This document shows positions 1-64,000 of a stretch of DNA of 64,000 nucleotides, piece after piece; within the stretch, counting starts at the first letter, position 1; the number at the start of each line of letters is the position of its first letter. The DNA comes from Bacteroidota bacterium (GTDB taxonomy: Bacteria; Bacteroidota; Bacteroidia; AKYH767-A; 2013-40CM-41-45). A program made the position numbers and the translations under genes. The DNA lies in contig JADKKE010000010.1 of NCBI GenBank assembly GCA_016720655.1, positions 69,042 to 133,041 on the forward strand, written 5' to 3'. The notes below the pieces were generated by a model. The model was not told the DNA's origin, did not search any database, and saw only the letters and a list, made by a program, of their open reading frames with translations.

Positions 1-108
1 GTAAAACTGTAAGGTTTAGTGCATAAATGTAGTTCAATTAATAGCCGAACATGCAACAAAAGAGCTTGGTTTTCACTAAAAAGATAAACAAAATAGTGTT
101 TAAAAACC

Positions 109-1284
109 ATGGCAACAACGAAGATCTTTGTGGTGGAGGATGACCAGTTCCTCGGTAACCTGATCAAAAAATCACTGGAAAAACTTGACTTCGCAGAAGT
201 CACACATTTTCTAAGTCCGGAAGAATGTATGAATCATCTTCATGAGAACCCTGACATTGTTACCATTGATTACCTCCTTCCCGGAATGAACGGGATAGAG
301 CTGATGGAAAAGATTAAAAATTACAACCAGGATATTCAGTGCATTGTAGTTTCCGGTCAGGAGAAACTTGATGTTGTGATTGAAACTTACCAAAAAGGAG
401 CAGTCGACTACATCATCAAAAACGATAATGCTCTGGTGAACCTCGAAAATTCCGTAAAGAATCTCTGTAAAACTGTAAAGTTAAAGCAGGAAAATGAAAC
501 GTTGAAGGATCAGGTCATTGACAGAAACAAGTATACGTCCATTCTTGGAAACAGCGGACCTGTCTTCCGCGTACTTCGCCTCATTCAAAAGGTAGAAAAG
601 AGCAATATTATGGTGCTTGTAACCGGACAAAGTGGAACGGGAAAAGAGCTTGTAGCTAAATCCATTCATTATAATTCACCACGCGCAAGAAAACCCTTTG
701 TGACAGTCAATATGGGAGCGATTCCTGCTGACTTGATCGAAAGCGAACTTTTCGGTCATGAAAAAGGAGCTTTTACTGATGCCCGCGATAAACGTATCGG
801 AAAATTTGAAGAAGCCAACGAAGGAACAATCTTCCTCGATGAAATCGGAGAAATGGATCTCTCTTTGCAAACAAAGCTGCTTCGTGTTCTTCAGGAAAAA
901 GAAGTAACACGAATTGGATCGAACAAATCCATCAAACTGGATGTTCGTGTAATTGCCGCAACCAATCGTAACCTGGCCCATGAAGTAAAGGAAGGGAATT
1001 TCAGAGAAGACTTATTTTATCGTCTCCAGGGTTTCCTGATTCAACTACCTCCTCTCTATGAGCGAGGTGATGATGTCATCCTGCTTTCAAAAACTTTCTT
1101 AAGTGATTTTTGCAAGGAAAACAAAATGCCACAAGTATCGCTTTCCAAAGAGGCTGCCAAATTTTTAATGGATTACAAATGGCCAGGAAACATACGCGAA
1201 CTGAAAGCGGTTATTGAAAGAGCTGCAATTATGTCTGAAAATAATGTAATTACTCCTGAAGATTTGGTATTCGCGAATTCCTAA
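109..1284 (+). CDS. Sigma-54-dependent response regulator with a receiver domain and a sigma-54 AAA+ activator domain but no C-terminal HTH DNA-binding domain
   Basis: The N-terminal receiver domain carries the phosphoacceptor region around IVTIDYLLPGMNG. It is followed by Walker A GQSGTGKE, a GAFTDA variant of the GAFTGA motif, and ESELFGHEKGAFT. The protein ends directly after the AAA+ domain at EDLVFANS. Confidence 0.85.
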   Translation: MATTKIFVVEDDQFLGNLIKKSLEKLDFAEVTHFLSPEECMNHLHENPDIVTIDYLLPGMNGIELMEKIKNYNQDIQCIVVSGQEKLDVVIETYQKGAVDYIIKNDNALVNLENSVKNLCKTVKLKQENETLKDQVIDRNKYTSILGNSGPVFRVLRLIQKVEKSNIMVLVTGQSGTGKELVAKSIHYNSPRARKPFVTVNMGAIPADLIESELFGHEKGAFTDARDKRIGKFEEANEGTIFLDEIGEMDLSLQTKLLRVLQEKEVTRIGSNKSIKLDVRVIAATNRNLAHEVKEGNFREDLFYRLQGFLIQLPPLYERGDDVILLSKTFLSDFCKENKMPQVSLSKEAAKFLMDYKWPGNIRELKAVIERAAIMSENNVITPEDLVFANS

Positions 1285-1304
1285 AATCATAAAAATGTTG
1301 TTGT

Positions 1305-1338
1305 AAAAACCTCTATGTTTTCATAGAGGTTTTTTTAT
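1305..1338 (+). terminator. Rho-independent terminator
   Basis: Hairpin cctctatg-tttt-catagagg followed by a T7 run, immediately after the stop of the preceding CDS. Confidence 0.6.
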
Positions 1339-1527
1339 TTTGGTTAACATTCATGCAATCCTTGAATACAATTGGGTGATATTTTCAAATTTGATGGACC
1401 TCAAATCCAAAAATCTTGTAAGTTCTTACGATATGGTTCATTTCTTACAAATGTAATGTGTGAGCGACTTCATCAAGAGCAAAAAACACCATGTTGCGTA
1501 GAAGAATAGTGTAGAAATTCCCTTGTA

Positions 1528-1845
1528 ATGAAAAAAATCAAAATCAGACTTCGTTCACGTCAGCGCCAGAGAGTATCCCGGCGAACAATCCTGATCCTGT
1601 CAACTTCCTGTTTTCTCCTGGTGAGCATCGGGATTACTTTGTATTTGAATTTTTCGCGAGTAGATGAAATGAGTGCAAAAGACGATACCCATTTTCAGGT
1701 TTTAATTGCCCCGGAATTTCAACCGGTGAATGAAAAATCACTCTCCGCCCCTCTCGTTGACAACCGTCTGAGTACAAATCCCAATGCGATTTACATACGA
1801 AAGGCAAAACCTTTACAAGCAACTACACAAGCTTCACTTCAATAA
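1528..1845 (+). CDS. Small membrane-anchored hypothetical protein with an Arg-rich N-terminus and one TM segment
   Basis: The N-terminus MKKIKIRLRSRQRQR..TILILSTSCFLLVSIGITLYLNF is paralogous to the N-terminus of the 5416..6768 product (basic stretch, TM segment, then YLNF). It lies 21 bp upstream of the large T9SS gene. Confidence 0.45.
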   Translation: MKKIKIRLRSRQRQRVSRRTILILSTSCFLLVSIGITLYLNFSRVDEMSAKDDTHFQVLIAPEFQPVNEKSLSAPLVDNRLSTNPNAIYIRKAKPLQATTQASLQ

Positions 1846-1866
1846 GCTTTAACTATCGGGATTCAA

Positions 1867-4800
1867 ATGTCAGGTATCATCGCTCATCTTTTTCGCAAAA
1901 ATTGCCTCTTGCTCGCAGGAGCAATTCTTTTTGCTTTGAGCAATGTAGAAGCTGCAACAAAAACATCTGCACAATCAGGAAACTGGACAAGTGCATCAAC
2001 GTGGTCGCCTTCCGGAGTTCCGGCGAATAGCGACAATGTCATTATCGCAAATGGTCATACTGTAACAATTGACAACAACAAGACAATACAAAATATTACT
2101 GTCAATTCCGGCGGGATACTCCTGTGGAATGCGGGTAAACGAATTACAATCAACGGAAATTTTACAGTCAACGGAACAGCGACAATGAACAAAGGAGAAA
2201 TCACACTCTCTTCTCCCGGACTTGCTTTTACACTGGGTCCGTCTTCATTTTTTACCTGGGATCCGGGAACAAATAATTCGACGAATGCAACGCTTTTCAC
2301 CCGTGGTGCTGAAAGTTTTGCCTCAACAAGTACATTGATAATTAAAAACTGGTACAACTACACGCTGTCTCTTGGTTCTGTGATCACCGGAAATTTTGGA
2401 AACCTGATCATGAACAGTCCGGGCGGAAGTAGTTCTATCGTTGAATGGAACCAAAACAACCAATTCGAAACACATCAGATTCTTGGAACTCTGACTATTG
2501 ACCAGGGTTGGATTACACTGGATAAATCCGGAAGTATTTCTTCGACTTCAATCGGCAACATTGTTCTCACTTCAGTGAATTCTGCATTTTATGGCCATAG
2601 CGGAACTCACCTTGGATCGTTTTCAATTACTACCGGTTCCGTTACGAACAATGGAGGAATATTTTACGGTCTGAATAACGGAAATGGAAATGTCACTATC
2701 AATGTAAATGGAAATTTTACAAACATTGGAAATGTGAAAATCATTAATAACGGCGGTGTACTTGCAGTTGGAAATGGTAACGCGACTTTTAATGTGAGTG
2801 GCACTTACCTTCAAAGCACGGGAGATACACGAATAATTTACAATGTTACAACTCTATTGTCAGGAACATTTACGTCAACAATCAATGCACTCAGTCTGAC
2901 CGGCGGAATTTTCATGGGTCAAACCGGTTGTCATATTCTGGGCAGTACTTCCTCCCTGACTATTACAAATAATTGTACAATTAATTTTAGTTCAGCGGCA
3001 GATAAATTCCGATGCACTTCACTTTCAAGTATTGGAGTGGTTTTGAATAATGCAAAAGTAAATTTTACAGTTGGCGGCAACCTTGTTTTCTCCGGTCCGG
3101 GAGCTGCTGAATTTACAAGTTCCGCATCAGCCGGAATTGAAACCATCCAAATTGGAGGAAACCTCCAAATCAATAGCGGTGTTTTCTCTATGAACTATGG
3201 AACATCCGCTGCCTCACACGATTTGACACTCACCATCAACGGAGATCTTATTGTGAACGGTGGCACATCTTACTTGTCGAGAAACAGTGGCACAAGTGTC
3301 ATTACAATTGGTGGAAATATTTCCATTTCATCAGGAATACTTGCAGTGAAAGGTTCTTCCGGAAGCTGCACGTTCAATCTAACAGGAAACTTTCTTCAAA
3401 ACGGTGGTACATTCTACCTCCATAGCAATGGAACAACATTTACACCGAATCCAATCACGTTAAATATAAGTGGAACCTTTGCTCAGAGTGCCGGAACATT
3501 CTCGTTTGACGACAACACATCGAATTCGAGTGCTGTGCACATTTTGAATATTCTTGGATCACAATACAGCATCAGCGGTACAGGGATTATTACCCATGCC
3601 GGCTCGGGAAGCAGCACAGTATTTGGTCTCCTGCGATTTTCCGGTTCCGGCACACAAGTATACAGCCGAACAGGAAACACACATGCTTTAACACAAGTCA
3701 AAATTGAAATTGGGAGCAATGTTCAGATTGGAACCGGCAACCTGCTCATTGCCTCCGGAAATTCAGCGGGAACTGACTATTTGAAAATAGTAACAGGAGG
3801 TAAACTTGATCTCGGTTTAAATCAAATCATTTCAGAAGCAAGTTTTAGCAACTGTGGAATACAAGTTGATTCCGGAGGAACACTTTCAACGGAATCATCC
3901 TATGGACTTTACGATGGAACATCATCCGCATCTCTTGCTTCAACGGGAAATATGGATTATTTCCTTCATGCATCCGGTGTTATTGAATATACGGGAAACG
4001 GAAATCAGATACTCACCGGAACAGGAAATGGAATTGCGACAAGCATCAACCATCAATATGGAATTTTAAAAATAAATAAAAGTAATACGGCTTACGCCGA
4101 ACCGGTCCTTTCCAATGTCATTGTTCGAACGCAACTTCAGATGGAATCCGGTGAATTAAGGCTGAATGGAAATACTCTGACCATCTCCAACGGCAACAAT
4201 TCCGGAATCACCCGAAATAACGGATATATTTTTAGTGAAAGCGATGCCAGTTCATTAGTATGGAAGGACATGTCAGGCGGAATGCACGTTATTCCATTGG
4301 GATTGAATAGCACAACCTATCTACCTGTGTCAATCACCCCTACTTCCGGTTTTCCATCCGATGTACAAATTTCCACTCGTGGGACAGCAGCGGATAATAA
4401 GCCTTACCCTGCTGTCGCAGCAGCTGCTACCTCTATCAATTTATTAATGAATGGCCGAGACGGATCTACTGATGCTGTTGTTGACCGGTGGTGGAATTTC
4501 TCAGCTCCGGGACTAACTGCAAATGTCATACTCAGTTATCCGGGTACAGAAAACACACTTTCTCCAGAGCTATCGGCAGGAATGCTGAGCATGATGAGTT
4601 GGAACGGAAGCAGCTGGTCCTCGCCAAGAGGATCCGGTTTGGGAGTGAATTCAGGTGTTGGCACCCTTACTATAAACAATGCAACGCAGTTTTCACATTG
4701 GATCATTGCTTCTAATTCTGCGGCATTGCCAATAGAGCTCGCTTACTTCACCGCAAATGTCACCGGTAAAGAAGTATTGCTTAGTTGGGCCACTGCAACA

Positions 4801-5289
4801 GAAACCAACAATTCATTTTTCAATATCGAAAGAGGAACAGATGGGATTTCTTATGAATCCATTCAACAAATTAATGGTGCAGGGAACAGTACATCCTTTT
4901 TGACATATGGAGTTACTGATAAAAATCCGATTGAAGGCACATCCTATTACCGGTTGAAACAAACAGATTTTGATGGCAAATATTCTTATTCGAATGTCGA
5001 AGTCATCAATTACACTTCATCACTTGCAAATAAAATTCTGATTAACTCAATAGGTCCGAATCCATTCAAAGACAATTTTACCATACACTTTGCTACTGAA
5101 GCAGAGCAGGATGTGGAATTCCAGCTTTTGAGTTCATCCGGACAAATGTTGGAGAATAAAAAAATTCGTACGCACGACGGTATGAATCAATATGAATACA
5201 CAAATGGACAGAATCTTGAGAATGGCGTGTACTTTATTCAATTGATTTGTCAGGATCAGAAATTGAGCAGGAAGATGGTTAAGAATTAA
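1867..5289 (+). CDS. Large secreted adhesin-like protein of 1140 aa with beta-helix/Gly-Asn-rich repeats and a type-A T9SS C-terminal sorting domain
   Basis: It has a signal peptide (LLLAGAILFALSNVEA) and long degenerate repeats of the form GN/GG/NG. The C-terminal sorting domain reads ...LSWATATETNNSFFNIERGTDG...YYRLKQTDFDGKYSYS...GVYFIQLICQDQKLSRKMVKN. Confidence 0.8.
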   Translation: MSGIIAHLFRKNCLLLAGAILFALSNVEAATKTSAQSGNWTSASTWSPSGVPANSDNVIIANGHTVTIDNNKTIQNITVNSGGILLWNAGKRITINGNFTVNGTATMNKGEITLSSPGLAFTLGPSSFFTWDPGTNNSTNATLFTRGAESFASTSTLIIKNWYNYTLSLGSVITGNFGNLIMNSPGGSSSIVEWNQNNQFETHQILGTLTIDQGWITLDKSGSISSTSIGNIVLTSVNSAFYGHSGTHLGSFSITTGSVTNNGGIFYGLNNGNGNVTINVNGNFTNIGNVKIINNGGVLAVGNGNATFNVSGTYLQSTGDTRIIYNVTTLLSGTFTSTINALSLTGGIFMGQTGCHILGSTSSLTITNNCTINFSSAADKFRCTSLSSIGVVLNNAKVNFTVGGNLVFSGPGAAEFTSSASAGIETIQIGGNLQINSGVFSMNYGTSAASHDLTLTINGDLIVNGGTSYLSRNSGTSVITIGGNISISSGILAVKGSSGSCTFNLTGNFLQNGGTFYLHSNGTTFTPNPITLNISGTFAQSAGTFSFDDNTSNSSAVHILNILGSQYSISGTGIITHAGSGSSTVFGLLRFSGSGTQVYSRTGNTHALTQVKIEIGSNVQIGTGNLLIASGNSAGTDYLKIVTGGKLDLGLNQIISEASFSNCGIQVDSGGTLSTESSYGLYDGTSSASLASTGNMDYFLHASGVIEYTGNGNQILTGTGNGIATSINHQYGILKINKSNTAYAEPVLSNVIVRTQLQMESGELRLNGNTLTISNGNNSGITRNNGYIFSESDASSLVWKDMSGGMHVIPLGLNSTTYLPVSITPTSGFPSDVQISTRGTAADNKPYPAVAAAATSINLLMNGRDGSTDAVVDRWWNFSAPGLTANVILSYPGTENTLSPELSAGMLSMMSWNGSSWSSPRGSGLGVNSGVGTLTINNATQFSHWIIASNSAALPIELAYFTANVTGKEVLLSWATATETNNSFFNIERGTDGISYESIQQINGAGNSTSFLTYGVTDKNPIEGTSYYRLKQTDFDGKYSYSNVEVINYTSSLANKILINSIGPNPFKDNFTIHFATEAEQDVEFQLLSSSGQMLENKKIRTHDGMNQYEYTNGQNLENGVYFIQLICQDQKLSRKMVKN

Positions 5290-5296
5290 GAATTAA

Positions 5297-5352
5297 GAGT
5301 TATGAGTTATGAGTTATGAGTTATGAGTTATGAGTTATGAGTTATGAGTTAA
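5297..5352. repeat. Heptanucleotide tandem repeat (gagttat), about 7.5 copies, preceded by (aagaatt) x2 overlapping the stop codon
   Basis: Perfect tandem copies can be read directly in the sequence. The tract is C-free on the plus strand. Confidence 0.9.
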
Positions 5353-5415
5353 TTTATTATTCAGCAATTTAAGAACAGGGATACAAATCAACAATCATCA
5401 ATCAATATTCGTCTC

Positions 5416-6768
5416 ATGAAAAATAAACTACGCAACAGGAATCGGCAAAAAGCGAGAATGTCTACACGGCTAATGATTGTCCTGGCGACATTCTCGGGTG
5501 TGTTCCTTTTGACATTGGGCTGGTTAGTCTACCTGAATTTCGACAACCTGAGTAAAACCAGAGCTTCCGGCAATGGCGGCGAAGGCGGTGGAACCGCACT
5601 CAATACGACAGGTGAAATTCTGACGGAATTCACATGGGAAAAAAATCCTGTATCACTTGCCACCTTGGGTCCTGATGCAATAAAATGCAGCAAAGATGCA
5701 CATAGCATGAATGGCGGACGGTCCTCTACGAATGGTTTGTCTCCAGGACCAAATGGCAAAGATATCGACCTTGAATTTGAGGCCACAGAATTATTTAATC
5801 AGGAAGGAATAGACATCAGCATAGATTACAGGAGAAGTGAGCCCGGTGGTTCGTTCTTTAGCAGAGGAAACAATTTTAATTTCGGGATAGAAAATAATAT
5901 TTTGACCATCGCTTACCGTATTGAAAATGCAAAGGGAGGAAGTGAAATTGTGAAAGAGCGAACGAATTACGAAATACCTGATGACCCACTCTACCGTACG
6001 TATCGTTTCATTTATTCACCAAATTCAGGAAAAGCAGAAATATTCGTGAACAGTGTTGTTGTTTGGAGTCATCAGGGCCCCGGAAATGCGCCGCTGTCAT
6101 GGAAAAATGCAGGCAATATTGTGATCGGAAAAAACTTGAATGGAAATGGTGTAGACAAAGCCATACTGGATAATCTTGTTGTTCGCTCAACCGGATCGGT
6201 TTCTCCACTTGCAGAGTCTCTTTTGAATTTCATGCTTGAACCGAAAGAAGGAGTTGTCAAAGTTCATTGGTCAAGTTCTGCGAATGACAAAGTTGATTAC
6301 TACACAATTGAGCGATCCATTAATGGTGTTGATTTCGTTAATGTGAGTAATGTTAAATCCAATCCTCAGAAACCGGAAGGAGAAGAATACGAATACATCG
6401 ACAAAACATCTGCATCTACAAGTATTGTATACTATCGCTTAAGGCAAACATTCCTAAACGGAAAATTTGTAACACATCCACTTTCAGCAATCAAATTCAA
6501 AACAGAAAAAGATTTTGCGATAGAACGTGTGAATCCACAAATGTTTGACCACAGTTTCGATGTATCGTATTTTCTTCCGAAGTCAGGGAGAGTCTGGATG
6601 CAACTGAGTGATTCCAAAGGGAAAGTCATCAGTACTGAAACTTTCGAAGCACCACAGGGAAAAAATGTTCATGTATTCAAAGATCAATTGAACCTCGAAC
6701 ATGGAGAATATACGCTTCACCTGATTTTCGATAATAAAAAAATAAGCACGAAGGTGACGAAGGCATAA
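5416..6768 (+). CDS. Membrane-anchored or secreted protein with a Gly-rich linker, a beta-sandwich (LamG-like?) region and a type-A T9SS sorting domain
   Basis: The N-terminus is a basic stretch plus TM segment (MKNKLRNRNRQKAR..LMIVLATFSGVFLLTLGWLVYLNF), followed by GNGGEGGG. The C-terminal sorting domain reads ..VHWSSSANDKVDYYTIERS..YYRLRQTFLNGKF...GEYTLHLIFDNKKISTKVTKA. Confidence 0.7.
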   Translation: MKNKLRNRNRQKARMSTRLMIVLATFSGVFLLTLGWLVYLNFDNLSKTRASGNGGEGGGTALNTTGEILTEFTWEKNPVSLATLGPDAIKCSKDAHSMNGGRSSTNGLSPGPNGKDIDLEFEATELFNQEGIDISIDYRRSEPGGSFFSRGNNFNFGIENNILTIAYRIENAKGGSEIVKERTNYEIPDDPLYRTYRFIYSPNSGKAEIFVNSVVVWSHQGPGNAPLSWKNAGNIVIGKNLNGNGVDKAILDNLVVRSTGSVSPLAESLLNFMLEPKEGVVKVHWSSSANDKVDYYTIERSINGVDFVNVSNVKSNPQKPEGEEYEYIDKTSASTSIVYYRLRQTFLNGKFVTHPLSAIKFKTEKDFAIERVNPQMFDHSFDVSYFLPKSGRVWMQLSDSKGKVISTETFEAPQGKNVHVFKDQLNLEHGEYTLHLIFDNKKISTKVTKA

Positions 6769-6854
6769 ATCCTTCCATTCTAAAAGTATTTAAGCTTCGT
6801 AATAATCCGGTGACGATTTGATTTTATCGGGAACAGGATTTAATCGAATTCATA

Positions 6855-6900
6855 AAAAACAAAAGGGAAACAAATTTCTTTGCTTCCCTTTTGTCTTTTG
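6855..6900 (-). terminator. Terminator hairpin downstream of porE-like copy 1
   Basis: aagggaaacaaa-tttc-tttgcttccctt followed by a T-rich run on the minus strand. An identical element lies at 16655..16700. Confidence 0.5.
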
Positions 6901-6917
6901 TGTTGTTGGGGATCGGA

Positions 6918-8833
6918 TTATTTCTGTGTCATCTTGGTGACCTTAAATTCTGTTCTCCGGTTGGCCTGGTGCTGCTCTTCGCTACACTCCACACCATTGC
7001 TGCAGCCATTCACCAGCTGCGTTTCTCCGTAGCCTTTGGCAACCAGTCGATCAGCAAGGATGCCGTGCTTCACAAGGTAGTCGACGACCGATTCAGCCCG
7101 CTTCTGGGAGAGTGTCATGTTGTATTTGTCGTCGGCCCGCGAATCGGTATGTGAGCCCAGTTCTATCGAGATATCCGATTGTCACGCATGATTCCTACCA
7201 GTTTGTCAAGGCCTTCCGCTGCATCTGTACGGATATTGTATTTATCCAAATCGTAGTAAATGTTCTCCAATACTATCGGTTTGTTCACGATGATCTGTTC
7301 CATCTCCAGCTTGAGCTTGACAAACATATTCTCGCTCTGCTTCTTTCCCACCGTACTGACCGGTTCCGTATTGGTAAAGTAACTGTCCTTGCTCCCCATC
7401 ACTACATAGTCCGTCTCCGGGTTCAGCTTGAAGAAAAATTTTCCATCCGGACCCGTGGTGAAGAGTTCTTCTTGCCCGTCTTCTTGTTGGTCAGTTCAAC
7501 CACCACGCCCGCGAGCGGTTCCTGTGTCGATTTCTCAACAGCTATCCCTTCCAGGGTAAAGCGTAAATCATTCACCGTAAAGGCATAGATATTATCCTGG
7601 GTCGTATTCTTTGTGTCGCGGTTGCTCGATACCAATCCCGCCGTCCCGCTGTCGTTCAAGGCGATTCCAAAATCATCGTAACTCGTATTGAGCGGATAGC
7701 CCATGTTCTGCGGACGGCTCCAACTCCCTTCACTTTGCGTGCTGCTGAATACATCCAGTCCGCCCATTCCGTAATGGCCCTCTGAACTAAAATACAAGAT
7801 CGAATCCTGGAAGCTCATCGGGAAGAGTTCGTTGTTCGGACTGTTTACCGTTGGACCCAGGTTTTCAGGTTTGCTCCACGCTCCGTTTTCTTTTTTGCAA
7901 CGGTACACATCCGTGCTGTCTTGTCCGTTTGGCATGTCATTCACAAAATAGAGTGTGTTCCCGTCTTTGCTCAAACTCGGATGGCCCAAACTATAGTCTG
8001 CATTGTCGTAGGGAAAATCTGTGATGAAACGAAAGGTGCTGTCTTTCTTTATGCCCTGGCAGATCTTTAAGATCACTACATCGTCGTCAGACTTCTTCAC
8101 TTTCCGGGCCACATACGTATTCCGTGTGAAGTAAACAGTATCTCCTTTGCTGCTGAAGCTGGCCGGACCTTCGTGGTAGATTCCGTTCAGTTCTCCTTTG
8201 AGTAATTCCGGTGCGCCGTAATTCCCCTTCCCATTGTCTTTGGAATAATACAAATCCAAAAACGGACGGCCCGTCCACTGGTAGGTTTTCGTCGAACCTT
8301 TTGCCCGGGGTACGGTCGCTCACAAAAACGATTCCATCCTTGTACCACACCGGGGAGAAGTTACTCTGACCGCTGTTGATGCTGCTGCTCTGAAGTGTAT
8401 ACTTTGCACTATCGGCCTGCCACCGTGTAATGCTGTCGCAGGAACTCCGCATTTTGCGCGCGCTTTCATCGCCCGGCTGAGAGCCCAGGTATTGGTCAAA
8501 ATAATTTTTTGCCTGTTCGTATTTTCCGCTCCGCATCAGAAGCTGTGCATACCGAAGGCGGTGGATCGGCTGGACTTCTTTGAGTTGCATCACCTTTCCA
8601 TAGGCTTCCTCCGCCTTGCCCAAATTATTGGTCATCCGGTAACTCTCTGCCAGTTTGATCTGTCCTTCCGGAAAGTTTTTCTTCCCCAGCGCTTTCTGGT
8701 ATTCTTCGATCGCACTGCTGTAGGCCAGATCCCGGTACATCCGGTTACCCTGACGCATGTGATAACTTGCACAGCTACTCAACAGTACTACTACTGCTGC
8801 ACTCGCTGCAATTTTGGAAAAGTTCTTGATCAT
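6918..8833 (-). pseudogene. porE: PorE-like T9SS outer-membrane protein (TPR + PD40/TolB-like beta-propeller + carboxypeptidase-regulatory-like + OmpA_C), copy 1, broken into four ORFs by frameshifts
   Basis: The fragment ORFs 8087..8833, 7423..8259, 7163..7402 and 6918..7118 are collinear with the 510-aa copy 2. The N-terminus has a lipoprotein-like signal (LLSSCAS) and TPR repeats. PD40 motifs (WSKPENLGPTVNSPNNELFP) and an OmpA_C tail (SQKRAESVVDYLVKHGI...NRRTEFKV) are present. The indels relative to copy 2 are mostly at homopolymers. Confidence 0.7.
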
Positions 8834-8838
8834 ATTTT

Positions 8839-8942
8839 ATTTGTTCAAGGTTCAAAGTTCAAGGTTCAAGGTTGTTTTGAGTTGATGAGTTTGAGAGTTA
8901 GGAGTTAGCAACCGTCCCTCGTCCCTCGTCCCCCGTCCCTTC
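8839..8942. repeat. Intergenic short tandem repeats: (ttcaaggt) x4, gag-tt-rich units, and (cgtccc) x3
   Basis: The tandem units are visible directly. The copy at 18405..18500 has different unit numbers. Confidence 0.8.
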
Positions 8943-8944
8943 CC

Positions 8945-9874
8945 TTAAAAATAACGTGGCGTCTTGATCTTCATAATATCATATCCAAAATCATAGCCTA
9001 TCATGATCTCGTGAGAGCCGGAGCTGTAATCCTTGATATCGGTAAATGTAAAATCATAGCTGTAGCCCAAACGCAACTTCTTGCTCAGTTGCAATTCCAA
9101 AAGCGCGACAAAGCTGTCGCCTGTCCGGTAACTTCCGCCGATCCAAAGCGTGTTGGCAAGCAAGACATTCAGATTGAAGTCTGCTTCCACCGGTGCATTC
9201 TGTACATACTTCACCAGCACGCTCGGACGAAGAACTACATCCGGATGCACCGGCAATGCCACACCCACTGTCCCAAAGTAATGGCGCACCTGATGCGGGA
9301 TCACCTCGCCGCTATTCACATCGATACTCAGACTCTTGCTTGGATCATAGCTGATGATCGTAGGTACCGATAAGCCAGCATAAAATTTTTCAGTATACAA
9401 ATAGGCGCCTGCTCCAACGTTCGGCAGGAATTTCGATACCTGATCACCCGCAAAAGCCGGATCACCCGTATCCCAGTATTTTAAATCGCTGTTCTTATAA
9501 CTGTAATACCCGCCTCCGGCACGAAGTCCAACCGAGAGTTTCATCTTCGCTCCTACCTTCAGATGATACGCCGCATTCAGGTACGCATCCGTTCTGTCCG
9601 TCACCGCGATTTTATCATGGCTCAGCAATACGCCCCAGCCAAAATTCGTCAGACCCAAAGGACCGTGCAAAGAAGCAACCTGTGTCTCCGGCGCGCCTTT
9701 AAAATCAACCCACTGCTTCCGGTACAACAGTGTCGCCATCATGTACTCTTTGCTCCCCGCATACGCAGGGTTCAACAGCAAATGATTAAACATATACTGG
9801 CTCACAAGGATGTCCTGCTGCGCATAACCACTAAGGCCACTCAGGAACAGGACGATCGTTAGGATTCTTTTCAT
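8945..9874 (-). CDS. porP: T9SS membrane protein of the PorP/SprF family, copy 1
   Basis: Signal peptide followed by QQDILVSQYMFNHLLLNPAYAG...LLYRKQWVDFKGAPETQ, the hallmark N-terminus of PorP/SprF. The protein is 309 aa. It lies directly downstream of an adhesin with a type-B sorting domain. Confidence 0.9.
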   Translation of the reverse strand: MKRILTIVLFLSGLSGYAQQDILVSQYMFNHLLLNPAYAGSKEYMMATLLYRKQWVDFKGAPETQVASLHGPLGLTNFGWGVLLSHDKIAVTDRTDAYLNAAYHLKVGAKMKLSVGLRAGGGYYSYKNSDLKYWDTGDPAFAGDQVSKFLPNVGAGAYLYTEKFYAGLSVPTIISYDPSKSLSIDVNSGEVIPHQVRHYFGTVGVALPVHPDVVLRPSVLVKYVQNAPVEADFNLNVLLANTLWIGGSYRTGDSFVALLELQLSKKLRLGYSYDFTFTDIKDYSSGSHEIMIGYDFGYDIMKIKTPRYF

Positions 9875-9927
9875 GGGTTTTTATTCGCTCTGCAATTGTT
9901 TTGAAGGAGATGAAGCATGGATGTGAT

Positions 9928-11067
9928 TTATCTCCGTAAATCCACATATGAATTAAGCCGGATATCAGAATTTTTAATGGTGAGTACAACAAAGTAAGTT
10001 CCCTCCGGCAACGCTTCTCCATCCTTATTTTGCCCGTTCCAATCGGTGTTCATGTAGTTTTCCTTTTTGTAAACTTCATTCCCCCAGCGATTGAATACTG
10101 TGAACATATTTTCCGGGTACCTGTTGATGCCATGGATTTCATAGAACTCACCGAAAGGATCACCGTTGGGAGAAAATCCTGTTGGAAGATCGAGATCACA
10201 TTCCGCTACAGGAGGAACAATGATTTGCACTGTATCATATCCATAGCAGGTTCCATCCGTGATTGTCCACAATAAAATATTGGTACCATCTGTCAGGTTC
10301 GTCACTGTTGAATTTGGTGATGAAATACTGCTGAAAGTAGCACTTCCGCTAAGGTAACTCCAGGTACCGGTTACTGCACCGTTCAGTTGAGCGTCCAAAG
10401 AGAAAATCGGATCACAACCGGTCTGGTCAGTACCCGCATTCGCGGCGATCTGATTCGGCTGAACAATGATCACCGAAGAAGTACTCGTACAGTTGTTTCC
10501 ATCTGTAACGGTAACCGTATATGTATTCGGAGCCAGTCCGCTTGCGGAAGAGGTCGTTCCACCTGACGGTGACCAGGAATAGGTATATGGAATAATACCG
10601 CCATTCACATTTGCATTTGCACTACCATCACTTGTTCCATAGCAGGTAACGTTGACGCTTGTAGCTGTAATTGCTATCGCTTGTGGTTGGGTAATGGTAG
10701 CATTTAAATTAAGTGTACACCCATTTGCATCGGTAATCACAACGGAAATGGTACCCGCGGTTAAGCTATCTGCAATCAATCCTGTATCACTATTCGACCA
10801 TGCATACGTATAAGGTGCGGTTCCACCTGTCGCAGCAGTAACACTTGCATTGCCATTGTCACCGGTATTGCAACTCACCGGTGATGTCGAAGCAATACTC
10901 GAAGCAACAGAACCCGGCTGAAGAATATTTACTGAATCCAAAACCACACAATTATTGTTATCTGTGATAGTCACTACTATATATCCCGCTCCCAAACTAT
11001 CCGCACCGGTTCCAATGTCACCATTTGACCAGGAATAATTATAGGGTGAAGCTCCTCCCCGTGACAC
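9928..11067 (-). CDS. C-terminal segment of the copy-1 SprB-repeat adhesin, carrying the type-B T9SS sorting domain
   Basis: The sorting domain ends ...NGQNKDGEALPEGTYFVVLTIKNSDIRLNSYVDLRR. SprB-type repeats (GGTAPYTYAWSN..DTGL..DSL.AGT..V..TDANGC) are present. Its 5' end overlaps the next segment in another frame. Confidence 0.8.
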   Translation of the reverse strand: MSRGGASPYNYSWSNGDIGTGADSLGAGYIVVTITDNNNCVVLDSVNILQPGSVASSIASTSPVSCNTGDNGNASVTAATGGTAPYTYAWSNSDTGLIADSLTAGTISVVITDANGCTLNLNATITQPQAIAITATSVNVTCYGTSDGSANANVNGGIIPYTYSWSPSGGTTSSASGLAPNTYTVTVTDGNNCTSTSSVIIVQPNQIAANAGTDQTGCDPIFSLDAQLNGAVTGTWSYLSGSATFSSISSPNSTVTNLTDGTNILLWTITDGTCYGYDTVQIIVPPVAECDLDLPTGFSPNGDPFGEFYEIHGINRYPENMFTVFNRWGNEVYKKENYMNTDWNGQNKDGEALPEGTYFVVLTIKNSDIRLNSYVDLRR

Positions 11068-11869
11068 TCACATTGGCAGTACCATCATTTACTCCACTAC
11101 ACCGGGCGTCTACTCCCGAAACTGTTGGAATCAGTTGAGGACTTTCCGTGATGGTGGCTGAAACAGTACCTGTACAATTGTTTGCATCCGTAATTGTAAC
11201 TGTCACTGCGCCGGCAGGCAAACTGTCGGCAGTAATACCTGTGTCTCCATTCGTCCATGAATAAGTAAAAGGAGATGTGCCACCACTGAAGGTGACACTC
11301 GCTGAACCAAGCGCTGAACCGAAACACAAATTATCTATCTGAGAAGAAATGCTTGCAGTAATTGTTGGCAGCGCACTTACCACAACGCTATCCAGGTGTG
11401 TACAATTCACGCTGTCAGTTATGGTGATATAATAAGTACCCGGACTTAATCCGCTTGCAGTGGCAGTGCTTTGTCCTCCCGGATTCCAGGAATACGTATA
11501 CGGGGTGAGACCACTGGTTACGACGACACTGGCTGATCCATTTGATTGTCCACAGGTCGTTGCTGTTGACGAAATGGTGTTTGTGATTGCAGGAGGCTCC
11601 GTTAGTGTGAAGCTTGCTGAATCAACACAGCCATTTGCATCTGTAATATTCACAGTGTAGGAATTGGCAGCAAGTCCTGTGATGTTCTGAGTTGTTTCTG
11701 TAGTTGACCAGAGATATGAAATCGGTGCTACACCTCCATTTACATTCAGGTTAATAAATCCATCTCCGGAATTGTTGCATGTCAGATTGAATCCATTGAA
11801 TCCGAAATTGTCGCAACCGGATCCAATGGCAAAGGTTCCGTAAGAATAAAGGAGGTGTCCAACATACAA
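11039..11869 (-). CDS. Middle segment of the same SprB-repeat adhesin, joined to its neighbours by apparent frameshifts
   Basis: Contains the same repeat family (SGLTPYTYSWNPGG...TITDSVNCT). It overlaps both flanking ORFs. Confidence 0.65.
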   Translation of the reverse strand: MYVGHLLYSYGTFAIGSGCDNFGFNGFNLTCNNSGDGFINLNVNGGVAPISYLWSTTETTQNITGLAANSYTVNITDANGCVDSASFTLTEPPAITNTISSTATTCGQSNGSASVVVTSGLTPYTYSWNPGGQSTATASGLSPGTYYITITDSVNCTHLDSVVVSALPTITASISSQIDNLCFGSALGSASVTFSGGTSPFTYSWTNGDTGITADSLPAGAVTVTITDANNCTGTVSATITESPQLIPTVSGVDARCSGVNDGTANVSVTGRSFTL

Positions 11870-14800
11870 CCATTTGCATCAAAGACTCTGACATTGATTG
11901 TATCTGCAGGTAAATTGCAAGCCTGGTTTCCAAGAATATTATCATCGATATCCCACTCATAAGTATAAGGAGTGCTTCCACCTCCTACTGCTACAGTAAT
12001 ACAAGCAAGTGAATCTCCGTTGCAGGGAACATTGTATCCATTGAACAAAGAAAATGTAGCACTAAGATTGACAGGAATCGGCTGTGTGAATGAAATTGAA
12101 TCTGTATGCTGACAACCATTGCTGTCAGTGACTGTGAGGTAATATGTTCCGGCACTCAGACCCACTGCCGAATCAGCCACATCTCCGTTAGACCATAAGT
12201 ATTGATAAGGCGGTACTCCTCCCGATGCAGTAGCATATGCTGTTCCATCATTGTATCCGAAACAACTCACGTTGACACCACCACTATACACGAAGGGCTC
12301 AGAAATTGTTACACTGGTATCTTTTCTACATCCATTGCCATCAATAATAGTTACATCGTATGTCCCCGAAGTCAATCCGCCAATGCTATCGGTCGTCTGA
12401 GAATTGGACCACAGATATGTATAATTCCCATCTCCGCCGGTAACTGTGAGGGAAATGAAACCATTGCTTCCACCATTGCACTGAACTCCATAACCCTGGA
12501 AATCGGCAGTAACTGCGGGAGTCGTCAATGAATCCGGATTTGGCAAAACGAAACCAACACTATCCGTACAATTATTCACATCCGTTACTATCGCATAAAC
12601 AGTCCCTGAAGTCAGATGACCGCAGGAATCAGTGGTTGCACCGTTTGACCATAAATATGTATAGGGAGCAACACTTCCGGAAGTATTTAGAATTACATAT
12701 CCGGATGAATCTCCAAAACATTTGGGTTGTTGAATAACAGGTGCGTAAGCAAAAGGATTCGGTTGAACAAGTGTTGTTGATCCAAGGATCGAACAACCAT
12801 TGATATCGGATACGGAAACCTCTACTGCTCCTGCTGGTAAATTGAAGATTGTGTCATTTCCTGATCCGGTGGACCAAAGGAAATTGTAAGGTGGAGTTCC
12901 ACCGGTTACTTGAGCAGAAACTGTTCCTGATGAATCTCCGAAACAACGCACATTCACATCTCCAAAAAATTGTATGGAAGTAATGAGCGAAACAAGAGTA
13001 TCCGGTTCCGTCACTGTAATAGTATCCAGTAAAGCACATCCATTAATATCAGTAATTGTCACATCATAAAATCCTGCCGGCAAACCTCCGATGCTGTCGG
13101 TAGTTTGTGAAAGCGGACTCCACATATAAGAATAAGGTATGGAACCGCCATACGCAACTGTTTTGATCCAACCCGAAGATTCACCTCTGCAAATAACATG
13201 ATGAACAATCAGAGAATCCTGTAAAGTTGCAGGTTCTGTAAGAGTGGTTGATATCAGGGTAGTGCAACCATGGTTGTCTGTAACAGTAACTGAATAGGAT
13301 CCGGCAGGAACTTGTGCAATGGAATCAAGAACAGATCCATTCGACCACGCATAAGTATACGGTGCTGTTCCACCGATTACACTTGCCTTCACTGTGCCTG
13401 TAGAATCTCCATTGCATCCGATATTCGTACCACCCGGAGTGATTGAAAAGTTGATGAATGTAGAACTGAGAACAAGAGGTTCGGTGATTAGTACTGTTGT
13501 ATCGAAGGTACACAGATTTGCATCCACGATAGTCACTGTATATGTTCCGGCAAATAAACTGTCGGCACTATTCCCTATATCGCCATTTGACCAACTTACA
13601 TTATAAGGAGGTGTTCCTCCGGATGGAACAACATTGGCTGTTCCCGTAAAACCACCATTGCAAAGTACATCTGTGGAAACGAGAGATGAAGCAGGGATTC
13701 CAACAGCAGCTCCAGGTTGTGTGATCGTTTGTGTAATAATTTGCTGACATCCTTTGGAATCACGAACAGTGTCAGCATATGTGCCGGGTGCAAGTCCGCT
13801 TACGTTTGCTGTGGTATCACCATTGGACCAGGAATGGGTGTACGGACTGGTTCCACCACTTACCGTGGTTGATATTGTTCCGTTTGCATTCCCGTTACAA
13901 GTCACATTATTAAATCCAGAGATCGCTGCATTCAAAATTGTTGGTTCGGTGATCAGCACTGTGTCCTCACTTGTACATCCATTTCGATCTGTAACTGTAA
14001 CGATATATGAATTTGCGGCAAGACCGGTTGCAGTAATTGTTGTTTGACCTCCCGGAGCCCAGGAATAAGTGTACGGTAGAATTCCCCCGGAAGCAGATGC
14101 AGTGGCGGTTCCGTCAGTACCTCCGTTACAACTTACATCCGTTGAACTTGCAACGGATGTAGCAATAATTGTAGGTGGCGCTGTTAGAGTTGTAGAATTT
14201 GTTTTGGTACAGCCACTGGCGTCCGTTACAGTCACTGTAAATGTTCCTACTCCCAGCCCGGTTGCAGTTTGTGTTGTCTGGCCGGAAGGATTCCAGGCAT
14301 ACGTATACGGTAAAGTACCACCTACTGCGACTGCGGTAATTGCTCCATCACTTCCTCCGTTGCAATGCAAATTATATCCGTTGTATCCGGGAGAAGTTAC
14401 ACTCACGTCAATAACCGGAACAGTGATGGAATATGAAAATGTTTGTGAACCGTTTGTCGGACAAGCATTGTCCCTCACAATTACAATGAATGAATACGGT
14501 TGTGATCTCGCATCGGCTAAGGTTGGGGTCCAGGTGAAAGTACCTACAGGGTTCAATATTCCGGACGTTGTAAATGTCGCTCCCGGAATCACGTCATTCC
14601 AATACATCAGGACTGTATCGGTTGGGTTTGGGTCGGTAGAGTTAACAGTAAAAGATATTGTACTTCCCGGACAGCCAACAGTAGCAAAAATATTCGTGCC
14701 ATTAATTCCGGAAGCTATCGGCAACAAGTTTGGGTTACATACCTTGGTTAAAAATTGCATATCCCGGATCACACTACCGATAAGGACACCATTTCTGTAT

Positions 14801-15639
14801 TCACGAACAAGAATAGCTGTTACTCCAATTTCTCCATTCACCGTTGCATTCATATTGATGTCGCCGTTGTTGGAGTTTAAACTCACAGCGGGACTTGATG
14901 ATAAGGGAGATGCAGCGGAATAACCGGGATTAAAAGTAACCGTGCCAATTGTACTTGTTGCTGCGTCGAATTTCTTGGGAGTAACAAATGAATAAACCAA
15001 TGAATCTCCATTCGGATCAAATACTCCATGATTGTATGTGAAACTTTGATTTACACAAACAAAAGCTACAGGAATATTTGTGAATTGTGGCGAACTATTA
15101 CTTTGAAAAGCCAGGTTGTTAAAGGTAGCTTCAACGTACATGTTATCGCTACATGGAGCATTCAGTGTTGTAATTGCGCAATTTCTGCAACACACATAAA
15201 AACTAAATACCCAATCTGCACATTGCTGAGGAAGTGTGACATTGTTTTTGTATTCATATTTCTGATAACCTGCATAAGGTGATGCTGCATTTGTACATTT
15301 GGTTTGCACTGTGCGACAAGGAAAAGTGATTTCCTGCCCTGTGCCGGGCACCAGGTTTAATGTAAAATTCTGATTTCTGCTGCAGGAGGTTGACTTCGCA
15401 TTCAAGGTCACAGTTCCGGGAGCAGCAACTCCTGCACAATCTCTGTAGAAGGATACAGTGACAGTGTATGTGTTCCCACTCACCCAGGTATAGGTAAGAT
15501 CGGCTCCTGACGAGTGTGTTGCGAACGTTTGTTGTGATGGAAAGGCTGCAAAAAAAAGTACGAGGAGAAACGTTAAAACCGGTACTAAAAAACTTCCGGA
15601 ATCTCTTTTTGCAATATTCAGGTATCGTAGTTTCATCAT
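11782..15639 (-). CDS. N-terminal approximately 1285 aa of the copy-1 SprB-like gliding-motility adhesin
   Basis: The likely start is MMKLRYL, with a signal peptide (FLVPVLTFLLVLFFAAFPSQQTFA). The N-terminal domain is conserved with copy 2 (TYTVTVSFYRDC versus TYRVELTFYRDC). More than 12 SprB repeats (GGT.PY.YSWSNG...GTY.VTVTD.NGC) follow. Confidence 0.8.
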   Translation of the reverse strand: MMKLRYLNIAKRDSGSFLVPVLTFLLVLFFAAFPSQQTFATHSSGADLTYTWVSGNTYTVTVSFYRDCAGVAAPGTVTLNAKSTSCSRNQNFTLNLVPGTGQEITFPCRTVQTKCTNAASPYAGYQKYEYKNNVTLPQQCADWVFSFYVCCRNCAITTLNAPCSDNMYVEATFNNLAFQSNSSPQFTNIPVAFVCVNQSFTYNHGVFDPNGDSLVYSFVTPKKFDAATSTIGTVTFNPGYSAASPLSSSPAVSLNSNNGDINMNATVNGEIGVTAILVREYRNGVLIGSVIRDMQFLTKVCNPNLLPIASGINGTNIFATVGCPGSTISFTVNSTDPNPTDTVLMYWNDVIPGATFTTSGILNPVGTFTWTPTLADARSQPYSFIVIVRDNACPTNGSQTFSYSITVPVIDVSVTSPGYNGYNLHCNGGSDGAITAVAVGGTLPYTYAWNPSGQTTQTATGLGVGTFTVTVTDASGCTKTNSTTLTAPPTIIATSVASSTDVSCNGGTDGTATASASGGILPYTYSWAPGGQTTITATGLAANSYIVTVTDRNGCTSEDTVLITEPTILNAAISGFNNVTCNGNANGTISTTVSGGTSPYTHSWSNGDTTANVSGLAPGTYADTVRDSKGCQQIITQTITQPGAAVGIPASSLVSTDVLCNGGFTGTANVVPSGGTPPYNVSWSNGDIGNSADSLFAGTYTVTIVDANLCTFDTTVLITEPLVLSSTFINFSITPGGTNIGCNGDSTGTVKASVIGGTAPYTYAWSNGSVLDSIAQVPAGSYSVTVTDNHGCTTLISTTLTEPATLQDSLIVHHVICRGESSGWIKTVAYGGSIPYSYMWSPLSQTTDSIGGLPAGFYDVTITDINGCALLDTITVTEPDTLVSLITSIQFFGDVNVRCFGDSSGTVSAQVTGGTPPYNFLWSTGSGNDTIFNLPAGAVEVSVSDINGCSILGSTTLVQPNPFAYAPVIQQPKCFGDSSGYVILNTSGSVAPYTYLWSNGATTDSCGHLTSGTVYAIVTDVNNCTDSVGFVLPNPDSLTTPAVTADFQGYGVQCNGGSNGFISLTVTGGDGNYTYLWSNSQTTDSIGGLTSGTYDVTIIDGNGCRKDTSVTISEPFVYSGGVNVSCFGYNDGTAYATASGGVPPYQYLWSNGDVADSAVGLSAGTYYLTVTDSNGCQHTDSISFTQPIPVNLSATFSLFNGYNVPCNGDSLACITVAVGGGSTPYTYEWDIDDNILGNQACNLPADTINVRVFDANGCMLDTSFILTEPLPLDPVATISDSMDSI

Positions 15640-16065
15640 TGATTGGGGTTGTGAAATGGCAAACGGATCACCTCGAATCTTGTTCGAGCGCAAAACGCAC
15701 CAATGGTGCAAGTTCGTATTTCACAGTACATTAATTGACTCTTATACCCCTATCCTTATGAACACTTTTATTAACAAAAACGAAGGATTTTACTCTTGAA
15801 ATTAACAAATCGTCACAATCAATGCATCCGATTCCATTCAAAAAAAAATTGCGTACACGAATTTCAATGCGGCTGTCATGTGCTTATTTTCAACCAAACA
15901 AAATCTTTAATTTTTGGTATCCATGCGGATATCGTTAAAAAGAATTGAAAAATTTTTACACAGGAGCAATAAGCAAACACAAATTTGTGATGCACAACAA
16001 AAATGGAGACACACAAAATTCAATGATAATTACCCTTTCAATCGATCACTCGAAAGGATTGAAAA

Positions 16066-16482
16066 TTATACAGGCCAATCGTTAATAGTCATAACTGTGC
16101 CCGGTGAATCGCCATAGGTCGTAATCGTCATTTTAAGGGCTGAAATTACGATCCTTTCAGTCATGGGATTTGTATCGTGATCATTGTATGATTCAAAGTA
16201 ATTCACAACGTATGCGTCTTCAAACTCTATCGATTTTTCACGCATTCCGGTTCTCCGTGAACGGAAATGAAGTTCACCTCTTTTTGTTAAATGATGTTCC
16301 ACCATCCATTGAATAAAGGTAATATCTCCCGATGTTTCTACTTCAAGGTTGATCAGCCCTCCGAACACACGACCATTGGGTCTTCCTGTTTCTGTGATGG
16401 GTTGATTGAATGCATAATCACAATGCATCACTCTGTACGTTTTTCCTTCGATTACCAATTCGGCATTGTACACAATAGGCAT
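16066..16482 (-). CDS. Hcp/TssD-like tube protein of the Bacteroidota T6SS-iii type, orphan gene
   Basis: 138 aa. The sequence MPIVYNAELVIEGKTYRVMHCDYAFNQPITETGRPNGRVFGGLINLEVETSGD...SIEFEDAYVVNYFESYNDHDTNPMTERIVISA matches my recollection of Bacteroidota TssD proteins in size and motif order. Confidence 0.55.
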   Translation of the reverse strand: MPIVYNAELVIEGKTYRVMHCDYAFNQPITETGRPNGRVFGGLINLEVETSGDITFIQWMVEHHLTKRGELHFRSRRTGMREKSIEFEDAYVVNYFESYNDHDTNPMTERIVISALKMTITTYGDSPGTVMTINDWPV

Positions 16483-16654
16483 AATAGTTGTTTTTAATGA
16501 ATAAGAAATTTTTAAGATCTGAATCCTTTGACCGATTCAATTGAATCACAAGTTATAAATTTTCAATAACATAGCAAACTTCCAATGGAAGCCCGCCCTT
16601 TCGGAAATACTAAGACCGTCACAATCAACAGCATTTTGTAATAGATTATAAAAA

Positions 16655-16700
16655 GACAAAAGGGAAACAAATTTCTTTGCTTCCCTTTTGTCTTTTGTGT
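16655..16700 (-). terminator. Terminator hairpin downstream of porE-like copy 2
   Basis: The same hairpin plus T-run as at 6855..6900. Confidence 0.5.
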
Positions 16701-16714
16701 TGTTTGGGATCGGA

Positions 16715-18391
16715 TTATTGCTGTGTCATCTTGGTGACCTTAAATTCTGTTCTCCGGTTGGCCTGGTGCTGCTCTTCGCTACACTCCACACCATTGCTGC
16801 AGCCATTCACCAGCTGCGTTTCTCCATAGCCTTTGGCAACCAGACGATCAGCAAGGATGCCGTGCTTCACAAGGTAGTCGACGACCGATTCAGCCCGCTT
16901 CTGGGAGAGTGTCATGTTGTATTTATCGTCGGCCCGCGAATCGGTATGTGAGCCCAGTTCTATCGAGATATCCGGATTGTCACGCATGATTCCTACCAGT
17001 TTGTCAAGGCCTTCCGCTGCATCAGTACGGATATTGTATTTATCCAAATCGTAGTAAATGTTCTCCAGAACTATCGGTTTGTTCACGATGATCTGTTCCA
17101 TCTCCAGCTTGAGCTTGACAAACATATTCTCGCTCTGCTTCTTTCCCACCGTACTCACCGGTTCCGTATTGGTAAAATAACTGTCCTTGCTCCCCATCAC
17201 TACATAGTCCGTCTCCGGGTTCAGCTTGAAGAAAAATTTTCCATCCGGGCCCGTGGTGAAGAGTTCTTTCTTGCCCGTCTTCTTGTTGGTCAGTTCAACC
17301 ACCACGCCCGCCAGCGGTTCCTGTGTCGATTTCTCAACAGCTATCCCTTCCAGGGTAAAGCGTAGATCATTCACCGTAAAGGCGTAGATATTATCCTGGG
17401 TCGTATTCTTTGTGTCGCGGTTACTCGATACCAATCCGGCCGTCCCGCTGTCGTTCAAGGCAATCCCAAAATCATCGTAACTCGTATTGAGCGGATAGCC
17501 CATGTTCTGCGGACGGCTCCAACTCCCTTCACTTTGCGCGCTGCTGAATACATCCAGTCCGCCCATTCCGTAATGGCCCTCTGAACTAAAATACAAGATC
17601 GAATCTGGAAGCTCATCGGGAAGAGTTCGTTGTTCGGACTGTTTACCGTTGACCGAGATTTTCAGGTTTGCTCCACGCTCCGTTTTCTTTTTGCAACGGT
17701 ACACGTCCGTGCCGCCTTGTCCGCCCGGCATGTCACTCACAAAATAGAGTGTGTTCCCGTCTTTGCTCAAGCTCGGATGGCCCAAACTATAGTCTGCATT
17801 GTCGTAGGGAAAATCTGTGATGAAACGAAAGGTGCTGTCTTTCTTTATGCCCTGGCAGATCTTTAAGATCACCACATCGTCGTCTGACTTCTTCACTTTC
17901 CGGGCCACATACGTATTCCGTGTGAAGTAAACCGTATCTCCTTTGCTGCTGAAGCTGGCCGGACCTTCGTGGTAGATTCCGTTCAGTTCTCCTTTGAGTA
18001 ATTCCGGTGCGCCGTAATTCCCCTTCCCATTGTCTTTGGAATAATACAAATCCAAAAACGGACGGCCCGTCCACTGGTAGGTTTTCGTCGAACCTTTGCC
18101 CGGGGTACGGTCGCTCACAAAAACGATTCCATCCTTGTACCACACCGGGGAGAAGTTACTCTGACCGCTGTTGATGCTGCTGCTCTGAAGTGTATACTTT
18201 GCACTATCGGCCTGCCACCGTGTGATACTGTCGCAGGAGCTCCGCATTTTGCGCGCGCTTTCATCGCCCGGCTGAGAGCCCAGGTATTGGTCAAAATAAT
18301 TTTTTTATCCGGTTACCCTGACGCATGTGATAACTTGCACAGCTACTCAACAGTACTACTACTGCTGCACTCGCTGCAATTTTGGAAAAGT
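16715..18391 (-). pseudogene. porE: PorE-like OmpA/PD40 protein, copy 2, with a deletion of about 250 bp in the TPR region and internal compensating frameshifts
   Basis: The 510-aa ORF 16715..18247 carries the PD40 repeats, the carboxypeptidase-regulatory-like region and the OmpA_C domain. The original start at 18391 (MIKNFSKIAASAAVVVLLSSCASYHMRQGN) now runs into a stop because a deletion is visible at 18295..18310. The stretch KKKTERGANLKISVNGKQSEQRTLPDELPD is out of frame relative to copy 1. Confidence 0.7.
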
Positions 18392-18404
18392 TCTTGATCA
18401 TATT

Positions 18405-18500
18405 TTATTTGTTCAAGGTTCAAAGTTCAAGGTTCAAGGTTGTTAGTGGTTTGTGAGTTCGTGGGTTAACGTCCCTCGTCCCCCGTCCCCCGTCCCTTCC
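18405..18500. repeat. Intergenic short tandem repeats (ttcaaggt, gtgrgtt, cgtccc units), a variant of the set at 8839..8942
   Basis: Read directly in the sequence. Confidence 0.8.
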
Positions 18501-18501
18501 C

Positions 18502-19431
18502 TTAAAAATAACGTGGCGTCTTGATCTTCATAATATCATATCCAAAATCATAGCCTATCATGATCTCGTGAGAGCCGGAGCTGTAATCCTTGATATCGGT
18601 AAATGTAAAATCATAGCTGTAGCCCAATCGTAATTTTTTGCTCAGTTGCAATTCTAAAAGCGCTACAAAGCTGTCGCCTGTCCGGTAGCTTCCACCGATC
18701 CAAAGCGTGTTGGCAAGCAAGACATTCAGATTGAAGTCTGCTTCCACCGGTGCATTCTGTACATACTTCACCAGCACGCTCGGACGAAGAACTACATCCG
18801 GATGCACCGGCAATGCCACACCCACTGTCCCAAAGTAATGGCGCACCTGATGCGGGATCACCTCGCCGCTGTTCACATCGATACTCAGACTCTTGCTCGG
18901 ATCATAACTGATGATCGTGGGTACCGATAAGCCCGCATAAAATTTTTCAGTATACAAATAGGCACCTGCTCCAACGTTCGGCAGGAATTTCGATACCTGA
19001 TCACCCGCAAAAGCCGGATCACCCGTATCCCAGTATTTCAAATCGCTGTTCTTATAACTGTAATACCCGCCTCCGGCACGAAGTCCAACCGAGAGTTTCA
19101 TCTTCGCTCCTACCTTCAGATGATACGCAGCATTCAAATACGCATCTGTTCTGTCAGTCACCGCGATCTTATCGTGGCTCAGTAAAACTCCCCAGCCAAA
19201 ATTCGTCAGACCCAAAGGACCGTGCAAAGAAGCAACCTGTGTCTCCGGCGCGCCTTTAAAATCAACCCACTGCTTCCGGTACAACAGTGTCGCCATCATG
19301 TACTCTTTGCTCCCCGCATACGCCGGGTTCAACAGCAAATGATTAAACATATACTGGCTCACAAGGATGTCCTGCTGCGCATAACCACTAAGGCCACTCA
19401 GGAACAGGACGATCGTTAGGATTCTTTTCAT
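18502..19431 (-). CDS. porP: PorP/SprF-family T9SS membrane protein, copy 2, identical protein to copy 1
   Basis: The ORF translation is identical to that of 8945..9874. Confidence 0.9.
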   Translation of the reverse strand: MKRILTIVLFLSGLSGYAQQDILVSQYMFNHLLLNPAYAGSKEYMMATLLYRKQWVDFKGAPETQVASLHGPLGLTNFGWGVLLSHDKIAVTDRTDAYLNAAYHLKVGAKMKLSVGLRAGGGYYSYKNSDLKYWDTGDPAFAGDQVSKFLPNVGAGAYLYTEKFYAGLSVPTIISYDPSKSLSIDVNSGEVIPHQVRHYFGTVGVALPVHPDVVLRPSVLVKYVQNAPVEADFNLNVLLANTLWIGGSYRTGDSFVALLELQLSKKLRLGYSYDFTFTDIKDYSSGSHEIMIGYDFGYDIMKIKTPRYF

Positions 19432-19522
19432 GGGTTTTTATTTTTCTTGCACTTGATTTATTCATTGATTGGAATAAATCAAAAATATCTTAGTTGAAAA
19501 TTAGTTTTGAAATTAAATTGCT

Positions 19523-22500
19523 TTACTTCGAAACATAGCGTCTTAAATCAACATATGTATTTTTCTTGATTTCAGAATTTTTAATGGTGAGCACAACAAA
19601 GTAAGTTCCTTCAGGGAGTTCTTCACCATTGTTGTTTTGACCTTTCCAATCCGTGTTCACATAATTTTCTTTTGCATACACTTCATTGCCCCAACGATTG
19701 AAGACACGGAATGAATTGTTCGGATAACCTTCAATACCTTTTATTTCATATCCATCATTGTAAGTATCATCGTTCGGAGAAAATCCTGTTGGCAAATCAA
19801 TATCACACTGATTGTCATAGTCGACCGAAACAGTATCAGCAGATTGACAGGTTCCATTTGTTACCTGCCAGACAAATACTGTTTGTCCGGGTTGCAAAGC
19901 ACTCACATCTGTTGTGTCATTGTTCGGATTAACAATACTACCTTGTCCGGGAGCCTGTATAGTCCAGCTGCCTTGTCCATAAGTAAGACCGATTGCAAGC
20001 AATTGTCCGTGATCAATACACAGTTCCTGATAAGCACCGGCATCCGAAGAAACAGGTTGGTCGGCAGTGACAATTCTACTGTCAGCTCCGGTACACGCAC
20101 CATTTGAAATGATCCAGGTGAGAGTGTCTGTTCCGTAATCCAATAAATCAGCGGTTGCATTTGGAAGTGTAGGATCATTGAAAGCTGAATTTCCCGTTGA
20201 TGACCAAATTCCATTGAAGCCGGTGTATGCTGTTGCGTTCAATTGTATTTGAGCAAGACCACAAAATGCAGTATCTACACCGGCATCCGCAACAAATGTT
20301 GTATAATTAAAAACTGTAACATCATCAGAAGCAGTACACCCATTTGCATCTGTAACTGTCCAGGTAACCTGATTGAAACCCGGCGATAAATTACCTGCTG
20401 TTGTGTTTGGATCTGTGGTTCCCGCAAAAGTTATTCCTGTTGTGGAACTCCAAACACCGGATTGTCCGGTAAGCAGACTTGCTGCCAGTTGAATACTCGT
20501 TCCGGAACACATGGCGGTATCCGGACCGGCAATTGCAAGTACCGGAGATGGCTGATTTAAATTTACAGTTTGTTGAGTAGAACAATTGTTCTGATCAGTA
20601 ACAGTTACGACATATATTCCCGCATCAACATTGGAAATATCCTGAGATGTAGCCCCTCCCGGATTCCACGCATAATTGTATGAGCCCAATCCACCCGAAA
20701 CGCTGATATCAATCGAGCCATTGCTTCCGGCATAACATGTCGGTTGGATTGTGGATGTAACAGTGACAGCGATTTGTGGTGGTGAATCTATCTGGACATT
20801 CACAAACGTTGAACATGCTGCCGCATCAATTACGAACAGGTCATAGGAACCGGCAACGAGATTTGTAGCTATCGAAGAACTTCCACCATATGGAGTCCAG
20901 GAATATGTATACGGTGCGGTGCCACCGCTCACCAATTGTGCACTGGCAATTCCGGTACTGTCACCAAAGCAGGATGCATCCGATGACAAAACCGTAACAA
21001 CAATCGGTGCCGGTTCACGAACCTGAACCGTATCGAATGACAAACAACCGTTCGCATCCTGAACACCTGCTATGTAAATACCGGCAGTCAAACTCACAGC
21101 TGTATCCGTAAACTGCGGCGGCACAGTGTTCCATGTGTATGTAAAAGGTGCTGTTAAAGAAGAATCCGGAACAACGAGCGCTGTACCATCAGCATATCCA
21201 TTGCAGGAAACATCATCAATTACATATGCAAAGGGAACAGGAATATTATCTGAAACCGGTACATCAACAGAACTGATACATCCATTTGCATCAGTAACTT
21301 CAACATTATAAATTCCAGAAGGTATACCGGAAATACTCGAAGTAGTTGCACTCAGGGTATCCCAGGCATATTGATAATTGGGAGTTCCGCCACTTACAGT
21401 TACAGTGGCTGAACCATTTGCAACACCACAGGAAGAATTTGTTGAAGATCCGGTAAGGATCAATTGTGGTGCTGAATTTATACTTATCGTATCTGTTCCA
21501 ACACATCCTACAGTATCCGTGATGGTAACAACATATGATCCCGCGGCAAGATTAATTGCCGTAGGTCCGGTCTGAACCGGATTTGTATTCCATATATAAG
21601 TATAGCCCGGTGTTCCACCACTCACACTCACAGTTGCAAATCCGGTTGTGTCACCAAAACAATTTAATACTCCGGAGACCGAATCCACCGAAACCACCAA
21701 TGCTGTTGAAGAAGGTGAAACAGTTACAGAATCAGTCGTTACACAACCTCTGCTGTCTGTGATTGTAATGTGATAAACCCCTGCAGCAAGACCTGTTGCT
21801 GTATCTTCAGTAGTAATCGGATTGGTATCCCAGGAATACGAATATCCGGGAGTACCTCCGGAAGCAACGACAATCGCGACACCTGTATTGGTACCGCTGC
21901 AAGGAGATGAGCTTACACTGGTTGAAGCAGTCAACTGCGGTGGATCCGTAATCGTAACCGTTTGTGTCGCTACACAACCTGTTGTTGCTTCCGAAACAGT
22001 AACAGTATAAATTCCGGAAGTCAGATTTGAAATTGTAGCTGTACTAAAATTTCCCGGAGTCCATAGATAGGTATAAGTACCTGTTGAAGAACTGGGAACT
22101 GCTGTGGCTGTTCCATCCGTGAGTCCGTGACAGGAGATATCTGTACTGTTCAGAGCAGATATAGGTGAATTTACAAATACATTAAAAGAATAGGTTTGGA
22201 AACCGCTGTTCGGACATGCATCATCCAGAACCGTAACTGTAAATGTGTATGGATTTGTGCTGATACTTCCTGCAGGCGGTGTCCAGCAAAAATTTCCTGT
22301 TGGGTGTGGAAATCCGGAAGTGGTAAAAGTTGCTCCGGTAATTCCCTGGTTCCAGGTCATCGTCACGATTTGCCCGGCATCAATATCATCTGAATTAATA
22401 TCAAAACACAATTGTTGTCCGGGACAAACTGTTGTGTCACGAACAGAGGTACCATTGATTCCTGTCGCGGTGGGAAGATTGTTGGTACAATTGCGCACGT

Positions 22501-23392
22501 AAAATTCCATGTCCCGAACCACACTGCCAATCAAAACACCATTTCTGTATTCCTGCACCAGGACAGCGAGAACACCAATCTCAATTTGAGTTGGGGTCAT
22601 TACGATATCACCGGTTTGAGGGTCAATTGTTATTGCCGGAGATGAAGAAATTGGATTGATGCCGGTATATCCCGGTAAAAACGGAACTGACATAATTGAT
22701 CCCAATGAATCCTGCAAAGGATCAACGAGTGAATACACGAGCGAATCTCCATCCGGATCAGTAACGCCATGGTTATATGTAAAATTTTGTCCGACACACA
22801 GAAATGCAACCGGTACATTGCTAAACTGAGGGGAAGAATTGCATGTGAAATTCAGATTGTCGAGAGTTGTTTCAATATACATCCCAGGATTCGAGCCCAC
22901 CACACAGGGTGAGGGCAGATTCAATGTTGTGATATCACAATTTCTGCAACAATACGACCAGCTGATTACCCAATCCGCACATTGCATTGGCAAGGTGATG
23001 ATCCCTGAATATCTGTATTGCTGGATTCCGGGAATTGTTGACAGCGGATCTTCACAGGAAGTGATGACAGTCGGACAAGGGTAGGTAATTTCACCACCTG
23101 TTCCTGCTACCTGTAATAAGGTGTCTGTAAAAAACTGATTGCAACTTGCTGATCTGAAAACAATACCCACCCCGTTAGGCGGAAGTGAACCTTTACAATC
23201 TCTGTAAAAAGTTAATTCCACCCTGTAGGTATTCCCACCCAAACAGGCATAGGAAATGTCAGAACCGACAAGGTGTGTGGCAGATGCTTTCTGAGGTAGA
23301 ATTGCAGCTGTGGAGGCCAGCGATATTAACAAAATCAACCTGCGAAGTATTTGTTTCATGTTCGTATTTTTTAATTCAAAAATTGGTTGCAA
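19523..23392 (-). CDS. SprB-repeat gliding-motility-type adhesin with a type-B T9SS sorting domain, copy 2 (1289 aa, apparently intact)
   Basis: The signal peptide probably starts at MKQILRRLILLISLASTAAILP (around 23359). The N-terminal domain is conserved with copy 1, followed by SprB repeats (GGTPGYSYSW..., GGTAPYTYSWTP...) and the sorting domain ...EGTYFVVLTIKNSEIKKNTYVDLRRYVSK. Confidence 0.85.
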   Translation of the reverse strand: MQPIFELKNTNMKQILRRLILLISLASTAAILPQKASATHLVGSDISYACLGGNTYRVELTFYRDCKGSLPPNGVGIVFRSASCNQFFTDTLLQVAGTGGEITYPCPTVITSCEDPLSTIPGIQQYRYSGIITLPMQCADWVISWSYCCRNCDITTLNLPSPCVVGSNPGMYIETTLDNLNFTCNSSPQFSNVPVAFLCVGQNFTYNHGVTDPDGDSLVYSLVDPLQDSLGSIMSVPFLPGYTGINPISSSPAITIDPQTGDIVMTPTQIEIGVLAVLVQEYRNGVLIGSVVRDMEFYVRNCTNNLPTATGINGTSVRDTTVCPGQQLCFDINSDDIDAGQIVTMTWNQGITGATFTTSGFPHPTGNFCWTPPAGSISTNPYTFTVTVLDDACPNSGFQTYSFNVFVNSPISALNSTDISCHGLTDGTATAVPSSSTGTYTYLWTPGNFSTATISNLTSGIYTVTVSEATTGCVATQTVTITDPPQLTASTSVSSSPCSGTNTGVAIVVASGGTPGYSYSWDTNPITTEDTATGLAAGVYHITITDSRGCVTTDSVTVSPSSTALVVSVDSVSGVLNCFGDTTGFATVSVSGGTPGYTYIWNTNPVQTGPTAINLAAGSYVVTITDTVGCVGTDTISINSAPQLILTGSSTNSSCGVANGSATVTVSGGTPNYQYAWDTLSATTSSISGIPSGIYNVEVTDANGCISSVDVPVSDNIPVPFAYVIDDVSCNGYADGTALVVPDSSLTAPFTYTWNTVPPQFTDTAVSLTAGIYIAGVQDANGCLSFDTVQVREPAPIVVTVLSSDASCFGDSTGIASAQLVSGGTAPYTYSWTPYGGSSSIATNLVAGSYDLFVIDAAACSTFVNVQIDSPPQIAVTVTSTIQPTCYAGSNGSIDISVSGGLGSYNYAWNPGGATSQDISNVDAGIYVVTVTDQNNCSTQQTVNLNQPSPVLAIAGPDTAMCSGTSIQLAASLLTGQSGVWSSTTGITFAGTTDPNTTAGNLSPGFNQVTWTVTDANGCTASDDVTVFNYTTFVADAGVDTAFCGLAQIQLNATAYTGFNGIWSSTGNSAFNDPTLPNATADLLDYGTDTLTWIISNGACTGADSRIVTADQPVSSDAGAYQELCIDHGQLLAIGLTYGQGSWTIQAPGQGSIVNPNNDTTDVSALQPGQTVFVWQVTNGTCQSADTVSVDYDNQCDIDLPTGFSPNDDTYNDGYEIKGIEGYPNNSFRVFNRWGNEVYAKENYVNTDWKGQNNNGEELPEGTYFVVLTIKNSEIKKNTYVDLRRYVSK

Positions 23393-23544
23393 ATAAAAAA
23401 ATCAAACCGTCCGGAAACCCGTCGATTCGAATTGTAAGAAATTCTCATGTTTTACTTCAAATTAGAAATAAAAGTTCCATTATTTAAGTAAAATCTTGAT
23501 GATCAATTTTATGACTGAGATTTAACAAAAATTTAATTTGTAAT

Positions 23545-23580
23545 AAAAATCCCCGGCTCGATTAGAACCGGGGATTTTTA
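23545..23580 (-). terminator. Rho-independent terminator downstream of cphA
   Basis: aaaaatccccgg-ctcgattagaa-ccggggattttt, palindromic with A/T runs on both sides. Confidence 0.6.
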
Positions 23581-23656
23581 TCAAAAAAGTCCATTAATAA
23601 AACTGAACCTTAACAAGTTAGCCTTGAAACTTTTAACAATTGCTCTGATTTAACAT

Positions 23657-26311
23657 TCAGGCAGTGACAGGATTCGGAATATCTTCTTTGTGAATTTTGA
23701 AGTGATCCTCCTCTTCCTTGTATTTCATGATCTGGCCAAGTGCGTCAGGAACAACATCACTACAAATTGTGATGAATGAGCCTTTTTTCGCATTTCGCAA
23801 TGCATACTCAATCGCTTCCGACTCTTTCGGCATTACTGTTACCTTTTTCTTCGGGTCATCAACTTGTATACCCTTCATCATCAAATCAATGATCTCTTGT
23901 TCCGAACGTCCACGCAAGTTTTTGTCCTGACGAATAATGATTTCGTCAAACATTTGCGAAGCAAGAGTTCCCAAAGCCACAATATCTTCATCTCTTCTGT
24001 CTCCAACACCTGCAATAATTCCAACTTTCGGTTTGGATTCGATTCGGTCGAGGAATCTTGCCAGTGCCTGGAAGCCTGCAGGGTTGTGGGCATAATCTAC
24101 GATCACTTCAAAATTCTTGAAATGGAACATATTCATCCGTCCCGGAGTTTGTGAAGGTGATGGGATAAATGTTTCCAATGCCAAACGCATGTCGTCCACT
24201 TTGAAACCACTTACAAATCCGGCGAGCACTGCAGGCATGATATTTTGAATCATAAATATTGCCTTGCCTGAAAATGTCAGCGGTATGTTCACCACTTTGT
24301 GAACACGGATTTTCCAGGTGCCTTTACAAATAGTAACAAATCCATTTTCAACAATCGCAGCGATTCCACCTTTTTCACAATGTTTAATGATTCGCGGATT
24401 GTGTTCATCCAAACTGAACAGCGCGACATTACTACTCACTGTTTTTCGCATTTCATAAACGAGATCGTCATCAGCATTGAGAATAGCGTAGCCTCCGGGT
24501 AAAACACTTTCAGCGACAACACCCTTCACTCTCGCCATTTCCTCGATCGTATTGATGTCTTTTAAACCAAGATGATCCGCTGCTACATTGGTCACAATAC
24601 CAATATCGCAATTGTGAAAGCCGAGTCCTGCTTTGAGAATTCCGCCACGCGCACATTCCAAAACAGCAAAATCAACAGTCGGATCTTTCAAAACAAATTC
24701 AGCACTAATGGGACCGGTACAATCGCCGGCTTCCACCATTTGATTCTGGATATAGATTCCATCCGTCGTTGTAAAACCAACTTTATAACCCATGGTTTTG
24801 ACCATGTGCGCCATTAATCTCGTCGTTGTTGTTTTTCCATTTGTTCCGGTAACAGCAATAATCGGAATTCGTGCTGTTGCTCCCGGTGGGTACAGCATGT
24901 CGATTACCGGCTCCGCAACATTGCGTGGCAATCCGTCTGCCGGTGCAATGTGCATCCGGAAACCCGGACCAGCATTGACTTCCAGCACTGCTCCTCCGTT
25001 TTCATGCATCGGAATACTGATGTCTGGAGACATGATATCGATACCACAAATATCCAAGCCGATAATCCGCGCGATCCGCTCTGCCATAAACACATTGTAC
25101 GGATGAACGATTTCCGTAACATCTGTGGACGTTCCTCCGGTACTCAAATTCGCTGTGCGTTTGAGATGAAGTTCCTCACCTTTCTTGAGTACGGAATCAA
25201 GTGTGAGATTTTTCTCCTGAAGAATGGCCAAAGTAGTATCATCAATTTTTATTGAAGTGAGCACTTTTTCATGACCATATCCTCTGCGGGGATCTTTGTT
25301 CACCGCATCCACAAGTTCTTTGATCGAATGTTTTCCATCACCTGTCACCATGGCTGGTGTTCGTTTTGCTCCTGCGATAAATTTATAATCAACAACAAGC
25401 AAACGGTAATCGTATCCGGTGATAAATTTTTCTACGATTACTCCGCGCGATATTCTTTTCGCTGCTGCAAGTGCTATCACCGCATCCTCCCAATTCGTAA
25501 CATTAATCGTTGCTCCTCTCCCATGATTTCCACCCACCGGTTTCAATACTACAGGATACCCGATTCTGCGAAGAGCGGATTCCAAATCTTCTTCATCATA
25601 CACGACTTTTCCTCTGGGAACAGGTACAGATGCTGCTTCAAGTAAATTTTTTGTTTCTTCTTTATCACAAGCCACTTCGACAGCAATACTGCTTGTAGTG
25701 CTCGCAACAGTAGCCTGAATTCTACGCTGATTTTTTCCATAACCCAATTGAACCAAAGATTGTTTGTTCAGGCGAATCCATGGAATTTTACGTTTGATCG
25801 CTTCTTCCACAATGGATCCTGTAGACGGACCCAGTCTTTCTTCTTCGCGCAATTCACGCATGCGTTGAATATCTTCTTCGATTTCCAATGCATCGCCATG
25901 GACCATCTCTCCACAAATTCTTACTGCAGCACGTGCAGCAAAAATTCCAACCTTTTCTTCCATGTAACTAAACACAACATTGTATACTCCATGTTGTCCG
26001 GTGCTGCGCGTACGCCCAAAACCTGTGTCCATTCCTGCAAGAGTCTGCAGTTCCAGGGCAAGGTGTTCAATCACGTGACCCATCCATGTTCCTTCACGGA
26101 CACGCTTAAAAAATCCCCCGGGATGCCCTTCCGAGCATTCGTGTTCAAACAAGGTCGGAAAAGTCTTTTCGAGACGTTCGGCAAAGCCTTGAATTTTATT
26201 GGTAGGCATTTCTTCCAATTCTTCAATATCCAGCTTCATCACGATCAGTTTATGACGGCGAATTGACCAGTAATTCGGGCCTTTCATGGCGCGTATTTCA
26301 ACAATTTTCAT
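23657..26311 (-). CDS. cphA: Cyanophycin synthetase
   Basis: 884 aa. N-terminus MKIVEIRAMKGPNYWS, an ATP-grasp region, and a Mur-ligase-like C-terminal half (GTNGKTTTTRL). Confidence 0.9.
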   Translation of the reverse strand: MKIVEIRAMKGPNYWSIRRHKLIVMKLDIEELEEMPTNKIQGFAERLEKTFPTLFEHECSEGHPGGFFKRVREGTWMGHVIEHLALELQTLAGMDTGFGRTRSTGQHGVYNVVFSYMEEKVGIFAARAAVRICGEMVHGDALEIEEDIQRMRELREEERLGPSTGSIVEEAIKRKIPWIRLNKQSLVQLGYGKNQRRIQATVASTTSSIAVEVACDKEETKNLLEAASVPVPRGKVVYDEEDLESALRRIGYPVVLKPVGGNHGRGATINVTNWEDAVIALAAAKRISRGVIVEKFITGYDYRLLVVDYKFIAGAKRTPAMVTGDGKHSIKELVDAVNKDPRRGYGHEKVLTSIKIDDTTLAILQEKNLTLDSVLKKGEELHLKRTANLSTGGTSTDVTEIVHPYNVFMAERIARIIGLDICGIDIMSPDISIPMHENGGAVLEVNAGPGFRMHIAPADGLPRNVAEPVIDMLYPPGATARIPIIAVTGTNGKTTTTRLMAHMVKTMGYKVGFTTTDGIYIQNQMVEAGDCTGPISAEFVLKDPTVDFAVLECARGGILKAGLGFHNCDIGIVTNVAADHLGLKDINTIEEMARVKGVVAESVLPGGYAILNADDDLVYEMRKTVSSNVALFSLDEHNPRIIKHCEKGGIAAIVENGFVTICKGTWKIRVHKVVNIPLTFSGKAIFMIQNIMPAVLAGFVSGFKVDDMRLALETFIPSPSQTPGRMNMFHFKNFEVIVDYAHNPAGFQALARFLDRIESKPKVGIIAGVGDRRDEDIVALGTLASQMFDEIIIRQDKNLRGRSEQEIIDLMMKGIQVDDPKKKVTVMPKESEAIEYALRNAKKGSFITICSDVVPDALGQIMKYKEEEDHFKIHKEDIPNPVTA

Positions 26312-26502
26312 ACAGAGAGGGTATCAGATTACACAAGAATAGACGTTCAAAGTAGCGAGATTTTGCGAAAAGACAAAGAAATGATGAAATATTGTAAAAT
26401 TCTGAATCTTTCAGCTGTATAAACCGTTGAAAACACTTGTCAGAAAGGGCCTGCAATCGATCTGGAATTTTATCTTTGCGCCCGATTATTCTAAGTTTAA
26501 AT

Positions 26503-27372
26503 ATGGAGATCCCTAAAGGAAAACTCATTTCTATCGGAGGTAATGAGGACAAAGGCACTGAGCCGGAACCGAAATTCGCTCAGAAAAACAACCTCAATTT
26601 TTTCGAACTTCAGATTCTTGGAAGAATCATGCATGAAGCAGGCGGACACGATGCTTGCATCGAAGTCATCACCAGCGCCAGTTCTATTCCCGAGGAAGTC
26701 GGACAAAATTATCTCGACGCATTTGGAAAACTCGGCTGCAAGAAAATCAGGATCATGAATATCCGAAATCGTGAGGATGCTCAGAAGCCGGAAATGATCG
26801 AAAGACTTCGCAACTGCGACAGTGTCTTATTCAGCGGAGGAAATCAATTGCGATTGTCATCCATTTTTGGCGGCACTGAATTTCTTGAAATTCTTTCCTA
26901 CAGATATATTCATGAAGAAACTTTTGTCATCGCAGGTACAAGTGCCGGCGCGATGGCGATGTCGAACACGATGATTTATCAGGGTTCCAGTTCGGAGGCT
27001 TTGCTTAAAGGTGAAGTTAAAATTACAACAGGCCTTGCATTCATCAAAGATGTGATTATCGATTCGCATTTTGTTACACGCGGACGATTCGGTCGTTTGA
27101 CACAGGCTGTAACCGCGAATCCATCCTGTATCGGAATTGGATTGGGAGAAGATACCGGCGTGCTCATCACTGAAGGTCGTTACATGGAAGCGGTTGGATC
27201 AGGCCTGATCATCATTATCGATGGACACAATATTCGACATACCAACATTGCAGATCTGAAAGAAGGCTCCCCTATCTCCATCGAAAACTTAATCGTGCAT
27301 GTGATGGCAAAAGGAAATCACTTCGATTTGAAGAGCAGAAAATTCTACGCTGAAGCATTGGTGAATAAATAA
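26503..27372 (+). CDS. cphB: Cyanophycinase (peptidase S51)
   Basis: MEIPKGKLISIGGNEDKG..., catalytic Ser in GTSAGAMAMS, GGNQLRL. Divergent from cphA. The ORF-track start at 26437 is probably too far upstream. Confidence 0.8.
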   Translation: MEIPKGKLISIGGNEDKGTEPEPKFAQKNNLNFFELQILGRIMHEAGGHDACIEVITSASSIPEEVGQNYLDAFGKLGCKKIRIMNIRNREDAQKPEMIERLRNCDSVLFSGGNQLRLSSIFGGTEFLEILSYRYIHEETFVIAGTSAGAMAMSNTMIYQGSSSEALLKGEVKITTGLAFIKDVIIDSHFVTRGRFGRLTQAVTANPSCIGIGLGEDTGVLITEGRYMEAVGSGLIIIIDGHNIRHTNIADLKEGSPISIENLIVHVMAKGNHFDLKSRKFYAEALVNK

Positions 27373-27395
27373 ATTTTATTCCAATTGATATTTAC

Positions 27396-27421
27396 AAAGC
27401 GACTCCGGTCGCTTTTTTTAT
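27396..27421 (+). terminator. Rho-independent terminator of cphB
   Basis: agcgac-tccg-gtcgc followed by a T7 run. Confidence 0.6.
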
Positions 27422-27591
27422 TTCATTCAAGAAATGGCGCCAAATCCATATTTCTAAAATACAATTAATTTTATACCGAGGGGTTTCAAAATGGATTGTA
27501 CAGCATTTTTCTTTGCGTCCTTTGTGAAACCCTTGTGTTCCTTGTGAGCCACAATTGTTTCTTTGACCAGATTTCAGAAGTGTACTCTAAC

Positions 27592-27627
27592 AAAATTGCC
27601 CCTTGAATTATCAAGGGGCAATTTTTA
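27592..27627. terminator. Bidirectional terminator hairpin
   Basis: ttgcccctt-gaattatc-aaggggcaa flanked by A4 and T5 runs. It lies just downstream of the minus-strand gene 27654..29900. Confidence 0.55.
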
Positions 27628-27653
27628 CTTCCACAAAACTAAATCTGGAAATA

Positions 27654-29900
27654 TCAGTTCACAATAACTCTTTGGAAATATTTTTCTCCGGAAATATTAA
27701 GTTTCAAAATATACAAACCTTTGGCAAGACTGAGATCACTTAAGTTTATTCCAATCGTATTGGCACCATCAACAAATGTTTCTGATTTGTTGTATACTTC
27801 TTGTCCTGTCATGGAGTACAGCGACACTGCAAAAGCTCCGGTATTTTCTGCTTTAAATTCTATATTCAGGACATCACTGGCAGGATTAGGATAAACCTGT
27901 AATTGATATTTAACAGCAACCGGATCCAAAGATTGAGCATCTCCCAAACGGGAAGTTGCAGACCAACAATAATTAATGGAAGTACTTGTTGCTGCAGCTC
28001 CTGCATGTGTTGTCAATCCCATCGCTTCTTCGATTGTACGCAACACATTGTAGTGATTGATGGTTTGCGCATAGGTTCCAACAAGGATGTGCGCTCCGTA
28101 AAACACAGTGAAGATTTTATTCGTAGTTGTGAAATCATCTTCATCGTAGGTAACAATCAGCAAAGAATTATTCGCAGGATTTGCACAATACTGTTTGTAT
28201 CCATCAAGATTATTCTGAACCCACCTGTCGAATTGTGTTGTGCGATTACTGATTGGTGCACATACATCGTGTCCGTCATTGCATAAATCCGGAATCACAA
28301 AGCTCACACTTGGAAGGGAATTGTAATTCGTCGGGAAACTTGTGTACGGTTGGTTCAGGGTGGTTGCAACCTGGTTACTACCGGTACCCATCCAGTTTGC
28401 TACCGCATTGTGTTTGCGTACATACAAACCGGAGGAGCTTCCATCATATCCTACAGAAGGCATGCCTTCAGAATAATTAATGAATGATTTCCCAACATTC
28501 ACGAGCTCGCGGGCCAGGTTGGGAGTCGTAAAATGAGAGGATGGAGTATTGTCGTTGGTAACACCCTGATTCGAGCCTGAAAACAATTGCAAATAATTCG
28601 GCTGACTCGGATGTGTGATCGCATAGGAATTGGAAAACTTTGCACCGGCATTTGCAAGACTGTTTATATACGGAGCAGCCGAACTTCCATTGACGGAACT
28701 CGCATTTGTATTCTCGCCAATAACAACCACAATATGGTTAAACAATGGAACGGCTGTTCCCGCTGTTCCATTCGTAGTAAATGACGCGGAAGCAGAAAAC
28801 ACACTTGATCCCGAAGCACAGACTGTTTGTACCTGGAACTCATACGATGTGCTAGCAGTGAGCCCGGTGATGGCTTTTGAATTACTAGTTGCTGTTGTTG
28901 CTGTCCAGGCACTAACTCCGGATTGACGGTACTGAATTTTATAACTGCTTGCACCGGATACTGCATTCCAATTCAATGTAGCCGTGCTTGTACCCATGCT
29001 GCTTGTTGACAATCCTGCAGGAATATCGCATGAAGTACCGCCGGCAAGCGTTGTAAACCATCCACTCGGCGAATACGCACCTGCACCTGAAGCACACACT
29101 GCCTGAACGATAAACTCATAATTTGTTGATGCTTGCAATCCGCTGAGGACAACAGAAGTTGAACTTGTATTCACAGGAGCCGAGTAAGCAGCGCCTGTAT
29201 TTCTGATTCTGTATTCCACATTATAGCTGCTCGCTCCGCTAACACCTACCCAATAAGGTTGTGCTGAAGTAGCGGTTTTATTCATGGTTCCAAACTGATT
29301 TACATCCGGGATACCACAGGATCCGGTGCTTGATCCGTTACCGAGAAGCTGCAATTCAAAAGTAAGATCACTCGAACTTGTAGAGCGATTGTGAACTTCT
29401 GCCGCAATCACATTGTTCCCGTTCACAAAAACTGAACTCGCTAATGTTGCAGAGAAAACTGTACTGCCATCATCCGAACATGTACGTGATGCTTTTGTTG
29501 TGTAGCTCACTGTGCCGGATGGCATATTGTTTCGGTAGACTTCGATACCATTTACATAAACAATAATTCCATCGTCCCTGCGTATTTTCAATGTCAGATT
29601 CGAATATTGGGAAGGATTGGAAATGCTCAGTGTTTTACGGAAATAATATGTTGTCTTCCCGGAAGTCAATTTTGTTGCCGGGCTGTCACCAAATCCCAAT
29701 TCAGCTGCACCTTGAGGCCAGCTTGCATCATTGAATGAAGGCAAACGCCAGTTCGTTCCCTGATTGCTCCCGTTTGCCAGATATTTAAATACAGTGTTGG
29801 CAGGAATCAAAGTAATTGCTGATTGCGCAAATGCAATTTGTGTGCAGAATGTAAGCAGACTTACGAGAAGTAGAAACCAGAGTGTAATTATTTTTTTCAT
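27654..29900 (-). CDS. T9SS-secreted phosphoesterase (phospholipase C / acid phosphatase family) with two Fn3 domains and an N-terminal beta-sandwich domain
   Basis: Signal peptide present. Two Fn3-like units (SSYNVEYRIRNTGAAYS...STNYEFIVQAVCASG and its repeat). The phosphoesterase motif region reads FNHIVVVIGENT...HPSQPNYLQLFSGS. The type-A sorting domain ends ...GLYILKLNISGEKYFQRVIVN. Confidence 0.7.
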   Translation of the reverse strand: MKKIITLWFLLLVSLLTFCTQIAFAQSAITLIPANTVFKYLANGSNQGTNWRLPSFNDASWPQGAAELGFGDSPATKLTSGKTTYYFRKTLSISNPSQYSNLTLKIRRDDGIIVYVNGIEVYRNNMPSGTVSYTTKASRTCSDDGSTVFSATLASSVFVNGNNVIAAEVHNRSTSSSDLTFELQLLGNGSSTGSCGIPDVNQFGTMNKTATSAQPYWVGVSGASSYNVEYRIRNTGAAYSAPVNTSSTSVVLSGLQASTNYEFIVQAVCASGAGAYSPSGWFTTLAGGTSCDIPAGLSTSSMGTSTATLNWNAVSGASSYKIQYRQSGVSAWTATTATSNSKAITGLTASTSYEFQVQTVCASGSSVFSASASFTTNGTAGTAVPLFNHIVVVIGENTNASSVNGSSAAPYINSLANAGAKFSNSYAITHPSQPNYLQLFSGSNQGVTNDNTPSSHFTTPNLARELVNVGKSFINYSEGMPSVGYDGSSSGLYVRKHNAVANWMGTGSNQVATTLNQPYTSFPTNYNSLPSVSFVIPDLCNDGHDVCAPISNRTTQFDRWVQNNLDGYKQYCANPANNSLLIVTYDEDDFTTTNKIFTVFYGAHILVGTYAQTINHYNVLRTIEEAMGLTTHAGAAATSTSINYCWSATSRLGDAQSLDPVAVKYQLQVYPNPASDVLNIEFKAENTGAFAVSLYSMTGQEVYNKSETFVDGANTIGINLSDLSLAKGLYILKLNISGEKYFQRVIVN

Positions 29901-30425
29901 TGCTTTTTTGTTTAGACACGTTTATACATAAGACACCACCCTGACTTTGGATGAGGCAGACAAATTGACCAGATAATAATTTCGAAGAATTATGCCTTTA
30001 ACATTTAAGGCTTAACCATTTCTATGTGTAGGAATACATCCCCGCAGTGAGATGTGTTCGTGTTTGCAATGTTCCACACAGATTATGACTGCAAGTTACC
30101 CAACAATATTGGAGGTAAATTGGAGGATATTTTTTTTTCGATGAATGATCCCCTGCATTTGCATTATAAAGAAGGAATTTCAATCGAATTCAGGAGTATC
30201 CTTTTCACTGATAAAAATCATGTTTGTGTACATAAATAGTATACACTAAAATCAATGATGAAAAAAAAATAAATTGCTCAAACATATTCTCACTAAATCT
30301 GTAAGGATTAACAATTTTTCAGATAAATTTTATTCTGGAAATCAATTATTCATTGCCCAAAGCTTGTCAATCTTTGCACGAATAATCAGGAACGTTCAGA
30401 AATTCAGTCCACTAAAATCAAGCAC

Positions 30426-31675
30426 ATGTTAATATTGGTAAAAGAAAAAATATTCACAATAAAATTGTTTCATTTGCTTTATGAATCCTCCTCCATACTC
30501 AGAGCATGTCAAACATTGGCAACTCAATTCCAATCTGTTTTTTTAAATCACGGCTCTTTTGGCGCAACTCCGAAGATTGTGTTGCAAAAGCAATCGGAAT
30601 ACAGAAATCAAATGGAATTGGATCCTGTCCGGTTCATGATAGATGATCTTGAAAATTTGCTCTGGAATTCTAAGGAACAGCTTGCCCTTCTGGTGGGAGC
30701 AAAAGCTAAAGATTTGGTTTTTGTAAACAATGCGACCACAGGTGTCAACACAGTATTGTTCAACCTGAAGATTAAACAGGGTGATGAATTTCTAACACAC
30801 AATCACGCTTATGGCGCATGCAAAAATGCGCTTGTTCATTATGCCGAAAAACATGGGATCAATGTGCAAGTAGCAGAAGTCCCTTTTCCCCTGAATTCAG
30901 AAGATGAAATTATTGAAGCATTTGTAAAAAAATAAATAGCAAAACGCGCTTTGCATTAATCGACCATATCACTTCGGCAACAGGGTTAATTTTCCCGGTA
31001 AAAAAATTAACCGGAATTCTCCAGGAAAAAGGCATTGAAGTGTTGATCGATGGCGCCCATGCTCCGGGGATGATCGATCTCAACCTCGAAGATATCGGAG
31101 CTGAATATTATACCGGGAATTGTCACAAATGGATTTGTTCTCCGAAAGGTTCAGCAATGCTCCACGTCCGTGCTGATAAGCAGGCAAACTTCCATCCTGT
31201 TTTCACCAGTCATACCTATGATAAACCGGTGGGAGAAAAACGCTGGTCCTCCCAATTCATCTGGGCCGGGACAAGTGATTTCACTCCATACATAAGTATC
31301 GGAGATGCCATCCAATTTGGTGGCTCTCTCATGAACGACTGGCAAACACTTCGTGCCCACAACCACGATCTTACCATTAAAGGAAGAAATATCCTTTTAA
31401 AAGTATTGGACGTCCCGGCACCTGTTCCTGATCACATGCTCGGCTCCTTATCTACTATTCCTTTGCCATTTGCTTATGAACAACCTTCTCACTTTTTCCA
31501 TAACACGCATCCCTTTGGCAAAACGCTCTACGATCAATTCAAAATCCAAATCCCCATCCACGCCTGGCCAGAGAACAATACCCGGATGTGGATCCGCATT
31601 TCAGCTCAAACCTACAATTCAATTGAGCAATACGAATACCTTGGAGAAGCATTAAAAACCTTGCTGAAGCTCTGA
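30426..31675 (+). pseudogene. Class-V PLP-dependent aminotransferase (isopenicillin-N-epimerase-like), split by a +/-1 frameshift at an A8 run near 30918..30935
   Basis: ORF 30426..30935 (..LNHGSFGATPKIV..) and ORF 31040..31675 (..LIDGAHAPGM...GNCHKW, PLP-binding Lys) are joined by an out-of-frame stretch that reads KTRFALIDHITSATGLIFPVKKL. Confidence 0.7.
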
Positions 31676-31679
31676 TTTC

Positions 31680-31795
31680 ATCAGTTCACCCAAAAAAAAA
31701 TTCGTGCATTCGTGGCAAAAAAATAAATGGTGCTATTCATCAGGTCACCAAAAAAATATTCGTGCATTCGTGGCAAAAAAAATTCGTGCTTGACT
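31680..31795. repeat. Direct repeat (2.3 copies of about 55 bp) with the core tcacc-A7-9-attcgtgcattcgtggc-A7-8
   Basis: Read directly. It lies between two convergent genes. Confidence 0.7.
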
Positions 31796-33620
31796 ACTGC
31801 TTCCCTATCCAATAATTCAACAGCGCCACCCGCCACACCAAATTTGCATGCACATTCTCCCCCGCTTTAAAATCAGCAATGAGCTTGGTGGTTTTTTGAT
31901 GATGCAAATGGTCGAGTTTTCGGAAATCGTCTTCGAGTAAAAACTTTAGTGGCCCACGCAGCCATTTTACTTCGCCGGGAGTTACAAACCCTTTTTTGTC
32001 TTTGCGGTTAACAATCGCATCCGGCATAATACCCTTCATGGCTTTCCGTAAAATACTTTTCGTCTCCCCTTTGTGGATCAGATCATCATCATTCAGGGAA
32101 AAAGCAAACTCCACCAAACGATGATCTAAAAATGGAACACGTGATTCAATGCTAAAAGCCATACTGTTGCGGTCTTCGAATTGCAAAAGAGTGGGCAAAG
32201 ATGTTGTAAAAAGTAAATGATATAAAAACTGCTTCAGCGGACTTTCATTCCGCTTCTTCAGGTGAAAAGGAATATCCTGATCCGGACCGAGGAAGGGAAA
32301 ATAACTTTTGTACTCGAGTCCGTACGCTTTTTGTTCAGGCATCATGGCAGTCACCATACTCTTCATTAGAACATCCCTTTTCTTTGTTGCACTCATTCCC
32401 TGCATGCGTGCGTGTGCATTCAAAACAGAGAAACCTTTCAAAGGATGCATAGAACTGAAGTGTCCGCCGATGAGACGATAGAACGAATGCATATAACCTC
32501 CCAGGAATTCATCACTGCCCTGTCCGTCGAGTACGACTTTGATTTTGTTTTGTGCTGCCAGTTCCATCACAAAATATTGCGACAAAGGAGAAGATCCGGC
32601 TATGGGTACATCCGCATGATAAATTGCACGTTCGAAGGAATCTGTAATTTGTACATTTGAAGGCTTCATGAAATGAGGCTTCAGAACGGGGTATTTCTTA
32701 ATCACTTCATTTGCAAACGGACGTTCATCCACTTCATTCTCCCCATCATAATACACCGTAAACGTTTGAAAAGAAGAATCCGGGAATTCCATCGCAACTG
32801 CCGAGGCAATTGCTGAGCTATCTAAGCCACCACTCAGGCAAGCTCCTACTTCTACATCGCTCCGCATGTGCAAACGAATACTATCCAAAAACAATTCCCG
32901 GAAGCGTTCCGCTTTCTCCTCAATCGAACCCTTGAATGAATTGCCTTCCGGAATATCCCAGTATTTTTTCACTTCCAATTTCCCATTCCTGAAAATCAGA
33001 TTGCATGCCGCCGGCAAAGCGTGAATGGAATTAAAATATGTTTCATCAGCATAGGTGTTCCAACCGAGTTGCAATCCTCTGCTCACCTGTGCCCAGTTCA
33101 CTTCATTGGAAAATAATCGGGATGGTTTCAGTGCTTTGTATTCCGAGCCAAAATAAAAACGTTCTCCTTCGTGTAAATAAAAAAATGGTTTGATCCCGAA
33201 ACGATCGCGGGAACAAAACAAATATTTTTCTCTCAAATCCCAGATCGCAAAGGACCACATGCCAACAAAATGATCTACACAATGCTCGCCGTATTCCCGA
33301 AAGGCTGCAAGAATTACTTCTGTGTCGGAATGTGTACAAAAACGATAACCCTTTGCAGCCAGATTGTCCCGAATTTCTTTGTAATTGTAAATCTCTCCGT
33401 TAAATACAATGCTTGCATCAAAATAATGCATGGGTTGGTTCCCATCTTCACTGAGGTCGATAATACTCAGACGATTGTGTCCAAGTGCCATGGCTTCATG
33501 AAAATACGTCCCTCTCGCATCCGGACCGCGATGGGAAATGGCTTGCAGCATCTTTTCCAGAAGTGCAGGCGCATCCTCGGAGGAGATTTTTGGGTCAATG
33601 AAGCCGGCTATTCCGCACAC
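31794..33620 (-). CDS. asnB: Asparagine synthase (glutamine-hydrolysing), class-II amidotransferase
   Basis: 608 aa. N-terminal catalytic Cys (MCGIAGFIDPK), and a synthetase domain with SGGLDSS. Confidence 0.9.
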   Translation of the reverse strand: MCGIAGFIDPKISSEDAPALLEKMLQAISHRGPDARGTYFHEAMALGHNRLSIIDLSEDGNQPMHYFDASIVFNGEIYNYKEIRDNLAAKGYRFCTHSDTEVILAAFREYGEHCVDHFVGMWSFAIWDLREKYLFCSRDRFGIKPFFYLHEGERFYFGSEYKALKPSRLFSNEVNWAQVSRGLQLGWNTYADETYFNSIHALPAACNLIFRNGKLEVKKYWDIPEGNSFKGSIEEKAERFRELFLDSIRLHMRSDVEVGACLSGGLDSSAIASAVAMEFPDSSFQTFTVYYDGENEVDERPFANEVIKKYPVLKPHFMKPSNVQITDSFERAIYHADVPIAGSSPLSQYFVMELAAQNKIKVVLDGQGSDEFLGGYMHSFYRLIGGHFSSMHPLKGFSVLNAHARMQGMSATKKRDVLMKSMVTAMMPEQKAYGLEYKSYFPFLGPDQDIPFHLKKRNESPLKQFLYHLLFTTSLPTLLQFEDRNSMAFSIESRVPFLDHRLVEFAFSLNDDDLIHKGETKSILRKAMKGIMPDAIVNRKDKKGFVTPGEVKWLRGPLKFLLEDDFRKLDHLHHQKTTKLIADFKAGENVHANLVWRVALLNYWIGKQ

Positions 33621-33621
33621 T

Positions 33622-33700
33622 GTTGTTAGGTTATTGAGTTATTGGGTTATTAAGTTATTAAGTTATTGAGTTATTAAGTTATTGGGCTAAGGTCGGATAA
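33622..33700. repeat. Nonanucleotide tandem repeat (gttattrag/gttattggg), about 8 copies
   Basis: Read directly. It starts immediately after the asnB start codon region and is C-free on the plus strand. Confidence 0.9.
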
Positions 33701-33746
33701 ATATCGTAGGGCTTGCGTATGCATGACATTTGGTTTGTCACTTAGA

Positions 33747-35051
33747 TCAGGGGATATTGTTTAATACTCCTGCCAGTTTTCTTGTTAGTTCCTTTCGCGA
33801 ATATTTTTCAACTTCCGCGTTTCCATCACGGAAGGAAAAATTTTGTTGCCAGCGATTTACTGCATCCATCAACCACATCTCGATTTCCTTCTCTTGTTGG
33901 CGATCAAACATTTTTCCGGCATTGCACTCTGCAAGGATTTGAGCTGCATCGCCATTGGACGGACCGATACCCAGAACCGGTCTTCTGGCTCCGATGTACT
34001 CAAACAATTTCCCGGTGAGAATACCTTTGTCATTCTTCACATCCGGAATAACGAGTAACAAAATACTTGATTCCTGCATGTATAGAATAGCCTGCTCATG
34101 GGAAACATGACCAATAATTTCAACTTTTTCTTTCAAATTATTTTCATCAATACATTGAGTCACCTGCCCGGAAATACTGCCGACAAAACGAATTTTCATT
34201 GGCACATTCGGATTTTTATCCAAAACTTTTTTGAAAGTAGAAAAGAATATTTCCGGATTGTAAGAATCTGCAATCGTTCCAACATAGGTAATCAGAAATT
34301 TATCTTTACAAGGCTCAACTCCTGTCTTGAAATCAACAGAATCATAGCCGTTGGGAATCACATGGATTTTATTTTGATCTAATGATTTCGATTTCTGCAG
34401 AAACAATCTTTTGAGGTCATTGCTAACCACAATTGCAGCAGAGCATTGTTCCAAAACTGTTTTTTCCAGATTCTGATCTTTCTTCTTCGCCAATGCCGTA
34501 TGAAGCATATCCTTGTAATAATAAATATCCGTCCAGGGATCGCGCATGTCAGCGATCCAGTGCAGGTTTGGATATTGCTTTTTCAAGGCTAGTCCGATCA
34601 GTTGAGAACTGTGGGGCGGACTGGAAATTACAATAGTATCGATTTTATTTTCGCTGAGTATCCGGCTTGCTGTTTTCACTGCATATTTTACCCAGCCTTT
34701 TCGTGCATCCGGAATAAAAAAGTTACCCCGAATGAATCGCAAAATCTTTTGAGACAATTTCTCTTTGCCCGGGTTTGCAAAACCACCGTAAGGAATACTT
34801 TTCTTGCTGCCGACTTTGGATAAAATTTGCAAAGGTTCAAAAGAATCCGTCCTGTGAATTTCAATTCCGGATGGAATTTCCGCAAGCAAAGTATCATCCA
34901 AAAGCGGATACGATGCTTGCTTCTCGTCAACAGTAAGGACGGTTGCCTGAACCTGAAATTCTGAAAGGTACTTCACAAACTTAAGCGATCTCTGTACACC
35001 CGCTCCCCCGCTGGGAGGCCAGTAATAGGTGATGTACAGGATTTTTTTCAT
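33747..35051 (-). CDS. Glycosyltransferase (GT4-like)
   Basis: 434 aa. N-terminus MKKILYITYYWPPSGGAGVQRSLKFVKYL, and a C-terminal GT-B like half. It sits in a cluster with asnB and the YfhO-like gene. Confidence 0.6.
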   Translation of the reverse strand: MKKILYITYYWPPSGGAGVQRSLKFVKYLSEFQVQATVLTVDEKQASYPLLDDTLLAEIPSGIEIHRTDSFEPLQILSKVGSKKSIPYGGFANPGKEKLSQKILRFIRGNFFIPDARKGWVKYAVKTASRILSENKIDTIVISSPPHSSQLIGLALKKQYPNLHWIADMRDPWTDIYYYKDMLHTALAKKKDQNLEKTVLEQCSAAIVVSNDLKRLFLQKSKSLDQNKIHVIPNGYDSVDFKTGVEPCKDKFLITYVGTIADSYNPEIFFSTFKKVLDKNPNVPMKIRFVGSISGQVTQCIDENNLKEKVEIIGHVSHEQAILYMQESSILLLVIPDVKNDKGILTGKLFEYIGARRPVLGIGPSNGDAAQILAECNAGKMFDRQQEKEIEMWLMDAVNRWQQNFSFRDGNAEVEKYSRKELTRKLAGVLNNIP

Positions 35052-35093
35052 TCGCTTGGATCAAATTGATGAAACAGAATTGTCGGAAAATAA

Positions 35094-37577
35094 TTACGCA
35101 GCCTTCGCTTGCTTATTATTTTTCCATTCCATCCAGCCCATTCCGCCAACAAGCAGCAACAACAAAGCAGAACTTGCCAAAGCAATCTTCTCTCCTGTCT
35201 GCACCACTTGCGGTTCGAATTTCCATTCAACCGTATGAGTACCTGCAGGAACCCGCATGCCACGCAAAACATAGTTTACCCGTGCATACGGCATGAGTTT
35301 ACCGTCTACATACGCATTCCATCCTTTGTCATAATATATTTCGGAAAATACAGCAAACTGCTCGACATTCGATTTCATTGCATAGACCAAATGATTGGGT
35401 TCATATTTAGTAAGCACAATGGAAGCAGCAGAATCAGCACCCGGCTGGAGTCCGCTCAACTGATCTTTGAAACGTTCATCAACAACTGCAGTGTGCGCAG
35501 GATCAAATGAACGCAAAGCAGCAATTTCAGAATCCGCATTTGCAACCACTTTGAATTCATTTACAAACCATGCATTTCCGAAGGCTCCCGGATTTAACAA
35601 GGGTGCTGCGTCCGGATTGTAGATCATGTACTTTGTATTCAGCATATTTAAAGCAGGCTGACTACTCAATACACGAAGAAAAGATGAATCCCCTTTTTGC
35701 ATTCCCATTTTGAGTGCGCTCAATTCAGGTGTGAGACTGTAGTCGATCAGTTCTTTGTAACGCTTTAATTTAGCTCCATGGTATCCGCCTATCGACTGAT
35801 GATAATAAGATGTAGATGCATCATTAAACACATTGGCTGCAAGATTTAATACTCTGTAACTTTGAGTCGTATCCTGCTTAATAATCTGATCAGCCTGTGT
35901 CATTGGAAAAGGAATTACATTGGCAGATTTTTTTACATAATCCTCTGTCAACAAATAACGTTTTCCAACTGTTGCCAGGTCCATGACAACGAGAAACATT
36001 AATCCGTACACAAATATTTCTTTCGAATACCTGTACCGTAAAAATGTCCAGATGAGTGCGCAAGCCAGCAGGATAAACATAAAACTACGGATAGCATCAC
36101 TGGTGACAATGTGTTTGCGTGCTTCTGAAAGATTGCTGAAGAAACCATCAATCACATCCTGTCCGATATTTTTTCCCTGAACAGAGGCAGTAACCTGATC
36201 GTATTCTGTCGGCGTGTAAAAAGAAGTGAACATGCCCGGCGCAATACACATCACACCCACAATTGCAAGAACACCGATCAATGTGTAATTGATTTGCTTT
36301 TTATACTTCGCAAAGAAATCCGTTTCCTTTACCATTCTGTCGACTGCCAGAATCGCCAGCAATGGAAATGTAAATTCAAGAATGATCAGTGTGGTAGTAA
36401 CGGCCCTGAATTTATCGTAGCCGGGAACATTGTCGAGAAAGAAATTGGTGAAGGACATGAAATTTTTTCCCCAGGCCAGAAATAGAAACAGCACTGTTGA
36501 GGCCAGCAACCACCATTTCATCGGACCTTTCACGACAAACAAACCGATTACAAATAATAAACAAACAATAGCCCCAAGATACAAAGGTCCGCCAACGAAA
36601 GGCTGATCACCAAAATAGGCACTGAACTGCGCAATGTTTTGCTTGTAATTATCATCAAGTCCTTTTAAAGCGTCTTTATTATTCTTTGCAATTCCTTCAC
36701 TCGCTCCTCCTTTAAAATCCGGAACCAGAAACGTCCAGCTTTCTCCTACACCATAACTCCAGTCTGTGATATAATCTCTGTCAAGACCTGTCGTCTGATT
36801 TTCTTTATCTGCTTTGAGTTCAGATGGACCACGTGTGGAATATTTCCCGTATTCCTGCGTCGCCCATAAATTTGTAATGTTGGTGGCCACAGCAAGCAAT
36901 GCCATCACACCAAGAACAACCGTAGCTTTTCCAAATTGCGCCAATCTCTTTTCTTTGAATGCTGTATACATCTCTGCAATCCCAAGCATTACAACCATGA
37001 GCATGAGGTAATAGGTGATCTGCAGGTGATTCGCGTTCAGTTCCAATGCAAGGAAGAGACCTGTGAGCGCGGCTCCCAACCACATTCGTCCCCGATACGT
37101 CATGATGATACCGGCGATTACCGGAGCCATGTATCCTATCGCATGAACTTTGGAATTATGTCCGGTGACAAGGAAAATAATGAGATAGGAACTAAAAGCA
37201 AATGCAAAAGATCCGATCATCGCAACACGTGAATCTACTTTCAATGTAATTAAGAGAAAATAAAACCCGATCAGAAACAAGAAAAATAAATTCGCCGGAG
37301 CCGGAAGAAACAAGATAGCCTTGTCAATGTATTGAATGAGGTTCGCACCATAAATTGCAGAGATTTGGTATCCCGGCATACCTCCAAACATAGAATTCGT
37401 CCAGTAAATATGCTCCCCCGTTTTCTCCTGGAAACTGATAATCTCCTGAGACATTCCTTTCCAGTTGTTGATATCACTTTGCTTTAATTCTTTGCCTTCC
37501 AGTAGTGGGAAAAAGTAAATAAATGTGATGACCAGAAAAGCGACAATGGCAATAATGTGAGGCAGGAGTTTTTTCAT
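35094..37577 (-). CDS. YfhO-like polytopic membrane protein (putative GT-C type glycosyltransferase)
   Basis: 827 aa with more than 12 predicted TM segments and a C-terminal soluble domain. The N-terminus MKKLLPHIIAIVAFLVITFIYFFPLL...WTNSMFGGMPGYQI is typical of the Bacteroidota YfhO family. Confidence 0.55.
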   Translation of the reverse strand: MKKLLPHIIAIVAFLVITFIYFFPLLEGKELKQSDINNWKGMSQEIISFQEKTGEHIYWTNSMFGGMPGYQISAIYGANLIQYIDKAILFLPAPANLFFLFLIGFYFLLITLKVDSRVAMIGSFAFAFSSYLIIFLVTGHNSKVHAIGYMAPVIAGIIMTYRGRMWLGAALTGLFLALELNANHLQITYYLMLMVVMLGIAEMYTAFKEKRLAQFGKATVVLGVMALLAVATNITNLWATQEYGKYSTRGPSELKADKENQTTGLDRDYITDWSYGVGESWTFLVPDFKGGASEGIAKNNKDALKGLDDNYKQNIAQFSAYFGDQPFVGGPLYLGAIVCLLFVIGLFVVKGPMKWWLLASTVLFLFLAWGKNFMSFTNFFLDNVPGYDKFRAVTTTLIILEFTFPLLAILAVDRMVKETDFFAKYKKQINYTLIGVLAIVGVMCIAPGMFTSFYTPTEYDQVTASVQGKNIGQDVIDGFFSNLSEARKHIVTSDAIRSFMFILLACALIWTFLRYRYSKEIFVYGLMFLVVMDLATVGKRYLLTEDYVKKSANVIPFPMTQADQIIKQDTTQSYRVLNLAANVFNDASTSYYHQSIGGYHGAKLKRYKELIDYSLTPELSALKMGMQKGDSSFLRVLSSQPALNMLNTKYMIYNPDAAPLLNPGAFGNAWFVNEFKVVANADSEIAALRSFDPAHTAVVDERFKDQLSGLQPGADSAASIVLTKYEPNHLVYAMKSNVEQFAVFSEIYYDKGWNAYVDGKLMPYARVNYVLRGMRVPAGTHTVEWKFEPQVVQTGEKIALASSALLLLLVGGMGWMEWKNNKQAKAA

Positions 37578-37605
37578 ATGGCGGTTTTGGTTGGCTAATT
37601 TTCAG

Positions 37606-37776
37606 CGAATGCTGTATAAAGTATAAAGTATAAAGTATAAGGTTCTGTGTTTTAGAACGCTCGTTGATTGCTTACATGATTTCAATTTATTCATAAATAC
37701 TGTTAGTGTAATGCATAAAATAAATTCCCTCCGACATCCTACCTTATACTTTATACCTTATACCTAATACCTTCAT
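37606..37776. repeat. Inverted pair of heptamer tandem repeats, (gtataaa/g) x4 and its reverse complement, bracketing about 95 bp of the promoter region
   Basis: gtataaagtataaagtataaagtataagg at 37606-37634, and ccttatactttataccttatacctaatacc at 37740-37770. Confidence 0.85.
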
Positions 37777-37793
37777 CATCAAACGCTCTTCAA

Positions 37794-38033
37794 TCACGGG
37801 AGCTCCTCAAAATCGACATACTCCCCCTCATCCTTCAACTTCTTCTTATCCTTGGGAATATTTTCAACATAAACTTTGCCTTCTTCTTTTCGTTTTTTCT
37901 CTTCCATCTCCTGACGGTTCATGAAATTATCTGCAGCTTTATTGAAAGCATTATAGGAACTAAAGAACACAAATCTCCTTATAGCACTGAAGAAGACAAT
38001 GAGAAGAATGGCGACAATGAGGAATTCTTGCAT
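37794..38033 (-). CDS. Small membrane protein, DUF4834-like
   Basis: 79 aa with an N-terminal TM segment, a Lys/Glu-rich linker and a C-terminal GEYVDFEEL motif. Confidence 0.45.
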   Translation of the reverse strand: MQEFLIVAILLIVFFSAIRRFVFFSSYNAFNKAADNFMNRQEMEEKKRKEEGKVYVENIPKDKKKLKDEGEYVDFEELP

Positions 38034-38116
38034 GGTAATTAATTTTCCTTTGCGTTCTCTGTCCTATCGGGAAGAACTATTTCTCGTCACAATGGGACAG
38101 AGGACGCAAAAGATTT

Positions 38117-40933
38117 TTATCGTGAGAGATACAGATTACGCTCTAAATAAACTTTCTGAAAGAAATCATCTTCAAGATCATCAATGAAGTAAATCGCTTC
38201 GCCGGTAGATTTCATTTCAGGGCCTAATTCTTTGTTGACATCAAGAAATTTATCGAAAGAAAAGACAGGGACTTTAATTGCATATCCCTTTTTCTTTGGA
38301 GAAAATTTGAAGTCTTTGATTTTGTTTACACCCAACATCACTTTTGTTGCGTAATTCACATAGGGTTCATCGTATGCTTTGGCAATGAATGGAACCGTTC
38401 GTGAAGCACGCGGATTTGCTTCAATCACATAGACGATCTCATTCTTGATGGCAAACTGAATATTGATCAATCCTTTCACCTGCATCGCCAATGCTATCTT
38501 TCGTGTGATGGCATCCATCTGCTGGAGAACATTGTCGCTCAAATCAAATGGAGGAAGAACGGCATTGCTGTCGCCACTGTGAATTCCTGCCGGTTCGATG
38601 TGTTCCATCATTCCGATGATATACACATCTTCCCCGTCACAAATTGCATCTGCTTCCGCTTCTATGGCTTTCTCCAGAAAATGATCCAGAAGAATTTTGT
38701 TATCTGGTATGTCTTGCAGAATTTTAATCACATGCGTTTCCAACTCTTCCACATTGATCACAATCTTCATGCTTTGTCCGCCCAAGACATAACTCGGACG
38801 AACCAATAATGGAAAACCAAGATCTTTCGACAGTCCAACCAACTGATCTGAATTTTCTACCACTCCAAATTTCGGATAAGGAATATTCAGGTCTCTGAGT
38901 AATGTTGAGAATTGTCCGCGGTCTTCGGCAAGATCCAGGGATTCGAATGTGGTACCTATAATTTTGATGCCGTATTTATTTAATTTCTCTGCAAGCTTCA
39001 ATGCTGTTTGTCCGCCGAGCTGAACAATGACACCTTCCGGTTTTTCATGTTCGATGATCTCGTAAATATGTTCCCAGAAAACCGGTTCGAAATAAAGTTT
39101 GTCTGCAATATCAAAATCCGTCGACACAGTTTCCGGATTGCAATTGATCATGATGGTTTCATAGCCCGCTTCTTTCGCAGCAAGAACACCATGCACACAA
39201 CTGTAATCGAATTCTATCCCCTGCCCGATTCTATTCGGTCCTGAACCAAGAATCACAATTTTCTTTTTGTTGGTAGAGACGCTTTCATTCTCTTCATCGA
39301 ATGTTGAATAAAAATACGGCGTCATCGCTTCGAATTCCGCTGCGCAGGTGTCTACCATTTTCCAAACGCGACGAATGCCGAGATCCTTGCGTTTCTTAAA
39401 AATCTGACTCTCCAGACAACGTAACAAATGCGCAACCTGACGATCAGCGTACCCTTTTTTCTTTGCTTCCATGAGCAAAGCATTGGGTATCGTCTCAACA
39501 GTATATTTCTCGATTTCTTTTTCGAGCTCGATCAGTTCTTCGATTTGTCGAAGGAACCAGGGATCGATCTTGGTAAGTTTCTGAATTGTGTTGAACGAAA
39601 TACCAAGTTTGAAAGCATCATAGATATGGAACAAACGATTCCATCTCGGTCTTTCCAGACTGTCAAGAATTTCTTCCTGGTCACGGATCTCACGACCATC
39701 GGCGCCGAGTCCGTTACGTTTGATCTCGAGCGACTGACAAGCTTTTTGCAAAGCTTCCTGGAAACAACGTCCGATTCCCATGGCTTCACCAACAGATTTC
39801 ATTTGCAATCCCAGGTGACGGTCGCTGCCTTTGAACTTATCAAAATTCCACCGCGGAACTTTTACAATCACATAATCCAGTGTTGGTTCAAAAAACGCGG
39901 AAGTACTTTTTGTAATCTGATTTTTTATTTCATCGAGATGATAACCGATAGCAAGCTTCGCAGCGATTTTTGCAATCGGATAGCCGGTAGCTTTTGATGC
40001 AAGTGCCGAAGAACGTGAAACACGCGGATTAATTTCGATAACAATTATTTCTTCTTCGTTATCCGGATTTACCGAAAACTGAATGTTACAACCACCCGCA
40101 AAATTTCCAATCCCATTCATGCAAAGGATCGCGAGATCACGCATTTTTTGGTAGGTCACATCCGAGAGCGTCATCGCGGGAGCCACAGTGATAGAGTCAC
40201 CCGTATGAATTCCCATCGGATCAAAATTTTCGATGGAACAAATGATGATCACATTCCCGGCCGCATCGCGCAACAATTCCAATTCAAATTCCTTCCAGCC
40301 CGAAATCGATTGTTCGATCAAAACTTCGTGAACAGGAGAAGCATGCAAACCACGATTCAAAAAACTATCGAATTCTTCTTTTGTATGCACAAACCCGCCG
40401 CCCGTTCCACCGAGTGTAAAAGACGGACGAATCACCAATGGAAACCCAATTTCCTGTGCGATCTCTTTGCCTTCGAGAAATGATGTTGCCGTTCTGCCTT
40501 TGCACACACCCGCACCAAGTTCCAACATACGCAAGCGGAATTTCTCCCGGTCTTCCGTCATGTTGATCGCGTCAATATCGACACCAATAATTTTCACACC
40601 ATAACGATCCCAGATCCCCGACTTCTGACATTCAATCGCGAGGTTCAAAGCAGTTTGTCCGCCCATCGTTGGAAGCACCGCATCAATCTTATGCTTCTCC
40701 AGAATTTCGATGATGGATTTTTTTGTCAGCGGCTTGAGGTAAATATTATCAGCCGTCACCTTATCCGTCATGATCGTTGCCGGATTTGAATTGATCAGGG
40801 TCACCTCGATGCCCTCTTCCTTGAGCGATCGTGAAGCCTGGGAACCTGAATAATCAAATTCACAAGCCTGTCCGATAATAATCGGACCGGAACCAATAAT
40901 AAGTACAGATTTTATAGAGAGATCACGGGGCAT
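38117..40933 (-). CDS. carB: Carbamoyl-phosphate synthase large subunit
   Basis: Two ATP-grasp halves ([22 protein letters not shown]; [17 protein letters not shown]). The likely start is [14 protein letters not shown] at 40933. There is no MGS-like tail. Confidence 0.9.
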
Positions 40934-41703
40934 CGTAGAGGATAAGATTAATTGCCTAAAGGCCTGCTTTTTCGCCTGCAAAGGTAATTTTTTCCGCTGC
41001 TTAAGGAAGAAAAACTTATTGACAAAAAGTTATAATATGTTAATCTTAAGTCATTTGCAAAATCCCCTCTGTGCTCTCTGCGTCTTTGCGAGAAATTTTA
41101 TCGCGCAAAGTCGCAAAAGAGCGCAAAGATTTGGAACGAACCGCCGGCATTTCACTCCCGCCCTACCCGTGCTCCGCTCATTCTTCGCTCGCCCGGGGTT
41201 AGAATAATGAGTGTAACGCTCCTTAAAAGGTTCTAGTTTACAGCAGTTCCTTTATATTCTTAAAGATTAAAACCACTAAAATTTATACCCAGAGATAAAT
41301 TAAAAATTTAAATAAATTCCAATTATTTGAAGTGTAGGAAATAATGTATCTTGGTCAGAGGAATTGAAAAAAATACCATCTGTAAGTTTCGTAATCAAAT
41401 TTTTGAATTGTTCTTTCGAAGAAATCGATCAAAACAATAAATTAAATGAACATTAAAATACTTTATCTTTGCAAACTTAGAAGAAAATAAATGAACGTGT
41501 GGTTTCATTCTCATTCTTTCGATTTATATGCAAACAATTGCATAAACCCAACCAAAAACAGAGTATACGCAACGAGTTGCGTAAACATAACCGTTATGCG
41601 CAACTTTAACTCTTTCATAGTATTTTAGTAAAATAAATAAAAACTTAAAATATGGCATTGCAAACAGTTATTCCGTTAAGGCAGGTTCTTTTTCAAGCTT
41701 ACT

Positions 41704-42292
41704 TTGAAGCAATTCAAAATGCACAAGCTCCAGAAAGATTGTACAGTGAAGTTCCTTGAAGGGTTAGAATTTGCTAGCACAAATGATAGAACATTCATCG
41801 GTATATTAAAAGAATTAGGCTTTTTGGATACCAATAATGTTCCGACAAAAAGATATTATGAATTTTTGGATAAAGATGTCGCTCCTGGGGTTTTAGCAGA
41901 GGGGATTAGAGAAATGTTTTCTGATTTGTTTGCAATTAAAAAGGATGCTCAGAAAAATGAATCAAACGGAGGTGTATAATAAATTGCGCACTCTTTATGC
42001 TGGCAAAAAGAAAACAGATAATCTTATAAAATTAATTGCATCAAATTTTGTAGCCTTATGCAATCTTGCTGATTTTGATAGGAGCACGTCAGAAACATCT
42101 AAAGGAGATGGTAAAGAAAAACCTGAACAACCCACGGATAAACCCAAAGAGTTTCAAGAGGATTTGGCACCAAATCGGAAGCACAAGAAACTGGATATTG
42201 ATGGATTACAATATCATATAAATATTGTCCTTCCTGATACAAAAGATCAGGCTGTTTACGATGCAATTTTAAAAGTCTTCGAGACCATTTAG
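41704..42292 (+). CDS. Hypothetical protein of about 195 aa, apparently frameshifted near 41930..41980
   Basis: Two overlapping ORFs read as one sensible sequence across the overlap (..IKKDAQKN / EVYNKLRTLYAGKKK..). It is the first gene of the AT-rich island. Confidence 0.35.
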
Positions 42293-42301
42293 GATAAAAA
42301 T

Positions 42302-42871
42302 ATGGAGGAACTATACAATTTTGTTTACCGCGGTCTGCTCACAGATGAGAGTTTAGATAAGGCTAGGTAGAAAGAACCTTTCAAAGTTTGGAAAGAAGAA
42401 GAACACTCTCTTATGAAGGCTCTATCATTTGAGATGCTCGATGACGACAACATTCAAAAAGCAAGACAAATGTCTATTGTTTATATAGCATTACATTCTT
42501 TTGAAAATTCAGTCCGGAATTAGTTAAGTCTGCAATGGCAGAGAAGTTTCTTGAGACTTGGTGGGAAAAAAAGTTCCTGAGAGAATTAAATCGAAGGTAA
42601 AACAAGACAGGAAGAAGATTCAAAATTCAGGTGGCATGGGAGCAGAGGAACTGAAGAAATAATGTACTGCGATTTCGGAGATTTATCCTCTATCATAGTT
42701 GTAAATTGGGATCTATTTAAAGATATTTTGGCAGACATGGAGTGGACAAAGGCTGTTCTTTCAACTTTAGAAAGATCTCGTAATATAATTATGCATGGCG
42801 GAATTGTAACCCGAGAGGACATGGAAAGAATAGGAATAAATATTAGAGCTTGGGTAAGACAAACGGGATAA
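42302..42871 (+). pseudogene. Swt1-like HEPN domain gene (predicted RNase), broken by three or more frameshifts/stops
   Basis: The reconstructed sequence reads ..LHSFENSVRN / LVKSAMAEKFLETWWEKK / VPERIKSKVKQDRKK... / YCDFGDLSSIIVVNWDLFKDIL...LERSRNIIMHGG. It has the R-x4-H HEPN motif and FGDL..II..NW..F typical of the Swt1-like HEPN family. Confidence 0.55.
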
Positions 42872-43045
42872 AAGCAAGCGAATAACAGCACATTTGCAAT
42901 AGTCTGGCATTCATGCACTGCTGACTATTTGTGGTTTTAAAAAGGTCAGTGCTCCGCATGAACATTTGTGATAAAAAGCCTGCCCATCGCAAATCTGCAA
43001 CCCGTTGGCTCAGTACGAACTAACTACAATACTTAAATTATCCTT

Positions 43046-43264
43046 ATGAATAGCAAACGAAAAGCAGAAATCAGAGATGCTATACTTCAGAAATTCATCG
43101 GAAATCAAACATTTGAGTGGAAAGACATTAAAGAAGGAGAATGGTACTCAAACATCGACGAGAGTTATTACGTTATTGAAAATCAAATTAAACATTTAAT
43201 CGGTCAAGAGCATCTAAAAATGAGGAGCACCCAATTGGTGAACACCATTATTTTAGAGGAATAA
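43046..43264 (+). CDS. Hypothetical small protein
   Basis: ORF only. It lies in the AT-rich island. Confidence 0.3.
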   Translation: MNSKRKAEIRDAILQKFIGNQTFEWKDIKEGEWYSNIDESYYVIENQIKHLIGQEHLKMRSTQLVNTIILEE

Positions 43265-43363
43265 ATTTAACAGAAAAGGGTTGGAGCATTTTGTCTGACA
43301 TAAAAGAGTGAAGGGTATGTTGCACAACTTCGCAAAAGAAGGCGGAAAGTAATATGGTCTGTC

Positions 43364-43660
43364 GTGGTTGGTATTATTACCATACTTACATTTTTGTTGA
43401 TGATCCGGAGAGATTTCTTTGATAGTACATCAACATTAAAATCTGATCCAAAGCCAATTTCAACTCCTACGATCAAAACGGATAGTGTTAAGCCCGTCAC
43501 ATTAATTAATGGTAAAGAACAAACCAGCTTTACTCACCAAGATAGTATTGAATACCTTGCAATCGATGACTTATACTTTGGTAAAATGCAAACGGAGAAT
43601 AGTAGCTTTCTAGTATTGCTGGAATTACCTTGGCCAAATAGTAACTCACGGGAATTATAA
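43364..43660 (+). CDS. Hypothetical small membrane-anchored protein
   Basis: N-terminal TM segment (MVGIITILTFLLMI). Confidence 0.3.
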   Translation: MVGIITILTFLLMIRRDFFDSTSTLKSDPKPISTPTIKTDSVKPVTLINGKEQTSFTHQDSIEYLAIDDLYFGKMQTENSSFLVLLELPWPNSNSREL

Positions 43661-43703
43661 GTATTCTTTATCACATTGTTATGATATCGGCGATACTATT
43701 CAA

Positions 43704-43958
43704 ATGAATCTTAGCTATCAAGCTCCTCCTCTTGAACGCCTTATTAGTGTAATTTGTTCCGAATACGGAAAAACTTTGTCTATAAACAAAGCGACATATA
43801 AATGGGCTACGCCTTACAAGAAAATTAAGGTTGAGTTTCTTTCAAAGGACAAATGTATTACATTGGATATAATTAATAATAAATTAGAAAATGAGAATAG
43901 ACTAAAACAAGAAAAAGAAAATGCCCAAATGCTTAAAGACGATATTAAAAAACTTTAG
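43704..43958 (+). CDS. Hypothetical small protein
   Basis: ORF only. Confidence 0.3.
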   Translation: MNLSYQAPPLERLISVICSEYGKTLSINKATYKWATPYKKIKVEFLSKDKCITLDIINNKLENENRLKQEKENAQMLKDDIKKL

Positions 43959-44222
43959 CAGGACCTGGTTGTATTTGATGCCGGAATGCGCATAACATAA
44001 AGATTAAACGCAATATTTTTGGAGTGGGCGGGCTCGCGTAAGCTAGCGCAGGCGTCCGTGATGCTTCGCACTAGTTTACGTCCGCCCTATCCACACTTTG
44101 TAAACTATTCGGTACATTTGAGTGTGTAGTGACTGATCTCCCAAAAATACTCCGTTAATCTATTCTACGTTTGCGCAACTTCTTCGCGACTTAAGAAATT
44201 TCAACATTATTGATAGAACCAA

Positions 44223-45157
44223 ATGAGTCTAGTCGTTTGCAAAGTTATTAACGATAAAATATACATTGAATCAGATTCAAGAATCACGGATATTGATGAG
44301 GGTAGGAAAAAGGAATCAATTTATGGGGTCCTTAAAGCTATCATTGTCCATCCACGAATATGTATTTCATTTGCTGGATCGATTTACTTGGCAGAAAAAG
44401 CTGTAAGAGAAATTTATAATCAAAAAAGTGTATCGTCACAATATTTGATAGACACCTTACTAAAATACAACTCTGATGGAAATAGAGTTGTATTTACTTT
44501 GTGTACATTAAGAAATAATAAACCGAAATTACAAAAATCGCAAATAATAATGTTGAAACCGGTTTGACTTCTGCTTGGATTGGTGACATCGATGGATTTA
44601 GTGAATTCCAAAAACAATTTCATGAACTTATAAGAAAGAAACAACCAGAAAAAGAATCTTTGACGCAGGCCTTTTCAAGAGTAATTGAAAATCCCAATAT
44701 TCCTACCATTGCAGATTTTCAAGTGAGCACGATTACAGAAACAGGTCCATATGGCGACCGCTTCTTTCGTTACTTTGAGAAATTTACTTTAACCCTTGGC
44801 AGATCACAGACGATAACACTAAAACCTCATGAGAATTCTTCATCGAACGAGAATCATTCCATTGCTAATTCCCATATAATCAACTGGGGATCTGCGGCAG
44901 ATGGCTCATACGGAGTCTGCTATTTCGTTTCAGTTACGCCAGTCATTAATGCTATTGCGTATTACTTTGCACATGGAAATTTTGGAGTTTTATTCTGCCC
45001 TAAATTGAGTTTTGAAGGAATAGTGATCAGGAACATGGACAACATCAAGTTTTTAGAATTTATAAAATCGAAATATAACATTCCTCTAAGAGGATTCATG
45101 TTACGAGATAATTCCGCAGTTCAACTTATAGATATGCGGTTTCCCGCCAAAACTTAG
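44223..45157 (+). CDS. Hypothetical protein(s): two ORFs overlapping by 4 bp at 44564, possibly a single gene of about 310 aa with a frameshift, or a coupled pair
   Basis: ORFs 44223..44567 and 44564..45157 (the latter with a TTG start). No recognisable domain. Confidence 0.35.
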
Positions 45158-45185
45158 TCCATAAAACACTGTCGAATTTGCCTTG

Positions 45186-45420
45186 TTTGCCGCAGTGGAA
45201 GGAGGATATATCTTATGCTAGCTCGGAGCTGCTATTATTTCCCAAATTTATCTATACCCGCCACGCCGGATATGTCCCCAGTTAAAAGTTAACAGCTGTG
45301 AAGGATAAGACCCCAGTTAAAAGTTCGCACCCGCTGCGCAGGATATGACTCCAGTTAAAAGTTCAAAGCTGAGAAGGATGCTAACGCTGCGAAGGATCTC
45401 CAAGCCAAAACTTTTACCTC
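45186..45420. repeat. Island repeat array A: 5-6 tandem degenerate units (gctgYgMaggatatgaccccagttaaaagtt..., about 18-38 bp)
   Basis: Read directly. It ends with the variant gctgcgaaggatctccaagcc. Confidence 0.85.
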
Positions 45421-46446
45421 CACTCGTTTGTCATAATTCGAAAATGTTATGCAGCCAAAGACTGAGATCAACCTTATTTAGTACCAGTTTTACTCAACTG
45501 TAATAGCTGATATCTTAAAGCTGTTGATGGTGGATCCTCGGTGGACATTCATCTTGACCTTTTGTTGTACAGACTATTTAGGAAACCCATTAACAATCAA
45601 TGGAATCAAAATAAAAAATGGGAAAAATGAGTATAAGAAGTTCGTTAGCACCTATCTGACTAAAGTCAACAATAACTACAGGGACTTCATAACCAACTAT
45701 ATGCTATCCGGTGCTCGTTAGTGCATACATATGGTGAGTCTGATGCATCACGGCAAAACAGATTACACCACAACTTATATTTGGGGATCCTATAAGTTAT
45801 CATTTAAGTTTTGATATAAGAGATATCAATCTGGACATTAGCCTTTCGGACTTTATCAGTGAATTAATAGCAGCTATTCATTTGTTTTTTATGAGATTTT
45901 CTGCTATAAATTCAGACTGGTCGCTAAAATTATATTATCCTCAAAACCTAAAAGTATAATTGGAAAGACAATCAATTAAACTAGGAAATCCTATAATTTA
46001 CAAATCAATTCATCCATCTCTGGAAATTCTTGACAAAGATAATGACATAAGTCTTATTTGTAAGTTCATTAAAAATGAAATTGAAGAAGAAATCTATAGA
46101 CATTAAAAATATAAAAGATATCTTGTTACGCAAATTTCGCAACAACAGTGAACGATTGACTCTTGTCATCGTAGAAATAATGAAATCTCAAATCAACCCT
46201 GTGATTTATCAAAACATGAAATCAAAGTTGTAGAAAGTATTAAAAACTAAATTATCAAGTATCAAATGGACATAATTAACCCATACGAGAAAATTTATTT
46301 CGCAAAGTCCATCCTAAAAGGGATAATGTTTTATTATGAACAACTAGATAAAATTAATAAGTCAATTACATTGAAAAGAATTTTCCAATCAAAAGAAAAG
46401 ATGTCCAGTAGCAATTAATTTTCTTAATGCAATTCCTGAAGATGAC

Positions 46447-47313
46447 ATGCTCAACAATTTTTCTCAAAGTCATCCGCAATTGCAATCAGCAATGGAACGG
46501 ATTGATTTTTATTCAAACCTAAGTGTTGCTGAATTATCATATAATGAAATGCATATCATAATATATCTTGACCATTTACTTTTCAGTGCAATAAACATTA
46601 TGTTTTTTAAAGTAAAAATAGAAATTCCAAAAGCCATAAAAGATTTGTCAATAGATGAGAAGATAAAATATTTGATTGAAAATAAATACTACTACCTCCA
46701 AAATGAAAGCCCTTTCGCACGATGTTCATTTCCGCAAGCAGTAGCCTATTGTGATTCAGAAATTGAAAAGTTCAAAGAACTTCGTGCATCAGATTGAAAT
46801 AAATCCGATTACGGCAGAGATAAATAAAATGGTAGAACAATATCTATTTTTGGTTCAAGATAACATACAGGGCAATCAACTTATTTCACCACTTATTGAA
46901 CAAAAGTTTCCAGAGTTTATTGCAAAACTCAAACGAATGCTCTTGGATTCCTAGTTTCTTTGATATTACAGAAGCAGATAAAGAAAGAACATTTCATGTT
47001 TTTGTTCTTGGTGTTTTGCAGGGGAGAATTGAAGGTTACAATATTTCTTCAAATAAGGAATCAGGAGTTGGGCGATACGACATTGCCCTCACTCCAATTG
47101 AATTGAAGAATCCGAGTATTAATTGAAATAAAGAAAAGAGAAAAAGACAAAGCAAATATTGAAAACGAATTGGATGAAGCACTCAATCAGATTGAAAAAA
47201 AACTATATTTTACTGAAATGAGAAATATAGGCGTGCAAACGATTTTAAATGTTGCAATAGTGTTTGAGGGTCTAGAGCCGCATATCAAGTATAATAAATT
47301 TATTCATCACTAA
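46447..47313 (+). pseudogene. C-terminal part of a gene of the AAA-ATPase-like/PD-(D/E)XK (DUF1703-type) family, frameshifted, with the N-terminal ATPase region missing
   Basis: Three overlapping ORFs plus an extension. The motifs are ..FHVFVLGVLQGRIEGYNISSNKESGVGRYDIALTP and, after a frameshift, LIEIKKREKDKAN...LDEALNQIEKKLY, which together give GR.DI...IE.K. Confidence 0.5.
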
Positions 47314-47329
47314 GTAAAAAAGAAATTTC

Positions 47330-47425
47330 TCCAGCTGCGCAGAATATGTCTCGCTCTGCAGGATATGTCCATCTAAAAGCTCACCACTGCGAAGGATGCA
47401 AACCGCTGCGAAGGATATGACCTAT
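47330..47425. repeat. Island repeat array B (4 units, gctgcgcagaatatg.. / ctgcgaaggatgcaaac / cgctgcgaaggatatgacc)
   Basis: Read directly. Confidence 0.85.
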
Positions 47426-47452
47426 TCTGAACAGAATGATGTGTGAAAGCCG

Positions 47453-48061
47453 GTGTGTGAGATCATCCCGAACAAAATAATTATGAAAGAAATAAGTGAC
47501 TATAAACTGATAAGAGATGTTATAGTCATGCAACTTCAGAATTGGATGAAGGAACAAGGAGTTCATTCAAAAACTGAAATTGTTAAACTAATAAGACACA
47601 GATTTGAAAACAGGTATTTAAAACATATAAAATCTGTTGACAGCGGCTTTTTAATCATGGCTGTCTCCTGTTTCGTCATAGAGACATTGCAATCATTTAG
47701 GGAAGGTGTACCTGACACTAATGGAATGGGACCGAGAATGTTTAAGAACTTTTTCAATAATGAACAAGACAATTTCCCTGACTTTAATGAAGGAATATCG
47801 GTTGAATTTTATAAACACATAAGATGCGGAATTCTGCATCAATCAGAAACGACAAATGGCTGGAGAGTGCTTAGAAAAGGCAAACTACTTGACGAAACAG
47901 AATTTTCACTTAACGCAGAACTGTTTCTTGAATCGCTTAACAAAAGCGTGAATAAATATTTAAACGAGTTAGCTAATTCAGACTTCAATTCTAACCTATG
48001 GAAAAATGCATTTATCAAGTTGAAAGATATTTGCGAAAATTGTCACAGAAAAACTGTATGA
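47453..48061 (+). CDS. Hypothetical protein of 202 aa with a possible HEPN-like R-x4-H motif (RCGILH)
   Basis: Clean ORF between two repeat arrays. The motif match is weak. Confidence 0.35.
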   Translation: MCEIIPNKIIMKEISDYKLIRDVIVMQLQNWMKEQGVHSKTEIVKLIRHRFENRYLKHIKSVDSGFLIMAVSCFVIETLQSFREGVPDTNGMGPRMFKNFFNNEQDNFPDFNEGISVEFYKHIRCGILHQSETTNGWRVLRKGKLLDETEFSLNAELFLESLNKSVNKYLNELANSDFNSNLWKNAFIKLKDICENCHRKTV

Positions 48062-48089
48062 TACGAAATGACGATAGCAAGGAGCTGTT

Positions 48090-48205
48090 ATACTTACAGC
48101 TGCAGGAAGGATCTCATGATCCCCACCATCGCTGCGAAGGATCTCCAAGATCCTTTGCTCTTAAATTGTGTGATATTCATCCACTGATCAATGCTTTTCA
48201 GATCT
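48090..48205. repeat. Island repeat array C (2 units) ending in the terminal variant cgctgcgaaggatctccaagatcctttgctcttaaattgtgtgatattca
   Basis: The tail shares about 50 bp with array G at 56700..56745 and contains the palindrome aaggatc-tccaa-gatcctt. Confidence 0.85.
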
Positions 48206-48229
48206 GCTAATGCGTACCGGTTTTTAAAA

Positions 48230-48450
48230 GGGTGAATTACCACGGTGTGCTGTATGTTGTGTGAAAACCCGTGCACAAGGTTATTCCGCCTCTGGAGGCC
48301 GGTAGCTCCCTTTCATGACATCACCTTCAGGTATACTTGGTTCAAAGTGGCTTCGCAAATGGTGGCAATCCATCTCCTCAAGACATCAGATTATCGGTAT
48401 TAATATTTTCCGGGGGAGTTTCATATTTACTTGTTAGCGGCAATTTAGAA
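48230..48450 (+). repeat. Conserved element of about 200 bp, copy 1 (ttgtgtg...cgtgcacaaggttattccgcctctggaggccggtagctccc..tcatgacatcac..tcaggta..ttgg.tcaaagtggcttcg.aaatgg.ggca)
   Basis: About 85% identical to 55570..55790 on the same strand, and it contains a cctc(c/t)ggagg palindrome. It lies upstream of the Abi-alpha-like gene. Confidence 0.75.
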
Positions 48451-48478
48451 AGACACACACAATTTAACGAGATACAAA

Positions 48479-49276
48479 ATGAGCGAACAAAACAAAGAAC
48501 CAAGCGAAAACAAAGTAAGTGAAACAATCAATGCTGTTACAGGGCTTGTGAAAACAGTTCCGGTCTATACTGATACAATTCAACCTGCAGCCAAAGAAAT
48601 TGGAAAGACTCTTGAGACAGTAGCAAAAACAGTTAATGTAGCACTCTTTCCTTTAAAAGCATTAGTTTGGAGTTTTGAAAAACTTCAAATTTTTATTGAC
48701 ACGAAAGTATCTGAAAAATTAAAGAACACTCCTGAAAGTGAAATTAAAACTCCAAATCAAAATATGGTAGTTCCATTTGTGATTATCATGTCTGGTGATG
48801 AACCTGAACTGCAAGAACTCTTCGCGAATTTAATTGCATCTTCAATGGACAATCACACTTCTAATTTTGTTCATCCTAGTTTTGTGGAAACCATAAAACA
48901 ATTAACACCAGATGAAGCAAAAATATTAAGATACATTTCTAAAGAGGCAAATCTTCCTACCACCATTGCAATTCGGAGTGAATCAAGTAATCTGCAAGAA
49001 GGTGGTTGGGATATGTATAGACACGTTTCTCTTTTCGGTGAAAAAGCATTTTGTGTAAACCCTCATTTAACTTCTGTGGCACTTGACAACTTTATAAGAC
49101 TTGGTATTATTGAAATACGTAAAGATTATTCTTATACAGAAAAGAAAATATACTCGGAACTAATGGACGACAAAGAAGTGAAGGAGGTCATAGAAAATAT
49201 TAACAAAACCGAAGGCAGAAAAGTTAGAATCGTTGAAGAAATGGTTATCATTACTGACTTCGGCGCCAATTCATAA
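48479..49276 (+). CDS. Abi-alpha-like (DUF4393) abortive-infection family protein
   Basis: 265 aa. VPFVIIMSGDEPELQELFANLIASSMD...HPSFVETIKQLTPDEAKILRYI resembles the Abi-alpha family as I recall it. It sits in a defence-type island. Confidence 0.45.
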   Translation: MSEQNKEPSENKVSETINAVTGLVKTVPVYTDTIQPAAKEIGKTLETVAKTVNVALFPLKALVWSFEKLQIFIDTKVSEKLKNTPESEIKTPNQNMVVPFVIIMSGDEPELQELFANLIASSMDNHTSNFVHPSFVETIKQLTPDEAKILRYISKEANLPTTIAIRSESSNLQEGGWDMYRHVSLFGEKAFCVNPHLTSVALDNFIRLGIIEIRKDYSYTEKKIYSELMDDKEVKEVIENINKTEGRKVRIVEEMVIITDFGANS

Positions 49277-49309
49277 ACATTTGCGTAACAGACCACATTG
49301 AATACAGAA

Positions 49310-49440
49310 AATAACTGCAGCTAACATCCCCGCTGCGAAGGATAACCTGCCCGTTAAAGTATGCAACCCGCTGCGCAGGATATTACCTCTGTTAAAAGTT
49401 TCCAGCTGCAAGATATGTAATAGCTCGGGGGAAAGTTCTT
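49310..49440. repeat. Island repeat array D (3 units)
   Basis: cgctgcgaaggataacctgcccgttaaagtatgcaac / ccgctgcgcaggatattacctctgttaaaagtttcca / gctgcaagatatg. Confidence 0.85.
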
Positions 49441-50034
49441 GAATTGCCTGTGCGCAAGCTGATCCAACAGCGGAGGTAGGTGGCGATATTAGTATGCAAG
49501 CAAAGGTAATGGCGGAATAAGCAAATACACAATACCGCCCACAACATTTCCAAGCAATGGTTACTGCTTTGTGGCAGATAAGCAATTCGATAGTTTTTAA
49601 TTGTTTTACTAATAATCGACAACAAAAAAGAACAGGAGAAATTATTGTTTAATGCGTATTCAGAACATACCAAAAGTCCTTCTATGGCTTAAAAGGTTAT
49701 GTTTACAGAGTACCTCCACTACTTTTGAATAATGATGGATTAAGAAATTACTTTGTTAGTTGTAATCAAGCTCATGATATCCTAAAGTACTTTGCTTTTT
49801 CGATTGCTTTTCAAGTATTAATCACACTGATTAACAAAATGTTAACTGGATTAATTACAGTGCAGCTTACAAGAATGCTGAAGAAAGAAAGATTTGGGAA
49901 AAGGATGCCGACACCATATCAACTTGGTCTTTAATCGATTTTGTAGTTGAGCATCCTGGCACTTTACTATTTGGTATATCGACATGTATTGTTCGATGTT
50001 TACTTTCCGAAGGCACTGCCACTGTTTTAATACA

Positions 50035-50115
50035 ATTTAAGAAAGTTGAACCCCTGCTACGCAGGATATGACCCCGCTAAAAGTTCAGGCTGCAAAGGAT
50101 CTCATGATCCTTTTC
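50035..50115. repeat. Island repeat array E (2 units, the second being the ggatctcatgatcc variant)
   Basis: Read directly. Confidence 0.8.
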
Positions 50116-50604
50116 CATTCGGTGGTGTGATTTACAATCTACAGTTCTGGGCTTATAAAAGCACTTTTGGTGTCCAATAGTTCAGAAAATCAGGTGTGTT
50201 TACGGTCCTTATCGGAGGAATAAGGCAATCTACTTCGAACAGGGCTTCTTTATCATAGTAATTCCCGGGCGGAGCTGAGTGAACAGCGGCGGAGATGGGA
50301 AATGTGCTTCACTAGAACGGATAAAAGCATGATGCTATGAATATTAGATTTCATGTTTTTCGGTAGGGTGGAAGGTTTTATTGATTAGCTGGAATGGAAT
50401 CAAAATAGTGTCTCCTTACGTTATATTTGATTCAAAGAGAAGCGTTGGCAGGAATATTCTGGCTAATGCAGGCATATACTATCGAAGATCTTATATTATT
50501 GCAATCTGCATTTGTACTCAAAAGAAAATTCTAAGGCGTTCACACTTGCGATATTTTTTTCAGTTTGATTCTACACCACAAATGAAACATCTGGCCTATT
50601 AGGA

Positions 50605-51650
50605 TTGCTTCTTTGTTTCGCTCTTCAGACAAGCGCGCAAATTTTCAGTAAAGAATTTGGCGATATTAATGATACGGTTCAGATATCGGACATCCTTATT
50701 ACAAAAGATTCAAACATTGCCGTCTTTGCACGTTGCGCCCGAAATCCACTTGATGAACTTCTGTTCATCAAATTGGACACTCTGGGGGATACCTTAATGA
50801 CAAAACGATATTCAAATGCTAACAACTTGTTATTGTTTCTGTGGAGCAATCGAAATTTAGACAGTTCATTTTATGTAGTGATGACCAAAACAGATTCTGC
50901 GTTCCCATCGAATCTTGATAAAACGGTCAAATTATATGCCGAAGAGTGTTTATTTTCTGACTGACACAGTAATGGAATTTATGGAAACTCAAATTGGTGA
51001 TCGAGATTCACTTTTGTTCTTTGCAGGAGTGCATATAAAAGTTATTTGTTGAAGATGGACATTCAGGGAAACATTGTCAAGGAGATATTCTTTGGCAGTG
51101 ATGCGTTACACAGTTCCTATAACAGTCCTGAAATAGTGAATTTTATTGTTGATAGAAATCACAATATCATTTGTACGGGAATGGAGGGGGAAGTACATAT
51201 CCCGGAACATTGTTGCAAAGCACCTTCTCGTTAAATTAAATTCAAATGGCGATATTTCGTGGACTTTCTGCAATGCTCTCGCATACGAAGTTTATAACAG
51301 AAGTGGAAGAAAGTTCAGCTGGAGAATATTGGATAATTTCTAAATATTGGTGGATGGGGTCGGAAAGTGCTTCTATAAATATTGTAGATACGAATGGTAC
51401 ATATCTCTGCAGCATATACGGCCCTGGTGATGTCGCGACTACCCACTCCGCTTATTCATTGGCCGACAGCAATCTTGTTTTTACCGGTCGTGTCAATGGT
51501 AACCGGGCTTTCAGAATGGAAGTGAATTCTTCCCGGACGATCATCAATTATAAAATAGGGAATGCGCAGATCGCAACAGAAGCCGTCTTAAACGGAGATC
51601 GAGCAATTTTTGGATCATCGCATACACTCGCTATGGTTGATACACATTAA
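50605..51650 (+). pseudogene. Beta-propeller repeat protein gene, fragmented over four overlapping ORFs
   Basis: A repeated motif of about 50 aa (..DTLGDTLMTKRY.., ..DIQGNIVKEIFFGS.., ..LNSNGDISWTF..) is shared with the minus-strand pseudogenes at 52.4-55.4 kb. A signal-like N-terminus (MLLCFALQTSAQ) is present. Confidence 0.4.
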
Positions 51651-52139
51651 GAGCAATTGCTTCCTGAAGATTCAATAGTCTTAAACCCGACTGTCAACCC
51701 CGGATCTGGGCCGATAATTCGTATTTGGAAATTGTACGGGGACAAATCCAGTTTTTATCAACAAGCACGCCATGGAATTGTTCATCCGGAATCACTATGG
51801 ACAATGGCTGTATTTCTTTAGAACAGAGCAGTTGGAGATGAAGGAGTATTTACTTTTTCCAAATCCCGCAACTGGCAGTTAAATTTCAACAGGAAAACCT
51901 CGCCTTCGGAGCTGTTTTACCTTGTACGACGCACATTCAAATTTGATGGTCAAAGTTTCGAATCCAACCACAAAAAACAATAATATTATTCAACGCCGAT
52001 TATTTTTCATCCGGAATGTATTTTGCCAATTTTGTCACGAGTGTGGAAGCTTGTATTCCGGAAAAGTCATCTTATACATTGAATTAAAGGAAATTTGAGG
52101 CAATACCCGCTCCGCAGATGTGTCTATCTTTTTTTAACC

Positions 52140-52260
52140 ACAGAGGGTCCATGAGATTGTAGATTGTAGAATGCTGATTGTAGATTGTAGATTGTAGATT
52201 GCTGATTGGTGATTTTAAATTGCTGATTGTAGATTTAAGAACTTCTCTGTGCTGCTCGGT
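52140..52260. repeat. Tandem repeat of approximately gattgtagatt / gattgctgatt units, about 9 copies
   Basis: Read directly. It is C-poor on the plus strand. Confidence 0.85.
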
Positions 52261-52403
52261 GTTTAAAAATGCATCCATTTAAAATTAAGCACTTTTAAAA
52301 AAAAATCAAGTCATTCAACATCACTAGGGATGCAGATTCATCAATGGTGTTGATTGAGTTAAGGAAATTTCTACAATCGAAATTAAATAAATGCTTCAGC
52401 CCA

Positions 52404-53758
52404 CTATTCAATCAAGTTTTCTACTCCCATTACCTTCGTTTCCAGAATTGATTTCAAAATGTAAAGTCCTGCTTCCAAATCTCCTTTTTCGATTCTGGTC
52501 CAATGTATTCTCAACTCTTAACATTTTTCTCCTCACCCTTCCTGTCGTGTCATAAAGTGTCAATGAACATTTTAGATTGTTTGGATTTGGGAATAATATC
52601 AGTTACCTTCACCATCTGTTTTAACAAGATAAATATCTTTGACTCCAATAGTTGATGCACCTAAAAAATCAGTATAACCACCAACCAAATATCCTCCGTC
52701 ACTATTTTGAATTACCTGTTGTGCGGCTTCACCACGTGGACTATCCAAAGCTCCAATAATTCTTGACCACAAAACATTTCCCTGTTCATCTGTTTTAAGA
52801 AGGTACATACTCATCGAATCAATAAAATCTTCCTGGGCACCACCTGTAATAATGAATCCACTATCCAAACATTGTTTTATGTATATATCAAACGGCATAT
52901 ACCCACCCGTAGAATCAGAAATTACTTTGTTCCAAAGGACATCCATATTATTATTCAACTTAGTCAAAATAATTTTATATCGTGATGTCCTGCTATAACT
53001 AACACCGGCAACAATTAACCCAGAATCAACTGTATTTGAAACGGATTGAGCAAACATCCTTTCGGAACCACTTAACTGAATAGTTTTATTTTGAAGTAAA
53101 TTTCCATATGAGTCCATCTGTAAACATAAAGTCCGCGTAGAATCCAATGTTCCCCATTCTTCTCACTGTAAAAAGTTCCCCATTTGTTGTTTGAAGAGTT
53201 TGGGATGTTACAACTTTATTGGTCTGATATTTTCTTTGACCATACAATATTTCCGGCGGTATCCATTTCAATAAAAAAGAAGCCATTGGATGTTTGTAAA
53301 TCACCGCTCAGAATAAATGATCCATTGTTCTTTTGAAAAATGGTCCGCGAAGTTAAGCCAATTGGGTCTTGTATTGTCCTTGGTCCAAAGTGTATCACCC
53401 ATATTGTTTGTTCTAATCAACAAAATTTCATTCAATACGCCACAAGTATCACCTGCAATCAGGTAACCTCCATCATTTGTTTGAATCAGTGATTTTCCAA
53501 AGGAATAAGAGTTCATCAAATATGTTTTATTCCAAATAATATTTCCATTTAGATCCATTTTGCATAATAACACACGTGTTGAATCTAATTCATCCATAAA
53601 CCCGGTAAAGGCATAATTACTGTCATTTGTCAAAATTAAATCTAACACAGATTCATAAGATGGACTACCTACAACTCTTTGCCAGAGTTAGTTGAGCGTG
53701 GGCAGTAGTTAAACATTAAACAGCTCCAAAACAATGCAATTTTTAGAATATTCTTCAT
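52404..53758 (-). pseudogene. T9SS cargo gene with beta-propeller repeats and a type-A sorting domain remnant, frameshifted at five or more sites including within the signal peptide
   Basis: Four overlapping minus-strand ORFs (motifs NGNIIWNKTY, GGYLIAGDT, DTLWTKD). The signal peptide is MKNILKIALFWSCLMF. The C-terminus gives ..FPNPNN..SLTLYDTTGRV...AGLYILK..VMGVENLIE when frames are joined. Confidence 0.45.
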
Positions 53759-53954
53759 GGGTCATTGGTTTGTAAATTCAATTAATTGAAAATTGATAGA
53801 TATAAAAACCAGATTCATCTGGAAAATATTTAAAATACTATGACAGCAACTTGATATATTGCTAAATTACAAAATTCTGGTTGTCCTGTTCTTATTTTTG
53901 GTTCCAGCTATTTTTTTTGTAATAATACATCAAAAACTATTTTTATTGCGTCAT

Positions 53955-54015
53955 CTATGTGTAAAGAAATCCCGTTGCGCAAGATATGACCCGCTGCGCA
54001 GGATACAATCGTCCT
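53955..54015. repeat. Island repeat array F (2 units: cccgttgcgcaagatatgacc / cgctgcgcaggatacaatcg)
   Basis: Read directly. Confidence 0.75.
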
Positions 54016-54071
54016 TTATTTTATTGTCGAAAAGGAAAGGGTAGATTGAAGTGTGTCGCGGCGAATTAATT

Positions 54072-55440
54072 TCAATTCATTACTACCAATCGATATATAT
54101 ATTTGGTGGAAGCAAGATTAAAGGAAATTAGATACGTTCCTGCCTGCAGTGAAGTTGGGAGTTCAATAAAAGGAGTAGCTTCCGAATGAATCACCATTGT
54201 AGGAATAATTAGTTTTCCTTGCAAATCATGAAGAGTTACAGATGTAATTTTCTCAGCAGGAATTGAAAAATTGAATCTGCTTCCTGAGCAGACCGGATTC
54301 GGATAAATTTTACTCTTTACAAACGCATCTTCACTGATACCGGCTAAAAGCAGATCTGAAATTCGAATCAGATAGCCTTCAGATCCCGAACCGACCCAAG
54401 CTTTTCCTGCTATATACAATTTATCATTCAGAATTAATGTTTCAGTTGCCTCTAAGGCTGATATACCCAAAGAATAATCTGCCAAGAGGCTGCCCAAAAG
54501 TATCACTCCATATAACTGTGCCTAAACGACCTATCGCGAGATAATTCCTGCATAATTAAGTTGATTTTGACCATTCGAGAACGACGATTGAGGTTCTGCC
54601 CAAATTAAGGAACCGGTTGTATCCACCTTTATCAAAGTTGAGATATTATTAAGTCCCAACAAATAACCATATGGTAATTTACAAATTTCATCCACTTCCG
54701 AATACCACGAACCAATATTATATGTTTGTTGCCATAAAATTAATCCTGTTGTATCAATACAAGTAGTTGGGGTTTTCGATTAGCAAAACAGTATCCGATG
54801 ACATTCCTCCAATAAGAATATTGCCATGGCGATGTTATGATTCCTCCATGATATTGAGTCGGAAATAAATCCGGAAGCCAGTTAATTTGCAATACATTTC
54901 CATCAGTCAGTCTTGATAATAATACAAAGTCATATCCATTTGCAGAACAATAAACATGACCAATAAGGTAGAGGTTGGAATGAATTTCAACGAGTCCGGA
55001 AGGACTAAAAACTGTATCTACCTGTGGTACATATGGAAATTTTGAAATAAAAAATTACCGGTTGAAGTATAAAACATCAGTGAAGGACAATAACTGGAGC
55101 CATACGAAGTTCGAAAAATTAACCATTAAATAATTTCCATTGGACAGCTCCTTGATTATTTGCCCTTCACCAACACTACCTGTTGTATCATCACGTATAA
55201 TCGTTACAATATTCCCGTCCAGGTCTGCTTTAATAGCGAAATATTCGTCAGGACCATTAAGGTACCATGCAGTGCCTGTTAAGAGCAACAAGCTGTCACT
55301 GGTAAGCTCCATATCATTGATGGTTGCATAATGCCGATTCAGAGCGGAAGAATATCCATAGGCAAAATCAACCTGCTGTGAAAATGAAATTTGAAGATCA
55401 AGCAGCATCAGCAAAAGAACGAGAGAAAATAATTTTTCAT
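54072..55440 (-). pseudogene. T9SS cargo gene with an intact type-A sorting domain, frameshifted upstream including in the signal peptide
   Basis: The C-terminal sorting domain reads IYPNPVCSGSRFNFSIPAEKITSVTLHDLQGKLI...AGTYLISFNLASTKYIYRLVVMN. The start MKNYFLSFF.. is out of frame with the 55055..55414 ORF. Confidence 0.5.
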
Positions 55441-55569
55441 GAGTAAACCGGTTGTATTTCTAAAGGGAACAATGAACCCAACCGTTACTGTTGAATGATG
55501 GCCTGTATGTGAGCTCATTCAGAATTGGCAGGGAATCGCTATAAATATAATAAAAAAAACCTTCTGAGC

Positions 55570-55790
55570 GGAATGTTGTGTGCTGGCACGTGCGCACGGT
55601 TATTCCGCCTCCGGAGGTCGATAGCTCCCCTATCATGACATCACTTCAGGTAGATTTGGATCAAAAGTGGCTTCGTAAATGGCGGCACTTCACCTCCTCG
55701 AAACAGCTGTTTTTGGTTTTAAGGATTTTCAGGGAGTTTTGTATATTTACTAGTACTGTGCCACTTTAACGCACCGCTTGAACTAACTGC
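55570..55790 (+). repeat. Conserved element of about 200 bp, copy 2
   Basis: About 85% identity to 48230..48450, with the palindrome cctccggagg. Confidence 0.75.
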
Positions 55791-56114
55791 TATCATATGT
55801 CCAGGTACATTCTCTCTATCCTTTTCTATTTTATCCTAAATTTTTTAGTTTGCTCAAACTCCCGATTCAATTTATTATTTAAGTGCAAAGAATAATATAA
55901 ATGCGGTCATTTCACCACTTCAATTTAAAACTTTTCATAAAGAAACTAAAAAGCATTTAAGACTTTTCCATTATATGATAATTCCAACTGGGATTCTCTC
56001 AATAAAGCTCAGGCCCCTTTTCGACTAAAAGTCAGAACAAATGGACTCAATTTTTTAAATACTCTACGATTTGAATACCCTGCTTCATTTGCCGATTCGG
56101 ATTCCTGTTTAATC

Positions 56115-56501
56115 TTGATGGACTTAAATAAAACCAAACTTTGTCTTTATCTTGAAGAAAATCAAGGTATGCAAGCATACCATCTGGCTGACTATCTGAA
56201 ACCATATATGCTATTTCAACGCTCTGGTTGGGAATGGCAAGAATTTATTTTATATAATCCATCCAATAGATACCTTGTTTCGTTTCCGGATTCACCTGTC
56301 TTTTTAAATGATTCCTTAATTTATGCTCTAGGCAATTATTATGGTGAAGGCGGATTTCAATTTATAAATGTGAACAACAATTCCTTCTTCAGAGTTGATT
56401 TTTCAAATTATGAAATACTTGAATGTTACCAAAGGGAATTTTTCTTTTACTTTACATTATATAATCGAGATTTAAACTCTAATAAATTTATTACAAATTA
56501 A
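56115..56501 (+). CDS. Hypothetical protein of 128 aa
   Basis: ORF downstream of copy 2 of the 200 bp element. Tyr/Asn-rich, no recognised domain. Confidence 0.3.
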   Translation: MMDLNKTKLCLYLEENQGMQAYHLADYLKPYMLFQRSGWEWQEFILYNPSNRYLVSFPDSPVFLNDSLIYALGNYYGEGGFQFINVNNNSFFRVDFSNYEILECYQREFFFYFTLYNRDLNSNKFITN

Positions 56502-56544
56502 CATTCTTCTCCCAAAATTAAACTCCCTTTGAAAATACTCCTTA

Positions 56545-56750
56545 CGCTTTTATAGCAACCCGCTGGAGGGTATGACCCCAGTTAAAAGCTAAAAGCTGCG
56601 AAGGATTCCAAAGATCCGGCCCGCTGCGAAGGATATGACCCTAGTTAAAAGCTCACAGCTGCGAAGGATGCTATCGCTGCGAAGGATCTCCAAGATCCTT
56701 TGCCCTTAAACTGTGTGATATTCAATTGTCTGAACTGTGATTTCGATGAT
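56545..56750. repeat. Island repeat array G (5 units, ending with the long terminal variant)
   Basis: gctggagggtatgaccccagttaaaagctaaaa / gctgcgaaggattccaaagatccggcc / cgctgcgaaggatatgaccctagttaaaagctcaca / gctgcgaaggatgctat / cgctgcgaaggatctccaagatcctttgcccttaaactgtgtgatattca. Confidence 0.9.
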
Positions 56751-56981
56751 TTATATGATTTCACTGATGTGCATCCATACTATTAGCTGGGATTGAAATA
56801 ATTGATTCATGTTCATCATTCCTAAAGAAATTTATTCAACACTGATTTCTCAAAATCAAAATAATCAAAATAATCATCAAAATCATAGTTCAGACAAGGT
56901 GCAGTTCAGACAAAAGTGTTTCATTAAAATCCCCAGCATTTGTTGGTTGTATCCCAAAAATCAATGGTCGAGATTTGGTCC

Positions 56982-57377
56982 ATGATTAAGGAGAAATATA
57001 AACATTCAGATTTAACGGCAAAGATTATCGGATGCGCTTTGGAAGTTCACAAGACTTTGGGAAATGGATTTCAGGAGGTCATCTATCAACGTGCATTGCA
57101 AATTGAAATGGCACAACATGGCCTCGCTTTTCAACGTGAATTCGAAATGCCTGTTTTGTACAAAGGAGAACAAATCGGAACACGAAGGGTTGATTTTCTT
57201 GTGGAAGAAATTATTTCGGTTGAACTCAAAGCACTCACACAATTAGAGCCGGTGCATTTGGCACAAGCTATTAATTACCTCGAAGCATATAATTTGGAAA
57301 TCGGGTTGTTGTTGAATTTTGGTGCAACAAGTATGGAAATTAAAAGATTAACAAATGGGAAATTGCCGGCAATGTGA
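56982..57377 (+). CDS. GxxExxY family protein (PD-(D/E)XK-fold)
   Basis: MIKEKYKHSDLTAKIIGCALEVHKTLGNGFQEVIYQRAL..ELKAL..H.AQAINYLEAYNLEIGLLLNFG has the family motif order. It is flanked by atcaYagttcagacaaRg direct repeats at about 56885-56915 and 57458-57485. Confidence 0.75.
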   Translation: MIKEKYKHSDLTAKIIGCALEVHKTLGNGFQEVIYQRALQIEMAQHGLAFQREFEMPVLYKGEQIGTRRVDFLVEEIISVELKALTQLEPVHLAQAINYLEAYNLEIGLLLNFGATSMEIKRLTNGKLPAM

Positions 57378-57604
57378 AATCTGTCTTAAACGTTTTAATC
57401 TCGTGATTAATTTTAATCTCAGTTGAATCAAACAGCGGCATTCAGTGTAATCACAAAAATCAACATAATCACAGTTCAGACAAAGGAGAATTACGGTAAC
57501 ACATGTCGTCCCTACGGGACTTCACCCCTTGTGTGCGCTTTGCTACCGACATTTCGTCCCAAACGGGACTTACTTGTTGTTCAATAAAACCAAGAGATAC
57601 AACC

Positions 57605-57705
57605 GTATACAATAGAATAAAATCCCGCTGCGCAGGATATAACCCCACTTAAAAATTAATTGCTGCGTAAGATGACGGAAGTTCGGCATCTCCATGCGAA
57701 GGATT
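57605..57705. repeat. Island repeat array H (3 degenerate units), the rightmost array, adjacent to the two-component system
   Basis: cgctgcgcaggatataaccccacttaaaaattaatt / gctgcgtaagatgacgg.. / gcgaaggatttaccac. Confidence 0.75.
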
Positions 57706-57760
57706 TACCACACCGCACAAAAACACTTCGCTTGAAGTGTATTGGTAAGAAAAACATTCC

Positions 57761-58401
57761 TCAAACTATCTTCCCCTTAATCGCCTTCGCCACCGCTTCC
57801 GATTTTGAATGAACCTGCAACTTCTTGTAAATGTTTTTGATGTGACCGTTTACAGTTTCAGGGCTGATGAAACAGGATTCTGCAATTAATTTATAGCTCA
57901 TTCCCTGAACAAGATATTTCACAACTTCTTTCTCCCTGTCTGAAAGGTCAAAATCATTCACTGCTTCTGCTGAGGGTTTATGTTGTACCATCTTCAACAC
58001 TTTTCTGGCTATGCTTGGTGTCATCGGAGAACCGCCTTCATAAACTTCTTTAATCGCGGCAAGCATTTGAACGGGAGGAGTGCTTTTAGAATATAGCCTT
58101 CCGCCCCGTTGCAAATGGATTGAAATATTCTATCGTTGTCATCAAAAATGGTCTCCATCAGGATTTTCACATCCGGAAAATTTTCTTTCGCGATTTTCAC
58201 CGCTTCAATGCCGGATATACCGGGCATTTCAATATCCATAAGAATAACATCAGGGTTTGTTTGCCTGATGTCATTTACAATGTCAGTGCAGTTGGCAAAC
58301 GCTCCGGCACATTCAAATCCCGAACTGCCATTAATAAGCTGGAACAATCCTTCACGTAAACTACGATTATCTTCAAAAATAATTACTCTCAAAGTTTTCA
58401 T
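57761..58401 (-). CDS. NarL/LuxR-type response regulator (receiver domain + HTH), with an apparent frameshift near 58090-58115
   Basis: ORF 58021..58401 is the receiver domain (VIIFEDNRSLREG...ILMDIEMPGISGIEA) and ORF 57761..58114 is the LuxR HTH (LSDREKEVVKYLVQGMSYKLIAESCFISPETV). The two join sensibly as ..AEGYILK / STPPVQMLAAIKEVYEGG. Confidence 0.75.
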
Positions 58402-58528
58402 CTGGCTCTTTAATTTTTTGTTAAAATGGCTGGAAGGAATTATTCACCTGTTTTACTTTTTGTTAATTGTGTTCAAGAACTCCGTTTCGCCATATTCATT
58501 TTTTGGTAAACTTTTGTATAGCGCTATT

Positions 58529-60421
58529 TCATGCTTTAAAAATTAGTTCAAGGTTTGTGCCGCTTCCTTTTTCTGATTCAATTTTCAATTGCGCTTTCAT
58601 TTCTTCCGCGCGGTTTTTCATATTGAGCAAGCCGTTACCCTTTGATGTCTGAGCAACATCAAATCCGACTCCATTATCCCGGATTGCCAGTTTTATTAAT
58701 CCGTTTTCATTTGTCAGGGTGATGGATGCGCGTGTGGCTTGCGAATACTTTACAAGATTGTTGAGCGCTTCTTTAAAAATCAGGTAAAAATTTCTTCTCG
58801 ATTCCAGAGAAAGTTTTAACTCATTTAAATTTTCATCTGCCTGAAATGTGTGTTCAATATTTTTTGCCTTTAGCAAGTTGTACGCAAGCGTACCCATGCG
58901 TGAAATGATATTTTCAAATGTGTCATTCTTCGGATTAATCGTCCAGACAATATCACTCATCACTTCAATTATTTTTCTTGAAGCATCTCCAATCTGTTCC
59001 AGTTCATCAACCACAGCCGGAGATTTTTGTTTGGCCACTTCGCTGTAAACCGAAATACTGTTTAAGGTTGAGCCGACATCATCGTGAAGGTCGCTTGCAA
59101 TTCTGTTCCGGATGTTTTGCAGCTTCAATTTATTCGCTATCCTGAAATTGTTATAAACAAAAAATGAAAGGATCAACAACAAAGCGAGACCACCAATGAA
59201 ATAATTCTTTATCAGTTTTTGTTTTTTGATTTCTACATCTGCCACAGCCAGTTGTTTTTCGTTCTCGGCTTTTGTTGCGACTTCTTTTTTATCAAACTCG
59301 TAATTCATTTCCAATTGAGTTTGCTTTTTTACCTTCTCTTCGTTGTTGATGCTGTCCCTGGCAGCTATGTATTGTATATGATATTCATAAGCTTTTTTCC
59401 AGTCGCCCTTTTTAGAATAGAGTTCACTAAAATAATTATTATCATCTTTAATTAAATCCAACGCTTTAATTTCTGTTGCAAGTTTTAATGCACTGTCCAG
59501 ATATTTATCTGCTTCTGATAATTTATTTTGTTTAATATAAAGCGAGCCAATGTTGCCCAGAGTTGTTGCTATGCAGTATTTATCTTCTTGTTCTTGAGCT
59601 ATTTTCAATGTCCTGAAAGCATAGTCAAGAGCTTTTGGATAGTCGGCTTGCTCACCATAGACAATCCCGATGTTGCCGAGGATCATGGTAATATAATTTT
59701 TTGCTCCAAATTCTTCATCCATCTTCAGAGCCCTGAAATAATAGTCGAGTGCTTTGGGATAGTCGGCTTGTTTCATATAGATAACCCCGATGTTGCAAAG
59801 TGTGGAAGCAATTAAATTATTTAATCCCAATTCTTCTTTCATTTTCAGTGCCTTGAAATAATAGTCAAGGGATTTGGCATAGTCCCCTTGCACATCATAT
59901 ACAACCCCAATGTTGCCGAGAATTCCTGCGATTTTATTTTTATCCCCAATTTCTTCTGCAATTTTCAATGCCGTCAAATAATAGCTCACCGCTTTCGAAA
60001 AATCAGCTTGCATTTGATAAACGCTTCCGATGCGCCCAAGTGTTGTTGCTTTTCCTCTCTTGTCATTTAATTGGTCCCACAAGGCAATAGCTTTGTTGTA
60101 ATGTTCAAGAGCAAAACTGAATTCTCCTTTCAGAAAATTGAACCAACCCAATTGATTATATGAATTTGCAATGCCTTTTTTCCATTGATTTTTTTCTGCA
60201 AGCTGCAATGCTTGTGTGCTAAGCAAGATAGAAGTGTCGGGGTTGATGTTCATCAATTCCCAGCCGATCGCGTTGAGGTGATTTACTTTGTTCGTATCCT
60301 CCTTTGCCGTTTTCAAAACATTCAGCAGCGAATCAATCTTCTGTTGATTCTGCGCCTGAACAGAATTAAATAAAACTCCACACAGGAATAAAAGGGAAAT
60401 CAGACGGAGAAAATATTTCAT
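58529..60421 (-). CDS. Sensor histidine kinase with extracytoplasmic TPR repeats, one TM segment, and HisKA_3 + HATPase domains
   Basis: Signal peptide, about 7 TPR units (..AIALWDQLNDKRGKATTLGRIGSVY..), TM segment YFIGGLALLLILSFFVY, phosphoacceptor region ASDLHDDVGSTL, and ATPase motifs (DNGVGFD, GNGLLNM). Confidence 0.85.
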   Translation of the reverse strand: MKYFLRLISLLFLCGVLFNSVQAQNQQKIDSLLNVLKTAKEDTNKVNHLNAIGWELMNINPDTSILLSTQALQLAEKNQWKKGIANSYNQLGWFNFLKGEFSFALEHYNKAIALWDQLNDKRGKATTLGRIGSVYQMQADFSKAVSYYLTALKIAEEIGDKNKIAGILGNIGVVYDVQGDYAKSLDYYFKALKMKEELGLNNLIASTLCNIGVIYMKQADYPKALDYYFRALKMDEEFGAKNYITMILGNIGIVYGEQADYPKALDYAFRTLKIAQEQEDKYCIATTLGNIGSLYIKQNKLSEADKYLDSALKLATEIKALDLIKDDNNYFSELYSKKGDWKKAYEYHIQYIAARDSINNEEKVKKQTQLEMNYEFDKKEVATKAENEKQLAVADVEIKKQKLIKNYFIGGLALLLILSFFVYNNFRIANKLKLQNIRNRIASDLHDDVGSTLNSISVYSEVAKQKSPAVVDELEQIGDASRKIIEVMSDIVWTINPKNDTFENIISRMGTLAYNLLKAKNIEHTFQADENLNELKLSLESRRNFYLIFKEALNNLVKYSQATRASITLTNENGLIKLAIRDNGVGFDVAQTSKGNGLLNMKNRAEEMKAQLKIESEKGSGTNLELIFKA

Positions 60422-60658
60422 TTCTTATGCTTCAATTGATTGAGGACTTAAATTTTTGTAATAATAACACTGCAAATGTAAACTGTTCATAATTCCTCTG
60501 AAACCCCTTGAACATGGTGTTTTGTACTACTTGCATCAGCAAAACACCTTGTTTATGGTATTGCTCGGCTTTATTGATCGCTTCACCTTTGTCCACGTTC
60601 AAATAAACAATAATTTATTCTAACATCCAAAGCACTCGGGACTAAAAACCAAAACAAA

Positions 60659-61573
60659 ATGAAAAAACTACTACTAAAAATGTTTTACGCCTGCCTGTCG
60701 GTAGGCAAGGCTTTCCTCATCATGATGATGTTTTCTTTTACTGTTGCAAATGCACAGATTATTTACACAGATGTAAATCCGGATTCAACCTTTGTGTTTT
60801 ATACCCGACACCCTGGCAATGTCTATAAAAACTACAATCTTGATTTAAATAATGATGGGAATAATGATTACACTTTAACAGCTTCTGCCTCGTCAACTAA
60901 TACTAATCCATCGTATAATGGTAGGAGGATAATAGCCAGTCCATTAAATGGCAATGCTGTAAAAGATACTTTGGTTAATTCTGACACTGTTTCAATTCCT
61001 TTACAATTTAATGCCCTTATTGACATTAACCTGTCATTAAACCAATCCTGGCAAACATCGGGATGGAATATTTTGAAAGATACGACTTGGTATTCGTGGC
61101 CCGGATCGGGTGTATCGAGTTCTGGGTTATGGAATAATTTATCAGATTATTATTTAGGATTAAGACTATTACAATCAGGACAAACTTACTATGGTTGGGT
61201 AAGATTACGTGTTGATGTATCAGGTGGTCCTGATTCACTTATTATACAGGATTATGCTTACAATTCCATACCCAACCAACCCATCCTTGCCGGACAAACA
61301 ACTACCACAGGAATAAATGAAAATTCTTTTGCTTCATCAATAAATCTTTTTCCAAATCCTGCCAACAACCATGTCACCATCACCTTGGGTAGCAGCAACA
61401 AAAAAGTTGAAGTAACCATCGCTGACATTACCGGAAAAGTAATTTACTCAACAACGGAAAGTGAAACGCAAAAAATAGAAGTAAACACGAAAGATTTTGC
61501 AGAGGGAATTTATGTTGTACAAATTCAGTCAGCATATTTTATTGGAACGAAAAAACTTGTCGTGGAAAAATAA
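60659..61573 (+). CDS. T9SS cargo protein of 304 aa with a type-A sorting domain, function unknown
   Basis: Signal peptide present. The sorting domain ends ..INLFPNPANNHVTITLGSSNKKVEVTIADITGKVIY...GIYVVQIQSAYFIGTKKLVVEK. Confidence 0.7.
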   Translation: MKKLLLKMFYACLSVGKAFLIMMMFSFTVANAQIIYTDVNPDSTFVFYTRHPGNVYKNYNLDLNNDGNNDYTLTASASSTNTNPSYNGRRIIASPLNGNAVKDTLVNSDTVSIPLQFNALIDINLSLNQSWQTSGWNILKDTTWYSWPGSGVSSSGLWNNLSDYYLGLRLLQSGQTYYGWVRLRVDVSGGPDSLIIQDYAYNSIPNQPILAGQTTTTGINENSFASSINLFPNPANNHVTITLGSSNKKVEVTIADITGKVIYSTTESETQKIEVNTKDFAEGIYVVQIQSAYFIGTKKLVVEK

Positions 61574-61602
61574 ATTCAAGTCAAAATTTAAAATTTAACA
61601 AA

Positions 61603-62485
61603 ATGAAAAAACAACTACTAAAGAAGTCTTTTGCCTGCCTGCCTGTTGGCATGGCTTTCATCGTTACAGTATTGATGTTTTCCGCAAGTGCAAATGCACA
61701 AATTGTTTACACAGATGTAATTCCGGATTCAACAATGTATTGTGTAGCCCCAATTGCACTTACTAAAAACTATAATCTTGATTTAAATAATGACGCGAGT
61801 AATGATTTCATTTTAACATCCCAAGCTTTGAATTTTATGACCGGATTGCCATTTCGGAATAGTGTATATGTAAGTCCATTAAATGGCAATGCTGTAATAG
61901 ATACTTTGGTTAGTTCCGATACTGTTTCAATTCCTTTACAATTAAATGCCGTAATTGACAGTAACCTGTTATTACAACAATCCTGGCAAGCATCGGGATT
62001 AAATAGTTTGAAAGATACGGCTTATGGTGGATCGGGTCATGGGTTATGGAATAATTTATCAGATTATTATTTAGGATTAAGATTATTACAATCAGGACAA
62101 ACTTACTATGGTTGGGTAAGATTACGTGTCGATGTAACAAGTAATCATGCCTCTGTTATTATACAGGATTATGCTTACAATTCCATACCCAACCAAGCCA
62201 TCCTTGCCGGACAAACAACTACCACAGGAATAATTGAAAATTCTTTTACTTCATCAATAAATCTTTTTCCCAATCCTGCCAACAACCATGTCACCATCAC
62301 TTTGGGTAGCAGCAACAAAAGTTGAAGTAACCATCGCTGACATTACAGGAAAATAATTTACTCAACAACGGAAGGAAACACAAAAGGTTGAAGTAAGCAC
62401 GAAAGATTTTACAGAGGGAATTTATGTTGTACAAATTCATTCAGCAGGTTTTATTGGAACGAAAAAACTTGTCGTGGAAAAATAA
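61603..62485 (+). CDS. Tandem paralogue of 60659..61573 (about 70% identical), frameshifted in the C-terminal sorting domain at an A-run near 62318
   Basis: The 240-aa ORF aligns over its length with the upstream gene. The sorting-domain remnant (VEVTIADITGK, GIYVVQIHSAGFIGTKKLVVEK) is in other frames. Confidence 0.6.
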
Positions 62486-62521
62486 ATTCAAGTCAAACTA
62501 TTAATAAAAAATCAAAATAAA

Positions 62522-63988
62522 ATGAAAACAAAACTACATATCCAAGGAAGCTTCATCGAAGTTCGACTCTTCGCATTTCTTTTTTCTCTCTGCATTCTGC
62601 TGCCAGCTGTATCCTCCGCTCAGGTTATTTCTGCTGGAAGTTATCATTCTCTCGCTGTTTGCTCAGATAGCACAGTACGGAGTTGGGGATGGAATAATAA
62701 TGGGCAACTTGGCGTTGGCACCACTACATCCAGTTCAACTCCAGTGCAAGTGAACTCGCTCACAGGCATTATCGCCATGGATGGAGGAGGTGTTCCTCCT
62801 TTTATGGGCAATTCATCTTCTCATTCTGTTTTCCTGAAGAATGACGGAACGGTCTGGGCTTGCGGAAAAAATAATTATGGGCAACTTGGCGATGGCACCA
62901 CTACACCCAGTTCGACTCCAGTGCAGGTAAACTCGCTCTCAGGCATTATCGCTGTGGCATGCGGATTTTTTCATTCCCTATTTATAAAGAATGACAGTAC
63001 GGTTTGGGCTTGCGGACGGAATTTCATTGGACAACTTGGCGATGGCACTACAACCAACAGAAGCACTCCTGTGCAGGTGAGCGGTCTCACAGGCATTACT
63101 TCGGTAGCAAGCGGAGGAAACCATTCCCTTTTTCTGAAGAATGACGGAACGGTTTGGGCTTGCGGACAAAATTTATATGGGGCACTTGGCGTTGGTGACA
63201 CCATTGACAGACTTACTCCTGTGCAGGTAAACTCGCTCACAAGCATTATCGCAGTGGCAGGTGGAGGCAGTCATTCCCTTTTTCTAAAGAATGACGGAAC
63301 GGTTTGGGCATGTGGATCGAATTACTTGGGTCAACTTGGCGATAGTACCACCACCGACAGAAGCACTCCAGTGCAGGTGAACTCGCTCACAGGCATTATC
63401 GCAGTGGCAAGTGGAGGCAGTCATTCCCTTTTTCTGAAGAATGACGGAACGGTTTGGGCTTGCGGATTGAATACTTCCGGACAACTTGGCGATGGCACCA
63501 CTACATCCAGTTCGACTCCAGTGCAGGTGAACTCGCTGATGGGCATTACTGCTATGGCAGCAGGATATTTGTTTTCCCTTTTTCTGAAGAATGACGAAAC
63601 AGTTTGGGCTTGCGGAAGAAATGTGGAAGGGCAATTGGGTAATGGTACTTCTGATAACAATCCTCACCCGACTCCCGTGCAGGTTACAGGTCTTTGTCCA
63701 ATGATTACTGCAATTACAGAAACGAAGCAAGAAGATGGGTTTCAGATTTATCCTAACCCAACCACAGGTCAATTCACAATCAACTTAGGAAGTAACAACA
63801 GAAATGTTGTGGTCACCATCACAGACCTTACAGGAAAAATAATTTACTCAACAACAGCAAGTGATCCCGATAGCTATCGGGAACAAAAGATAGAAGTAAA
63901 CATCCAAGATTTTGCAACCGGAATTTATGTTGTGCAAATTCAAACAGCAGATTTTATGGGAACGAAAAAACTTGTCGTGGAAAAATAA
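62522..63988 (+). CDS. RCC1-repeat (alpha-tubulin-suppressor-like) beta-propeller protein with a type-A T9SS sorting domain
   Basis: Seven repeats of HSLFLKNDGTVWACG.N..GQLGDGTTT.RSTPVQV. Signal peptide present. The sorting domain ends ..GIYVVQIQTADFMGTKKLVVEK. Confidence 0.8.
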   Translation: MKTKLHIQGSFIEVRLFAFLFSLCILLPAVSSAQVISAGSYHSLAVCSDSTVRSWGWNNNGQLGVGTTTSSSTPVQVNSLTGIIAMDGGGVPPFMGNSSSHSVFLKNDGTVWACGKNNYGQLGDGTTTPSSTPVQVNSLSGIIAVACGFFHSLFIKNDSTVWACGRNFIGQLGDGTTTNRSTPVQVSGLTGITSVASGGNHSLFLKNDGTVWACGQNLYGALGVGDTIDRLTPVQVNSLTSIIAVAGGGSHSLFLKNDGTVWACGSNYLGQLGDSTTTDRSTPVQVNSLTGIIAVASGGSHSLFLKNDGTVWACGLNTSGQLGDGTTTSSSTPVQVNSLMGITAMAAGYLFSLFLKNDETVWACGRNVEGQLGNGTSDNNPHPTPVQVTGLCPMITAITETKQEDGFQIYPNPTTGQFTINLGSNNRNVVVTITDLTGKIIYSTTASDPDSYREQKIEVNIQDFATGIYVVQIQTADFMGTKKLVVEK

Positions 63989-64000
63989 TATTTTCGTGTA

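Follow-up and report, generated by a model that had tools for sequence, protein, structure and literature searches.

The window analysed here is a stretch of 64,000 nucleotides from the contig JADKKE010000010.1 of a Bacteroidota bacterium, and it holds an accessory island in which a family of degenerate tandem repeats occupies nine intergenic sites (arrays A–I) between approximately 45.3 and 57.7 kb. The tandem repeats that the initial annotation placed between the genes of this stretch, at 'eight or more' sites, are real: the core CGCTGCGMAGGAT has 23 matches in the window with at most two mismatches (1.3 expected; 23 was reached in none of 100 shuffles), 21 of them intergenic and on the + strand from 45294 to 57704, while the remaining two lie inside carB and look like chance. 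With at most one mismatch, GCTGCGAAGGAT has 16 matches (0.22 expected), only on the + strand and only between 45295 and 57638. The long and short unit classes also exist, and measure 35–38 and 18 nt, respectively. The units of any one island all lie on one strand. Island-type copies are absent from the approximately 51 kb of the window beyond the island, from the approximately 12.7 kb right-hand flank of the strain loci and from L147 away from its RAYT gene; the repeats are clustered, not ubiquitous, in the sampled sequence.

The arrays, all on the + strand, alternate with small genes. Array A (45257–45405) comprises three long units and a short one together with a hairpin-type left arm that has no right arm, and its folding is no better than chance (z = 0.45). 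Array B (47331–47431) has four degenerate units (long, long, short and long-type) and is followed by a gene for a 202-aa protein (47453–48061, +) that could be HEPN-like, judging by an RX4H motif (RCGILH) in its sequence. Array C (48097–48238) consists of a weak hairpin unit (48099–48129), a complete element (48130–48185) that folds into two hairpins (48134–48158 and 48168–48184) and a tail (type 1) running to 48238. Beyond it lie the first copy of a 190-nt module (48246–48434, +) and an Abi_alpha gene (48479–49276, +; Pfam E = 1e-46; PADLOC candidate PDC-S47, E = 1e-52). Array D (49329–49425) has two long units and one degenerate unit, array E (50053–50143) has one long unit and then a complete element that folds (50088–50143), and array F (52107–52129) is a single degenerate unit (CCCGCTCCGCAG..). 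Two genes for T9SS-secreted proteins (52599–55440, −) lie on either side of the two units of array G (53971–54015). The second module copy (55565–55754, +) precedes a gene of 241 aa, the length found in the strains (55800–56501, +), and array H (56557–56775) combines long, weak hairpin, long and short units with a complete first hairpin (56675–56703) and a type 2 tail. A PDDEXK_3 (GxxExxY) gene (56940–57377, +; Pfam E = 1.5e-39) is enclosed by 36-nt direct repeats (56862–56897 and 57448–57483), and array I (57624–57706; one long and two degenerate units) forms the right edge of the island, adjoining the terminator of a response-regulator gene. The two module copies are 74–80% identical, and copy 2 has the invariant end ..GTTTTGTATATTTA (55749); the module is multicopy in the strains, where it precedes unrelated genes, and has little RNA structure. 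The genes had been described as of defence type, which holds for the Abi_alpha gene and for a HEPN-like fragment outside the repeat zone (42662–42871, matching PDC-M34B); the PDDEXK_3 protein has no PADLOC match, the 202-aa protein has neither a Pfam nor a PADLOC family match, and two cassettes are T9SS genes.

The full element is approximately 55 nt long and consists of a 5′ foot (CGCT), hairpin 1 (GCGAAGGAT(C)-loop-(G)ATCCTTYGC, stem of 9–10 bp), a spacer of approximately 10 nt (YCTTAAAYT) and hairpin 2 (GTG(T)GAT-loop-ATCCAC). The core GCTGCGAAGGAT corresponds to the foot together with the left arm of hairpin 1. Three complete elements are present in the window; approximately 18 further units are long or short 5′ derivatives that keep the foot and left arm and are without the right arm, and in a fold test most units are not palindromes. 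Truncated units always stop directly after GGAT, where the hairpin 1 loop begins, and three alternative tails part ways in the hairpin 2 loop, as the type 2 tail of array H does. The composite order long–short–complete–tail is found again at many loci. A tail of approximately 50 bp had been reported as shared by two arrays; the shared stretch is present (approximately 52 nt, 96% identical) and lies approximately 27 nt further left in both, at 48128–48179 and 56673–56724, and the perfect 7 bp inverted repeat assigned to it is actually one of 10 bp including one G·T pair (GCGAAGGATC/GATCCTTTGC).

Both stems covary across 38 diverse copies from many Bacteroidota: 93.7% of cells pair, whereas sliding the partners lowers this to approximately 42%; seven pairs are altered on both sides, and none of 500 shuffles reaches the observed value. 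The hairpin 1 loop ranges in length from 4 to 9 nt and is free in sequence, which fits a folded hairpin rather than a recombinase core site with a fixed spacer. The covariance model (R1) scores array C at 60.8 bits (E = 2e-13; this copy is itself in the model seed), array H at 40.5 bits (E = 2.7e-8) and array E at 25.6 bits (E = 1.5e-4). Almost all copies (97 of 99) sit outside ORFs.

A repetitive extragenic palindrome (REP) is the DNA partner of a RAYT (TnpA_REP), which is an HUH/Y1 enzyme. In other Bacteroidota genomes and metagenome contigs the hairpin directly flanks RAYT genes; the products of those in L007 and L017 match Pfam Y1_Tnp and pass the NCBIfam model NF047646, 'REP-associated tyrosine transposase' (96.6 and 94.7 bits; cutoff 80 bits). 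Among 80 hairpin-bearing metagenome loci, together 530 kb, at least 11 contigs contain a RAYT gene or fragment, and in eight of these it is no more than approximately 200 bp away from the hairpin. L155 carries five REP copies, every one of them less than 1.1 kb from the RAYT gene, and its other 18 kb of housekeeping genes are free of them; inverted REP pairs are seen only around RAYT genes (L017, L147 and L155). A profile of the RAYT clade has E. coli TnpA_REP (4ER8) as its best match among solved structures (E = 0.0011). TnpA_REP subclass 2.6, found mostly in Bacteroidetes, carries the motifs NH[LIV]H, WQ and YIH[QN]NP and is 'flanked by atypical secondary structures' without GT[AG]G (Quentin et al., 2018; PMC6006769). 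The L007 protein has NHIH, WQ and YIHNNP. The element had not been recognized as a described one; its unit consists of the foot and left arm belonging to a REP-type hairpin found beside RAYT genes, and the class had already been remarked on for Bacteroidetes under the words just quoted.

The island itself contains a C-terminal RAYT remnant (50180–50300, −), which tblastn with the L017 RAYT detects in the window at E = 6e-6. In the Illumina-assembled strains the remnant is in a single frame (LSSARNYYDKEALLEVDCLIPPIRTVNTPDFLN), with 61% identity to the L017 RAYT over 33 aa in L059/L061 (tblastn, E = 1e-8). The 3′ end of the remnant is directed towards the hairpin of array E, a layout that also occurs at the right end of the L017 RAYT unit. 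The type 1 tail of array C is homologous to L027, L080 and L133, and because contig L080 has this tail between the hairpin and a RAYT gene fragment, array C is read as the left end of a REPtron. No intact cognate RAYT is present in the window. In a conspecific genome, the 1.93-Mb contig that holds the strain locus L057 also encodes an intact RAYT (P0063; 197 aa, NF047646 92.8 bits), approximately 70 kb away from the island. Around this gene lie three copies, one direct and two inverted, of a sister REP subfamily, CGCT-TCGACGGAT-ATGC-ATCCGTTGT-CCTTTAACTGTGTGATGTTTATCCAC, which has the foot, tail and hairpin 2 in common with the island subfamily and a compensatory A–T to C–G change in hairpin 1. 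The remnant is 72% identical to P0003, 62.5% to L017 and 49% to P0063, and is thus nearer to RAYTs with GCGAAGGAT-arm REPs than to the resident enzyme. Since the REPs of the resident intact RAYT belong to a different subfamily, the island copies may be fossils.

That arrays stand at the edges of variable gene blocks is borne out by ten related strains with an identical kinase, which vary by gene-sized blocks with homology stopping at arrays. The PDDEXK_3 gene is missing in L056, L057, L058 and L065, a HEAT_2 gene takes the place of the 241-aa gene in L060, L062 and L064, and one 4.5-kb block is replaced. A junction at 50088/50089 (L120 compared with L061) falls at the REP foot of array E, which is the left edge of a block recurring in L120; homology breaks at 52105/52106, just before array F, and at 56704, the 3′ foot of the array H hairpin; a further breakpoint directly follows 55749, at the end of module copy 2; and homology common to all strains begins at 57695, inside the last unit of array I. 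The block differences are consistent with recombination at the repeats. Arrays and the other shared intergenic modules serve as homology islands between unrelated accessory genes, which is shown in part and would account for strains differing by gene-sized blocks that end at arrays. The initial annotation had also envisaged a ubiquitous REP/MITE-like element unrelated to cassette boundaries; the repeat is of REP type, but its copies are clustered in the sampled sequence and coincide with block boundaries.

Taken together, these data suggest, with a probability of roughly 0.78, that the repeats are a Bacteroidota REP-type family partnered with a RAYT and arranged in one-directional arrays within a strain-variable accessory island. 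By analogy with IS200/IS605 and the biochemistry of E. coli TnpA_REP, the RAYT would recognize the folded hairpin and foot on single-stranded DNA and then cut and rejoin the single-stranded element. Copies would have been seeded locally around a RAYT gene, the remnant of which lies mid-island, and head-to-tail arrays could have arisen by repeated insertion beside or into existing copies or by replication slippage.

The closest known system is REP/BIME with its RAYT, here probably of subclass 2.6 rather than 2.4 (Quentin et al., 2018; Bertels group 5), since the motifs NHIH, WQ and YIHNNP and the lack of GT[AG]G agree with how subclass 2.6 has been described. Both have short extragenic hairpins whose 5′ foot is conserved, direct and inverted copies on either side of a single-copy Y1/HUH transposase gene (a REPtron), subfamilies that covary with their RAYT, and clusters and tandem reiterations. 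In contrast to REP/BIME, there are two hairpins per element, units in the arrays follow one another strictly head-to-tail on a single strand, most of them being 5′ half-units that lack the right arm, and copies lie near RAYT genes and in accessory islands of the sampled sequence rather than being spread over the genome. Against a REP assignment count the foot, which is CGCT and not GT[AG]G, the lack of evidence in the sampled sequence for a high copy number across the genome, the non-palindromic nature of most units, and the absence from the island of inverted REPIN/BIME pairs and of an intact cognate RAYT. REPINs of Pseudomonas and E. coli are likewise non-autonomous, RAYT-dependent and extragenic, with several families per genome, each having its own RAYT, but their mobile unit is an inverted doublet, whereas the island arrays are direct repeats.

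A more active role for the RAYT can be envisaged, in which a segment from a REP foot on the left to a REP hairpin loop on the right is excised and inserted into other REPs, so that accessory and defence genes are assembled and shuffled here by a single-strand, HUH-transposase analogue of the integron, with the short and long units as half-REP scars. The gene-sized strain variation, the junctions at 50088/50089, 52105 and 56704, the ends after GGAT and in the hairpin 2 loop, and the mid-island remnant all agree with such exchange, and a single orientation of units is expected from a strand-specific single-strand mechanism. We nevertheless regard it as unlikely. Homology ends at the edges of shared modules under any mechanism, so a breakpoint at a repeat is no evidence for site-specific cutting, and one of the breakpoints coincides with the end of a non-REP sequence, the 190-nt module. 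Moreover, each variant, whether long, short or tail, is conserved from locus to locus, which points to a few old events later copied rather than to many independent insertions; the island lacks an intact cognate RAYT, and no excision or circle junctions were seen. IS200/IS605 elements and their non-autonomous derivatives, the PATEs, share the Y1 HUH transposase and, as in L007, subterminal one-strand hairpins at both ends, and the strand-specific chemistry of IS200/IS605 could account for the single orientation. However, the RAYT clade fails the IS200 NCBIfam model (27.9 and 23.1 bits; cutoff 55), and here there is no tnpB, unrelated cargo lies between hairpins and no defined pair of left and right ends is evident. 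Integron cassette arrays, including sedentary chromosomal ones that carry defence genes, resemble the island in their small accessory or defence genes, structured repeats in one orientation, variation from strain to strain and a single-strand hairpin as the likely active form. Unlike them, the island has no intI, attI, R″/R′ core sites or extrahelical bases; its stems are 9–10 bp, most genes come with a 5′ module of their own, and the repeats are linked to an HUH/Y1 transposase instead of a tyrosine recombinase.

A main role in host function, as terminators or insulators, as protection of mRNA 3′ ends or as binding sites for a regulator or nucleoid protein, is considerably less probable. REP/BIME elements of E. 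coli bind IHF, gyrase and Pol I, and the iterated foot-plus-arm units resemble protein-binding sites. Six arrays in the window begin 18–100 bp past the stop codon of a + strand gene, the G·T pair of hairpin 1 reads as G·U only in + strand RNA, and REPs in other systems stabilize mRNA and terminate transcription (PMC6006769). However, the hairpin is not followed by a T-run, and the 97 extragenic copies in metagenome loci are oriented nearly at random with respect to the upstream gene (50 same and 39 opposite), which speaks against the earlier suggestion of a dedicated terminator array; some arrays, such as array G, are found at the 5′ ends of minus-strand genes as well. The close physical association with RAYT genes indicates a mobile-element origin, with any host role being secondary.

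Double-strand sites for a tyrosine or serine recombinase encoded elsewhere (attC-like or Xer/dif-like) are suggested by the cassette-like layout and the inverted 9–10 bp arms around a short spacer, but are very improbable given the free 4–9 nt loop, unlike a crossover region, compensatory changes that keep pairing and not sequence, the lack of GTTRRRY/RYYYAAC core sites and the absence of such enzymes (Pfam) from the window ORFs scanned and the gene calls of the ten strain loci. An integron was rejected on the same scan, no attC-like sites or integrase being found, in agreement with the initial annotation. It had likewise set aside a CRISPR array, correctly: the repeats are short, partly palindromic, direct and clustered as in CRISPR, but units are adjacent or whole genes apart without regular unique spacers, and no cas genes occur in the annotated neighbourhood.

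Finally, the apparent decay of genes noted earlier proves to be mostly 1–2 bp consensus indels of this assembly: comparison with Illumina-assembled strains, in which the genes are intact, shows 79 gaps over 3.8 kb and 28 over 9 kb; the T9SS genes, fragmented by indels here, are intact in related strains at 457–528 aa.

The repeats are a Bacteroidota family of repetitive extragenic palindromic (REP) elements tied to REP-associated tyrosine transposases (RAYTs) and amassed in one-directional arrays within a strain-variable island, around a decayed RAYT gene. They lie in a low-GC stretch of the window bordered on the left by carB (38117-40981, - strand) and on the right by the genes for a LuxR-type response regulator and a TPR/HisKA_3 kinase (57761-60421, - strand). 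The core GCTGCGAAGGAT was found 16 times with at most one mismatch in the 64 kb window (0.22 expected), always on the + strand and between 45295 and 57638. With the preceding C included and up to two mismatches allowed there were 23 matches (approximately 1.3 expected), 21 of them + strand matches from 45294 to 57704, while the remaining two, inside carB, look like chance matches. The tandem repeat family at intergenic sites described in the initial annotation is thereby confirmed and forms nine groups (arrays A to I), of which Tandem Repeats Finder detects only array A (periods 35 and 38). Neighbouring units either abut, at periods of 17-38 nt, or have 0.6-4 kb of genes between them. All 21 units in the window share the + orientation, and the units in the islands of related strains are nearly all on one strand.

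When one genome per species was scanned for the pattern, the same core appeared in several metagenome-assembled genomes (MAGs) of Bacteroidota, including Fluviicola, Crocinitomix and other Bacteroidia, always within a hairpin, GCTGCGAAGGAT-loop-ATCCTTYGC, of which it is the left half; approximately 45 of the 55 loci returned from the genome collection were irrelevant coding repeats from high-GC organisms. An alignment of 38 diverse copies, gathered by a regular expression that placed no requirement on complementarity, resolves the element into a foot, hairpin 1, a spacer of approximately 10 nt and hairpin 2. The conserved foot reads (C)GCT, and GT[AG]G is absent. Hairpin 1 is a regular helix of 9-10 bp with a loop of 4 to 9 nt that is free in sequence; hairpin 2 has 6-7 bp and reads GTGGATT..AATCCAC, or GTG(T)GAT..ATCCAC in the species of the window. 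Across the 38 copies 93.7% of the pairing cells are paired, compared with approximately 42% when the partners are slid, and compensatory changes on both sides are present in seven of the 15 pairs; the observed values were reached by none of 500 shuffles. A covariance model built from this alignment, which now makes the element searchable genome-wide, places complete elements at 48130, 50088 and 56675, all on the + strand and all in the island, and gave no significant match in the rest of the window. No Rfam family matched at gathering thresholds over the whole window, the E-value mode returned only chance-level matches between 40.9 and 58 kb, and a full-text literature search with the repeat sequence returned only coincidental primer matches. 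Mimicry of tRNA anticodon arms by the loops was considered and dropped, as the loops range from 4 to 9 nt in length.

Complete elements account for only three of the approximately 21 units in the window. The others have the foot and left arm without the right arm, continuing into ATGACCCCAGTTAAAAGYT in the long unit and into GCTAWC in the short unit, and these half-units fold no better than shuffled sequence. The block order long, short, complete, tail is seen again at many loci, and truncated tandem units are also present in other genomes (periods of 17, 44 and 46 nt). The tail of approximately 50 bp that two arrays had been said to share does exist (approximately 52 nt, 96% identical), but it lies at 48128-48179 and 56673-56724, approximately 27 nt further left than first reported, and the inverted repeat within it is not 7 bp but 10 bp, including one G.T pair.

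The hairpin is physically linked to RAYT genes. At two MAG loci it is directly upstream of a gene encoding 193-197 residues with a match to Pfam Y1_Tnp, and the two proteins score 96.6 and 94.7 bits with NCBIfam NF047646 (REP-associated tyrosine transposase equivalog, cutoff 80). A metagenome scan for the hairpin gave 80 loci totalling 530 kb; RAYT genes or fragments are present in at least 11 of these contigs, and in eight they are within approximately 200 bp of a hairpin. This frequency is not attributable to chance, because a RAYT gene normally occurs about once per genome. Hairpin copies flank the RAYT gene at L007, L017, L073, L094, L108, L123, L145 and L155. At L155 all five REP copies are within 1.1 kb of the gene in a neighbourhood that is otherwise housekeeping. 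REPs are classically imperfect palindromes of approximately 20-65 nt with a GT[AG]G 5' foot, extragenic and often present in more than 100 copies per genome. Here 97 of 99 copies are extragenic. In the approximately 100 kb of sequence examined from this species, copies occur only in the island and near the RAYT gene.

The RAYTs of the hairpin loci have an HUH motif (NHIH or SHLH) together with YIHxNP, and the best PDB match to the RAYT profile is the TnpA_REP structure 4ER8; this match came from the profile search, while a PDB search with a single RAYT sequence (P0063, discussed below) found nothing. A palindrome that folds as a hairpin, copies flanking a RAYT gene and a TnpA_REP-type Y1 HUH transposase are thus all present, although the GT[AG]G foot is not. 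To our knowledge, REP/RAYT work has been almost entirely in Proteobacteria. The motifs of the L007 protein (NHIH, WQ and YIHNNP) match the published signature of TnpA_REP subclass 2.6, which is mostly from Bacteroidetes, likewise is without the usual GT[AG]G foot and is 'flanked by atypical secondary structures' (Quentin et al., 2018; PMC6006769). These structures now have a covariation-supported anatomy, namely a CGCT foot and two hairpins.

The species itself encodes an intact RAYT. In GCA_016718015.1 the protein P0063 (92.8 bits with NF047646, cutoff 80) is encoded on the same 1.93 Mb contig as the island, approximately 70 kb away, and its gene has three flanking copies, one direct and two inverted, of CGCT-TCGACGGAT-ATGC-ATCCGTTGT-CCTTTAACTGTGTGATGTTTATCCAC. 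This element shares foot, spacer, tail and second hairpin with the island element and differs in hairpin 1 by a compensatory change from A-T to C-G; it is therefore a sister subfamily, to which the copies flanking a RAYT gene at locus L147 belong. Within the island, directly beside the array E hairpin, only the last approximately 35 codons of a RAYT gene are preserved at 50180-50300 (- strand), in a single reading frame in the Illumina-assembled strains. The remnant shares 62-72% identity with RAYTs that accompany REPs with the GCGAAGGAT arm, compared with 49% with P0063. The island therefore holds a second REP/RAYT pair in a decayed state. The species thus has two REP subfamilies, of which one retains an intact RAYT and the other just a remnant, a natural experiment on REP-RAYT co-evolution and decay. 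We infer that RAYT activity spread the element and formed the arrays.

The gene content between the arrays differs among related strains. Contigs of ten such strains encode a kinase identical in every residue to that of the window. Three of them (L059, L061 and L063) are colinear with the window. Three others (L060, L062 and L064) have a HEAT_2 gene instead of the gene for a 241-residue protein, with breakpoints at 55749, right after a 190 nt module, and at 56704, at the 3' foot of the hairpin in array H. The other four (L056, L057, L058 and L065) are without the PDDEXK_3 gene and have other genes in place of 52106-56620, with breakpoints where array F begins and within arrays H and I. Metagenome contig L120 also has the block 50089-52105, but its left neighbour there is different and the junction falls precisely at the REP foot. 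The cassette variation at repeat boundaries envisaged in the initial annotation is therefore found as gene-block differences at the arrays, but it is ambiguous as to mechanism, because homology must stop at the edges of shared modules that separate unrelated genes, whatever the mechanism, and one breakpoint is at a non-REP module. Recombination at the arrays probably caused the mosaic. A more far-reaching proposal is that the REP hairpins and RAYT form a cassette-exchange system acting on single-stranded DNA, in which blocks from a REP foot to the next REP loop would be excised and integrated into other REPs, building strain-specific defence and accessory islands in Bacteroidota and leaving half-REP scars. 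We consider this distinctly unlikely; if true, it would be the HUH-transposase counterpart of the integron and RAYTs would gain a function. Closely related activated-sludge strains vary in single accessory or defence genes precisely where the REP arrays lie, which makes the idea of gene shuffling by REPs directly testable.

Other known systems fit less well than a REP/RAYT family. The basic unit of REPINs and BIMEs is two REPs in inverted orientation; this doublet is not found in the island, and inverted pairs occur only around RAYT genes. IS200/IS605 elements are multicopy, with an IS200-type TnpA and defined left-end and right-end hairpins, but the RAYTs described here fail the IS200 model NF033573 (22.7-27.9 bits, cutoff 55). 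An IS200-like Y1 gene of subclass 1.2 does occur approximately 5 kb past the right end of the window (L057:1019-1510, also in L058, L059 and L063; L056 has no gene call there). It encodes the motifs DHLH and YIQNQKEHH, scores 60.3 bits with NF033573 and is flanked by the GC-rich hairpins GGCCCTTTAGGGCC and GCCCCTTTAGGGGC; it was rejected as the cognate enzyme on account of its subclass and of these hairpins, which are unrelated to the REP. The initial annotation had also offered a terminator array. An intrinsic terminator is a GC-rich hairpin followed by a T-run and co-oriented with the upstream gene, whereas here the hairpin is followed by YCTTAAAYTGTG, and among the 97 extragenic copies 50 have the same orientation as the upstream gene and 39 the opposite one, so that a dedicated terminator role was rejected.

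Integrons have an intI tyrosine recombinase and attI beside an array of attC sites, the latter with R''-L''/L'-R' architecture, RYYYAAC/GTTRRRY cores and extrahelical bases. As was noted from the outset, the repeats lack such cores, having instead a regular helix of 9-10 bp and a conserved CGCT foot. A check for a recombinase encoded nearby had been proposed; no Phage_integrase-type match was obtained among the scanned ORFs of the window (outside the island those of at least 110 residues, several large ones excepted) or in the precomputed Pfam calls for the ten strain loci, and an integron was rejected on both counts. A Xer/dif-type site has a fixed-length central region between two inverted binding arms; this and other double-strand recombinase sites were rejected given a loop of 4 to 9 nt with free sequence. 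CRISPR arrays alternate constant-length repeats with unique spacers of similar length, and their early dismissal was correct, since the units here abut or have whole genes between them. The window thus holds no new CRISPR- or integron-like system.

Most of the apparent pseudogenes are also a false lead. Comparison with the Illumina-assembled strains (L059, L061 and L063) shows 79 short gaps over 3.8 kb of the window (48.8-52.6 kb) and 28 over the following 9 kb (52.6-61.6 kb), nearly all of 1-2 bp. These indels split the response regulator (57761-58401), two type IX secretion system (T9SS) genes and others into pseudo-fragments, while the response-regulator and secreted-protein genes are intact in the Illumina strains; long ORFs are kept in the core genes from 1 to 41 kb. 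The decayed genes of the initial annotation are therefore mostly consensus errors, probably from long-read assembly of a strain-mixed region. Searches for exact matches to the Abi_alpha, carB and glycosyltransferase proteins gave none, which indels or misassigned start codons in the window probably explain; the TPR kinase did give exact matches.

The description of the island genes as defence-type holds for Abi_alpha, which matches the PADLOC candidate PDC-S47, but two cassettes encode T9SS-secreted proteins and PADLOC gave no match for PDDEXK_3, HEAT_2 or the proteins of 202 and 241 residues. Beyond the repeat zone, at 42662-42871, a HEPN-like fragment matches PDC-M34B. Type IX secretion domains in window ORFs mark the organism as belonging to Bacteroidota. 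The PDDEXK_3 (GxxExxY) gene, present in some strains and absent from others, is flanked by 36 nt direct repeats, TAATCAAAATAATCATCAAAATCATAGTTCAGACAA, that are 86% identical (56862-56897 and 57448-57483). The segment 57387-57623 has a further paralogue near the right window end in the strain loci.

The 190 nt module occurs at 48246-48434 and 55565-55754, in L056-L065 and in metagenome contigs L120 and L128, just upstream of unrelated genes (Abi_alpha, the 241-residue protein, HEAT_2, cNMP_binding, GAF and a 190-residue protein). It ends in the invariant TTTTCCGGGAGTTTTGTATATTTAC, with strain breakpoints directly after, and is possibly a portable promoter or leader. A structured RNA was rejected (RNAalifold energy only -11.9 kcal/mol, no covariation), as was a RAYT coding remnant, the translations being unconvincing.

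In its left part, from 41 to 45.2 kb, the island has DUF5343, HEPN-like and small genes and is free of the REP family. Other, GC-richer intergenic segments are present there (41050-41210, 42880-43010 and 43960-44200); they include the 9 nt repeat GCGCAAAGA and, at 41058-41134, a long imperfect palindrome. GC skew is noisy across the island. Intergenic tandem arrays with units of 7-8 nt are found at 5278-5351, 8843-8940, 18411-18496, 33622-33684, 37614-37640, 37740-37773 and 52154-52235, with the units GTTATGA (10.6 copies), GTTCAAG, CGTCCCT/C, GTTATTGA, GTATAAA, TACCTTA and AGATTGT (11.7 copies); in a related MAG (L027) long GGTTGTT-type arrays adjoin REP arrays. Two similar - strand gene sets (8945-15711 and 18502-23392), each with an ORF of 309 residues and one of approximately 1300, have heptamer arrays beside them, and a scan of the first copy identified its 309-residue ORF as PorP/SprF, with SprB-repeat ORFs near. 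Two coding tandem repeats are unrelated to the REP arrays: a 120 nt repeat at 59601-59984 corresponds to the TPR repeats of the kinase, and a 150/300 nt repeat at 62821-63620 corresponds to RCC1 repeats in a protein of 488 residues.

Follow-up and report, generated by a model that had tools for sequence, protein, structure and literature searches.

A non-coding element of 190 nt occurs twice, on the same strand, in a 64,000-nt stretch of DNA from an uncultured Bacteroidota bacterium (the window), with each copy lying a short distance 5' of a different, unrelated gene. Both copies have sharp limits, and the element is absent upstream of homologs of these two genes in other organisms. Judged from the sequence, the element is best read as an ordinary kind of repeat whose two copies fit the description of a "putative mobile promoter", and we put the probability that it is a duplicated promoter or upstream regulatory region acting as DNA at about one half. 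The promoter, its start site and any regulator binding at the element are accordingly worded below as predictions.

Extent and conservation of the two copies

Copy A (48246..48434, + strand) and copy B (55565..55754, + strand) align at 77% identity over 191 columns in the window sequence (blastn E 4e-37; nhmmer E 6.8e-55 for copy A), a value lower than the approximately 85% given in an earlier note on this DNA. The limits of copy A are additionally supported by alignment to a same-species contig (L147), and the sequence of copy B is found unchanged in 10 contigs from other samples. When the species-consensus form of copy A (A', L147 853-1042) is used instead, the alignment to copy B is gapless over 190 nt at 80% identity. 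The identity is distributed unevenly, with 82% at element positions 1-130, 62% at 131-162 and 89% at 163-190; overlapping 20-nt windows at positions 60-119 match at 17-19 of 20 bases. At both ends of the element the identity falls abruptly to background, 5' as well as 3'.

The observation that the two copies occur nowhere else in the window was upheld, as neither a sensitive blastn search nor an nhmmer profile detected a third copy there; the truncated copy previously suspected at 47425-47450 was not significant (blastn E 0.4, nhmmer E 2.5). The 20-mer GGTTATTCCGCCTCNGGAGG is present in the window only at 48279 and 55598, against a chance expectation of 0. The exact palindrome CCTC(T/C)GGAGG, which had also been pointed out before, is likewise confined to the two copies, reading CCTCCGGAGG in copy B (55608..55617, + strand) and CCTCTGGAGG at the counterpart in copy A (48289-48298), and might serve as the site at which a dimeric regulator binds.

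Many homopolymer indels separate the window from same-species contigs of other samples, and its differences from L147 are almost all indels. Within copy A, comparison with five independent contigs revealed seven indel positions, namely 48310, 48324, 48343, 48412-13 and, with two bases, 48422. Once these are corrected, copies A and B are colinear and have one open frame in common, so that the differing frames of the overlapping ORFs, which the earlier note had taken as a sign of non-coding function, are an artefact of the window sequence. Because of these indels, reading frames and gene boundaries in this region are a safe basis for argument only after comparison with further assemblies of the species.

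Downstream genes and placement

The gene 3' of copy A (48479..49276, + strand) encodes an Abi_alpha/DUF4393 protein (Pfam E 1.1e-46) that corresponds to the PADLOC candidate defence gene PDC-S47 (PADLOC E 3.2e-68); the protein is 279 aa long in intact contigs, and its ATG at 48479 lies 44 nt past the end of copy A. The gene 3' of copy B (55797..56501, + strand; L147 8681-9406) encodes a 241-aa protein of no known family with a signal-peptide-like segment at its N-terminus. This second gene is frameshifted in the window, and the ORF at 56115-56501 is its 3' part. In intact same-species contigs its ATG (L147 8681, equivalent to window 55797) is 42 nt past the end of copy B, rather than the 360 nt implied by the previously proposed gene start at 56115. 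The placement of the copies immediately 5' of genes was therefore correctly described for copy A, and for copy B once the gene start is moved. The two proteins are unrelated (BLASTP E 26), which leaves standing the core of the earlier description, a non-coding repeat just 5' of two genes. Relative to the ATG, the element runs from about -234 to about -45, and copy B sits between divergent genes, occupying most of that intergenic region.

Distribution beyond the window

Locus A was recovered in six independent assemblies and locus B in ten, always in a single orientation and a single arrangement, and 430 nt of the copy B locus are identical across 10 contigs. A search for further copies, as the earlier note had suggested, yielded none outside the host species in representative genomes, JGI metagenomes, viral contigs, or plasmid and phage records, and none beyond the two in the window; a lack of further copies is one of the two parts of the second refuting condition in that note. 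The 20-mer core gave three matches in 185,579 representative genomes, which were seed-limited, came from unrelated phyla and were attributed to chance. The second conserved block gave 27 matches in the JGI metagenomes, with a true copy only in one contig (L019), which belongs to the host species and shares 98.6% identity with the window; another contig (L015) was rejected as an extended copy, the match lying within a GC-rich membrane-protein ORF and being ascribed to chance. Nothing relevant was found in viral contigs searched with three patterns, one of them the motif of the neighbouring arrays, in plasmid records queried with A', or in phage records queried with copy B. Upstream of Abi_alpha homologs (L142-L145, 67-76% identity) and of homologs of the 241-aa gene (L153-L160, 72-77% identity) in other organisms, the element is absent; therefore, it was not inherited with either gene.

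Evidence for a proposed shared promoter region

Of the functions suggested earlier, a cassette promoter module fits best, as the homology ends at the predicted +1 and the distance to the ATG is alike at both loci. Copy B contains a -7-like box, TATATTTA (55742..55749, + strand), which agrees with 5 of the 6 specified bases of the Bacteroidetes TAnnTTTG, the last base being A for G. The box is kept in both A' and B (window copy A reads CATATTTA at 48422-48429, following indel errors) and lies in the conserved 3' block, at -57 to -48 from the ATG. The Bacteroidetes -7 box is located at -12 to -5 relative to +1 (PMC9723704), and the position of TATATTTA would thus place +1 at ~55754 and ~48434, the last homologous bases of the two copies. 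The predicted 5' UTR of ~43 nt is within the range reported for the phylum, for which the median is 24-32 nt and the mean 52-65 nt (PMC9723704). Additionally, the genes on either side of copy B diverge, and the 241-aa gene must therefore have its promoter in the intergenic region between them.

Combined, these features suggest an arrangement in which a single block of ~190 bp would carry upstream operator-type sites, such as the palindrome CCTCYGGAGG, together with a sigma-A-type -7 box at its 3' edge. This block would have been copied, within the lineage, 5' of two unrelated genes, the Abi_alpha/PDC-S47 gene and the gene for the putatively secreted 241-aa protein. Transcription would start at approximately the last conserved base, giving each gene its own 5' UTR of ~42-44 nt and placing both under one common promoter and whatever regulator may bind upstream.

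Several observations count against such a promoter. An internal box in copy B, TAGATTTG (55651..55658, + strand; TATACTTG at 48332-48339 in copy A), is a perfect TAnnTTTG and therefore a better match than TATATTTA; there is no clear -33 TTTG at the right spacing from TATATTTA; and in AT-rich sequence chance alone would produce a -7-like box about once in every few hundred bases. TATATTTA itself is not a common box, with 3 occurrences in the window. Selection on the element sequence is not demonstrable, because there are only two paralogous copies and no between-strain variation. In separate scans, sigma-70-type promoters and terminators showed no excess over shuffles. An NtrC-type activator is encoded at 109-1284, for which reason a sigma-54 promoter was also considered; by inspection this candidate was rejected, TGGCACG being present in copy B only and without a following TTGC.

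Alternative explanations

The perfect TAnnTTTG inside copy B also opens a reading at the RNA level, in which a long 5' leader or a small RNA, transcribed from the whole element or from only the 3' half that begins at the internal TAGATTTG/TATACTTG box, would regulate the gene that follows. If the internal box were used, the 3' half would form a leader of ~135 nt; alternatively, at copy B the promoter could sit within the 47-125 nt that precede the element, in which case the element itself would be leader. A possible long-range helix, CG(G/A)UAGCUCCC with GGGAGUUU(C/U)G, tolerates two variable positions (G-C to G-U and G-U to A-U). Against this, a scan of the entire window with the 4227 models of Rfam 15 produced no match at gathering score, and among matches with E up to 5 in 47000-57000 none overlaps either copy. 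The predicted folds are no more stable than those of shuffled sequences, with z +2.15 for A' (197 of 200 shuffles were equally stable or more so), z -0.54 for copy B, and z +1.78 and +0.55 for the putative leaders. The minimum free energy structures of A' and B differ, and a two-sided change was seen in 1 of 37 consensus pairs, in a test made weak by the small number (2-3) of distinct sequences; a search for intrinsic terminators gave none. The structured leader or small RNA put forward in the earlier note, together with the compensatory changes and Rfam match proposed as its checks, thus finds no support here, and a function of this kind is regarded as doubtful.

The element could instead be a passive relic of an old segmental duplication or recombination in the island, with no function beyond incidental promoter activity. 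The small number of copies, their 20% divergence and the failure to find any outside the host species agree with such an origin, as does an island full of other repeats and rearrangement scars. The sharp ends and the similar distance to the ATG at both loci argue for more than a relic, as do the uneven divergence (a middle block at 62% identity, flanked by blocks at 82-89%) and the need of the 241-aa gene for a promoter in exactly this region, and this explanation is considered unlikely.

The arms of a perfect 12-nt inverted repeat lie on either side of copy A, the left arm TTAAATTGTGTG at 48161..48172 (+ strand) and the right arm CACACAATTTAA at 48456-48467 (p about 0.007, from 1000 first-order Markov shuffles). 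With the right arm 11 nt before the Abi_alpha ATG, this is a typical inverton layout, and the left arm is inside a 52-nt repeat that also adjoins an inverted-repeat-flanked PDDEXK_3 gene. The element might accordingly be imagined as the payload of an inverted-repeat module, or as part of an inverton that switches Abi_alpha by flipping the 284 bp between TTAAATTGTGTG and CACACAATTTAA. However, copy B has no equivalent inverted repeat, whereas an inverton would have one at every member; the boundaries of the element homology carry neither terminal inverted repeats nor target duplications; and the inverted orientation is absent from all assemblies of either locus. No recombinase was found among the Pfam-scanned ORFs of the window or the Pfam-annotated ORFs of related contigs, a comparison that covers ORFs with a Pfam match. 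A mobile or invertible module is thus very unlikely. A bolder version, in which the element is cargo of an undescribed small module bounded by inverted repeats, invertible or mobile, that delivers a promoter or lineage-specific regulatory RNA to defence or cassette-island genes of Bacteroidota, with copy A as the intact unit, is highly speculative and would be more improbable again.

The recombination site suggested in the earlier note fares no better, with the 12-nt repeat restricted to copy A and the homology boundaries lacking such repeats. The element differs from MITEs and IS ends in having no inverted repeat between its 5' and 3' limits and only two copies. In integrons, attC is an imperfect palindrome that folds into a hairpin and carries R''/R' boxes where cassettes end, a position that the element does not occupy. 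An attC-like folding of the neighbouring GCTGCGMAGGAT arrays was considered and rejected, these being direct repeats in which neither strand forms a consistent hairpin; of six array folds, five were no better than shuffles and one had z -2.5.

The least credible explanation is that the element codes for a small protein or a leader peptide, 40-55 aa in length (MTSLQV.L.QKWLRKW...). Although the frame is open in both A' (L147 878-1045) and B (L147 8408-8653) and an internal ATG is conserved, its NG86 dN/dS is 1.69. The 26 changed codons comprise 23 nonsynonymous and 3 synonymous ones, the differences at the three codon positions stand at 9:13:8, and amino-acid identity (58%) is near the 55% of codons expected unchanged under unconstrained substitution. 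A search of 1.84 billion representative proteins gave a spurious repeat protein as the sole match, and gene callers did not call the frame on any contig. A pseudogene fragment was likewise rejected, as no Pfam match at E up to 1 was found in the element in any of the six frames. The element is non-coding, as the earlier note had concluded, on the strength of the dN/dS and the absence of protein or Pfam homologs rather than of the frame argument; protein-level homologs, which that note had named as evidence to the contrary, were found in no frame.

Implications

If the element is a shared promoter, it would place a candidate anti-phage gene and a putatively secreted protein of an uncultured Bacteroidota bacterium under one control region, so that the two would be co-regulated. 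This would be one more case of promoter reuse, helping to annotate the island and introducing no new principle. The practical lesson from the homopolymer indels matters more than one further case of this kind.

Comparison with known systems

Putative mobile promoters, described by Matus-Garcia, Nijveen & van Passel (NAR 2012), are, in the summary given in PMC3575422, similar non-coding sequences within one genome, with at least 80% identity over at least 50 nt, located at approximately -150 to -50 of non-paralogous genes. According to the same summary, the families are mostly pairs, mostly have no Rfam match and have no known mechanism of mobilisation. The element, at 80% gapless identity over 190 nt and with non-paralogous downstream genes, falls within this operational definition as summarised there; its block is longer, its identity is lower than the 92% average of the summarised pairs, and its setting is a defence or cassette-like island of an uncultured Bacteroidota bacterium. 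For the element, as for most putative mobile promoters, the promoter activity is putative.

Correia elements, ERIC and REPIN resemble the element as short intergenic repeats able to supply promoters to neighbouring genes. Their copies number in the tens to hundreds, against two here; they end in terminal inverted repeats or are palindromic, and they come with target-site duplications, whereas the element lacks terminal inverted repeats where its homology ends and forms no strong secondary structure. Bacteroidetes invertons share with copy A and its 12-nt inverted repeat a promoter-sized segment directly 5' of a gene; they differ in that copy B has no repeat, the one at copy A is short, and neither an invertase nor an assembly in the opposite orientation was seen. 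Bacteroidetes cis-regulatory leaders and small RNAs in Rfam, such as Flavo-1, are similarly conserved, non-coding and located in 5' intergenic regions, and are set apart from the element by its lack of an Rfam match among the 4227 models, of a thermodynamic or covariation signal, and of a terminator. Among these systems, the pair is most like the putative mobile promoters.

A two-copy non-coding repeat in a probably error-affected assembly

The element is a real, lineage-specific, non-coding repeat with two copies. Copy A (48246-48434) and copy B (55565-55754) lie on the same strand, and their blastn alignment of 191 columns is 77% identical (E 4e-37), which bears out the two related segments described in the earlier note, if at less than the roughly 85% identity given there. 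As had also been reported, both copies hold the string GGTTATTCCGCCTCNGGAGG, found in the window solely at 48279 and 55598 (chance expectation none), and the exact palindrome CCTC(T/C)GGAGG, which within the window is likewise confined to them. No third copy was found in the window by sensitive blastn or by an nhmmer profile made from both copies; the truncated copy suspected at about 47425-47470 was not significant (E 0.4 and 2.5, respectively).

The window Abi_alpha protein, encoded downstream of copy A, has the same sequence as MBL0257557.1, which comes from a MAG labelled 'Bacteroidetes/Bacteroidota bacterium' (198-kb contig), and further contigs of the same species were reached via P0121, the second member of its 90% cluster. 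Among these, L147 corresponds to window 47401-59039 and L148 to window 40902-50461, and L149-L152 and L161-L170 partially cover the same region. The island genes are intact on these contigs, whereas their counterparts in the window are fragmented: Abi_alpha (48479..49276, + strand) encodes 279 aa in related contigs vs. 265 in the window, and the 241-aa gene downstream of copy B (55797-56501, + strand), a 213-aa response regulator (57761-58401) and, at about 50381-55414, three type IX-secreted (T9SS) proteins of 500, 528 and 483 aa are complete only in the related contigs. Set against 5-10 independent same-species contigs, window 47401-59039 differs mostly by indels; relative to L147, differences are almost exclusively short indels, several being changes in homopolymer-run length, with substitutions near zero across flanking coding stretches. 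The gene breaks in the window are probably assembly errors, not pseudogenes. MBK/MBL-series Bacteroidetes MAG proteins presumably stem from activated sludge assembled from long reads, an origin that would be compatible with errors of this kind.

Copy A itself has indels at seven positions in the window (48310, 48324, 48343, 48412-13, two bases at 48422), as scored against the version common to five independent contigs (A', L147 853-1042). The indel-free A' aligns with copy B without gaps at 80% identity over 190 nt (82% at positions 1-130, 62% at 131-162 and 89% at 163-190), with background-level identity beyond both ends.

Placement and distribution of the element

The Abi_alpha start codon lies 44 nt past the end of copy A, in agreement with the proposed location immediately 5' of a gene. 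For copy B that gene had been misplaced, the ORF at 56115 being the 3' portion of the 241-aa gene, whose true ATG (L147 8681, window 55797) lies 42 nt past the copy's end; the element-to-start-codon distance is therefore equal at both loci. The Abi_alpha and 241-aa proteins show no relationship (E 26). Copy B has divergent neighbors, the 241-aa gene (+ strand) and the gene for the 483-aa secreted protein (- strand), whose true start is likely the MKKLFSLV methionine.

The core 20-mer had three matches among 185,579 species (one genome each), none extending past the seed, about the chance expectation, and only one of 27 metagenome matches to a second conserved block was a true copy (L019, same species). 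Viral, plasmid and phage collections gave no relevant match, and the element was missing upstream of Abi_alpha homologues (L142-L145, 67-76% identity) and of 241-aa-protein homologues (L153-L160, 72-77% identity); it is therefore lineage-specific and not inherited with either gene. It has been placed before two unrelated genes. The 430 nt around copy B are identical in ten contigs from different samples, and therefore no population variation is there to use.

A putative duplicated promoter region

The best explanation, to which we assign a probability of about one half, is that the element is a duplicated promoter/upstream regulatory region. Copy B fills most of the divergent intergenic region holding the 241-aa promoter, and the element therefore contains that promoter or forms a leader. 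Its best-conserved 3' block (ATTTTCNGGGAGTTTYGTATATTTACT) includes TATATTTA, with 5 of the 6 specified positions of the Bacteroidetes sigma-A -7 box TAnnTTTG; as this box spans -12 to -5 (PMC9723704), +1 would coincide with the final base of the homology (L147 1042 and 8638; window about 48434 and 55754). Predicted 5' UTRs of 44 nt (copy A gene) and 42 nt (copy B gene) lie within the span of published values for this phylum (median 24-32 nt, mean 52-65 nt; PMC9723704). The TATATTTA box is degenerate, and no -33 TTTG was found at the proper spacing to it. The same octamer faces outward on either side of copy B (55542-55549, - strand; 55742-55749, + strand), towards the divergent genes, consistent with a divergent -7 box pair around a shared regulatory region.

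The homology ending at the predicted start, the equal ATG spacing and the lack of RNA signal together favor a DNA-level promoter/operator, making the cassette promoter module the best fit among the functions suggested earlier. The element would then act as DNA, with transcription starting near its last conserved base at a TATATTTA-type -7 box, and the CCTCYGGAGG palindrome and other conserved blocks would be candidate regulator sites.

Alternative explanations

That the element is instead a transcribed leader or small RNA is doubtful. An internal TAGATTTG (a perfect TAnnTTTG in copy B; TATACTTG in A') could serve as an alternative start, giving a leader of about 135 nt from the 3' half, but such leaders fold unremarkably against shuffles (z +1.78 and +0.55), as do the whole copies (A' worse, z +2.15; B average, z -0.54), whose MFE structures are unlike each other. 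Rfam returned nothing for the whole window at gathering thresholds and no match over either copy in a scan of 47000-57000 at E up to 5. Compensatory changes, proposed as a check, amounted to one two-sided change (U-G to G-U) among the 37 pairs predicted by RNAalifold for A' and B; the few 'compensatory' pairs on the minus strand were located in non-homologous flanks, and no terminator-like sites were found. Nothing thus supports a structured RNA, in a test that is weak with two or three distinct sequences.

A functionless relic of duplication is slightly less probable than a transcribed RNA. An invertible or mobile module is improbable: copy A is bracketed by a perfect 12-nt inverted repeat (48161-48172/48456-48467; the ATG follows the right arm after 11 nt; p about 0.007, 1000 first-order Markov shuffles) in a layout resembling an inverton, but copy B has no counterpart, all assemblies compared show a single orientation and no recombinase occurs among the Pfam-scanned ORFs or the Pfam-annotated ORFs of related contigs. 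The suggested recombination site lacks support, the homology limits carrying no terminal inverted repeats.

The overlapping ORFs in different frames, once offered as an argument for non-coding function, are an artefact, since after correction a single frame is open in both copies (55 aa in A', 81 aa in B); the other two forward frames are interrupted by stops at conserved positions. Of the 55 codons compared in the shared frame, 29 are identical and the changed ones comprise 3 synonymous and 23 nonsynonymous, with amino-acid identity of 58% vs. 55% of codons expected unchanged if substitutions ignore frame. Pfam gave no family for six-frame translations at E up to 1, and exhaustive HMMER against 1.84 billion representative proteins matched only a spurious repetitive protein. 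Despite its open frame, a small ORF is very improbable given these searches, the spread of differences over codon positions (9:13:8), an NG86 dN/dS of 1.69 and its being left uncalled by gene callers on every contig; the element is non-coding, as the earlier note held on other grounds.

Surroundings of the element

The low-GC 41-58 kb region adjoining carB looks like a defense island, with candidate defense genes DUF5343 and HEPN_Swt1 (about 41650-42900, L148 756-1974; PADLOC PDC-M34A/B, E 5e-73 and 7e-70) and Abi_alpha (PDC-S47, E 3e-68), whose closest named homologues include many from Vibrio species. The motif GCTGCG(A/C)AGGAT (GCTGCGMAGGAT) occurs 22 times, all on the + strand, between 45295 and 57704, in short arrays between small genes (about 45250-45404, 47326-47422, 48090-48160, 49332-49381, 50056-50100, 53974-54004, 56567-56694 and 57627-57704), and was found neither elsewhere in the window at up to one mismatch nor in viral contigs. 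Several arrays terminate in a hairpin, GCGAAGGATC-TCCAA-GATCCTTTGC. Their layout is cassette-like and their folds are not attC-like, five of six being no better than shuffles and one reaching z -2.5. The element occurs in only two gene units between arrays and is therefore not part of this architecture.

A PDDEXK_3 (GxxExxY-type) gene (56940-57377) flanked by 53-nt inverted repeats (56715-56767/57442-57494, 79% complementary) resembles a small transposon. A 52-nt direct repeat (GCTGCGAAGGAT array end plus CTTAAAYTGTGTGATATTCA; 48128-48179 and 56673-56724, 96% identical) precedes copy A at one locus and this gene at the other. Other repeats in the window include GATTGTA/GATTGCT heptamers in a short tandem array (52155-52240), a duplication of about 3 kb (6841-9885/16639-19442, 96-97% identical) whose PorP/SprF genes score identically against Pfam and which adjoins giant SprB-repeat proteins, and three tandem paralogous genes (60653-63988, with about 84% identity across about 980 nt) with internal 150-nt tandem repeats (62672-63721).

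Comparison with known kinds of repeat

A MITE- or REPIN-type repeat was ruled out by the two-copy number and the lack of terminal inverted repeats at the element limits. The element is not an attC site either; the neighboring arrays are direct repeats without a consistent hairpin on either strand. Putative mobile promoters, as defined in PMC3575422, are sequences of at least 50 nt and at least 80% identity upstream of non-paralogous genes in one genome; that paper reports more than 4000 families, mostly pairs and mostly without an Rfam match, and no known mechanism of mobilization. With 80% identity over 190 nt before unrelated genes, the A'/B pair falls within this operational definition, and by its sequence the two-copy upstream element would belong to a known and common kind.
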